From: the human T2T-CHM13v2.0 reference genome, Homo sapiens
Assembly (NCBI GenBank): GCA_009914755.4
Contig: CP068257.2
Coordinates: forward strand, 41,152,001 to 41,216,000
Length of the DNA: 64,000 nt
Direction of reading: 5' to 3'
Of this stretch, positions 1 through 64,000 are shown one piece after another (the stretch's first letter is position 1; every line of letters starts with the position of its first letter). The translations under genes and the position numbers were made by a program. The notes beneath the pieces were generated by a model. It was not told the DNA's origin, ran no database searches, and was given only the letters and a program-made list of their open reading frames with translations.

Positions 1-1367
1 TGTTTTAAGCCGCCTAGTTTGTGGTACTTTGTGTGGCGGCCCCAGGACACTCACCCAGGGCACCGTCTTCTGCGGTTCCACAAGGCAGACCTCAGCCATT
101 CGAAGTCTAAGTGGCTTCCTTCCAGAGGCAGCAAGAAAGACTGCCTGGACTTCAGCACTGGGAAGATACTCACCACCCTCCAGGCGTGCTGCTGAGCCTC
201 CCTTTATCAGAGAGCAGCAGCCTCTTCTACCATGGCTTTCCAATTTGTCTACGCTTCCAGGAAGTTCAAAGCCCAGTGTAAAAAACTGAAGTCAGTGAAG
301 CATTTGGGGAAGCTCCGAGGAAGCAGCATGCTCCCTGGGACGGGGCCCTGAGGCATCACGGCCTCTTGCGAAATTGTCAAATGCCACCATGTGCCAGAGG
401 CAGAGGTGGGCAGAACCAGGCTGTGGTTCATTGGGATGCTGTGGTCAAGGCCTCTGCTGGCCTGTGCTGTGCCAGCCACTGTGAGTGTGAAATGAGCAGG
501 AGAACAGATGGGTGTGCATGGTGATGGCCCCGGGAGGAGCGCCGACAGCCGCACCTCAGAACCCACTCGGCGCTGACATACGGCGGCAGCGCTCTCGGGC
601 CTGTGATGACATCATTGCACAAACATACACAATTCAATAGACAATTTACAGTCATTATTGAATCACCGGTTCCCAGTACAGTTATCTCCCCTTTATCTAT
701 AGGCTCTCTGGCCTCTCCTCCATGTTTGTGCCCCTCCCCACCCTGCAAGCAGGTGCCCTGTGTGGCTACGATAAGCTGTGGCAAATCTTCGTCTGCAGTA
801 GGTCAAGGAGCAACCGTGAAGAGAGAACGCTGCATCTGCCACTGCTACCCCAGTGGGGAGCTCCTCCAGGGACAGGACCTGGGGAATCAAAGCAAGTGAA
901 CGCCCCTTAGTGTAGGCCTCGTCCCACTGAGCCATGTCGGAGAGCATCCCGCAAGAGAAGGAGGCGGCACCTGATTGGAGGAGCAGCCGCTCTGCACAGG
1001 GGATCGTTCTCGTGCCCATCCACCGTGGGGACACACCAGCATTGGCCTGCTTCAAATGCTTCACTGACTGCAAAATATGACTCTCCTCTGGGGGTAAAAT
1101 TAGTTGTCCCACTTTTTTAAAAATATATTTTGTCATGGAAGATTTCAGGAATAACTGAATAAATGCTTCACTAATAACACAATTAAATGTTTACAGGAAA
1201 ATTGAATAATTCAAGATACAAGTGATCCCCCCAAAAAAATATATATATATACAGTTGAAATGACCTAGATTGATGGGTTTGGGTTTTGTATCTGATGCTT
1301 GTTGTTTTATTTTCTTGGAAGAGGAAAACATCATACCTGGCACAGAGATGTGTTCTGTAAATGCTTG

Positions 1368-1662
1368 TGGGGTGGGTGGGTGGATGGATGGATGGATGGA
1401 TGGATGGATGGATGGATGGATGAATGGGTGGATGGGTGGATGGACAAATGGATGGAAGGGTGGATGGATGGATGGGTGGATGGGTGGATGAATGGACAGA
1501 TGGATAAATGGGTGGAAGGATGGATGGATAAATGGATGGAAGGGCAGATGGATGGGTGGATGGGTAGATGGATGGAGGATGAATGGGTGGATGGATGGAT
1601 GAATGGATGGGTTTTTGGGTGGGCAGATGGATGTGTGGACAAATGGATGGGTGATGGATGCA
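1368..1662. repeat. (GGAT)n/(TGGA)n simple tetranucleotide repeat, ~290 bp, imperfect
   Basis: Visible run ggatggatggatgg... with GGGT/GAAT variants. It generates the stop-free artefactual ORFs 1183..1688, 1299..1679 and 1331..1663. Confidence 0.95.
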
Positions 1663-1785
1663 CATATGAATCGGAATAAGAGATACATGAAATAATGTGT
1701 GCAGGGGGCTCAGTACACAGTAGGCCTCCGCTGAATAATTGTTCAGACTATACCCGTGTTAACACGTTGTTCTCTCGCTATTTAG

Positions 1786-1899
1786 GGAATGATCACATTA
1801 ATCTTGGCCACTGACATGGCAAGACATGCAGAAATTATGGATTCTTTCAAAGAGAAAATGGAGAATTTTGACTACAGCAACGAGGAGCACATGACCCTG
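1786..1899 (+). CDS. PDE9A: PDE9A coding exon, phase 0, encoding [38 protein letters not shown]
   Basis: Acceptor ctatttag|GGAATG at 1785/1786 and donor CCCTG|gtgagt at 1899/1900. The ORF-track frame 1789..2025 matches the PDE9A catalytic-domain sequence I recall. The in-frame join to the next exon continues the protein. Confidence 0.88.
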
Positions 1900-2461
1900 G
1901 TGAGTGGCTTATTCTGCCTGGGTGGGCAGCCAGGCGGTGGGCTGGCGAAGCAGGTCATCCATCCAGCTCACACTGGAAGCCAAGAAGCTGAAATTATTAG
2001 TCTTCTTGGAACAAGGTGTCTATAAATCTGGTTTTCAAGGTCATGACTCTTACTAGGAAAGTCCGGGCAGGGCCTCCCTCCTGATGGGGACTCCTTCATG
2101 GTCAGAGGCAGCATTCTCCCATTCCTCCATCTCTTTTGGATTTGAAGGAGATAAGTGGGTGAAGGCCGTGCATCTCGCTCTGCTTTCCAGAGAATAAAAC
2201 CAGCTCTCCCATGAAGGCACAGCCCCAGCATGGCACTCTGAAAGCCCACCTATGTGGGGGCAACTCCAACACAGCTCCCGCTCCCCAGGCCAGCATCCCC
2301 CACCAGGCCCACACCGTAGCCTAGCACCCCTCCATAACCAGGACAAGGTGGCCAGAGAAGGGGTAGGGGGCCTCCCCCATGAGAAGGTGCACTTAGGTTG
2401 CCCAGCATCTGCCTTTTGGAAAGGACAGGCACTGGGCACACCAAGGCACACAAGGACCAGA

Positions 2462-2852
<391 letters not shown>

Positions 2853-4591
2853 TTATCTGTTTAAAATCAATAGCATCACTTTCCACCTCCAGAGAGGTTG
2901 AAAGATAGGGAACTCTCGGCTCAGGCTGACCTTCTAACCATCCAGTCCCAGTAGGTAGAGTCATTAGGACTCATCGCTCTCTGGAGCTGAGGTGCAGTTA
3001 ATTCCCAAAGACTGTGCGAGAGGATGGGAGCTCCCGCAGGCAAGGGCTGGACAGCAGGCAAACCTCCCCAGGCCAGGGCCACCAGAAGCCCCTTCCCTAA
3101 GAGGGAAATAGTCACATAGAGCGGCTTCCTGGCAAGCAAGTTTCTTGCTCCTGAAAAACCAAGGGAAGGAGGGAGGCGCCGCCTTGTCCTCTAAGATATG
3201 AGGAAGGCAGAGATGGACCTGCAGTCAGGGGTGACCCAGGCCCCGCCGATGCCTTCCTCCTCTGAGGTGGGAGGAGAGGTCAGGGAAGAGACGGGGAGGG
3301 GCAGGATGCCAGAGGATCGGGTGCCAGGTGGTCAGGACAAGTGAACCCAGCTGAAGGTCCCCACTCCCACCCCACCCCCAGCCTTACACACTGCAGCTGT
3401 GCAGACCAGAGGCAAAGCGAGGCTCAGAGCCCAGGGTTCCGTTTATCCCAACGACCGGCACCGTGGGGTCAGATGACAAGCAGCACGGCCAGGCATCGTC
3501 TCACTGCTACGGAGCCCCAGACGGGGCTTTATGAACACGGGTGGAGGACAGAGGTTGGGGTAAGGTCTCGGGGGAAAGGTTCTGATTCAAAATGGGCCCC
3601 GATAGGGAGGCCTCTGAGGATAGTGCGGGCCGGCGTGGGAGGTGTGAGGTGCAGGGAGTGTGGCCGGCAGGGCCTGGGACCTTGACCTTCCCCAGAGACA
3701 CTGCTGCCCTGGCCCTGCCCTAGGTCTGGTGTCGGGACAGCTCCACTGAGGCCGGCCAGGCACAGGCTAGTCATTGCCTCTGGTCTGGAGCCGGACTCCA
3801 CAGAGGAGTCAAAGAAAGGCCTGAATGGCTTCCTGGGAACTGATAGGGCAGGGAAAGGAAGGGCGACCACAGCAGGATCCCTTCGAGGTCCTGCCGAGGT
3901 TGGAAGGCAGGATCCACCAAGCATCATGCAGACTCCGAGCTGAACTGAGCTGCTCCTCACCTAGTCACGTTCCCCAAACCAGCAGGTGCAGCCCGCAGCC
4001 CGGGGGCATGTGCCTCAGCTGGGCTTTCCTGTCTAATCCGCTTCAGAGCCTGGATGGCAACCAACACTTTGGTCTGGAAACCTGGTGATTCCAGACACTC
4101 ATTTGTGCCCGGTGCAGGCAGGGCCACGGGACGCCAGCCCTCCACCTCTTGTCCTATGGCGACATCCGGGCTAGTTTGGGTGGAAGCTGCTGCATTCCTG
4201 GGCCTGCCCTATCTCCTCCTGAAGCTCCTATGGCATGCCCAACCCTGGCCAAGCTGAGACAGAGCTACCTGTCCCCTGGGAAGATGAGCAATGCACCCAC
4301 CTAGGGAACAGCAGAAAATAGGGGGTGACCAGGCACAGGGCAGTGCTTCAGGGGATATCACCTGGGCTGGGGTGGCCAGAAAGGCTGGAAGGAGGGGACC
4401 CAAACAAGACCTTGAAGGTTCATTCTCCATTGAGAAGGGAGCCTGTCCTCCCTGAAGGCAGCCAAGCTCAGTTGCATGGTCCAGCAGGTCCTCCGTCTCT
4501 TCCTGCCTGTAATGGCAAGTCCAGACCCGAGCAGCAGCAGCAGGCCGTGTTCTACCTCCTGTTACCTCAATTCCAAAATCTCTTCTTTCAG

Positions 4592-4696
4592 CTGAAGATG
4601 ATTTTGATAAAATGCTGTGATATCTCTAACGAGGTCCGTCCAATGGAAGTCGCAGAGCCTTGGGTGGACTGTTTATTAGAGGAATATTTTATGCAG
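4592..4696 (+). CDS. PDE9A: PDE9A coding exon of 35 codons, [35 protein letters not shown]
   Basis: Acceptor tcttctttcag|CTGAAGATG and donor ATGCAG|gtaaga. The translation is contiguous with the flanking exons and matches PDE9A. Confidence 0.88.
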
Positions 4697-5430
4697 GTAA
4701 GAGTCTTGCAGAGCAATCAAGCCTCCAGCCACTCTTATTAGCCCCACTTAGTAAGGGTTTGCGTTAAACGAGCACGCCAGGGTGGTCCCGCATATTCACC
4801 GGGCTGCCGACAGTTCAGCCTCCAGAAAGCCTTCAGGGTAAGCGTACATCAGAAACAAAATAGGTTATAATTTGAGACCTGAAAGACAGTAACAATCCAG
4901 AAAAGCTAATACTCTAAAACTGTCACCTGTCACTGCTAATTGAGCCATTATTACAAGCAGCCTTGTCAAACAAATTGCCTGAAAGTCAAGAAGCAAGGAC
5001 TGCAGAAGCAGGAGGGGGCCCAGGAGGGCCGAGACCCAGCAGGTCAGCTCACACAGATGGCCACGGGGAAGGTCGGGGACATAGAAAACCAAGCCAGCTG
5101 AAAACAACCACCAAATATTAATACAACAGCTTGATGAACCCTAGGAGAAGTCGGGAGGCTTTCTGCAGGACGCTGCTGCCGTCCTGGGATACATCCATCC
5201 AACTCACCTCTGCCTATCTCTCAGGTCGGTCTTCCCAGCTAGACCTGCATGCCCAGCTCTGTTTAGCACTGAAGATAGGGTCACCTTCTCCTTGTTCTTA
5301 CTGAGACACATTTGTGGTGTGGTTTGGTTGGTTGGTGGTTAACTGGCGCATCTTGTCTTTCTCTGAGAACAGCGATCTGGTTATGGGGCATTTCTGTCTC
5401 TAATGTCACTGTCTGCTGCATTCCCTGCAG

Positions 5431-5559
5431 AGCGACCGTGAGAAGTCAGAAGGCCTTCCCGTGGCCCCGTTCATGGACCGAGACAAAGTGACCAAGGCCA
5501 CAGCCCAGATTGGGTTCATCAAGTTTGTCCTGATCCCAATGTTTGAAACAGTGACCAAG
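5431..5559 (+). CDS. PDE9A: PDE9A coding exon of 43 codons, [43 protein letters not shown]. It contains the conserved glutamine and phenylalanine of the nucleotide-recognition pocket (AQIGF).
   Basis: Acceptor ttccctgcag|AGCGACCG and donor ACCAAG|gtgagt. The long ORF 5461..6321 reaches downstream only because the intron begins with a stop-free CA-rich repeat. Confidence 0.88.
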
Positions 5560-5574
5560 GTGAGTAACTGTCAC

Positions 5575-6295
5575 CACATGTCACACTTGCTTACACTCAG
5601 ATACATGCATGCACACACAGGCACACACACATATACACATATGCACACAGGTACACACAGACACACACTCATGCACACACATACACAGATACACACAGAC
5701 GCACATACAGGCACATACACATATACACACACGCACACAGCTACACACAGGCACACACACAGGCACACACTTGTGCACACAGGTACACAGGCACACAAAT
5801 GCACACACAGGGCACACAGGCACACACTCGTGCACACACATGTACACAGGCACACACAGGCACACAAATGTGCATGCAGGTACACATGCACACAAGGCAC
5901 ACAGGCACACACAGGCACACAAATGCACACACAGGCACACACACACATGCACACAGGTACACACAGGCACACAAATGCACATGCAGGTACACATGCACAC
6001 ACAGGCACACACAGGGACACACAGGCACACATAGGCACACAAATGCACACACAGGCACACACACATGCACACCGGTACACACAGGCACACACTCGTGCAC
6101 ACGTACACAGGCATACAAATGCACACGCAGGCACACACAGGTACGTAGGCACACACAAGCACATACACATATACACACATGCACACAGGTACACGCAGGC
6201 ACACACGTACAGAGGCACACACATGCACACACAGGTATGCACATGCACGCCCACAGGTACACACAGGCACACCTGCACACCTGCACATCCTGAGC
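5575..6295. repeat. Long imperfect CA-rich repeat (cacacaggcacacacatgcacac...), ~720 bp, inside a PDE9A intron
   Basis: It directly abuts the exon donor at 5560. It is stop-free in several frames on both strands, which produces the 269-286 aa artefactual ORFs. Confidence 0.95.
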
Positions 6296-7181
6296 AGCCT
6301 CTTCCCCGGCTGTCGTCGTGACCGCTGTCCCTGTTCCATCCAGAGCCTGCTACCCACAGCCTGGCCCGTGACCCCAGCATCTCCCACTCTGTGCTGCACT
6401 CCCTGCCTTGCCTTGCTGGGCCCTGGGGGGCCCCTCACTGCCCTCGCCCATCGCTGCCGGCCTTCAGGACCCTGGAGGCAGCACTGGCTGTGGACTCTCC
6501 TGTCCCCACTCTGCGTCCCAGTTCCTCACCTGTGGAGGAACCCCTGAGCTCTGTGCCCTCGAGCTGTGAAGCCCCTGTCCAGCTCCCAGTCTCACCGCAC
6601 CCAGCCACCGAGACCTTGCTCCTTGCACACAGCTCGTTCCTGCCCAGCTCCCCCCAGGGCCTCTGAGCTGCCTGTGGCCCCCTGCCAAGGCCCCCACCTC
6701 AAGGCACCCCCAGCATGTCCAAAACAGGCCCATCTCTTGTTCCCCCCGGGGATCTGGGCTCACAGCCTCACACCCTCCGACCTTCCTGGGCTCCTACGCT
6801 GCGCATCCTTCTGCTCTAGGGCATCTCTTGGAGCCACCCCACCCACTTCCCACTCCCAGGACCCTCAGCCGGGAGGCTGTCAGCTCCTTTCCCCTGCCCC
6901 GTGTCTTTGTAAGAACCTCCCAACCTGTCCCCCACCCTCATCTCACGGGCACGGGGGACACAGGAGGCAGGAAGGGGACTTTCTGTAGGACCTCATGGAG
7001 GGTGATGAGGGCCAGAGACAGAGCCGCAGTGGGTGGAGGCAGCAGAGCCGGCACGAGGGTGTCCAGGAGCTGGGACTGGCCCAGAGGTTTCCGCATGGAG
7101 CACCTGACACCTGTTTTTCTCCGACGTTTCCCATTGCCTTAAGAACGAGGGACTCTGAATAAATCCGTGTGTCTCTCCCAG

Positions 7182-7277
7182 CTCTTCCCCATGGTTGAGG
7201 AGATCATGCTGCAGCCACTTTGGGAATCCCGAGATCGCTACGAGGAGCTGAAGCGGATAGATGACGCCATGAAAGAG
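7182..7277 (+). CDS. PDE9A: PDE9A coding exon of 32 codons, [32 protein letters not shown]
   Basis: Acceptor gtctctcccag|CTCTTCCCC and donor AAAGAG|gtaaaa. The frame matches ORF 7167..7382. Confidence 0.88.
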
Positions 7278-8917
7278 GTAAAACACACTGAGAAGAGCCT
7301 GCCTTCCTTGCGGCAAGCAGGCACGCTGCCCTCCGCACTCCCGACTCCAGAAGCTTGGACGTGCCAAGCAGGGCACCACTGAAGGCCCCGTGGACAGGCA
7401 CACGTGTACCTTCCATCAGAAAGCCTGGCTCAGTAAAATTAGGGAATGCGATGAGGGAAACCAAAACTGCATTCGCCAAGAACACGTCAGGTCTCAGTAG
7501 CTTCGAGGGAGTTTACTGGCCGTGCCCTTCACAAGAATCACAACTGTCACCCACACCTGTGGACACCCAGGTGTCTTTGGGTGTATCAGCCGCCGTTAGA
7601 GCATCTGGGACCCCTCAGAGTACAGTGCCTGGCCTGGCCCCAGGGCTGACTTGTTCAGAGGAGGCCATGGGGTAGAAAGGGGCCCTCCCCTGGCACGGGA
7701 ACAAAGCGACCACCCACCTGCCAGCTCCCGGGCCCAGAACACACACCGGCACCTCTCAGGGGCCAGGGAGCCTGGGGCTGGCTTTAGGTTGCTGCTGGAC
7801 AGATATCATTTTGGAGGAAGGGGTCCAGGTCACAGCCTCAGGGCCCACGCAGTCTGTCTACGGATTCCCCCCGGCTGTCTGCTGTCCTGCTGCCCATGGT
7901 GTGGCCTCTGCCCCTCCCAGCCTCCTGCCTCCTCCCTCCAGCGCCCCCAGGCAGCTAGAACAGTCTTACTACTCCTGCAGGGTTTGACCCCTCCTGGCCT
8001 TGGCCGGTGTTGCCTCTGCCACCCCCGCTCCCCACAGTGCCACTGAAGCACCCTCCAAGGCCCGTCAGTCAGGGCTCCCCTAGTTACTGTGCCCACCACC
8101 CCGTCTTTTCTGCCTGGGCGCTCCTGAAGCCCATGTGGCCCACAATGCCCTTTTGAGCACTGAGCCATTTTCCAGGCGTAGCCTTGGGTTGGTCTCATCT
8201 CCCTCGACTGACGGCCCCGTGCTCCCCATGCCCACACCCGCCTGGAGCGCCATGCCAGGCACATGGTAGGCGCTCAGCAATTGCTTAGGAGTCCACTGAA
8301 AATCCAGACCAGCTGCCCTGACTTCTCCAGTTGATGTCTCCTACTGGAAAGTCACAGAAAGGTCTCTAAACCTCTGGAAGGCTGAGAGCACTTATGCAGA
8401 GGGACAGATGTAGCAAGAAGGCTTCCCCCACTCCACAACCCCGCAAGAGAGCTGAAGGGGCTTCTGCCTCTCTCGTGGGCCCTCCGAGAGCCATAGCCCT
8501 GATGGCCTTGAGTCTCTAGTCCTGAGCCCTGCTGCCCAGTAGGGGATAGTAGGGTTCCTTAAGGCCTCTGCCTTCCCCCCTGTCAGCCCCCACAAAAAGG
8601 AGAGACACGCCAAAGAGGTGAAAAGGCCAAGCCCAAGCCGCAGGCTCTGCACACACCACCAGTCCCCGCGGCTGTGGTGGCTGCAGCTGGGTGAGCTCAC
8701 TGTCCAGGCCCCAGATGAGGCACCAAGGGTAGCGGGACAGGGTATGCAGAGCTGCCTCTGAAAAGCCCATGTCAGGAGTGCTTGGGCTCAGAGGGGCTGG
8801 GGACCACAGGCTTTCACGTTGCAGCACCTCCAGGCAACAGAAGCTGCTGGGAGAGAGGCAGACACTCCCCTGCTGTCTCCTGCTCCCTGACTTGGCCTTC
8901 TCTGTACTCTGTTCCAG

Positions 8918-8999
8918 TTACAGAAGAAGACTGACAGCTTGACGTCTGGGGCCACCGAGAAGTCCAGAGAGAGAAGCAGAGATGTGAAAAACAGTGAAG
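8918..8999 (+). CDS. PDE9A: PDE9A penultimate coding exon of 27 codons plus 1 nt, LQKKTDSLTSGATEKSRERSRDVKNSE+G(1/3)
   Basis: Acceptor ctctgttccag|TTACAGAAG and donor GTGAAG|gtaatg. It ends in phase 1 and needs a downstream exon starting with 2 nt of a Gly codon, which is found at 11759. Confidence 0.85.
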
Positions 9000-9116
9000 G
9001 TAATGCTTGCTCTGCTGAAGTGGCATCTCAGCGCATACAATGATTCTGACAAAGGACAGAAGGAAAGAGGAAGGGGAGAAAATCTGAATTTTGGAATACC
9101 TTTAAATGAATGGAAC

Positions 9117-9410
<294 letters not shown>

Positions 9411-9462
9411 AAATGAATGGAAATTTTATTTCTTGCAACTAATCATTAGAATTAGGCTCTTA

Positions 9463-9758
<296 letters not shown>

Positions 9759-10004
9759 GTGAGGCTCTTAAAGAAGGGGAACATGCTTTAGTTAATAGAA
9801 AAACATCAATAATTAGCATATGTATCACTTATAAGAGTAAGTACTTTTTAAAAGTGCAATTGAAGTACTGAAAACTTTTCACAAATCACGTGTTTGCTTT
9901 ATATGGCTTTGAGCATTTTCCTCTGTACTTGTTGATACTAGTCATTCAGCTCACGGGGAATGCAGAGCAGCCGTTTGTTCACCTCATAATAAGGTCACAC
10001 TAAT

Positions 10005-10655
<651 letters not shown>

Positions 10656-11062
10656 CCATGTCTAACAGATAATTCAAGAGATAGTGCATCAAGCATGCAA
10701 GGCTCAGGGCAGGACAAACGGGACATGGCTCATAAGAGGAGCTGCAACAGGCTTTGGCATCCAACACACCTGGTTTTGAGTCCAGGCTTGCCAATTACAA
10801 GCCGAGAGATGTGCACAAGTGTCCCAGCCTCTCTGAACCTCAGAGCCCCAGTCTCTAAGCCAGAGGCAATAATACCATTGTTACTGCTGTTTTAGTGATT
10901 AAACAGTCAAAGTGCTTGTCTGGTCCCGATGAAGTGCTCAGTCAATGTTGCCATTTAATTTTTAAGTCAGTTCATATTTTTCAGTGGGTCAGAAAAGAGA
11001 TCAATATTGTTTTACTTTGTCTAAATGTGTTCAGCAATATATCTGATGGCCTCTTTCTTTTA

Positions 11063-11714
<652 letters not shown>

Positions 11715-11758
11715 TAATTCTAACAAAAACAAATCAGTCATCGTTTCCCTTCTTCCAG

Positions 11759-11772
11759 GAGACTGTGCCTGA
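11759..11772 (+). CDS. PDE9A: PDE9A terminal coding segment (g)GA GAC TGT GCC TGA = G-D-C-A-stop
   Basis: Acceptor tcttccag|GAGACTGTGCCTGA. It completes the split Gly codon from 8999 and gives the C-terminus ...NSEGDCA*, which matches the PDE9A protein end I recall. Confidence 0.8.
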
Positions 11773-11925
11773 GGAAAGCGGGGGGCGTGGCTGCAGTTCT
11801 GGACGGGCTGGCCGAGCTGCGCGGGATCCTTGTGCAGGGAAGAGCTGCCCTGGGCACCTGGCACCACAAGACCATGTTTTCTAAGAACCATTTTGTTCAC
11901 TGATACAAAAAAAAAAAAAGGAATT
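11773..11925 (+). other. PDE9A: PDE9A 3' UTR (approximate extent; polyadenylation site not pinned)
   Basis: This is the sequence after the stop codon within the terminal exon. It is GC/CpG-rich and then A-rich, with a genomic A13 run at about 11908-11920. No canonical AATAAA lies upstream of that run, so the true cleavage site is uncertain. Confidence 0.45.
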
Positions 11926-13291
11926 CATGATGCTGTACAGAATTTTATTTTTAAACTGTCTTTTAAATAATATATTCTTATACGGAAATGGGTACTGTAC
12001 TTCTTCTTTGGTAGAGTTGTGTATGCTGCTTCCGGTAAGTTCTCTCATGGAGACGAAGGACACTGTGCTTTTCCCCCAGATGTATCTTAGAGCAATTGAC
12101 CAGTGTGATGCGGTGCGTACGTCCCTGTAAATTCAGCATTAAATGTCAGCACGGTGCCCTGAGTGCAAGGACATGCACGGGTCCTGTGTTTCTGAGCAGA
12201 GGGGGACGTCAGTGCCGTGTGTGGGACATCTGGGGACTGAGGCAGGTTGGCCAGACTGTAGGTCGTGTGTCGGAGCAAACGCACCCATGACCATGGGGAC
12301 AACACACACTGGGTGCTCATGTGGAGGAAGGCTGGTGACTTCACACTTAAATCCTCAGATAAGGAAAAGAGACACATGTATTCAGCACGTCTGAGGGTCT
12401 CTATCTCGGGAGGAGAGACGGCCCTCCCTTCCTGCCTTTGTTTTGGTAACAAGCACAGGGGACATTCTGGGTGGCACTGTGTCCACACAGGGGACCCAGC
12501 CCCCGGCTTGTTCATGGTCAGGCTCTTGTTGCTGGGACAGTCGCACCCCTGAGCTCTCACTGAGACCGCCCGCATGCGGTGGACTCCTGGAGACCCAATT
12601 TATAAAAAGCAAGGAAAAGGCTGCTGGCTGTGTCCCCTGGGCTGTGGGCTCCATCTCCCCTGCGCTCTAGAGACAGAACCACCTCCCGAAGCGCTTCACC
12701 CTACAGAGCTCACCTTTAAAGCCACTGGCGTGGTCTGAGCTTAGTAAACATTTCATTTCTGTGTTGGGTCACTTTCCTTGGGGCATTTGTTTCCTTTTGG
12801 TGAATTCCAGAATATTACTTCCCACCTTCAAATAATTCATTTTTTACCTGTAAAATTTTCCATCTCGAATCCAGCCGAATACAGATAAGGGACCTTGATT
12901 TCTACACCCCTTCTTGTTTCTGCTTTTGTTTTTCATTTGAATCCTATTAAAGCCAATAGATATGGCAACGTTGGCAAAAATAGAAGCAAAACGTAGGCGT
13001 GCGGATATTGATGCCCTCCACCTTCCTGCCAGCCTCTATGGGGGATGATTACCTGCTCTCCTCATCTGTAACAAGGCTCTTTCAACAGCACCTTCATCTG
13101 CTACATTACTTGGAATGCACATCTCACTAAACGGTGCCCCTCATCAAACTCCATACAACACTTCCTTGAATTTTACTATCATAAACAGAAACAATCACAT
13201 GCACACACATGGACATGTATACACTCCTACACATCAGCACACTTCCTCTGGTTCTAGGCTATACTGCATCCTGAAACAATTAAATGACTGA

Positions 13292-13602
<311 letters not shown>

Positions 13603-14977
13603 TGACGGCATCTACTGTTAGTCCTGGTTGGTGTGCAGCCAGCCTGGTCTCCATGCACGGGACCCCCAGAAAGCCCACCAACCCACCCTCCTGTCACACA
13701 GAGCAGTCCCTGAGGCCCCACGGTTGGAGGCCACGTCCACCCTGGTCAGCCTGCACACCCAGAGCCTGCCCGCACCAGGAGGCAGCCACACGGATGAGCT
13801 GAATCATGGGCTGCATGTGGCAGTGGAGGCTCAGGACAAGACAGATGTGCCTACGGCCCCGGAGAGCTCTGGGTCCAGCAGCAGAGGCGTTCCCCCAGGC
13901 CTGGGGGCATGCCCAGCATAGGGAGTGAGTGTGCAGACACAGGGTCCCACCCCCATGAGCACAACCCACTGAACAAGACGCCCCTCTGGGGTGAGCGGCA
14001 CCATCTCCACCTAGGATGATGTGTTTCCAAGTGAACTCTCACCCGACAATCAGTATTAAGTCAGCATGAAGGGTAAAGATGTTTACAGCTGAGCCACATG
14101 CACGTCAGGAGACAGGAGCAGCAATGCCTGGGGCTTTCCACGGTGAGCTCCCAGCACACAGCAAGCATGTCGCCAGAAAGAACAGAAAGTTCACAAAGGG
14201 AGGGCCAGCCTGTGCACAGCCTAGCACCGTCCTGGGAGGCCATCATCACCTGTGCTCCTCTGAGAGGACAGGAAGATGCTGTTTTCCACTTTTTTCTCCC
14301 CAAGACCGTTTATTAGCAATTGAAGGAACAACGCATGTATCAAAGACTGGATTTGAGAAATTCCAACAAATCTGCCCCCTCGCAGTTGGGAGCTGGCATC
14401 GTGCAATCTTCGGAATGCAGCCTCTGGCTCTCCCATCAAAAGGCAATGCAGCCCCCTGTGATTTCAGCTTTGACCTTGTGGGTAATAAAAGAAGGAAAGA
14501 GGAATGTCTGCTACTGGAATCCTGGATGGGGTCCCCGCGGCCGAATCCCCCCTCCCGTCCCCTCCTGTGTCACCTGTCATGTCTCAGACTTTGACCGCCT
14601 CCCGCAGCTTCCTTTTATTCGTAATGTCTAAAGCCAACCCAAGCGTCTTTGCCGGCTGACGTCTTAGCCAAATCATGTGGGAAACCCGTGAAGCAGAACT
14701 GACCGCTGTGAGGGCTGGGAGTACACTGGGCATCTGAAATACTTCAGCCCAGGAAAACGTCCATCAGTGGACACCGTCGGTTCCCAGGTGGCCTCTGGAA
14801 CAGGAAAGCAGTCACCCCCTCGTCCGATCCCACAGGAAACCTCATTCCACTCTAGTGGCAGTGGCTGGGGCTAGATCCCCCTGAGCCAGGAGACGACGGG
14901 CAGTGCCCGGACAAGGCTGTACTCTGCCCACAGCTCCTCCACTGTGGCTATGAGGGAGGTTTAAAAATCTCAGTCCA

Positions 14978-15835
14978 GTGGGGGGGGTCAGCCCCCTGCC
15001 CGGCCAGCCGCCCCGTCTGGGAGGGAGGTGGGGGGGTCAGCCCCCGCCCGGCCAGCCGCCCCGTCTGGGAGGGAGGTGGGGGGGTCAGCCCCCCGCCCGG
15101 CCAGCCGCCCCGTCTGGGAGGGAGGTGGGGGGGTCAGCCCCCCGCCCGGCCAGCCACCCCGTCTGGGAGGGAGGTGGGGGGGTCAGCCCCCCGCCCGGCC
15201 AGCCGCCCCATCCAGGAGGTGAGGGGCGCTTCTGCCCGGCCGCCCCTACTGGGAAGTGAGGAGCCCCTCTGCCCGGCCACGACCCCGTCTGGGAGGTGTG
15301 CCCAGCGGCTCATTGGGGATGGGCCATGATGACAATGGCGGTTTTGTGGAATAGAAAGGCGGGAAGGGTGGGGAAAAAATTGAGAAATCGGATGGTTGCC
15401 GGGTCTGTGTGGATAGAAGTAGACATGGGAGACTTTTCATTTTGTTCTGTACTAAGAAAAATTCTTCTGCCTTGGGATCCTGTTGATCTGTGACCTTACC
15501 CCCAACCCTGTGTTCTCTGAAACATGTGCTGTGTCCACTCAGGGTTGAATGGATTAAGGGCGGTGCAAGATGTGCTTTGTTAAACAGACGCTTGAAGGCA
15601 GCATGCGCGTTAAGAGTCATCACCACTCCCTAATCTCAAGTACCCAGGGACACAAACACTGCGGAAGGCCGCAGGGTCCTCTGCCTAGGAAAACCAGAGA
15701 CCTTTGTTCACTTGTTTATCTGCTGACCTTCCCTCCACTATTGTCCTATGACCCTGCCAAATCCCCCTCTGCGAGAAACACCCAAGAATGATCAATAAAA
15801 AAAAAATAAAAAATAAATAAATAAATAAATAAAAT
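14978..15835 (+). mobile_element. SVA composite retrotransposon, 5'-truncated: VNTR-like repeats, then SINE-R, then a poly-A signal and tail
   Basis: 14978-15240 holds about 5 tandem copies of a ~49-bp GC-rich unit (gggggggtcagccccccgcccggccagccgccccgtctgggagggaggtg). 15241-15795 matches the SVA SINE-R region (ctactgggaagtgaggagcccctctgcccggcc...ggccatgatgacaatggcggttttgtggaatagaaagg...ccaagaatgatcaataaa). The poly-A/AATA tail runs to 15835. A 15-bp target-site duplication AAAAATCTCAGTCCA sits at 14963-14977 and 15836-15850. Confidence 0.9.
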
Positions 15836-16830
15836 AAAAATCTCAGTCCAAAGGCTTTCACCGTAGTCTGTCTAAGGGACAGATAACATCGTCTCTCTGA
15901 ATTTGGGAGGGGACTGTTCTCTGTTGGTAGCCAAAAGGGGCCCAGCAAGGTGCTAGGGTTCCAGTCTCCCTGAGTCCTCAGGCAGGTCTTCCCAGCCCCC
16001 ACCCTGGGACTCCCTGCCCTGCTGCAGGGGAACGTGAGGGTCAGGGGTCCCCAGATTCCTGGGAGCTGGGGCCGGTGCCCTGGCAGAAACACGGCCTCAG
16101 GCAGGGTCCAGGGCCTGTGGGGGTGAGTCACCTTGTTATGGGCTGAATTCCCTCCCCAAAACTTACGTCCAAGCCCAACCTGGTGCCTCCCAGTACCGTA
16201 TTTGGAGACAGTGCCTTTAAAAGGTGGTTAAGATAACATGAGCTGACTGGGGTGGGCCCTGAGCCACTTTGACTGAGTCTTACAAGAAGAGGAGGTCGGG
16301 GCACAGATGCACATGAAGGGCGCCAGGGAAGGACAGACCCTGACACACAGAGGAGTGGGGACTCAGCAGAAGCCAGCCCTGCCAACACTTGTCTCAGACT
16401 TTGAGAGGTAAGTGTCTGTCGTTTAAGCCCCCCGCCAAGCTCACACACACACACACCTGTGTGCCTCGCTAGGGCTGCCCCAGCAGACTCACACATCACA
16501 CCTCCCTCACCACCGAGTCCCTGGGCAGCAACGTGGGCCCGGCTCACAAGCAGTGCTGGAGACAGCTTGAGCTTGGGTTGACTGCGCCAGCATAGCATGA
16601 TCTCTCTCTCTCTCTCTCGCTCTCTCTAAGGAAAAAAAGAAGATAAGAACTAGAGAGTCAGAAATGTCATCTCTTTCTTTCTTTTCTTCCTCCTTTCTTT
16701 CTTGCACTCCAGCCTGGGCAACAGAGTGAGACTCCATCTGAAAAAAAAAAAGGAAAGAAAGAAATTGATTTTATTAACCAAAACTAGTAAAGGGGAAGTG
16801 GCCAGATAGCCATCCATGGCAACCACTTCA

Positions 16831-17275
<445 letters not shown>

Positions 17276-17929
17276 TCAACAGTGGCCAGGTGGTGAACTA
17301 GCCACCTTGATGTCATCTGTGGAACTTTGCAGCTTGATCTCCAGGCTTGGTCTGTCTCAAGATTAGCCCCTGGAACGTCTAAGAAGGTGCATAATGAGAT
17401 GCGTGCATAATGAGATGCGCACATACAGTTAGAGAACTGTGAAGCGGGTATAGACAGTGAGAAAGGCGGGGACGTGAAGCCTACTTTAAGGCTAAGGGAA
17501 AAGGCTTCTGCAGTTCGCTTCAAGGTTATATCTTAAAATCCAAGAGAAAGGGGAAAAAAAGTTAAGATGCATTTTGAAGTTAAGCTGCCTGGTTACAAGT
17601 GAAAATACATAAGAGTACTGGTTTTTTTCCGGTTAATCCTAACTTTTCTAATATATTTTGCTAGCAGATATTTAAAATCTGGTGGTTTAGCCAAAGAATT
17701 TGGGACAGCAAGACTATACAATCTTCCATCCGCTGCAAAGAGATGTTCGTTTTTTCTCAGCGTTTCTGAGAAGCTGGAAAACAAGGTGAGCTGCCGCCTT
17801 GGACACCCTCCTCTTAATTCTGGTTCCTTCCTGCTCGACATGGGGACGGGACAGTCCGACGCTCCCTCTCATGGGAATGTATTTGCAGACATCATATCAT
17901 GGAAAATACTAAACACAAGTGTTGCCTCA

Positions 17930-18130
17930 GAAGCTCACGATGAGCCGGGTTCACGCCGGTGTAATTCTGCGGGGGCCGGACCCTGAATCTCATGCACGCG
18001 CGGCTGCGAAGGCGACGCAGCTTCTGCCTCTGAGCCGCCTCCTTCGATACATCCCGTGGGAGCGGGAGCCACACTGAGCGCCAGGTCTGCGGCCAGCCGG
18101 GTGGGAAACAGGCGCTGCTGCCAGCAAGCT
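17930..18130. promoter_or_regulatory. Short CpG-island-like block: ~19 CpG in ~200 bp, GC about 65%, CpG observed/expected near 1
   Basis: gagccgggttcacgccggtgtaattctgcgggggccggaccc...cacgcgcggctgcgaaggcgacgcag...gagcgccaggtctgcggccagccggg. It is unique (non-repeat) sequence in an otherwise CpG-depleted region. About 150 bp upstream at 17775-17790 there is a donor-like AAG|gtgagc. Confidence 0.3.
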
Positions 18131-18477
18131 CCTCCCACTCTGCTCACCTGCCCCGAGGTTCCCAGAAGTTCTCAATCAGTACCATGTCCTTTCCCCTTCT
18201 CGAAGAAAAACACTGTTGGCAATGGAACAGCGCCTCCCATTATCCTCCTGTCCTCACCAGGAACAGGCTCCCCAGACAGCAGACACTGTTTTCCGCGAGC
18301 CGGAGGCAGCCAGATTTGAGCCCAGATACCGCCATGGCCACTCCTGCGAAACCCTAGAAAGCCAGGGACATATTCAGGGGACTTCTCTTGCTCCAAGAAG
18401 CCGTGCCTGGCAGTCAGCGCCTGCACACAGGCAGCTCCCATGGCAGGAGCATGGGTGGCCAAAGGGGCCAAGGTTCT

Positions 18478-18725
18478 CTGTTGTCAGTCCTGCCTCGCCT
18501 GCCTCCCCTCCCTCCCCTGCCTCTCCTCCCTCCCCTCTTTCCCGTCCCTCCCCTCCCTCCCCTCTCCCCTTCCTCCTCTCCCTCCTCTTACTCCCCTCCC
18601 TCCCCTCCCTCCTCTGCCTCCCTTCCCTCCCCTGCCTCTCCTTTCTCCCCTCCCTCCCCTCACTCCCTTCCCTCTCTTTCCTTCTCTCCCTCTCCTCTCT
18701 CCTCTCCCTTCCCTGCCTGCATGAC
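18478..18725. repeat. Polypyrimidine (CT-rich, more than 95% C+T on the + strand) low-complexity tract, ~250 bp
   Basis: cctgcctcccctccctcccctgcctctcctccctcccctctttcccgtccctcccc.... It produces the proline/serine/leucine-rich artefactual ORFs 18216..18746, 18388..18843 and 18440..18724. Confidence 0.95.
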
Positions 18726-19719
18726 CTTGAGCTTTTCCTCTGTTAGTCCCAGGAGCAGCTGCACTGGGTCAGGAGTTTCTGAGCCTGGCTGGTCCTCAGG
18801 CCGTCTGTGGACACTGAGACACGCCCCAGCCCTGAGATTCTGATTCTGTAGGCCTGTTCTGGTTGCCAGGTCTGTTTTGCCAAGCTGTGTGTTTCTGGTG
18901 CAAGGCGTAGGGTGCGCGCTCGATGGCCTCCTGGGTGCTGCCATCTGCCCATCTGTATCTGCATCTGATGCCCGTGAGGAGACATAATGGAAGCAAGAGT
19001 GTGGGGTGGGAGGCCCTAATTGTTTCAGGGAAGTGTCCCAGCTTGGAAGTGGATTCTTGCAGGGGCTCTGGTCTGGTGGAGAAAGTGGAGAAGGCAGCCT
19101 GGGGACGTGGCTGGGTGGGGAGTGGGCGCAGGCACAGAGCCAGCCTGCATGCTCCTTCTCTCCCTCCATGGACATAAGGACAGTGAAGTACTGTCCATAC
19201 CACCGCGTCCAGGCATCTCACACGCCCTACACCTGAGAAACGGAGCTGAAAAATGAATTTGTGCTGTCCATCCACCACATCAGAAAGACGAGGGACAGTG
19301 ATGCCTAGTGTGGGTCACCAGAGAGGCCCACAGGGGACCCCTAACCTGCTACAGTTGTGCTCTAGTCATTTGTTTCTTGGCATTAGGGGCACTTTAAACC
19401 ATCAAATTAACAACCTCACCATAGTAACAACCTGTTCAATGTCACCAGGGGATCCTAATTGGCTCACAGTTAAGCCCCTTTCAACCTTCGCACTGTCGTG
19501 GTTGTCAGGACTGCCAAGCCGCCCTCCCATGCCTGCTCCTCATGCCTGTCCACTCTACAAGCCAGCTGTAAAACCCCTGCCCCCACCCTCTGTGTCGGTC
19601 CATGGTCACCACCCTGTCACCTCCAGCATCAGTCACGCCTCCGTGGTGGGCGTGGGGGCCCCACCCGAGGCTCCCGGGCATTTCTCTGATGGCTAATGAG
19701 ACTGATCTTTGATTTTTGA

Positions 19720-20163
<444 letters not shown>

Positions 20164-21149
20164 TGATCCCTTGCAGTTAACTCTATGTCCTATTACATCT
20201 TCTCCTGTAATAGGTGATCCAGGAGGCTACAACAGGCTGAAGTCTGTGTGTCCCACACATTCCTATGTTGAAATCCCAACCCCCGAGGTATTAGGAGGTG
20301 GAGGCTTTGGGAGGTGATGAGGTCATGAGGGGAGCGTGAGACTGGTCCCCTTGCAAAAGGGACCCCAGGAAGCTCTGTTCCGCCACGTGAGGATGCACAC
20401 GAAGGCAGCACCGCCTGCAGCCTGGAGCAGCACCCTCCCCAGAACCCGACCATCCCACCCCGATCTGCGATCTGCGGCTTCGGACCTCCAGGGCTGAGAG
20501 AGCCCAGGCTGCAGGGCAGAAGCCCCACTCTCCAGCCCCCGCCTGAGCTGCATAAGGCGGCCGCCCTTCCTCCACCCCCCTCTCTTCCGGGTCTCTGCTT
20601 GCGCTGGTTTCCTGTTGTTGCTGTAACAATTGCCGACGGAGCACCACAGATTCCCTCTCTGACAGCCCTGGGCGTCAGGAGCCCACAGGCCCTGCCACAG
20701 AACTGAAGCCAAGGTGCCAGCTGGACTGCTTCCTTGCCAGGGACCTGCAGGAAAATTCATCCTGGCCTTTTCTGTGGCCTTGCCCATGGCCTCGCCCATG
20801 GCCTCTTCCTCTGGTTCAAAGCCCATCATTCCAACCTCTGCTCCTATCATCCCCTCCCCTCTCCTTCGTTCCCTCTCCACTGCCTCTCCCTGCCCTCCTC
20901 TGCTGCCCTCCCGAAAGGACCCGAGGTGATACAGGCCCACAGGGCAGTCTGGCACAGCCTCCCCCGCTTCAGGTCCGGGGTTTAATCACATCTACAAAGT
21001 TGCTTTGGCTGTGGGAGCCAACGCTCACACGTTCCAGGAATTAGGACCAGGAAATCCTGGTGGGAGGGTGGGGGCAGATTCTGTCCTCCACCTGGCTGGG
21101 GGACCAAGTTGGCAGCGGGGCCTTTCCTGACTGCCCTGTCAGAAACTGC

Positions 21150-21525
21150 AGCACCACCCTACCCCACTCCACCTCACCCCTACCTCACCCCACCTCACCC
21201 CTACCTCACCCCACCTCACCCCACCTCACCCCTACCTCACCCCACCTCACCCCACTCCACCCTCATCCCACCACACCCCCACTCCACCCACCCCTACTCC
21301 ACCCCACCTTTACCCCACCCCACCCCTGCCTCACCCCACCTCACCCCACTTCCACTCCAACCCACCTTACCCCGCCCCTACTCCACCCCACCCCTACCTC
21401 ACCCTCATCTCACCCGACCCCACCCCACCTCCACTCCAGCCCACCCTACCCCATCCCCACCCCACCCCACCCCCACCCTCATCTCACCTGACCCCACCCC
21501 CAGTCCACCCCACCCCCACTCCCCA
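21150..21525. repeat. C-rich minisatellite: ~370 bp of degenerate 9-14 bp units, with ccccacctcacccctacctca as a representative stretch
   Basis: The + strand has C3-C5 tracts every 5-8 nt, so the - strand carries dense G3-G5 runs. It underlies the proline/histidine/threonine-rich artefactual ORFs 21060..21491 and 21109..21789. Confidence 0.92.
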
Positions 21526-24033
21526 CTTTGGGTACAAAAACCAGAAAAGCCCAGGCGAACGGCAGGAGGAGGTAGGTGTCCCGGCCCCATGCGCGCCACA
21601 TGGCTGGCTTGTTCTGTCTGTCATTCCCCTACTCCTTGTTCTGTCCGGGGTTCCTCCAGCCCCACACCTCAGCATGCCTGTGATGCCACCCTCAGACAGC
21701 CGCAGGCCCCGCCCTGTGGTGGTCCCCAAAATTCCAAGTCCGACTCCAATGGCCCGAGACCGGCCAGGCTGGCAGTTTCATCTGGTTAGGGATGCGTGGG
21801 CTCCTCCACATTCCACCTTTTGAGATGTGCTGTAACCTTCTACCTGGACCCCAGACAGACAGGGTCAGCCGAAGCCCCAGGCACTCCTGGACTCAGGCAC
21901 CCGTGACTGGCAGCAGAGCACGTCCCCTAGCCAGGGCCACGTTTGTCATGGGATCGCTGGACATTGGCCACCAGAATGGTGCTGGCATGCTGAATTGGGG
22001 TGGTTCAAAGTGTCTGTATAGATAGGCACCCTGCAGAACCTCCCTTCCTAGGATCCTGAACTCCCCAGGGCGGCCAGGTGGCTGGGACATGCTAAGGGTT
22101 CAGTGACCATTTGTGGGATGAGTGGGTGGATGTGAGTTGTGGTTGCCAACCTAAAGAAGCATGGAGGACAAAACCCACAGGGCAGATTGTGCTGGGGGAC
22201 AAGGGGGTCCCCTGGTAGGCAAGTGTATTCATGTGATGTGTGTGCCTGGGCACGTGTGTACATTATGTGAGGACGTGCACATACCACTCACCTAGCCCTG
22301 CTTCCAGCTAAGAGAAAGGAAGCCAGAAACATGCAAAGATGCCAAGCAAGCACCCTGGGCACGGTTTTCCAGACCTCGCAGGGAACAGAGTAAAAGCTAG
22401 GAATGCTGGGCTTCACGAAGGAGCAGAGGGGGCAGGTGCGGAGGGAGGAGGCCGGCAGAGAGCAGGTCCCTCCTGGAGCAGCGCGATCGGGCGCCGAGGC
22501 CTCATGCAACATCCGACAACTACTCATGGCAAGGAGAATTCTGGACTGACTTTCTATTGTTTTGATTAAAAGTAATTTTATCCAAAAATCCAAAATGTAC
22601 TGGACGTGCCAATCAGAATGGAACAGAAGGAAATGCCGCACTACCTGGCTGCCTCTCCCCTCGGCTGCTGGTGGCTGCCCATAGACCCCTGTGAACAGCT
22701 GATGCATGTCCCACCTGCACCATAGGGCCTGGAGGAAGCGGCTGTAGCAGGACTCGCAGAGTTCCCCGTGCGTGGCCACCGGCCCTGCCTCCATCGCTGT
22801 TGTCTCCCCGCAGGCCAAGGCGAGGCAGGTGGGGCGCACTGCATGGCTCTCAGGGGAAGGATCCACTCAGATGTTCCCTCTGCCCATCGCCTGCCCACCT
22901 TGGACTGCCCACCATCCTGGATGGAGCCACTGGAGGCTCCCGTGGCCCACACTGGCCCCTCCAACACCCCTGCTAACCTCAGGCATGGCCCATCGCTGCA
23001 GCTGTGTTGGGGTGCCTCTGCCATCAGGATGTTGCCCACACAGAAGCCACCTGCTCTGCAGAGAGCAGGAACTGGGGGTTAGGACCTGCATGTGTCGTTT
23101 TGGAGACACGATTCAACTCACGACACTCTTATAGTCTTAGCTTTCCCATCTGTCAACTTCTACCTCTTCAGTTGTTGTGAAGTTTTAATAAAATGAAGTC
23201 ACGCCAGGCAAGTGCTTTGCATGAGGTCTGGTGCTCCTCGGGTACCCCTCGGGGCCTGCCTCATCTCTCCTGTGTGTGGAGGCATCGTTACTCCTATTCC
23301 AAGCAAGCACGGGTGGAGCTGTTAGTTGGGAACGTCTTTTCCTCAAACAAGCCAGGATCTGAGGAAAGCAGAGGGCAGGAACTGTGACCAAAAGAGAACA
23401 ACAGACTCAGAGTACATGTGGAGATCTGGGATCTGCCAGCGGGGTCTCCCTGAGAGGCCTGGGATAGCTCAGGGGCTCTACAAACTGGGTAGTGTGACAT
23501 GGGAGGGGGAAACTGATGGAAATGGGCAAGAAGGAAAAGGTTGACAGGGAGGTAAGAACCCAGGAGAACAAATCATGACCATAACCTACTTGGTCAATTT
23601 CAAACCTAAACTTTTGCGTTTGACTGCCTGGACACAAAAGGAGAGTGTGTCAGCTAGCCCTGGCTGTGTAACAAACCTCCCCAACACTTAGTGGCTTGAA
23701 CAACAATGTTTATTATTTCTCACAGTTCTGAGGGTTGACAGGCAGATTTTTTGGTCTGACCAGCCCGGCTGGAGCTGGCTGGTTTACGATGGCCTCAGCC
23801 ACACGTCTGCCACTTCGTTTGCCAGCAGACTGCAGTTTCAAGCACACGTCTCTGTCATTGTGTGGCAGGCTAACAAGGCTCATTCACACGGTGACAGGTG
23901 GTTCCCAGCAGCCAGAGAATGTTAAGTCCTCCTAAGTCTCAAGCACTTTTCAAGTCTCAGTATGCACGGATCCTTACCTCTCATCGGCCACAGCAAATCA
24001 CATGGTCAAGCCCAAGTTTAAAAACTCGCTTCA

Positions 24034-24428
<395 letters not shown>

Positions 24429-24614
24429 GCAATCTACCAGAGTGAGGAAGATGGCTAAAAGCAAGATTGGGAGTCATTCTTCAAGCATCTGTCTTTAAAT
24501 GCCCTTTTCAGCTTTCTCTATCACCAAGTCCCTGCTGCTTTTTCTAACACTTTCAAGAGCTACTTGACTCCAGGGTCAGGGCACACCACAACCCTTTATT
24601 ATAAAGAACAGCTG

Positions 24615-24905
24615 AGGCCAGGCACTGTGGCTCACGCCTGTAATCCCAACAGTTTGGGAGGCCGAGGCAGGTGGATCACCTGAGATCAGGAGTTCAAGAT
24701 CAGCCTGGTCAATATGGCAAAACCCCATTTCTACTAAAAATACAAAAAAAAAAAAATTAGCTGGACGTGGTGGCACACACCTGTAATTCCAGCTACTCAG
24801 GAGGCTGAGGCAGGAGAATCGTTTGAACCTGGGACGTGGAGGTTACAGTGAGCCAAGATCGCCTGGGCACCAGAGTGAGACTTCGTCTCAAAAAAAAAAA
24901 AAAGA
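24615..24905 (+). mobile_element. Alu SINE, full length
   Basis: ggccaggcactgtggctcacgcctgtaatcccaacagtttgggagg...a14 tail. Target-site duplication AAGAAYAGCTGA at 24604-24615 and 24912-24923. Confidence 0.9.
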
Positions 24906-25488
24906 GAAAAGAAAGAATAGCTGAAACGTTAACTTGGCATCCGATGCTATTCTCCTCGAACTCACACTGAAGGATTCCACCTTCTAAGACTATTGAAACC
25001 CTCCATGCGGTGCTCCGAGAGACTGCCGGAGACCTGCTGCTGATCCAGTTAATGCTACCCCAGCACTGACGGGGTGTTGGTTACAACCAGCGTGAGTCAA
25101 GGAGGGAGTTAGCACCTAACTTCCAAGACTCAGGAGTGTGTAAAAAATGAGTGCCTTACATCTGGTGTTATTTTACCTCACCAGTTTTTATACATAGGTG
25201 TTTATTTTAGCCAGCCATCAAAGGGACCTTAAAAATGTAAAGAATTCTTACACATTCTCCTTGCAGCACAAATCTGTAATTAAGGGATTCTCAAAAACGA
25301 GTGCAAAGTTTTATTCTGAGACCCCCAGTGCTCACCGAAATTGTCACATTTGGCCTTCCACATGGTGGGAGAGCAGAGTCACTCAGTTTCTGCGAAGTTT
25401 AAAGGAGATTTGAAGCTTTCAGGCAACGCTGAGGAAGGTGGATAACAGTGTTTTACAAGTGGGAGAAACTTCAAATTAAACAAAGCAC

Positions 25489-25625
25489 AGCCAGGTGCAG
25501 TGGCTCATACATGTAATCCAGCACTTTGGGAGGCTGAGGCGGGAGAATTGCTTGAACCCAGGAGGCAGACGTTGCACCATTGCACTCCAGCCTGGGCGAC
25601 AGAGACAGACTCTATCAGAAAAGAA
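25489..25625 (+). mobile_element. Alu SINE with a large internal deletion: left-monomer start joined to right-monomer end
   Basis: agccaggtgcagtggctcatacatgtaatccagcactttgggaggctgaggcgggagaattgcttgaacccaggaggcagacgttgcaccattgcactccagcctgggcgacagag. Confidence 0.8.
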
Positions 25626-25709
25626 AAAGAACAAAAGAAAGAAAAGAAAATTTACAAAATAAATATCCTTACAAAAATTAAAAATAATAATAATAAATAA
25701 ATAAAACAG

Positions 25710-25903
25710 GCCGGGCAAGACAGCTCACACTGTAATCCCAGCACTTTAGGAGGCCGAGGTGAGTGGATCACTTGAGGTCAGGAGTTCAAGACCAGCCTGG
25801 CCAACATGGCGAAACCCCGTCTGTACAAAAAATACAAAATTAGCCAGGCATGGTGGCGCACGCCTGTAATCCCAGCTACTTGGGAGGCTGAGGCAGGAGG
25901 ATC
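25710..25903 (+). mobile_element. Alu SINE, 3'-truncated, abutting an L1 fragment
   Basis: ggccgggcaagacagctcacactgtaatcccagc...gctgaggcaggaggatcacctg, then L1 sequence begins. Confidence 0.85.
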
Positions 25904-25904
25904 A

Positions 25905-26335
25905 CCTGCACAGCCATAGAGAAAAAGGAAATCATGTCCTTTGCAGTAACGTGGGTGCAGTTGGAGGCCATTGTCTGAAGCGAATTAACGTAGGAAGGGA
26001 AGCCACATACCGCATTTGCTCACTTCCAAGTGGGAGCTGAACACTGAGTGCACAGGACGTAAAGAGGACAGCAACAGACATTGGAGACTATTAGACATGG
26101 GAGGGAGGAGCCAGGGCTGATAAACACCTACTGGGTACTATGCTCAGTACCTGGGTGACGGGATCAGTTGTACAAACATCAGATAAACACCTACTGGGTA
26201 CTATGCTTAGTACCTGGGTGATGGGATCAGTTGTACAAACATCAGCATCACGCAATGTACCCAGGTAACAAACCTGCACATGTACCCCCGAATCTAAAAT
26301 AAAAATTGAATTTTTTTTAAAAAAAGAACTTCTTA
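25905..26335 (+). mobile_element. L1 (LINE-1) 3'-end fragment: end of ORF2 plus 3' UTR, carrying an internal 66-bp tandem duplication
   Basis: gaaatcatgtcctttgcag...cacataccgcatttgctcacttccaagtgggagctgaacactgag...gtaacaaacctgcacatgtacccccgaatctaaaataaaaatt is characteristic of an L1 3' end. The unit gataaacacctactgggtactatgctYagtacctgggtgaYgggatcagttgtacaaacatcag is present twice, at 26121-26186 and 26187-26252. Confidence 0.85.
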
Positions 26336-26357
26336 TATTCTAGGCATAGTATGTTCA

Positions 26358-26735
<378 letters not shown>

Positions 26736-27109
26736 TTAAATTAAATTAATTACGGCAAGAGTAAGCAGCATTGTTGTTTGTTGACAAATGGCTTTGAGTT
26801 CTAAGACTGATCTTCATGATCATATCTGTGTATTAATGTATGTTATACATGAATATTCAATTCATGTAAGATTTCTGTTCACTACGTGGGTTACACAAGA
26901 CACAATAAAGCAAAATTTCAAAATAAGAAGAAAGCATATAGAGAGATCCCATGTGCCGTTATTCTACATACTCGTCCTCTGTTGGATATAGGGCTTGCAA
27001 ATAGTTCCTCCCAGTCTGTAATAAAAGGCCCCAGGTCTCCTCAATGCTCACATCTTCTCTAACATATCATGATGTCACAGGCAAGAATGGACAGTGACAC
27101 ACACGAGAT

Positions 27110-27590
27110 TCAGAACACTCCCCAGCCACCTCCCAACTCACAGACATCCCTCCAGGGATCCACAGGATCCCTCCAGTGCCCCTTGTAAGACCCGTTTGTA
27201 TAACCATTGAGGACATCCAGGCTAGTCCACTGTTTGGCTTTGACAGGTAAATCTGCTATGAACATTGATCCACTGGTTGTTATGAACATGAGTCTTTGCC
27301 TGTCTGGGCGTGCCCAGGAGAGCAATCCTGGGGCTGTATAGTAATTGAACATGGAGTTTTGTAAGAAACTGCCAAACCGTTTTCCAGAACGGCTGCACCT
27401 TTTACATTCCCACCAGCAATGCACAAATCGGTTATCTTTTTGTTACTGACATCTAGTTTGATTCCCCTTTGGTCAAAGTACACATTCTGTATGATCCCAA
27501 CTCTTTTACATTTATTGGGGTTTAATTTATGGCTCATTATGCAATCCATCTTGGTACATGTTCCATGAACGTTTGAAACAAATGTGTACA
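27110..27590 (+). mobile_element. Probable ancient L1 fragment (ORF2 3' region)
   Basis: It contains the L1-typical motif ccagaacggctgcaccttttacattcccaccagcaatgcacaa, which matches the L1 consensus ...gtggctgcaccattttacattcccaccagcaatg. It is degraded, and I did not delimit the rest of it by eye. Confidence 0.4.
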
Positions 27591-27896
27591 GCCAGTCATG
27601 GTAGCTCACGCCTGTAATCCCAGCACTTTGGGAAGCCAAGGTAGTGGATTGCTTGAGCCCAAGAGTTTCAGACCAGCCTAGGCAAAATGGTGAGACCCCC
27701 ATCTCTACAAAAAATACAAAAATTAGCCAGGCGTGGTGGTGTGTGCCTGTAGTCTCAGTGGGAGGCTAAGGGAGGAGGATTGCTTGAGCCTGGGAAGCAG
27801 AGGTTGCTGTGAACTGAGATCGCACCACAGTGCTCCAGCCTGGGCAACAGAGTGAGACCCTGTCTCAACAAAAAAAGAAAGAAAAATAAAATAAAA
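27591..27896 (+). mobile_element. Alu SINE (older, diverged), full length
   Basis: gccagtcatggtagctcacgcctgtaatcccagcactttgggaagccaagg.... Target-site duplication AATGYGTACAG at 27581-27591 and 27897-27907. Confidence 0.88.
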
Positions 27897-28487
27897 GAAT
27901 GCGTACAGTGCTGTTGTTGGGTAGAGTTCTGTGAATGTGGAGAAGGTCATGTAGATTGACAGTGTGTTGAGTGCTTCTATGTCCTTGTTTGTTTTATGTC
28001 CAGCAACAATGGCAATGGTCTTTCACTGAGGGCTGCAGCCCCACCAGACAGTCATCTCCATGCAGCCATCTGCTCCACATCCAGGTGAGTCTCCTCTCTG
28101 CCATTTCAGACCTAAGGGAAGGCAGGAAAGGCACAGCTGCCTGCTCTCCCTAGCCCTGGAATACTGAGTTCTCTGCCCCCTGCCCACAGCTTTGTAAATA
28201 GTCCCATTACTAAACTTTCCTCAGTGACCCAGTTTTCCGTGATATCTCTGGCCCGCTGTGGCCTTATGACAGATATCCCAGGGGGCTACTGCCATTACCT
28301 AGGACTCCTATGGAAGAAATTCCCACTGAAAATGAGCTCACAGAGTGAGTCCATTAGGCTGTGGCTGTAATAAGATGCATAACGGAGACTTCCATTTCCT
28401 CTTAGAATGTAGAAAACTGCAAAGAACATTGCTCCCACACTAACAATGAGAACAGTCAGGTAATCCTCAACGCCACTGGAGAGGTGA

Positions 28488-28962
<475 letters not shown>

Positions 28963-29143
28963 CTGACTTAGCAGGATTCTTTGCTAAAGCTGGACTTTAC
29001 AAGAAGTGCACAGATGGTCCTAAGAGAAGTTTCTGGAGCTTGACTAAATTTTGGTCAAGCAGATAATCTTATTACAGAGTATAGAAGAAACAGTGGCCAC
29101 CATATGGATGGACAAGAAAGATTCAGTAAAATTCTTAAAGGCG

Positions 29144-29539
<396 letters not shown>

Positions 29540-29558
29540 TTAAGAAAGAGTGGGGACT

Positions 29559-30002
<444 letters not shown>

Positions 30003-30164
30003 TTAAACCGTCTTGCTCCCAGGGCATAAGCAAAGCTCCATTGATTCTAGGGCAGAAGAAAGGGAAAATCCCATCTGCCCTCAGTTAATTTAGAAAGTTT
30101 ATGTTGTGAAGGTTGAGGACGCGCCTGTGACACAGCCTCAGGAGGTCCTGAGGTAAAGAAAGGC

Positions 30165-30340
30165 AGATTTGGCCAGGTGCGGTGGCTTCATGCCTGTAAT
30201 CCTAGCATTTTGGGAGGCCAAGGAGGGCGGATCACCTGAGGTCAGGAGTTCGAGACCAGCCTGGCCAACACGGTGAAACCCTGTCTCTACTAAAATTACA
30301 AAAATTAGCCAGGCATGGTGGCATGTACCTTACAACACGT
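30165..30340 (+). mobile_element. Alu SINE, 5' portion only (~175 bp), embedded in the repeat above
   Basis: ggccaggtgcggtggcttcatgcctgtaatcctagcattttgggaggccaaggagggcggatcacctgaggtcaggagttcgagaccagcctggccaacacggtgaaaccctgtctctactaaaattacaaaaattagccaggcatggtggcatgtacct. Confidence 0.85.
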
Positions 30341-30660
30341 GCCCAAGGTGGTCGGGGCACAGCTTGGTTTTATACATTTTAGGGAGACGTGAGACATCAA
30401 TCAATATAGGTAAGAAGTACATTGGTTCGGTCTAGAAAGGCAGGACAACCTGAAGCAAAGGCAGGAAGACTCGAAGCTGGGAGGGGGCTTGCGGGTCACA
30501 GGTGGGTGAGAGAGTTGCATTCTTTTGAGTTTCTGATTAGCCTTTCCAACAGAGGCCATCAGATATGCATCTATCTCAGTGGTGGGGGTGGGGGTGGTGA
30601 CATTGAATAGAATGGGAGGCAGGTTGGCCCTAAGCAGTTCTCAGCTTGACTTTTCCCTTT

Positions 30661-30975
30661 ATTTATTTATTTAGCTAGTTAGTTAGTTATTTTTGCAACG
30701 GAGTCTTGCTCTGTCACCCAGGCTGTAGCACAGTGGCGCGATCTTGGCTCACTGCAACTTCTGCCTCCTGGGTTCAAGCAATTCTCCCTGCCTCAGCCTC
30801 CCAAGTAGCTGGAACTACAGGCACGTGCCACCACGCCAGGCTAATTTTTGTATTTTTGGTAGAGACAGGTTTCACCATGTTGGCCAGGCTGGTCTCGAAC
30901 TCCTGACCTCAGGTGATCAGCCTGCCTCAGCCTCGCAAAGTGCTGAGGTTACAGGCGTGAGCCACCACGCCCAGC
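30661..30975 (-). mobile_element. Alu SINE, full length, antisense, inserted into the LTR-like repeat
   Basis: T-rich tail atttatttatttagctagttagttagttatttttg, then caacggagtcttgctctgtcacccaggctgtagcacagtggcgcgatc...ggcgtgagccaccacgcccagc. A 14-bp target-site duplication GACTTTTCCCTTTA sits at 30648-30661 and 30977-30990. Confidence 0.92.
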
Positions 30976-31758
30976 AGACTTTTCCCTTTAGCGTAGTGAT
31001 TTGGGGGTCCAAGATTTATTTTCCTTTCACACTATCTTGTTTCCAGGGCGTAAGCGAAGATCCACTGATTATAGGGGTGAAGAAAGGGCAAAACCTGTCT
31101 GCCCCAGGGAAGGGATGGAAAATACTCTTCCTCCAGGACCTTGGCAAAAATCCACCCCCCCGAAGGAATGGTCAAGGGTGTGGACATGGGGCCAGATGGG
31201 AAACTGCCACCCAAGACCAACCACAGAGAAAAGGTGCTGCGGGGCGCCATACAGAGAGGAGAGCAGGGATGCTTGGAGACCGCCTCCCTCTGAGCTGCAA
31301 ACCTGCAGGCACAGCTGAAAGCTGGGGGCAGGGGGGTGGGTAGGAGCCTGAGAAGGACCCCCGGCATGAGGTGGCTGCCTCCCACAGCTTGAGGAATTTG
31401 AAGTCTCCAGTGCGGTGCACTGAGATGACCATTACAACAAACCCACACCCAGCCCAACTGCTGACTAGATGGTGGTCTCACCGCCCCCACCAAGAACCTG
31501 GAGAAGATGAGACAGGCCAATTTCCAGGCGCAAGGAGTCTGCCTACTTGTTCTAGTGATCACCGAGAGGGCACTGTAGATGTCTCCAGCTCTAGTTGTGG
31601 ATTTGTTTATTTCAGTGTTTGTTCTTTCCAATTTTTTTGTATATTTTGAAGCTCTGTTGTTAGGTATACACACATGTAGGATTGTGATGTCCTAATGAAG
31701 ACTTCATCGCGGGTGCAACTGGCTGGGGCCAGCGTCATGGTCAGTAAAAGGATTTACC

Positions 31759-31937
31759 GGCCAGGCACGGTGGCTCACACCTGTAATCCCAGCAGTCTGA
31801 GAGGCCGAGGCAGGAGGATGACCTGAGGTCAGGAGTTCGAGACCAGCCTGGCCAACATGGCGAAACCCCATCTCTACTAAAAATACAAAAATTAGCAGAG
31901 CATGGTGGCGGGCACCTGTAATCCCAGCTACTCGTGT
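31759..31937 (+). mobile_element. Alu SINE, 3'-truncated
   Basis: ggccaggcacggtggctcacacctgtaatcccagcagtctgagaggccgaggcaggaggatgacctgaggtcaggagttcgagaccagcctggcc...cccagctactcg. Confidence 0.85.
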
Positions 31938-32440
31938 GGGATATGATGAGGTTTCTCTTCAAATAATCTGATCAATCTTTTATTCTTTAATTCATAGTGC
32001 CTCCCCAACTTCTCCTTTTTCTCCTTTTTTCCTCTTCGCCTTTGTTAGATGCCCAGGCATGCCATAGTACTAGGCGTTATCAGTACCAGCTCCATTCCTT
32101 TCCTTATTTGGAAAGAGGACTAACTTTCTAGCTCATTACAGACACCCCTTCCCCTTCCTCTCCACTTTCTTTTATGTGCCTGCCTTATGTAAAAAAAAAT
32201 CCAATGTTTAGCCAACCAGGATTAGTTTAGATTGTAGGACCTGACCCCAGCCAATGGGGAAAGGGTACAGGGGCGGGGTAGGACTTGCATCAGGAATAAA
32301 GGCTCTTGTGCCCCTTGTTCAGGTGTGCTCTCATGGCCATTGGCCAAGGAGGCACCCCTCTGCGCAGAAGGAAAATTGCTTTGCTAAGAATCCTTTGTTC
32401 GAGTGTTCAATTTCCTTAGGATTTTGAGCATTATTCCTAA

Positions 32441-32910
<470 letters not shown>

Positions 32911-33592
32911 GGCAGATTTATTTGAGAAAATACGAAGATGCGTTGCAAGGATGTAACAGGCAGCACAGCAGAGAAGGAGCTGTCTGCAAAGAGGCAGGGG
33001 CTGGAGGGAGGTTCTGCAGGTTCGTGCTGCAGGGGCTACGTCCTGAGCGAGGTAGTTGTGCCAGAGGGTTGCCTGTGGTTAGCCACCTCTCAGAGTAATT
33101 CTTCTCCCTCACCTGGGACCTCTTCCTCATTCTTGCTTACTTACCTTATCAGGACTCCACAGACTTGACCCCTTGATCTTTATGCAATATCCCTCTTTAT
33201 CCGTGGTGTCAACCTAAACAGAGAGGGGCTTTCTAAAAGAAGCTGAAGTCTATTTGGGATTGGAGCACTGCTGTGGAAATCCGTGCACCATCATACACTC
33301 TGTGTTACTCAGGGAGGGAACACAGCGAGACGACGGGAAAATGAGGAGGGTCATATCATTGTTTTGAGATAATTATCCTTAGCTACGAAGACCAGTAACA
33401 AAGGTGGCACCAATCCAAGGTTGGGCAGGCAGTCGCTGGGCAGATGTCCTCACAGAAGGACCTTTGATGTGAGGTTGCAATGGCCTTTTTGCAAGGCTGT
33501 GGGTTTTGCATTCTTCTGGGATAGCTGTGCTGTCAGACATTCATGCTCAAGAACCCTCTCTTCCTGGTCTTCTCTGGCTTCTCTGTCTAGGC

Positions 33593-33879
33593 TTTTTTTT
33601 TTTTTCCTTTGTGATGGAGTTTCACTCTTGTTGCCCAGGCTGGAGTGCAATGGTGTGATCTCGGCTCATCGCACCTCCGCCTTCGGGTTCAAGCAATTAT
33701 CCTGCCTCAGCCTCTGGAGTAGCTGAGATTACAGGAATGTACCACCACACCTGGCTAATTCTGTATTTTTAATAGAAACAGGGTTTCTCCATGTTGGTCA
33801 GGCTGGTCTCGAACTCCCGACCTCGGGCACCTCGGCCTTCCAAAGTGCTGGAATTACAGGCGTGAGCCATTGCGCCCGG
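33593..33879 (-). mobile_element. Alu SINE, antisense
   Basis: Poly-T, then cctttgtgatggagtttcactcttgttgcccaggctggagtgcaatggtgtgatctcggctca...ggcgtgagccattgcgcccgg. Confidence 0.88.
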
Positions 33880-34834
33880 TCACAAGGTTTTTGGTTTTTG
33901 TTTTTGTTTTTAACACAAGAGATTCCATTTTGATTCTGACAACTTTCACACTGGTAACATTTCTTGCACCAAGCTTTGTTTAATATGAATATTGCGTTCC
34001 AGCTGATTTTATAGTGTGTGTGTGCACAACATATCTTTTCTCATCCTTTTATTTTTAACCTATTGGGAAAGGAAAATAAATCTTGGGGCCCCCAAATCAC
34101 TAAGCTAAAGAGAAAAGTCAAGCAGGGTACTGCTTAGGGCCAACCTGCCTCTCATTTTATTCAAAGTCATCCCTCTACTCACTGACACAGATGCATATCT
34201 GAACGCCTCCTTTGGAGAGGCAAGTCAGAATCTCAGAAGAAAACAACCTTTTGTCTCTTATCTATAGGTGGCCTGGAAGCCCCCTCCCCTGGCTTCCAGT
34301 CCTCCTGCTTTTGCTCTGAGTAGTCCCGCCTTTCCAGACCGAACCAATGTTCATCTTGCGTATGTTGATTGATGTCTCATGTCCCCCTAGAATGTATAAA
34401 AACCAAACTGTGCTCTGACCACCTTGGGCACGTGTCGTCAGGACCTCCTGAGTCTGTCACAGGTGCGCATCCTCAACCTTGACAAAATAAAGTTTCTAAA
34501 TTAACTAAGACTTGTCTCAGATTTTCCAGGTTCACACTATCTATGTCTTTATACTTAAAATGAGTTTCTTTTAGATAACATATAGATTAAAAAAATAGCA
34601 TCCATGAACCATGAAACAGGTTATCGTTTTTAAAGGAGAATATTTTAAAGCAAATAAAAATGTTACTATAGTTATTATGATCCATTGACATAAAATATTT
34701 GACATAAGGATTATACAGTAAAGCAGAGACCAGTGCTGTAACACAGAAGATAAAGATTGAAAAAGTAACGAAAACTTTAGATAATGTAGACAAAAAGACT
34801 CAAACTTTGTAAAATATTTTAAGACATTTATTCT

Positions 34835-35060
34835 GAGCCAAATATGAGCGGCTGTGGCCCATGACGCAGCCTTCAGGAGGTCTTGAGAACATGTCCCCAA
34901 GGTGGTCAGGGCACAGCTTGGCTTTATATATTTTAGGGAGGTGTGAGATGTCAATCAAATATATTTGATAAATAGATTGGTTCAGAGAGGTGGGGCAACT
35001 CAAAGCGGGTGGGAGGGGAGGGTGGGGGGCGGGGCTTCCAGGTGAACGTAAACATTTTCT
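34835..35060 (+). repeat. Partial copy of the same unassigned LTR-like repeat family as 30000-31110
   Basis: agcggctgtggcccatgacgcagccttcaggaggtcttgagaacatgtccccaaggtggtcagggcacagcttggctttatatattttagggaggtgtgagatgtcaatcaaatatatttgataaatagattggttcagagaggtgg. Confidence 0.55.
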
Positions 35061-35061
35061 A

Positions 35062-35433
<372 letters not shown>

Positions 35434-35975
35434 TTAAGATAAAAGATTGTGGAGACCAAGGTTCTTCTGAAGTCTCATAGTAGCTGCCCTTAGAGACAAT
35501 CGATGACAAATGCTTCATATTCAGACTTTTAAAAGGTGCTAGACTCTCGGTTAATCTCTTCAGGATTGGGAGGGCCGGAAAAAAAAATATCTGGCTATGT
35601 GAATAGAGATTCTTTACAGAAGCAGATCTTCCCCCACAAAGGATGGCTTTGCAGGGCATTTCAAAATACGGCAAAGAAACATGTTTTGGGGTTAAATATT
35701 TTGATTTTTTTCCTTGTCTTATAATGTTATGCCAGAGTCAGATTGGAAAGTCAGTAATGATATATACGGTTAAATAAAACCATCTGATGAGAATTTATGG
35801 TTTGCAGGGCATGACTCCCCAGACCCCTTCGATAGGAATTTGGGCAAGATAAAAAATCAGAGCTTAGTCCTCAAAAAGTTTAAGAAAATAGAGTAAGGAG
35901 CTCTAACATGCATTTTATAAAGAGAAAATGGAGAAAATGAAAGAGACAATATTCAAAGGTAAGAGAACTTCCAGG

Positions 35976-36030
35976 CCAGGTGCAATGGCTCATGTCTGTA
36001 ATCCCAGCACTTTGGGAAGTCAGAGTGTTG
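35976..36030 (+). mobile_element. Alu 5' fragment (~55 bp)
   Basis: ggccaggtgcaatggctcatgtctgtaatcccagcactttgggaagtcagagtg. Confidence 0.7.
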
Positions 36031-36512
36031 TAAGTAAAGTTTCGGTGCCACAAAAGAAATTTTCTTGTAATTCTCAACAAGGCAAGTAACTTCTACAGAA
36101 GGGTGCGCCCTTACAGATGGAGCAATGGTGAGCGCACACCTGGACAAGTGAGGGAAAGGGGTTCCTATTTCTGATGCACATGGTCCCTACTGCTGTGTCG
36201 TTCGCCTATTGGCTAGGGTTAGACTGCACAGGCCAAACTAATTACAACTGGCTAATTTCAAGAGAGTGATGAGGTGAGTGGGTTGGCAAAAAAAACGGTA
36301 ATGAAATGAGTCAGGGTGGAGAATGAATCGGAATGAGTCGGTGGAGTAGGTCATCAGAATGAGTCCAGGTGGAGAATGAGTCAGGGTGGAGCAGGTAATT
36401 GAAAAAGGTTGCTTTACAAGGAAGTTAAGTTAAAAGTAGAAGGCAAACAATTGAACATACTGACATATTAATTCTTTGAAGAGAAATGTAGAATTCATAT
36501 TTAACAAAAGCA

Positions 36513-36765
36513 GGAGGATTGCTTGAGTCCAGGAGTTTAAGACTGGCCTGTGCAACATAGCGAGACCTCATCTCTACTAAAAATTTTAAAAAATTAGCCA
36601 GGCATAGTGGCCTGCACCTGTAGTCCCAGCTGCTAGGAGGGCTGAGGTGGGAGGATCACTTGAGCTCAGGAGGTGGAGCCTGCAGTGCGCCGTGATCGCT
36701 CCACTGGACTGCAGCCTGGGTGACGGTGAGACCCTGTCTCAAAGGAAACAAAAAAAGGAGAACTT
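36513..36765 (+). mobile_element. Alu SINE, 5'-truncated
   Basis: agcaggaggattgcttgagtccaggagtttaagactggcctgtgcaacatagcgagacctcatctctactaaaaa...gcctgggtgacggtgagaccctgtctcaaagg. Confidence 0.85.
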
Positions 36766-37002
36766 CCAGACTTGGGGTAAAAAACTGTCCATTGGTTGGA
36801 TACTATGTTTTGCTGCTGGTTATAGAAAATGAAAATAAGACTGATTTATCTTGATAGCATGAACATGACAGAGGCTTATTTTTCCTCATGTTGAGAAGAC
36901 TGAAGAGAAGCAAGCATGAGGTCAAATACTAAGCAAACCTCTTGCCAGTCTTGCAGCTCCTCAAGAGCCTGAGAGCCACCTCTTTGGTGGTGGTGGTGGT
37001 GG

Positions 37003-37295
<293 letters not shown>

Positions 37296-37422
37296 GAACC
37301 ACCTCTCTGAATCGTCAAGGAAGCTGACACCACCTTGCGGTTTCCTAGAGTTTCCTTTAGACTACGAAATACGGTGAGTTGACCAATTGTACCTTGAAAA
37401 CCTGAAGGCCAGGGGTTGTATC

Positions 37423-37869
37423 TTTCACACGCGTCCGTGTGAAGAGACCACCAAACAGGCTTTGTGTGAGCAACAAGGCTGTTTATTTCACCTGGGTGCA
37501 GGCAGGCTGAGTCCGAAAAGAGAGTCAGTGAAGGGAGATAGGGGTGGGGCCGTTCTATAAGCTTTGGGTAGGTAAAGGAAAAAGGGGGGTTCTCTGGTGG
37601 GCAGGAGTGGGGGGTCACAAGGTGCTCAGTGGGGGAGCTTTCTGAGCCAGGATGAGCCAGGAGAAGGAATTTCACAAGGTAATGTCATCAGTTAAGACAA
37701 GGACTGGCCATTTTCACTTCTTTTGTGGTGGAATGTCATCAGTTAAGGCAGGAACCGGCCATTTAAATATCACTTCTTTTGTGATTCTTCAGTTACTTCA
37801 GGCCATCTGGATGTATACGTGCAGGTCACAGGGGATATGATGGCTTAGCTTGGGCTCAGAGGCCTGACA
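37423..37869 (-). mobile_element. HERV-H 3' LTR (LTR7)
   Basis: The + strand reads tttcacacgcgtccgtgtgaagagaccaccaaacaggctttgtgtgagcaacaaggctgtttatttcacctgggtgcagg...gcttgggctcagaggcctgaca. It is followed on the sense strand by a purine-rich PPT-like aagaagacaggaa. Confidence 0.88.
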
Positions 37870-39864
37870 TTCCTGTCTTCTTATATTAATAAGAAAAATA
37901 AAACATAATAGTGTTGAAGTGTTGGGGCGGCGAAAATTTTTGGGGGGTGGTATGGAGAGATAATGGGCGATGTTTCTCAGGGCTGCTTTGAGCGGGATTA
38001 GGGGCGGCGTGGGAACCTAGAGTGGGAGAGATTAAGCTGAAGGAAGATTTTGTGGTAAAGGGTGATATTGTGGGGTTGTTAGAAGAAACATTTGTCGTAT
38101 AGAATTATTGGTGATGGCCTGGATATGGTTTTGTATGATTTGAAAAAAGAACGGAATAAGACAAGGAGAAAAACAGGTATTAAAGGACTAAGAATTGGAA
38201 GGACCCAGGACATCTAACTAGAGAGTGCCCAAGGAGGTTCAGCATAGCCCTGCCAGCGAAGATTATTTATTTACTTTAAGAGGGAGTTAAGAGTGGTGAT
38301 TTAGGGATAGCACCAGTAGATATCAGCTGTGATGGCTTGGAGAAACAGTGTAAACCAGCAGTGTAAACAAGAGCAGGGCATTTATGAGTAGTTGAGAACG
38401 GCGAATAGGAGTATGATTAGACAGAAGATAGTAGGGATGACAAGTTTTGTTTTTCTTGCGGGGGGGAGGGCGCCGCAGTCCAACTTGGTCTGGTGTCTGG
38501 AATGAGACTGGGGCCTAATAAAAAGGAGCGTCTATACAGGAGCTCAAATGGGCTGTACCTTGTGGCATTCTGAGGACAGGCCTGAATTCTGAGAAGGTCA
38601 AGTGGTAAAAGTATTGTCCAGTCCTTTTTAAGTTGGTGGCTGAGCTTGGTGAGGTGTGTTTTTAAAAGACCATTAGTTCACTGAATAAGAGCTTGAGAAA
38701 CTGCTTGGCTGATTTGACTAATAAAGGCTGGTCCGTTATAGGACTGTATAGAGGTGGGAAGGCCAAACCGAGGAATTATGTCTGACAGAAGGGAAGAAAT
38801 GACCGTGGTGGTCTTCTTAGACCCTGTGGGAAAGGCCTCTACCTATCCAGTGAAAGTGTCTACCCAGAACAAGAGGCATTTTAGTTTCCTGACTCGGGGT
38901 ATGTTGAGTAAAGCCAATTTGCCAGCCCTGGGCGGGGGCAAATCCTCACGCTTGATGTGTAGGGAAAGGAGGGGGCCTGAATAATCCCTGAGGAATAGTA
39001 GGATATCAGATGGAACATTGAGAAGTTATTTCCTTGAGGATAGATTTCCACGATGGAAAGGAAATGAGAGGTTCTAAGAGGCGGGCTAGTGGCTTGTACT
39101 ATAGCATAGCCTGCCTTTGCTGGTGTGTGGCAATTAGGCCTGGTGGAAGTGCCATCAATAAATCAAGTGTGATCAGGGTGAGGAACAGGAAAGAAGGAAA
39201 TATGGGGAAATGGGGTGAATGTCAGGTGGATCAGAGAGATACAGTCACGGGGGTCAGGTGTGGTATCAGGAATAATGTGGGAGGCCGGATTAAGTCCAGG
39301 CCAGGAACAATGGTTATTGTGGGAGACTCAACAAAGAGTGAGTACAGCTGAAGGAGCCGGGAAGCAGAAAGTATATGTGTCAGGTGTGAGGAGGAAAACA
39401 GATTTTGGAAGTTATGAGAACTGTAGAGAGTGAGTTGAGCATAGTTTGTGATTTTAAGGGCCTCTAAAAGTATTAGTGCGGTGGTGGCCGCCGCATGCAG
39501 ATTTGAGGGCTAGGCAAAACAGTAAGGTCAAGTTGTTTGGATAAAAAGGCTACAGGGCGCAGTTCCGGTTCTCGTGTAAGAATTCTGGCTGCACAGCCCT
39601 GCACTTCGGCTGTGGGTAATGAAAAGGGTTGGGATGAGTCAGGGAGAGCTAGCGTGGGGGCCAACTCTAAAGCTGTCTTCAAGGAATGGAAAGAGGAGTG
39701 GGGAAAGGATTTAGGATCTATGGGCTCAGCTAGGTTTCCTTTTGTGAGTTTATATAATGGTTTTGTTAGGATGGCAAAACCAGGTATCTAAAGTCGAAAG
39801 TATCCAACCATGCCTAGGAAGGAAAGGAGTTGTTGTTTTGTAGAAGGTGTTGGGGTTTGAGAGA

Positions 39865-40318
39865 TCAGTCGGACACGATCGGCAGGGAGAGCACGTGTGT
39901 TTTTATGAGAATTACGCTGAGATAGGTAACAGATGAGGAAGAAATTTGGGCTTGACTGAAGTAATGGGGGCTGGCTGTGAAGCCTTGTGGCAGTACAGCC
40001 CAGGTAATTTGCTGAGCCTGATGGATGTGAGGGTCAGTCCAAGTGAAAGCGAAGAGAGGCTGGGATGAAGGGTGCAAAGGAATAGTAAAGAAAGCATGTT
40101 TGAGATCCAGAACAGAATAATGGGTTGTGGAGGGAGGTATTGAGAATAGGAGAGTATATGGGTTTGGCACCACGGGGTGGATAGGCAAAACAATTTGGTT
40201 GACAAGGCACAGATCCTGAACTAACCTGTAAGCCTTGTCTGGTTTTAGGACAGGTAAAATGGGTGAATTTTAAGGGGAATTTGTAGGCTTTAAAAGCCCA
40301 TGCTGCTGTAACAGGCAA
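39865..40318 (-). pseudogene. HERV-H pol remnant (reverse transcriptase region), disrupted by frameshifts
   Basis: Minus-strand ORF 39865..40188 translates to ...HYSVLDLKHAFFTIPLHPSSQPLFAFTW...QITWAVLPQGFTASPHYF. The LDLKDAFF / FAFxW / LPQGF motifs are gammaretroviral RT motifs. Overlapping ORFs 39912..40205 and 40034..40318 lie in other frames, indicating frameshifts. Confidence 0.75.
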
Positions 40319-42682
40319 GTGATAACAGGCTTTAATCCTTTTAAAGCATGCTGTGGGATGGGATATTGGCCTTGAGCAGGGTAAGGGTGATTAGGTTTTA
40401 ATGGGATGGTAAGGGGTGCATGATCAGTCTCCAAGGAGGGAGTAGAGGTATCCTATACTTGTGGGTTAAGGTGCGGGGATAGGAGAGGAGGATGTGAAGG
40501 AGGCTTTGAACTGGGGAAAAGGGCAGCAATGAGGTGTGGCTGTAGTCCAGGAACAGTCAGGCAAGCAGATAATTTAAAGTGTCTCGGCCTAATAAGGGAA
40601 CTGGGCAGGTGGGGATAACTAAAAAAGAGTGATAAAAGAGTATTGTCTAAGTTGGCACCAGAGTTTTAAGAGGTTTAGAAGCCTGGCCGTCAATACCCAC
40701 AACAGTTATGGAGGCAAGGGAAACAGGTCCTTGAAAAGAAGGTAATGTGGAGTGGGAGCCTCCGTATTGATTAAGAAGGGGACGGACTTATCTTCCACCG
40801 TGAGAGTTACCCAGATCGTCTGTGATGGTCCTGTAAACTCCCGAGGTGATCGGGCAGCGTCAGTCTTCAGCTGCTAAGCCGAGAAGATCTGGGAAGGAGT
40901 CAGACAGCCTTGGGCCAGAGTTCCAGGCACTCTGGAAGTGGCTGCCAGGTGAGTTGAACAGCCCGATTTTCAGTGGGGTCCTGCACAGATGGGACATGGC
41001 TTAGGAGGAATCCTGGGCTGTGGGCATTCCTTGGCCCAGTGGCCAGATTTCCGGCACTTGTAGCAAGCTCCTGGGGGAGGAGTTTCTGGAGGAACCCCTG
41101 GCAGCTGCGGTTCAGGCATTTGGAGTTCTTGTGTGCTGGAGATGTGGCTGGGGTTTGTCTCACAGTGGAGGCAAGGAATTGCAACTCAGAAATATGTTAC
41201 TACTTAGCTGCCTCTACTCTATTGTACACCTTGAAGGCGAGGTTAATTAAGTCCTGTTGTGGGGTTTGAGGGCCGGAATTTAATTTTTGGAGTTTAATGT
41301 CAGGAGCGGACTGGGTAATAAAATGTATATTGAGACTAAGACAGCCTTTTGACCTTTTAGGGTCTAGGGCTATAAAGCATCTCAGGGTTGCTGCCGAATG
41401 AGCCATGAACTGGGCTGGGTTTTTCATATTTGATGAAAAAGAGCCTAAATGCTAACTGATTTTGGGAGAGGTCGGATAAAGAAAAGGGAGCATTAACCTT
41501 GACTATGCCTTTAGCTCCAGCCACCTTTTTAAGAGGAAATTGCTGGGCAGGTCGGGGAGGGCTAGTCGCAGAATGAAACTGTAAGCCAGACTGGGTGTGA
41601 GGAGGGGAGGTGATAAAAGGATTATGGGGTGGGGGAGCAGAGGCTGAGGAAGAATTGGGACCTGGCTCAGCCTGGCAAGGAGCAGCCTGGGGAGGGGGCG
41701 TGAAGTCAGATGGGTCTGTAGAAAAGGAGAATTAGAAAAACTCAGTGACGCTTGGGATTGGGACTGAGAGGACAGGCGGGAGGGAAAGAAGGAGGATTTG
41801 GGACATGTCACATTGGGAACAGAGGCTAGGGAGGGAACAATGTGTAAAAGAATGCCTGGACGTCAGGCACCTCAGACTGTTTGCCTATTTTACGATAAGA
41901 ATTATCTAGATCTTGTAGGATGGAAAAATCGAAAGTGCTGTTTTCTGGCTATTTGGAACCACTGTTGAGTTTGTATTGGGGTCAAGCGGCATTGCAGAAG
42001 AAAATAAGGCATTTAGGTCAGGTGTGAGTTGAAGAGGTTTTGAGTTCTTGAGAACACAGGCTAAGGGAGAAGGAGGAGGAATGGAGGGTGGAAGGCTGCC
42101 CATAGTGAAGGAGGCAAGCCCAGAGAAAAGAGAGAGTAGAGACACGGAGAGAAGGGGTTGAGGGGTTCTTGCCCCCTAGAAAAGCGGAGAAGGGGTAGAG
42201 ACACGGAGAGAAGGGGTCGGGGGGTTCTTGCCCCCCAGAAAAGCAGTACTTGCCGCTAAGGGTGAAGGACCAAGGCAGGTGTCCCCGCATGGTCAGACAC
42301 CTCTGAAATGTGGGTGAATAATCAGGCAGGCGTCCCTGTGTGATTAAACACCAAGGGAAGATTGTCTTCCCGAGTCTGTGACTGGCGCCAGAGTTTTGCG
42401 TCCATGGATAAAACACGTCTCCTGTCTCTATGAGAAAAGAAAAGGAACTGAAATTAAGAGAAGGGAGAGATTGAAGTGTGGCACCAAGATTGAAAGGAGA
42501 AAGAGGGTGAAGGATAGTGAGAGAGGTTGGAGAAGAGAGTAAGAAGAGGCCACTTACCTGATTTAAAATTGGTGTGATGTTCCTTGGTCTGGTTGGTCTG
42601 AGGACCTGAGGTCGTAGGTGGATCTTTCTCATGGTGCAAAGAGCAGGAGGATGAGATTGATCTCCCAAGGGAGGTCCCTCAG

Positions 42683-42699
42683 TCCGAGTCATGGCACCA
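42683..42699 (-). other. Retroviral primer-binding site complementary to the tRNA-His 3' end (TGGTGCCATGACTCGGA)
   Basis: The + strand reads tccgagtcatggcacca at 42683-42699. Its reverse complement TGGTGCCATGACTCGGA lies 2 nt from the inner edge of the 5' LTR. This is the defining HERV-H (His) primer-binding site. Confidence 0.85.
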
Positions 42700-42701
42700 A
42701 A

Positions 42702-43150
42702 TTTCACTCGCATCTGTGTGAAGAGTCCACCAAACAGGCTTTGTATGAGCAACAAGGCTGTTTATTTCACCTGGGTGCAGGCAGGCTGAGTCCGAAAAGA
42801 GAGTCAGCCAAGGGAGATAGGGGTGGGGCCATTTTATAAGATTTGGGTAGGTAAAGGAAGAAGGGGGGTTATTCTCTGGCGGGCAGGAGTGGGGGTCACA
42901 AGGTGCTCAATGGGGGAGCTTTTTGAGCCAGGATGAGCCAGGAGAAGGAATTTCACAAGGTAATGTCATCAGTTAAGGCAAGGACTGGCCATTTTCACTT
43001 CTTTTGTGGTGGAATGTCATCAGTTAAGGCAGGAACAGGCAATTTAAATATCACTTCTTTTGTGATTCTTCAGTTACTTCAGGCCATCTGGATGTATACG
43101 TGCAGGTCACAGGGTATATGATGGCTTAGCTTGGGCTCAGAAGCCTGACA
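42702..43150 (-). mobile_element. HERV-H 5' LTR (LTR7)
   Basis: The + strand reads tttcactcgcatctgtgtgaagagtccaccaaacaggctttgtatgagcaacaaggctgtttatttcacctgggtgcagg...gcttgggctcagaagcctgaca. I counted roughly 20 or more mismatches and small indels against the other LTR over ~440 bp. Confidence 0.88.
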
Positions 43151-46100
43151 GTATCTAATCCACTTTGCTATACAAAGGCGTGAGATTCCTACTGTCTTTC
43201 CAATCCTTTGAGTGGATTCCTGGGATGCACATTACATTCTCGTTAAATGCTTCTTTGATAATGCAATGGCTTCCTTCCTCTTCTGCTTTGTGGAGAGGTT
43301 TTCTTGGGTTGGGAGGAGGCTTTGTTTCTAATTCTGCTTCCCCAGTACAGTCTTGGCTGGTGGAGCAGCTTTCCCATTTGTCAGCGTTTCAAGTCCTTTT
43401 ATGTTTCTGCGTCAGTTTCCTTAATATGTGGCATTGTGGAAACAAGCAAAGACCACCTGCCTAAGACCAAGCACGCGCCGTGTATTCCGAGCTGGCTCTA
43501 GTGAGGGGGCCACCTCCACCACCTGCCTTTGGCAGAGACTCAGGGAAGGCATGGGGGAAGCTTGGTGATGGACGACAGACCCCGGGGTGCCCGGATGAGG
43601 CCTTTTTCAAAAGGAAGCTGGGCAGGCTCGTGGGAGCGGACATCCTAGGGGTGCATATTTGACTTTCTCTAGTTAGTCCAAAATTGGAAGCAGGGACAAA
43701 AATGAGGGAAGCTGACAGTTATTAATCAAATCCTGGGCAGTTTGGACCAATTGTTAGAGGGGTCATTGTTTGGCTTCCCTGACCAGTTACCTGTGGTAAC
43801 AGGCTTACTACAGAGCTGACTTAGAGAGAGAAGGCTGGCTCCCGGGGCTGGTTACAGGGGATCACAGGTTGGTTTCCTGAGCTGGTTGCACAGATTATAA
43901 TTCGGGGTTCTGTTTTTATATGAGGTCTGACCATTGTTCATTTGTATATTCAGTTTCTCAATATTTGCCATCAAGGTGACCTCATGGTCCTAATGTAGCA
44001 GGACGAGCCGCGGACAAAATCCCTCAGACACTGAGATAGTGAAGGGAGTGGCTTTAATCAGCTGGGAGCATGGGCAGGCTAGCGTCTTAAAATCCGAGCT
44101 CCTTGGGTGCTCAACTTCTGTCCCTTTTAAGGGCTCACAACTCTAAGGGGGTCCGCGTGAGAGGGTCGTGATCGATTGAACAAGCCAGGGGGTATGTGAC
44201 AGGGGCTGCGAGCACCGGTGGTCAGAGTGAAACAGAACAGAACGGGAGGTTTCACAATGTCCTTCCATACAATGTCTGGAATCTATAGATAACATCAGTT
44301 GCTAGGTCAGGGGTTGAATTTTAACTACCAGGCTTAGGTCAGGCAGGCCCAGGCCTGGTTTCAGGTCTGGTTCCTAGGCACCGGGCTACCTGCCTTTAGT
44401 TTTGCTTCTCTTTCTTTTTCTGAGTATAAAACAATATAAAACAATATGAGAGGGTCTCTCTCGTCCCTCACTAATGTGGTAGGAGTTATTAAGAAATTAT
44501 TTTAGGCAGATAGGAAAAGTTTTCATTTCTTTTAAAGCAGCTCCAAAAACATTTCTTGTCTAGAAGGATAGCAGGGTGGCAACCTTTGATATGCAAATGG
44601 AGGATATTAGAAACTGGGTCCACCTAACATGGCAGTTCTCACGGTGTCCTCTTGCCCTTGCCCCCACATGTGCCTGGCAACATGACCGCCCCCACAGATC
44701 CCCACGTGTGTAGAACATCATGGCGCTCTGCATTTGCATATTAAAAGGCTAGGGTGGGAGGGTCAGCTTTTTCACAGGCCATGTGAATGACATGCCTGGT
44801 CAAACCAATGACCTGAGCCCTGTGCAAATCAGACGCCACCTCCTACGGTCTCTACATAAAACTGGCTGGTATCCGTGGCACTTGGGGTTTCCTCTTTAGG
44901 CTTTGGAGTCCCCCTCCCTCTGTCTCCGTATGAGGGAGCCTCTTCCTTCTGCCTTTTCTTTCTTGCCTATTAAACTCCCCGCTCTTTATAGCCATTCTAC
45001 ATGTGCCCCATGTCGTTTTATCTAAATTGCACAAGACAAGAACCTGGTGTTCCTCCACCCATCGGAGCCGTATCACTAATAGGCCACTGGAGATCCAGCC
45101 ATTGTGACCACATTCCAGGCAGGAAGAAGAAAGCAGAAGGCAAAGAGCACGCCTCCCAAGTGAATCCCTATACAGGTTCCACCCAAATACATTTGCTTCC
45201 ATCTCTCTAGCCCTCTCTGCCTTCAAGGATGCGGGGAAATTTGTTTACTGGCACAAATCATGCCCCCAAAACAAGAGGACTTCTGTTGAAGGACAAAGGG
45301 ACGCTGGATATTGCACAGGGAACCAACAATCTTGTTCACACCTTCAGCCTGAAAAACTAGAAAAATAGACCCAGGAGGAAAACACATTTATGAAGAATGC
45401 ATCACTGAATATCATCTTGAATGTATTCTTCAATACGAAATAATTCTTTTAAGACAATTACTTTAATAAAGGATTGGTTGACAGTCACGATTATGTGCTC
45501 AAAATATACTCTTCTGATGCCTTCTCAAATCCCCCTGTCTTTACTCCCCACACACCCCATCTCCAGGGCACTAAGGCAGAGACAGAATGAAGGGTCAGTG
45601 TGCTGATAGAAACACAAGTTGACGACCACCCAAGGAAAACGAATTAGTTCAAAGAAGCAATACATTGGGAAGTTGGTCATTTGGCAAATTGGCTCTTCCA
45701 AGAATTGGCTTTTTGCAATTGCACTACAGCAAGTGAGTGAGAAAAGCAAAAGCCCCATGGGATGGGGAGGAAGATCTTCCCTAAAGACTGCAGGGGGCCT
45801 TCCTGGGGGGCCAGAGATCCTCTTCCAAGTTCGGTGAGGTCCCCGGGACTGGAGCCTTGAGTCTACCGCAGAGTAATGACTCCCTTTAAACTCTATCATC
45901 TGTAGCCGCTGGAAATGATTAAATGAAGCAAAAGCTGAAAATCACTGAGTTCAGGAGAGACTGTGTCCTAAAGACACGCAAGGGAACAAGTCCTTTGCAT
46001 GTTTGAGACTGGAGTGTGCTCCAGCAGCTTGGGAAGCAGGGGCGCCTCGCTGGGGAACCACATTACAGGAGGGAAGGGGAAGAATAAGGGCCTTAAAAAG

Positions 46101-46189
46101 CCTTTCACAGCTCTCCAGGGTGGGCAGCTTTTAATCCAATGCATCAAAAGTTCTCAGGATATGAGAGCAACCATTATGTGAAGGACCCA

Positions 46190-46450
46190 AATGCTGCAAG
46201 CACACACACACATGCACATGCACGCATAGGCACACACATGCACACCTACAGGCACACACAGGCACGCACACACACGTACATACTCATCACAGGTACATGC
46301 ATGCCCAGGCACATACACACATGCACAGGCACTCACACACATGTACATACACACATGCACAGGTACACATGCACAGGCACATACATGCACACACACAGGC
46401 ACGCACGCACACTCACATGCACACACGCACAAGCACACATACACATGCAC
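46190..46450. repeat. Imperfect CA-rich repeat (cacacacatgcacatgcacgcataggcacacac...), ~260 bp
   Basis: Same motif family as 5575-6295. It produces the artefactual ORFs 46139..46501, 46154..46486 and 46297..46539. Confidence 0.95.
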
Positions 46451-47283
46451 ACATTCCACTGTCTTTCCTTCCCTGGGGTTCTCCATTTCCCCTGCTGCTA
46501 GCAGTGGATCAGGAGATGCTTTCTTTCCGTTTGCACTGAGATTTGCTCCTCACTTCTCTTGCTCTGGAGCTGCGACGTCCTGGGGAAGCAGCTGTGCGCA
46601 GTAGTTGCCCTCCCCTGAGCGAGCTGTCAGTCCCCCTTGCAGAGGACACACATAGTGACAGTGTCCTCCTGCCTCTCCCCACAGGAAAAACAAAATTGTC
46701 ATTCCTCCACCAGAGATTCACTTTTCTCCATTAGGGAACTGTCCATTATTAAAATGCAAGGCGGTGACCGCCAGTTGATAAAAGGATGGAGAGTGCCTCC
46801 GAACCCTCCTGGGAGACTGGGAAATGGGAAACCCCAGGGAGGGAAAGGGAGGTGGTGCCGGTCCTGCTTTGATTCAATCGGAGCAAGAATACTTCAAAGG
46901 AAGAATAGAAAAATATTGGGTTGGAAGCTTTCTAAAAAACAAAAAGCAAGCATGGATGAATAGATGAGTCATTGACAATTTAATGGGAATTAGCTCCTCT
47001 AATCATTTCTAATTGCAACTGACAAGAAAGGGTTTTGATGCAGAAGAAAGCAGATATTTTGCAAGGGTGGAACCCTGGGTGATTCTGTTTGGGAACTGCT
47101 GACTGGAGCGGGAAGGGACCGCCAGGGGTGAGGAGGAAACACTTGGGTGGAGGCTGCAAAGGAGGCTCCCAGGCCCTAGCTTCGGGCTTTCCCGCACAGG
47201 GGCCTGCCGCCCTGGTGATCTCCCTTGGGCCAGCAGGGACTCTAGACTCTGCCTCTACAGCCAGATAGCTGGGTTTACATTCA

Positions 47284-47601
<318 letters not shown>

Positions 47602-47824
47602 ATGCATTATTTGCTTAACCTCCTGGGCCTCAGCTGCCTTCATTAAAAGGGGTAAGAGTCACATCACCACCTTGTTGTGAAGATTAAATGAAATCATGAA
47701 TGTGCACCCATGCAGGGGTAGGGCATAGCGCCCTATGCAGACATAGGGCATCCACGGAAAAGTCAGCTTTTACTGTCCTCACACAGTGGGAGGGAAATGT
47801 TTGGTTTTTGAGGGTTTTTTTTAA

Positions 47825-48116
47825 TTTTTTTTTTTTTTTTTGAGACAGTCTCTGTCACCTAGGCTGGAGTGCAGTGGTGCTATCTTGGCTTGCTGCAGCC
47901 TCCACCTCCAGGGCTCAGGTGATTCTCCCCTCAGCATCCTGAGTAGCTGGGATGACAGGTGCATGCCACCAAGCCCGGCTAATTTTTGTATTTTTTGTAG
48001 AGATGGGGTCTCACTGTGTTGCCCAGGCTGGTCTTGAACTCCTGGGCTCAAGCGATCCACCCTCCTCAGCTTTCCAAAGTGCTGGGACTACAGGTGTGAG
48101 CCACCGCACCTGGCCA
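47825..48116 (-). mobile_element. Alu SINE, full length, antisense
   Basis: T17 run, then gagacagtctctgtcacctaggctggagtgcagtggtgctatcttggc...ggtgtgagccaccgcacctggcc. Confidence 0.9.
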
Positions 48117-48834
48117 TTGTTTTATTCTAGATCAGATGATGCCCACCTCCAGGACTGCCTCTGTACTGACCACACTCCCTCTTGGTATGGTCATCCATGG
48201 GTCAGGTGTTTGGTCTTGCACAAAAATGTGTCTATGTGTGGTAAAATATATACTGTATAACATAAATTTTATGATTTTAACTATTTTTAGTTTTAGGGAC
48301 AAACTACCCCAAAAAGCCTCTTGGTACTGCCAACATTCCCCCCAGACCCCTCCGTGCTGCCCACCCCTCCCTGAAAGCTTTTTACATTTTTAAGCCCTTA
48401 TCTAGGCACCGTGGTGAAGCCAGCAGACTTTACCTATCAGGCCTTGCTACGATAAACAAACCCCAATTACAAACCATCCGTACCCCACAGTGGGAGGTCC
48501 TGGGAAGCATAAACAAACTTTACCTACACCCTCCTGTAAGTTCCTTCATCTAGCTGCTACCATAAACGTCATAAGGTGATATATGGCAAAGTTAACCAAC
48601 AAACGACCCCAGGGTCTCTAACCCCCATATAAACCCCTCATTTTGCAAGCTCAGGGCTGCCTCCTCTGTCTGTAATGGAGCAGCCGGCAGGTTAATCAAG
48701 GCTTGACTGAACTTGGGTCTCTCTGGCTTGTCCTTTCTCTCAGCTGACCCTACATTCAGGTGTATAGTTGTCAATAGAGAAAAATGACGAGACAAATCTC
48801 ATTTTAGGAGATTTATTTGCCAAAGTTAAGGGCA

Positions 48835-49740
48835 CACGCCTGTGACACAGCCTCAGGAAGTCCTGATGACATGTGCCCAAGGTGGTCAGGGCACAGCTTG
48901 GTTTTATACATTTTAGGGAGACGTAAGACATTAATCAATATGTGTAAGAAGTACACTGGTTCCATCCAGAAAGGCAAAGGCTTCTGTAAAAAGTAAAAGT
49001 AGAGGTTCCTCTTCAAAGACTTTCCTCCCCATGTAACTAGGAATAAATAGTAACTTCTCTTAGAAGCAAAATTTATTCAAAGACCTATGCTCCTAAATAT
49101 TTGCCCTGGCATGCTTATACTGGTCCAAGCAAGCATTAGGTCATAGCCTGTTCCTCTTCCTTATTTAAAAGTTTTTTTTACCTTTCTCAGCATTCCACAA
49201 GTTACTTCCTCCTTCCTTTGTTCTCCTCTGCCTTTGCCTCTTTAAAAAAGTTCTAAGGTGCTAGCCAGTCGGGACAAATACAGAATGTGAGGTCCTGTTC
49301 CAGCCAATGGAAACCAGACACAACAGTAGGGTGGATGCGTCAGGTTATAAATGACCCTGTCTCCTTTGTTCGGTGTACTCTCATGGCAAAACTGCTGGTG
49401 AGTGTACCTTTTCTACAGGAAGTAAAAATGGCCTTACTAAATAAATTAAATTATGTCCAAGTGCTATTTCTTTATGGCACCGGGAGCAAGCATTTAAAAG
49501 ACTTCCATGTCACAGGTAGGTGAGAGACAAATGGTTGCATTATTTTGAGTTTCTGATAAGCCTTTCCAAAGGAGACAATCAGATATGCATCTATCTCAGT
49601 GAGCAGAGGGGTGACTTTGAATACAATGAAAGGTAGGTTTGCACTGAGCAGTTTCCAGCTTGAATTTTCCTTCTAGTTTTTAGGGATTTTAGGGGCCCAA
49701 GATATTTTCCTTTCACATTTCCCCCCTTTTCGTCTTTAAA
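48835..49740 (+). repeat. Third copy of the unassigned LTR-like repeat family, in two blocks (48835-48990 and 49525-49740) around ~530 bp of non-matching sequence
   Basis: 48835: gcacacgcctgtgacacagcctcaggaagtcctgatgacatgtgcccaaggtggtcagggcacagcttggttttatacattttagggagacgtaagacattaatcaatatgtgtaagaagtacactggttc. 49525: ttattttgagtttctgataagcctttccaaaggagacaatcagatatgcatctatctcagtgagcagaggggtgactttgaatacaatgaaaggtagg...ttttcctttcacattt. Confidence 0.55.
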
Positions 49741-50928
49741 ATCTTTTGGAGAAAGCAGTTTAGAAGAAAATGGATCTCTGATCTTAGGTTTTATGTGATT
49801 TCTTATGGCTAGGACAGTTTATTCCTAGATGGGCAGGTCCCAAAAGCTCCTTTTCAGCATGTTATGAAGTCTCATGTCCTGTGAAGAGAAAATAGGGGGA
49901 GGAAGGGAGAAAAACAACAACAAACAAAAGAACAATCCTGAAAAATTCATATAGGCCACATTACTCTGAAGTCTATACATCAGTAGGCAGGTATGAAAGT
50001 GGCTTATGTATGTAAATATGTTGCTGTTACTTTCTTCTGAAGTTTAAGTTATCTGGTTTCAGTTCACAGGGCTTTAAGAAAAAACAGCTTAGTTTTCAGT
50101 GATTCCAAATTAGAAAAAAAATTGAAAAAAAGAAGGAAAACAATTTAAAAACATTATTTTCTGTAATGAGTATACCAAATTGTTAAAAGTATACTAAATT
50201 GTTAAAAGCTGTCAATAGTTTAAAAGAAAAGTCTTAAGACTCTGAAAAACAAAACAAAGGATCAGCAAACATTTTAAGCAAAAAGTCAAAAAGATTAGTT
50301 CAGTCCATACAGGTAATTCCTGTTCTGCTTGATACTCATGAACATTTTAGCTCTCTATGAGTCCTGAAAGCTTTTCCTCTATTCTGATGTCACAATCTCC
50401 AAAGTTATCAGAAACCTGCATTGAAGAGCACCTGTTAGAGTTTTATAGCTGATTATAAAACCATCATTTTAATAGGACCAAAATAAGACAATTGTTCATG
50501 AATGACAAAAAATTTTAGGACAGCCATAGTCAAAGACACAATTGACAAGGAAACTTGTTACCTCTATGGCACACAATAATTTTAACATAACAATTATGAT
50601 TATTTCTGATAATGTACACTAAGTTATATCAGAATTATAGGAGTTTCCCAAAATTTTGGAATACATACCAATAACGTATTTATACAAATACAGCCCAAAG
50701 AAAACCCAACACCATTTCATATTTGACAATGCTTCCTGTATACTTTTTGTACTAAATAAACCAAATTATGTCATTGTTTGGACTTTAGGGAACCTAATAT
50801 CTTAAAGGATTAATTAGGTCAGAAAAAGACATAATTTATCATTTGATTTTGGAAAGTTTGTCAAATATGAAAGGTTTAAGACACTTGATATCACAAAGTA
50901 GGATCCCAGGTCATTGTAAGTCATTCAT

Positions 50929-51222
50929 GCTGGGCATGGTAGCTCATGCCTGTAATCCCAGCACTTTGGGAGGCTGAAGTGGGCAGATCACCCAAGGTCA
51001 GGAGTTCAAGACCAGCCTGGCCAACACGGCGAAACCCCATCTCTACCAAAAATACAGAAAGTAGCTTGGTGTGGTGGTGGACACCTGTAGTCCCAGCTAC
51101 TCGGAGGTTGAGGCAGGAGAATTGCTTGAACCCATAAGTTGGAGGTTGCGGTAAGCTGAGATTGCACCACTGCACTCCAGCCTGGGCAACAGAGCAAGAC
51201 TCCATTTCAATAAAAATAAAAT
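50929..51222 (+). mobile_element. Alu SINE, full length
   Basis: gctgggcatggtagctcatgcctgtaatcccagcactttgggaggctgaagtggg.... Target-site duplication (A)TAAGTCATTCA at 50917-50928 and 51221-51232. Confidence 0.9.
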
Positions 51223-52291
51223 AAGTCATTCACTTAACCAAAGTGATAACAAGGATTTCAGGAAAAAGGTGAAAACCTTTATTCTTTGAGAGAGGAGACT
51301 TAATTTTCCAAACAATAATCCCTAATAAAAACAGCATGAATCTAATTAAATTTGTTGTTCAAAATTTTATAAACAATCTATAAAATTTTAATCTTGATCA
51401 TAAGATATAGCTTCGTATGCCTTTTATACCCTTTATAACCTTTATTAAAGAGCCAGTTAATGCTTCAAGAAAACCTTGTTAATCTGACACAGGGGCCCAA
51501 ATGCTTGTCTTGCATCAGTGTACCTTTGATATTAATGATTAATTTATAGATAAATTGAACTTATTTTATCTTTCAAAATTCGCTCTTACAATCTCATGCA
51601 CCCACCTCTTCCACAATAGTCTCTGGGCCTTGAGGAGTTGAACAGCTTTAATTTTTTACTCTGTGTCTCAGGAATGAGTTTATTTTGACTGGCATCTTCT
51701 ATGGGCCTGTAGATGAGGCTTCAATTGCTGTCAATGTTTAAGACTTAGCAGGACTAGGTGTCCTTTTTAGACCCAGGAGTCAAAGCCCTGTAATTCAGTG
51801 TCACAAGCACTTTAAAAGCACATACAGGAAGATACGTGGATGTAATAAACTTAATTTAAAAAATTTTTATCCCAGTTTTTTTTCCTAAGCAAACCAAAAC
51901 TTAATAATGACAACTTGATCATATTAAAGTTTCAGGTTTTTTTTAATACATATATCCTCTTATTGAGACTTAACACTGACTGTTCATGACATGCTTGGAC
52001 TTTGTTTTGTCCTGAATATTCCTCCTTCTTAAACAACCAGTCATTTTATTTTAGGACTAAATTTACCATAAAAAAATTATTTCTCTTTAAGCTTTCTTAT
52101 GACAAAAAAAAACTATTTTTATAACTTTATCTCTGTTTTTATTTCCTGATTCCTTTTACCCTGTTGTATACATAACATTTAAATAAATTTTGAATTAGAC
52201 AAAACTTGTTTACCTTTTCTAAAAAGGACACAGTTTTTTTTAGCAAAAATGTTTTCCTACAATATATATTTATTGGAAAATACCCAAATAA

Positions 52292-52778
<487 letters not shown>

Positions 52779-53164
52779 TCAGTTATTTCTTTATAGCAAT
52801 GCAAGAAAGGACAAATATAGGATGGACTTGAGAACAGTAGACCTTATTACCTCATGTGGTTGCTATGAGGACAAAATGGGTTAATATTTTTAAAACACTA
52901 AAGGCAAGTCCTGGCACACAAGTTTCTATACCTGCTTACTAAGTAACCATTTTCCTGCTCTGCCATCCTTTGTGAAGTACCTTATGGGCCAAAATGGTGC
53001 TGAAGCACCAGCCATTATGACTGCATGACAGGAAGGAGGATAAGGCACAATATTTCCCCTCATACTTGGAAAAACAATTTTCTAAAATTAGGATTCCATC
53101 ACCAAGGAGAAACATTCATTTTACTACACACTGCTGTGAATTTATCTCACTAAATAATGCTATT

Positions 53165-53803
<639 letters not shown>

Positions 53804-56118
53804 CCAATCACTTCTTAAACTTAATCTCTACATTGGGGATCAATTTCTAAATGGGTTTGGGAAAGGACAAGCATTCAAACATAGCAGGTTCTTTTCCTCA
53901 ACAATAAATTCCCATCTTCATTTTATTGGGATCTCACTGTCTGAGCTCTTTATTCTCTTTTCCCCAGGAAGATTGTGCTTGAGAAACAATCATCAAGTCT
54001 GTTGGTCCACATCTCCCGCGCACTCCCTGGATACCCCCAACAGGCCAATCCATCAAGCCACAGCTCAGTTTCCAGGGCTTTAAGAGAAGCAGAAGAAACG
54101 CTTCCACAGTCCTCATTGTGTGCAGGGAATGAGCATGAGTTATGGGGGCTCCTCAATGCTGAGCCTAGCCACCCCACTGCTGCATCCCCACAGCCCTTCC
54201 AGAGGGTCTCTATCCCTCCTTATCTAAGAGCAAATCCGGGCTCCATGTCACTGAGTGCTTACTCATCCCCAGGAAGAGGCAGTTGTTGCACTACGGGGTT
54301 TTTTTCTGTAATAAATGTCCTTTATTTTATCAGAGCATGGCACTGAAAGAAAAGAAATCAAATGTATAACTTGCAAACCAGTGGAGTGAGGAAAAGAGGA
54401 GGAGGTGCGTAAAACACAACCAACCCAAAAGAAGGGGGTTGATGCCAGTTAAAAAGTGGATGCAGTAAAAAGAAAATACGAAATAAGTTGGGAAAACTGA
54501 GTCAAAATATACTAGAATTCTATTTCATATAAATAATGTAGTCAGTTAAAAGACAGACTTCTTAAAGTAAAAGAAAAAAATCCAGCCATCTGCTGTTTAC
54601 AAGAGACATACCTAAAATATAATGAAAAAAGGAGGACTAAGAAAAGAGTTGGGGAAAATATACCAAGAAAATACGAAATCAAAAGAAAGCTGTTGTCACA
54701 ATTTTGATATCACACAAAAGTGACTTTGAGACAAATAGCTTTATTAGGGATAAAGAGGGTCCTGGCTTAGTAGTAAAAGGAAGAATTTTTGAGGAAAGGC
54801 AAACTTTGAACCTATGAGCCACCAAGTAAATGTTTTCAAATATGTAAAACCTAAATTCAAAAAGTTAATATATTTTCAACTTCTTCCATTCCTCTTCCTT
54901 CTCCTTCCTCACTCTCTCCTTCTCTCCCTTCCTTAATAATTTAGTTTAAAATCTATTAGACTGAGCAAGGTGATGGTGGGCCCCCTGGTGGCATGAAGCG
55001 CAGCAGCAGGAGGAGGGGCAGCATCACAGGCCTGGAGTAGGTGTCAGAGTCCAGGTGGTGGAGGGGCCAGGATGGCAGACCAGCGTAGGATGGTAGGGTG
55101 GCAGGGCCCAGCTGGGCACTATGGACCAAGTTGTATCCCTCAACATTCAAATATTGAATCCCTATGTGACTACATTTGGAGATGGGGCTTTTAGGAGGTA
55201 AATAAGGAAGGTTCCATGAGGTCATAAGGGTGGGACCCTCATCTGATAGGACTGGTACCCCTCTAGGAGAGAAGAAGAAAGTCTATGTGAGAACACAGCA
55301 TGAAGGTAGCTGTCCACAAGCCAGGAAAGGAGCCCTTACTGGGAACCCGACCAGGCCAGCACCTTGATCTCAGACTTCTTGCCTCCAGAAGCCCCAATGC
55401 AATGAGGAGGTATCCACGGGACCTGGCCCCAGAATTGTCCTGGTGCAGAGTTCCAGATCCCAAAAGGGATGAGGAGAGTTTACTTATGGGGACAGCAGTG
55501 GCCCACAGAGTGCCAGGACCCGAGAAGAGTGGTCAGGACATCCATGTTAGGAGGTGGGTCATCCACTGGAAATTGGTCAGACACTGGGGATTGATACAAT
55601 AGTAAATACACTGATGATAATGGGAACCAGGTTTCTCACTGTTGGAAAAGGGAGTCACAAATCTGGAAAGGGAGAAAATGAGAATGCGCTCCATGGGGTT
55701 GGGTCGGAGGAACTGGTGTGCACTCATGGTCTTCAATATAAGTACAGAAATAGATCCGCATAGAAATGTGTGTATTAATATGCTTGTTTCCTTGCTCTGT
55801 CCACTGAGAAGGCCTTAGACCTCAACAGTAATGAATACACCTAGAGCTCAGATCTTGGTTTCTAAATACCATTCTCCAATATATAAAATCAGGGCTCCCT
55901 GGAGAAATGGCTGATTGTAGAGCTTGGGCAGGAAAGGTACAAAATAAGCCTGAAATCTTTTTTTATAGAAACAAGGCAGTGCTCAAAGAATGATGGGACA
56001 TGTCAAAAAACAACACAGGGGAAAAGAGGTGGAGCAAGATGGCCAAATGGAATCCTCCACCAATTGTCCTCCCAAATTTAACAATGATCTACACAAAAAA
56101 GCACCTGCATAAGAACTA

Positions 56119-56454
<336 letters not shown>

Positions 56455-58204
56455 TCACAGTTTTAACTTCGTATTACTGAAAGAGGCACCACAGAGGGTA
56501 GGAAAGGCACTCTTTAATTGCTGACACCATCCCTCTGCTGCCCGCTGGCAGCTGTCGCATGGCACAGAGCAATCATCTGTGTGCTTGTGGGAGGGAAGGT
56601 GCAGTGATTGTGGGACTTTGCATTGAACTCAGTGCTGCTGCTTTGTCACAACAGAAAGCAAAACTGGGCTGAACTCAGCCAGCGCCCACCCATGGAGGGA
56701 GCACTTAGACTAGCCCTAGCCAGAGAGAAATTGCCCATCCCAGTGACTGGAACTTCAGTTTGGGCAAGCTTTGCCACCACAGGCTAAAGTTCTCTGGGGG
56801 CCTAAATAAACTTTAAAGGCAGTCTAGGCCACAAGGACTGCAACCCCTTGGCAAGACCTAGTGCTGTGCTAAGCTCAGATCCAGTGGACTTGGGGGACAT
56901 GTGACCTAGTTAGACACCAGCTTGGGTGGCTAAGGGAGTGCTTGCACCATCCCTCCTCCAACCCCAGGCAGCACAGCTCACGGCAATGAAAGCAACTCCT
57001 TCCTTCTGCTTGAGGAGACAAGAGGGAAAAATAAAGAGGACTTTGTCTTGCGTCTTGCATACCAGCTCGGCCACAGTAGGACAGGGCACTGGGCAGAGTT
57101 GTGAGGCCCCTATTCCAAGCCCTAGATCCTGGATGATACTTCCAGACACACCTGGGCCAGACAGAAACCTACTGCCTTGAAGGGAAGGACTCAGTCTTGG
57201 CAGGATTCATCACCTACTGACAAAAGGGCCCTTGGACCCTGAATAACTAGTAACGATACCAGGTAGTACACCACGGGCCTTGAGTGAGACTGAGATGTGC
57301 TGGTTTCAGTTTCTATCTCGGCCACAATGGGGTAGAGCACCAAGTGGGCTCTTGGGGTCCCTGACACAAGGCCTTGTCTTTTGGGTTCCCTGAGCAAGGC
57401 AATTCTGGACCTGCCTTGGGCAAGGGGGTGCCCATTGCCCTGAAGGGAGGGTCCCAGGCCTGGCAGCATTTACCACAAGCTGACTGAAGAGCCCCTGGGC
57501 TCTAAGTGAACACTGATGGTAATCAGGTAATACTCTCCATGGGCTTGTAACGGTAGTAGCCATGGGAGAGGCTCCTCTGCTTACGGAAGTGGGAGGAAAG
57601 AGTGGGAAGAAATTTGTCTTGTGGTTTGAGTGCCCACTTAACTGTAATAGAATAGAACACCAGCTAGATTTCTAAGGTTTTTTGAGTCCAGTTTCTGGCT
57701 TCCAGATGGCATCCCTGGACCCACTTGGGGCCTGGGGGAACTCACTGCCCTGAAAGGAAGAATATAAGCCTGGCCGGCTTCACCACCTGCTGATTGTAGA
57801 GCCCTATGGCCTTGAGTAAACATAGGCAGTAGCAAGGTAGTAATTACGGCAGGCCTTGGGTGAGATTCAGTGTTGTGCTGGTTACAGGTCTGACCCAGCA
57901 CAGTCCCAGTGGTGGTAGCCACGAGGGTGCTTGTGTCACCCTACCCTCAGCTCCAGGCAGCTCAGCACAGACAGACAGACTCCATTTGTTTGGGAGAAAG
58001 TAAAGGAAGAGAACAAAATCTCTGCCTGGTAAGCCAGAGAATTCTTCTGGATCTTATCCAAGACCACGAAGGCAATACCTCTATGAGTCTGCAACAACCA
58101 CACTGTTACAGGGCTTCAGGTGCCCCCCACCCCGCCCAGTGCAGATACAGCTTAGATCAAAACACCTAAGTCCCTTCAAATACCTAGAAAGCCTCCCCAA
58201 GAAG

Positions 58205-59030
58205 GATGGGTACAAATAAACCCAGACTGTAAAGACTAAAATAAATACCTAACTCTTCAATGCCCAGACATCAATGAACATCCACAAGCATCACAACCAT
58301 TCAGGACAACATGACCTCATCAAATGAACTAAATAAGGCAGCAGGGACCAATCCTGGAGAAACAGAGATACGAGATCTTTCAGACAGAGAATTCAAAAGA
58401 GCTATTTTGAGGAAATTCACAGAAATTCAAGATAACACAGAGACAGAATTCAGAATTCTATCAGATAAATTTAACAAATAGATTGAAATAATTCAAGAGA
58501 GTCAAGCAGAAATTCTGAAATTGATACATGCAATTGACATAATGAAGAACATATTAGAGTCTCTTAATAGCAGAATTGATCAAACAGAAGAAAACATCAG
58601 TGAGCTTGAAGATAGGCTATTTGAAAACACACAGTCAGGGGAGATGAAAAAAGAATAAAAATAATGAAACATGCTGACAAGACCTAAAAAATAGCCTCTA
58701 AGGGGCAAATCTAAGAGTTATTGCCTTAAAGAGGAGGTAGAAAAAGAGATAGGGGTAGAAGCTTATTCAAAGAGATAATAATGAGAACTTTCTAAACCTA
58801 GACAAAGACATTAATATTCAAGTACAAGAAAGTTACAGAACACCAAGCAGATTTAACCCAAAGACGAGCACCTCAAGGCATTTAATAATCAAACTCCCAT
58901 AGGACAAAGAAAGGATCCTAGAAGTAGCAAGAGAAAAGAAACAAATAACTTACAATAGAGCTACAATATGACTGGCAGCAGACTTCTCAGTGGAAATCTT
59001 ACAGGCCAGGAGAGAGTGGCATGATGTATT
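58205..59030 (+). pseudogene. L1 ORF1 remnant (coiled-coil/RRM region), multiple stops. A second partial ORF1 copy follows at ~59255-59470.
   Basis: Translation includes ...FKRAILRKFTEIQDNTETEFRILSDKFNK*IEIIQESQAEILKLIHAIDIMKNILESLNSRIDQTEENISELEDRLFENTQSGEMKKE... and later ...ITYNRATI*LAADFSVEILQARREWHDVFKGLKKK. The segment 59258-59470 repeats 58690-58900 (atagcctcYaaggggYRaatctaagag...gaggtagaMaaagaRaYaggggtagaag.ttattcaaaRagataa...), showing an internal duplication. Confidence 0.7.
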
Positions 59031-60721
59031 TAAAGGGCTGAAGAAGAAAAAAAAAAAAAAAACTTTTACCCTAGAATAGTACATCTGGTGAGAAAATATC
59101 CTTAAATAAAGACTTTCCCAGACAAACAAAAGCTGAGGGATTTCACATTCTTTTAAATGCTGTATAATAACCCATAAAATGAATGTACCATATTTAACAC
59201 GTAATGTTTAACACATTATTAAATGCCTAGGGGCATTATTCAATAATGAAGCATGCCTATAAAAACTAGAAAATAGCCTCAAAGGGGTGAATCTAAGAGG
59301 AGGTAGACAAAGAAACAGGGGTAGAAGTTTATTCAAAAAGATAACAACAAAGAACTTTCCAAACCTAGAGAAAGAGATCAATATTCAAGTACAAGAAGGT
59401 TATAGAACACTCCTCACCAGACTTGTCCTACAAGAAACGCTAAGAAAGTTTCTTCAATCAGAAAGAAAAGGACATTAATGAGAAGTAAGAAAACTTCTGA
59501 AGGTATGAAAGTCACTGGTAATAGTAAGTACACAGAAAAACACAGAATATTATAACACTGTAATTATGGTGTGTAAACTACTTTTAAGTAGAAAGACTAA
59601 AAGACGAACCAATAAAAAATAATAACTACAACAACTTTTTAAGACATAGACAGTACAATAAGGTATAGATAGAATCAACAAAAGGTTGAAAAGCAGAGGG
59701 ATGAAGTTAAAGTATGGGGTTTTCATTAGTTTTCTTTTTGCTTACTTATGTAATCAATGTTAAGTTGTCATCAGTTTAAGATAACGCATTATAAGACAGT
59801 ATTTGCAAGCCTCATGTTAACCTCAAATCAAAAAAATGCAATGAATAAGAAATAATAAAAAGCAAGAAATGAAATCATACCACCACAGAAAATCACCTTC
59901 ACTGAAAAGAAGACAGGAAGGAAAGAAGGAAGACCACAAAACAACCAGAAAACAAATTACAAAACTGCAGGAGTAAGTCCTTACTTATCAGTAATACTAA
60001 ACTCTCCAGAAAAGACATAGAGTGGCTGAAAGGATTTAAAAATAAACAAACAAAAACCAAAAAAAGACCCAGTTATCTGTTGCCTACAAGAAACACACTT
60101 CATCTATAAAGACACACACAGAGTGAAAATAAACAGATGGAAAAAGATATTCTATGAATATGGAAACCAAAAGACAGCAGGATAGCTACAGTTCTGTAAG
60201 ACAAGATAGATTTCAAGAGAAAAACTAAAGAAGAGGCAAAGAAGGCCATTATATAAATAATAAAGGAGTCAATTCAGCAAGAGGATATAACAAGTGTAAA
60301 TACATATGCACCCAACACTGGAGCACCCAGATACATAAAGCAAATATAATTAGAGCTAAAGAGAGAGATAGACCCCAATACAACAATAACTGGAGACTTC
60401 AACACCCCACTTTCAGTATTGAACAGATCTTTCAGACAGAAAATCAACAAAAATAATCAGACATAATCTCTGCTATAGACCAAATGGACCTAATAGATAT
60501 TTATAGAACATTTCATCAAACAGTTGCAGCATATACATTCTTCTCCTCAGCACATGGATAGTTCTCAAGGAGAAATAATATGTTAGGTCACAAAACAAGT
60601 CTTAAAACATTCAAAAAACTGAAATAATCTCAAGCATGTTCGCTGCCCACAATGGACTAAAACCAGAAATCAGTACCAAGGGGAATTTTGAAAACTATAC
60701 AAATACATGGAGATTAAACAA

Positions 60722-60830
60722 TATGCTAGAATCGCTCGAACCCAGGAGGTGGAGGTTGCAGTGAGCCAAGATTGTGCCACTGCACTCCAGACTGGATGAT
60801 AGAGCAAGACTCCATCTCAAAAAAAAAAAA
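60722..60830 (+). mobile_element. Alu 3' fragment nested in L1 ORF2
   Basis: gaatcgctcgaacccaggaggtggaggttgcagtgagccaagattgtgccactgcactccagactggatgatagagcaagactccatctcaaaaaaaaaaaaa. Confidence 0.85.
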
Positions 60831-61034
60831 ATTTTAAAAAAAACAAAAACAACATGCTCCTGAGTGACTAGTGGGTCAATGATGAAATTAAGAAGAAAAC
60901 TGAAAATTTTCTTGAAACAAGTGATAACAGAAACACAATATGGGATAAAGCAAAGCAGTACTAATAGGGAAGTTTATAGCCATAGGGTCTACATTAAAAA
61001 AAAAAAAAAGATGCCAGGTGCAGTTTAATCCCAG

Positions 61035-61481
<447 letters not shown>

Positions 61482-62803
61482 TTAAAGAAACAGAAAGGCA
61501 AGAGCAAACCCAACCCAAAATTAGTAGAAGAAAAGTCAGAGAAGAAACAAATGAAGTGAAATGAAGAAAACAATACAAAAGATCAATAAAATAAAAAGCT
61601 GGTTTTTTGGAAAGATAAAATTGACAAACTTTAGCCAGACTAAAAAAAAAAAGAAGATACAAATAAATAAAATTATAGATGAAAAAGGGGGTTATTACAA
61701 CCAATATTGCAGAAACTCAAAGGATCATTAGTGGCTACAGTGAGCACTATATGACAATAAATTGGAAAATCTAGAAGAAATGAATAAATTCCTAGACGTA
61801 TATAACTTGCCAAGATTGAAGCATGAAGAAATCCAAAACCTGAACAGACCAATAACAGGTAACAAGATTGAAACTCTAATAAAAAGTCTCCTAGCAAAGA
61901 AAAGCCCAAGACCCCATGGCCTCACTGCTGAATTCTACCAAACATTTAAAAAACTAATACCAATCCTACTCAAATTATTCCAAAAAATAAAGGAGGAGAG
62001 AATACTTCCAAACTCACTCTACAAAGCCAGTATTATCCTGATACTGAAACTAGACAGACACATCAAGATAAGAAAACTACAGGTCAATATCTCTGATGAA
62101 TATTGATGCAAAAATCCTCAACACAATACTAGCAAACCGAGTTCAACAACACATTAAAAAGATCATTCGTTATGACCAAATGGGATTTATCCCAAAGATG
62201 CAAGGATGGTTCAACATACACAAATCAATCATCACTGTGCTACATTGTTATCAACAGAATGAAAGACAAAAATCATAAGATCATTTCAACTGATGCTGAA
62301 AAATCATTTGAGAAAATTCAATTTCACTTCATGATAAAAACTCTCAAACAACTGGGTATAGAAAGAACACATCTCAACATAATAAAAGCCATATACAACA
62401 GACCTACAGCTAGTATCATACTAAATGAGGAAAAAGTGAAAACCTTTCCTCTAAGATCTGGAACATGACAAGGATGCCTAATTTCACCACTGTTATTCAA
62501 CATAGTACTGGAAGTCCTAGCTAAAGCAATCAGACAAGAGAAAGGAATAAAGAGCATCCAAATTGGAAAGGAAGAAGTCAAATTATTCTTGTTTACAGAT
62601 GATATGATCTTATATTTGGAAGAACCTAAAGACACCACCAAAAAAACATTAGAACTGATAAATTCAGTAAAGTTGCAGGATACAAAATCAACAAACAAAA
62701 ATCAGTAGCATTTTTATATGCCAACAGTAAACAATCTGAAAGAGAAATCAAGAAAGTAATCCATTTACAATAACCACAAATAAAACACCTACAAATTAAC
62801 TTA

Positions 62804-63202
<399 letters not shown>

Positions 63203-63682
63203 TCATGGATTGAAAGAATCAATATTGTTAAAATGTCCATACTTACTCAAAGCAATCTATAGATTCAATGCAATCCCTATCAAAATACCAATGACATTAT
63301 TCACAGAAATATAAAAAAAATCCTAAAATTTATATCAAACCAGCAAAGACTCAGAATAGCCAAAGCTATCCTGAGCAAAAAGAACAAAACTAGAGGAATC
63401 AGATTATCTGACTTCAAATTATACTACAGAGCTATAGTAACCAAGGTGCTAAGATTACAGGTGTGAGCCACCACACTTGGACTTGGCTCCTGTGAGTGTT
63501 TTTGTTTCTTTTTTTTAATTTTTAATTCTTGTGGGTACATAGTAGGTATATATATTTATGGGGTACATGAGATATTTTGGTACAGGCATCCAATGCATAA
63601 TAATCTCATCATGGAATATTGGATTTCTAGCTCCTCAAGCATTTATCTGTTGTGTTACAAACAATCCAATTATACTCTTTTA

Positions 63683-64000
<318 letters not shown>

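What the first reader, a model, noticed from the sequence alone, without database searches (positions are those of the whole stretch)
37418..43155. Structurally complete HERV-H provirus with both LTR7s, primer-binding site, RT remnant and intact 5-bp target-site duplication, antisense to PDE9A
Two ~440-bp direct repeats are the reverse complement of LTR7. The right one is immediately followed inward by a tRNA-His primer-binding site (TGGTGCCATGACTCGGA). The internal region contains gammaretroviral RT motifs in broken frames. Identical GTATC pentamers flank the whole element, and a 5-bp target-site duplication is typical for this family. The total length of ~5.7 kb fits the abundant deleted HERV-H form lacking most of pol and env. 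The two LTRs differ by several percent, so the element is old. LTR7/HERV-H loci are well known as pluripotency-associated promoters, enhancers and lncRNA sources. A copy about 25 kb from a gene's 3' end on the opposite strand could in principle drive antisense or read-through transcripts.
Basis: partly seen in the sequence, partly recalled or inferred. Interest (0 to 1): 0.5.

Follow-up and report, generated by a model that had tools for sequence, protein, structure and literature searches.

The report
Known degenerate HERV-H provirus near PDE9A
This is an ordinary, already catalogued fossil of the human endogenous retrovirus HERV-H, with both end repeats but only wrecked genes, lying about 25 kb downstream of the PDE9A gene in the opposite orientation; published stem-cell data show no transcription from it.

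Summary
On the minus strand there are two LTRs, 449 bp (42702-43150) and 447 bp (37423-37869), with 19 mismatches in 446 aligned positions (4.3%). They are flanked by identical GTATC pentamers. A tRNA-His primer-binding site (16/18) lies 2 nt inside the 5' LTR and a polypurine tract abuts the 3' LTR. The 4,832-bp interior holds colinear gag, protease, RT, RNase H and integrase remnants in three frames, with 50-63 stops per frame. The RT remnant is closest to Moloney MLV RT (E 2e-45); a ~170-nt deletion removes its catalytic centre, and env is almost gone.

The LTRs match published LTR7 consensus sequences, not 7B, 7C or 7Y. They are a mosaic: substitutions like 7d (94-96%), block structure like 7u1/7up.

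Human PDE9A 3' exons lie on the plus strand at 1786-11772. The element corresponds to chr21:42,800,848-42,806,577 (hg38, minus strand) in Carter et al. 2022. That study calls it 7d1 by phylogeny and LTR7up1 by re-masking. In H1 ESC it is NANOG+, H3K4me3+ and H3K27ac+, but has no RNA, GRO-seq, chimeric-transcript, KLF4 or SOX2 call.

Verdict: a correctly identified, already known, coding-dead provirus. Low interest.

The parts
37418..37422 (.). Target-site duplication, left copy (GTATC on +, GATAC on the proviral sense strand)
   Evidence: Read directly from the sequence. Identical to 43151-43155.
37423..37869 (-). 3' LTR (447 bp). LTR7 type. TATA box mutated to TATAGAA (37553-37559). AATAAA at 37482-37487.
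   Evidence: Direct repeat. Alignment to the 5' LTR. blastn and global alignment to the Carter et al. LTR7 consensi. Motif positions.
37870..37882 (-). Polypurine tract, AAGAAGACAGGAA on the sense strand, directly upstream of the 3' LTR
   Evidence: Sequence. Assignment by position and purine content is an inference.
38385..38423 (-). Possible remnant of the env transmembrane C-terminal tail (CLIILLFAVLNYS...). The rest of env is absent.
   Evidence: Translation. No Pfam env hit at E<=0.1. The resemblance to the gammaretroviral TM tail is from memory only, so this is tentative.
38687..38884 (-). Integrase catalytic-core remnant
   Evidence: Pfam rve E 5e-5, below the gathering score. PDB deltaretroviral and other integrases E 1e-7. 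Coordinates.
39085..39174 (-). RNase H N-terminal remnant (DHTxFIDGTS...AGYAIVQATS). The C-terminal part of RNase H and the integrase N-terminus appear deleted.
   Evidence: Translation and coordinates. Identification by resemblance to the MLV RNase H start is from memory. No Pfam RNase_H hit.
39491..39889 (-). RT thumb/connection remnant
   Evidence: Pfam RT_RNaseH_2 E 7.8e-6. PDB MoMLV RT chain 4mh8 residues 261-392, E 1e-20. Coordinates.
39949..40419 (-). RT N-terminal (fingers and start of palm) remnant. It is followed by only 59 nt before the thumb, so about 170 nt including the YXDD site are deleted.
   Evidence: Pfam RVT_1 E 2e-10, profile positions 2-132 of 205. PDB MoMLV RT residues 21-179, E 2e-45. 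Spacing.
40563..40777 (-). Protease remnant (FLINTEAPTPH in place of the DTGA-type active site)
   Evidence: Pfam RVP E 0.042, weak. Translation and coordinates.
40958..41065 (-). Nucleocapsid with two zinc knuckles (CYKCRKSGHWAKEC, and CPICAGPHxKSGC with a stop codon)
   Evidence: Pfam zf-CCHC E 3.8e-6. Coordinates. Vargiu et al. 2016 place HERVH in the HERVHF supergroup, where they refer to 'the two-zinc finger HERVs'.
41218..41424 (-). Gag capsid (p30) remnant
   Evidence: Pfam Gag_p30 E 3.7e-3, below the gathering score, profile positions 131-201 of 201.
42129..42244 (-). Two tandem copies of a 57-59-nt unit in the leader/5' gag region
   Evidence: the repeat finder family D4, 89% identity. 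Not reported by TRF at score >= 50.
42682..42699 (-). Primer-binding site, TGGTGCCATGACTCGGAC on the sense strand, complementary to the 3' end of tRNA-His
   Evidence: 16/18 identical to the HERV-H PBS-His primer TGGTGCCGTGACTCGGAT (PMC3253121). The first 17 nt of that primer equal a tRNA-His(GTG) probe (PMC3413118). Only such site in the window.
42702..43150 (-). 5' LTR (449 bp). LTR7 type. TATAAAA at 42832-42838. R-region primer site at 42785-42805. AATAAA at 42761-42766. Two AAAAGAAG motifs at 43054-43061 and 42998-43005.
43151..43155 (.). Target-site duplication, right copy (GTATC)
   Evidence: Read directly from the sequence.

Best explanation
This is a fixed, coding-dead HERV-H provirus of the common ~5.7-kb deleted type, on the minus strand in the intergenic DNA about 25 kb downstream of human PDE9A. 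It arose from one retroviral integration, which made the 5-bp GTATC duplication, roughly 10-20 million years ago. Because it already lacked a functional pol and env, it was most likely copied by proteins supplied in trans by more intact HERV-H elements (inference). It encodes nothing today. Its 5' LTR keeps a TATA box, an R region, a poly(A) signal and the duplicated AAAAGAAG block. It has 7d-type substitutions and lacks the upstream CCCCACC box of the 7up consensi. That fits the published data for this locus in H1 embryonic stem cells: NANOG binding and H3K4me3/H3K27ac marks, but no KLF4 or SOX2 binding and no detectable RNA. The most likely present-day activity is at most a weak, NANOG-bound promoter- or enhancer-like site in pluripotent cells, not a lncRNA-producing HERV-H locus.
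For: Structure: LTR pair, TSD, PBS and PPT. Colinear gag-NC-PR-RT-RNase H-IN remnants in three frames with 50-63 stops per frame. RT closest to MoMLV RT at E 2e-45, against 1e-16 for foamy virus and 1e-7 to 1e-12 for HIV. The YXDD region is deleted.

Family: the LTRs show 92-96% substitution identity to the LTR7 7d/7u1/7up consensi and 82-89% to 7b/7c/7y, with many gaps for the latter. The PBS matches tRNA-His. The sense strand is G-poor (15%) and T-rich (28%), as reported for HERVH.

Single integration: the TSDs are identical, and both LTRs share a private TATTT insertion and a ~10-nt deletion.

Age: K2P 0.044. The 7d1/2 wave is dated to 9-20 Mya by orthology.

Locus identity and regulation: PDE9A exons are in the window. 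Carter et al. list chr21:42800847-42806578, minus strand, 7d1, with RNA 0, GRO 0, chimeric 0, KAP1 0, NANOG 1, KLF4 0, SOX2 0, ZNF534 1, H3K4me3 1, H3K27ac 1, H3K9me3 0.

Motifs: CCCCACC at about position 111 is present in the 7up1/7up2 consensi and absent from 7u1, 7d1/2, 7bc, 7o and both window LTRs. 7b, 7c, 7y and 7u2 carry other CCCCACC boxes further into U3.
Against: The link between the window and the Carter et al. entry rests on four things: the PDE9A exons, orientation, element length (5,728 vs 5,730 bp), and my recollection of PDE9A's hg38 coordinates. It was not confirmed by a direct sequence match to chr21. The H3K4me3 and H3K27ac calls suggest some promoter-like activity, so 'no transcription' may only mean below 2 FPKM in H1. 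Other cell states (naive ESC, embryo, tumours) were not examined. Reading CCCCACC as the KLF4 site is my inference. Trans-complementation is inferred from general HERV-H literature, not shown for this copy.
Confidence: 0.9

Rival explanations
1. The provirus is an active, 7up-like, pluripotency-specific promoter that produces a HERV-H lncRNA or transcripts running towards PDE9A on the antisense strand.
For: Re-masking with the new consensi labels it LTR7up1. Both LTRs have the 2a/2b duplication with the 8-bp AAAAGAAG element that Carter et al. showed is required for 7up promoter activity. The 5' LTR TATA box is intact. NANOG, H3K4me3 and H3K27ac calls are positive.
Against: RNA, GRO-seq and chimeric-transcript calls are all 0, as are KLF4 and SOX2. 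KLF4 binding is described as the strong predictor of transcription. The phylogenetic call is 7d1, and six diagnostic substitutions in the first 67 nt differ from 7u1/7up. The upstream CCCCACC box of the 7up consensi is absent. 85% of 7u1 loci and 32% of 7d1 loci bind NANOG without being transcribed.
Confidence: 0.08
2. The two LTRs come from different proviruses. On this view the element is the product of inter-element recombination rather than one integration, so LTR divergence does not date it.
For: HERV-H LTRs show frequent inter-element recombination. The LTR is a mosaic of 7d-like and 7u/7up-like features.
Against: Identical 5-bp duplications flank the element. Both LTRs share the same private TATTT insertion, the same ~10-nt deletion and the same mosaic pattern. 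The mosaic therefore predates integration.
Confidence: 0.02
3. The repeats, PBS and pentamers are chance similarities or an assembly artefact.
For: None found.
Against: 447-449-bp repeats at 95.7% identity, blastn E values down to 1e-171 against LTR7 consensi, a unique PBS, colinear retroviral domains and an independent published annotation.
Confidence: 0

Closest known systems
HERV-H (RTVL-H) deleted ~5.8-kb proviruses with LTR7 LTRs
   Same: 447-449-bp LTR7 LTRs beginning TGTCAGG. tRNA-His PBS. MLV-like gag-pro-pol. Two NC zinc knuckles. env almost entirely missing. G-poor sense strand. 5-bp TSD. It is the very locus listed at chr21:42,800,848-42,806,577 in Carter et al. 2022.
   Different: Nothing essential differs. 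Both LTRs carry a private 5-nt insertion (TATTT) and a ~10-nt deletion (TTGACTGTAAT region).
LTR7d1/7d2 subfamily (Carter et al. 2022)
   Same: Highest substitution identity (94-96%). 7d-type bases in blocks 1, 3 and following. Tree-based published call is 7d1. Age by LTR divergence fits the 9-20 Mya wave. No ESC transcription.
   Different: It retains a 43-nt segment (LTR positions 68-110, CCTGAAGTAACTGAAGAATCACAAAAGAAGTGA...) that the 7d consensi lack.
LTR7up1/up2 and 7u1 subfamilies
   Same: Same block structure: 2a plus the duplicated 2b, with two AAAAGAAG motifs. Best gap-free alignment score. RepeatMasker with the new library labels it LTR7up1. NANOG-bound with H3K4me3/H3K27ac.
   Different: Six diagnostic substitutions in the first 67 nt and others elsewhere differ. 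It lacks the upstream CCCCACC box of 7up. No KLF4, SOX2, FOXA1 or FOXP1 binding and no RNA or GRO-seq signal in H1 ESC.
Moloney murine leukaemia virus (gammaretrovirus) Pol
   Same: RT residues ~21-179 and 261-392 align at E 2e-45 and 1e-20. Same domain order.
   Different: The catalytic palm segment is deleted, there are dozens of stops and frameshifts, and the PBS is His rather than Pro.

Membership tests
HERV-H / LTR7 | LTRs align to the LTR7 consensus | tested here: met
   Global and blastn alignments to the 11 consensi of Carter et al. supplementary file 7. Substitution identity is 92-96% to 7d1/7d2/7u1/7up over the full length, with E down to 1e-171.
HERV-H / LTR7 | [quoted passage not shown] | tested here: met
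   TGGTGCCATGACTCGGAC at 42682-42699, 2 nt after the LTR. 16/18 to the HERV-H PBS-His primer, whose first 17 nt equal a tRNA-His(GTG) probe.
HERV-H / LTR7 | Class I (gammaretrovirus-like) gag-pro-pol interior | tested here: met
   Pfam Gag_p30, zf-CCHC, RVP, RVT_1, RT_RNaseH_2 and rve hits in colinear order. MoMLV RT is the best PDB match, E 2e-45.
HERV-H / LTR7 | pol/interior clusters with HERVH-int reference sequences | not testable with these tools
   No HERVH-int reference or Dfam/Repbase library was available. Indirect support: the published OneCodeToFindThemAll record calls the locus a full '2ltr_int' element, and the G-poor, T-rich strand bias matches that reported for HERVH.
HERV-H / LTR7 | Short target-site duplication flanking the provirus | tested here: met
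   GTATC on both sides. That 5 bp is the family norm is my recollection; two literature searches found no statement to cite.
LTR7up (ESC-active subfamily) | Groups with 7up by sequence phylogeny or diagnostic substitutions | tested here: not met
   Positions 23, 32, 33, 46, 58 and 59 and others carry the 7d/7bc state. Published tree call is 7d1.
LTR7up (ESC-active subfamily) | Block 2b duplication with the 8-bp AAAAGAAG (SOX2/3) element | tested here: met
   Two AAAAGAAG motifs, and CCACCACAAAAGAAGTG at LTR position 139, in both LTRs.
LTR7up (ESC-active subfamily) | Transcribed and KLF4-bound in human ESC | not testable with these tools
   Published binary calls for the locus are RNA 0, GRO-seq 0, KLF4 0 and SOX2 0. 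No expression data could be analysed here.
LTR7d1/7d2 | Highest substitution identity to the 7d consensi | tested here: met
   94.3-96.4% identity, against 90.8-93.7% for 7u1/7up. Segment-wise counts.
LTR7d1/7d2 | 7d block structure, with a gap after CAGATGG | tested here: not met
   The window LTRs keep the 43-nt segment at positions 68-110 that is gapped in 7d1/7d2.

The most novel reading that the evidence does not exclude
The LTR may be a structural intermediate in LTR7 evolution. It combines 7d-type substitutions with the full Y'-X-Y-X block arrangement of 7u1/7up, including the 43-nt segment that 7d lacks. If this is an ancestral state rather than a 7d x 7u recombinant, the block-2 tandem duplication would predate the 7d/7up split, and 7d would have arisen by a 39-43-nt deletion between ATGGCC repeats. 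That would slightly revise the published model, in which the duplication arose in the 7up/7u1 ancestor and block 2b is absent from 7d.
Probability: 0.3. Interest if true: 0.15.

Novelty: already known. Interest (0 to 1): 0.07.

Why it matters
It matters little. HERV-H has about a thousand copies in the human genome, and this one is already annotated and included in a published locus-by-locus regulatory table. The useful results are that the first-stage call was accurate and that the locus is not one of the ESC-transcribed LTR7up elements. A minor further point: this copy shows why tree-based and RepeatMasker-based LTR7 subfamily labels can disagree.

Tried and rejected
- **Rfam:** the whole window at gathering threshold gave no hit.
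- **Literature searches with no result:** HERVH + PDE9A, hg38/hg19 coordinates, 'HERVH_21q22.3', and the HERV-H TSD length. The statement that 5 bp is typical therefore stays as recollection.
- **Pfam on DNA references:** failed because of stop codons. It was repeated with X-masked translations.
- **My initial recollection:** I thought the central U3 looked like LTR7B rather than LTR7. This was wrong and was corrected by the published consensi.
- **Empty-site check inside the window:** I looked for an older repeat spanning the reconstructed empty site to verify the TSD independently. Only Alu matches to the left flank were found.
- **Secondary insertions:** none found. There is no Alu inside the provirus, and no other LTR7 or HERV-H fragment in the window.
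- **TRF:** found no tandem array inside the element at score >= 50, although repeat finder shows a 2-copy 57-59-nt duplication.
- **Not run:** the large protein-database searches and structure prediction, because the identification did not depend on them.
- **LTR alignments in Carter et al. supplementary files 5 and 6:** these are truncated in the held copy and did not contain this locus.
Full report
**1. Observation**

The region holds two long direct repeats, 37423-37869 (447 bp) and 42702-43150 (449 bp). Aligned as minus-strand sequences, they differ at 19 of 446 positions plus two small indels. That gives p = 4.26% and K2P = 4.4%, with 12 transitions, 7 transversions and 5 changes in CpG context.

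- Each repeat begins TGTCAGG and ends GTGAAA on the minus strand.
- GTATC lies immediately outside both ends, at 37418-37422 and 43151-43155. A fixed-position 5-nt match has a chance probability of about 1/1024.
- Two nucleotides (TT) inside the right-hand repeat lies TGGTGCCATGACTCGGAC (42682-42699). It is the only sequence in the 64-kb window within three mismatches of the HERV-H/tRNA-His primer-binding sequence.
- A purine run, AAGAAGACAGGAA, directly precedes the left-hand repeat on the sense strand.

**2. Interior**

The 4,832-bp interior has 50-63 stop codons in each sense frame, and the longest stop-to-stop stretch is 227 codons. I scanned X-masked translations against Pfam. The hits are colinear on the minus strand:

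| Domain | E-value |
|---|---|
| Gag_p30 | 3.7e-3 |
| zf-CCHC | 3.8e-6 |
| RVP | 0.042 |
| RVT_1 | 2e-10 |
| RT_RNaseH_2 | 7.8e-6 |
| rve | 5e-5 |

There was no env family hit.

- **RT, N-terminal piece.** Against PDB sequences it is closest to Moloney MLV RT (E 2e-45, residues 21-179). Foamy virus, HERV-K and HIV RTs score far lower (1e-16 to 1e-7).
- **RT, second piece.** It matches MLV RT residues 261-392 (E 1e-20).
- **RT deletion.** Only 59 nt separate the two pieces, where MLV has 77 codons. About 170 nt, including the catalytic YXDD segment, are therefore deleted.
- **RNase H and integrase.** An RNase H N-terminal motif (DHTxFIDGTS) is followed after about 300 nt by the integrase core. 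This implies a second deletion of the RNase H C-terminus and the integrase N-terminus. The MLV spacing used here is from memory, so this is an inference.
- **env.** About 820 nt lie between the integrase core and the PPT, so env is almost wholly missing.
- **Nucleocapsid.** It has two zinc knuckles. Vargiu et al. place HERVH in the HERVHF supergroup, where they refer to 'the two-zinc finger HERVs' (PMC4724089).
- **Base composition.** The sense strand is 15% G, 32.5% C and 28% T. That matches the bias against G and towards T reported for HERVH.
- **Secondary insertions.** No Alu or other secondary insertion lies inside, and no other LTR7 or HERV-H fragment occurs in the window.

**3. Family and subfamily**

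Carter et al. 2022 (eLife, PMC8912925) provide consensus sequences for 11 HERV-H LTR subfamilies. The window LTRs align end to end with the LTR7 sensu stricto consensi. Substitution identities are:

| Consensus | Identity |
|---|---|
| 7d1/7d2 | 94.3-96.4% |
| 7u1 | 92.4-93.7% |
| 7up1/2 | 90.8-92.9% |
| 7b, 7c, 7y | 82-89%, with many gaps |

My initial recollection that the central U3 looked like LTR7B was wrong.

A segment-by-segment comparison shows a mosaic:

- **Positions 1-67** are identical to 7bc, differ by one substitution from 7d, and differ from 7u1/7up at six diagnostic sites.
- **Positions 68-110** are a segment the 7d consensi lack, matching 7u1 at 37/37 positions.
- **Positions 111-300** are closest to 7d1 (178/182).
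- **The R/U5 poly(A) region** (AAATAAACAGCCTTGTTGC) is the 7bc/7d2 type.

Both LTRs share a private TATTT insertion and a ~10-nt deletion. The mosaic and these indels therefore predate integration, and the two LTRs derive from one provirus.

Motif content:

- The LTRs have two AAAAGAAG elements, like 7u1/7up. This is the 8-bp element that Carter et al. found necessary for 7up promoter activity.
- They lack the CCCCACC box at about position 111, which among the LTR7 sensu stricto consensi (7o, 7bc, 7d1/2, 7u1, 7up1/2) only 7up1/7up2 carry. The other consensi (7b, 7c, 7y, 7u2) have CCCCACC boxes elsewhere in U3.
- I read that box as a KLF-type CACCC site. That reading is an inference from general knowledge.

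The PBS is 16/18 identical to the HERV-H PBS-His primer TGGTGCCGTGACTCGGAT (PMC3253121). The first 17 nt of that primer were used elsewhere as a tRNA-His(GTG) probe (PMC3413118). One of the two differences is a CpG-to-CpA change. The same paper's R-region primer matches both LTRs exactly.

**4. Genomic context and locus identity**

Plus-strand exons sit at 1786-1899, about 4592-4696, 5431-5559, 7182-7277, 8918 to about 9000, and a last coding exon starting near 11759 with its stop at about 11772. The first four of these translate to 148 consecutive residues that are 100% identical to human PDE9A chains in the PDB. The last two give the C-terminal end ...SEGDCA*.

The provirus is therefore intergenic, about 25.6 kb beyond the PDE9A stop codon, and convergent with the gene.

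Carter et al. supplementary file 1 lists a full-length element at chr21:42,800,847-42,806,578 (hg38), minus strand, subfamily 7d1. Supplementary file 2 lists the same interval (42,800,848-42,806,577, 'C', full, two LTRs plus interior) as LTR7up1 after re-masking. The length (5,730 vs 5,728 bp), the orientation and the position about 25 kb past PDE9A all agree. The PDE9A hg38 coordinates are from my memory.

The disagreement between the two published labels is explained by the mosaic described above: 7d-type substitutions in a 7up-type block structure.

**5. Age**

With K = 0.044 and T = K/2u, a rate of 2.2e-9 per site per year gives about 10 My, and a hominoid rate near 1.1e-9 gives about 20 My. 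These rates are standard assumptions, not measured here. The range agrees with the 9-20 Mya (mainly 14-20 Mya) wave that Carter et al. infer for 7d1/2 and 7u1 from orthologous insertions. Orthology itself could not be tested with the tools available.

**6. Function**

For this locus, the column headings of the Carter et al. table and the row itself give:

| Call = 0 | Call = 1 |
|---|---|
| RNA (>2 FPKM), top GRO-seq, chimeric transcript, KAP1, OCT4, MED1, KLF4, FOXA1, FOXP1, SMAD1, SOX2, TCF4, ZNF90, H3K4me1, H3K9me3 | NANOG, ZNF534 (HEK293 over-expression), H3K4me3, H3K27ac |

According to the paper:

- Robust ESC transcription is restricted to 7up.
- KLF4 binding is the strong predictor of transcription.
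- NANOG binds many untranscribed 7u1 loci (85%) and 7d1 loci (32%).

The simplest reading is a dead provirus whose 5' LTR retains a core promoter (TATAAAA at 42832-42838; the 3' LTR has TATAGAA). It keeps some pluripotency-factor binding with active chromatin marks, but does not produce stable RNA in primed ESC. Other cell states remain untested.

**7. Verdict**

The finding is real and was correctly interpreted. It is an ordinary member of a family with about 1,000 copies and is already present in public annotation and in a published locus table. The only mildly interesting detail is its intermediate LTR architecture.

Noticed in passing
window 1786-1899, ~4592-4696, 5431-5559, 7182-7277, 8918-~9000, ~11759-11772 (+ strand): The 3' coding exons of human PDE9A. 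Four of them give 148/148 aa identity to PDB PDE9A chains. The last two give ...SEGDCA* after a GGTAATG donor and a TTCCAG acceptor.
   Followed up: partly
window 37423-37869 and 42702-43150: The same locus carries two different published subfamily labels, 7d1 by tree and LTR7up1 by re-masking. The LTR keeps a 43-nt segment absent from the 7d consensi. It also suggests that 7d may derive from a duplicated (Y'-X-Y-X) ancestor by deletion, rather than lacking block 2b as published.
   Followed up: partly
window 14981-15224: Five copies of a 49-bp G+C-rich unit (GGGGGGGTCAGCCCCCCGCCCGGCCAGCCGCCCCGTCTGGGAGGGAGGT), 95% matches. From memory this resembles the VNTR of an SVA retrotransposon. Not checked.
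   Followed up: no
window 5611-6280: A long imperfect (GCACACACAG)n / CA-rich array begins about 50 nt after the PDE9A exon that ends at 5559. A similar CA-rich array lies at 46200-46453.
   Followed up: no
window 1373-1610; 18489-18718; 21154-21526: Simple and low-complexity arrays: (TGGA)n of about 60 copies just upstream of a PDE9A exon, (CCTCCCTCC)n, and (CCACC)n of about 70 copies.
   Followed up: no
window 36587-37300 and throughout: The window is Alu-dense, with 62 Alu-like blastn hits. A minus-strand Alu ends about 125 bp left of the provirus, and an inverted Alu pair lies at 36587-36724 / 37030-37167. No Alu has inserted into the provirus.
   Followed up: partly
window 26119-26245: Two tandem copies of a 63-bp unit at 96% identity. 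Origin unknown.
   Followed up: no
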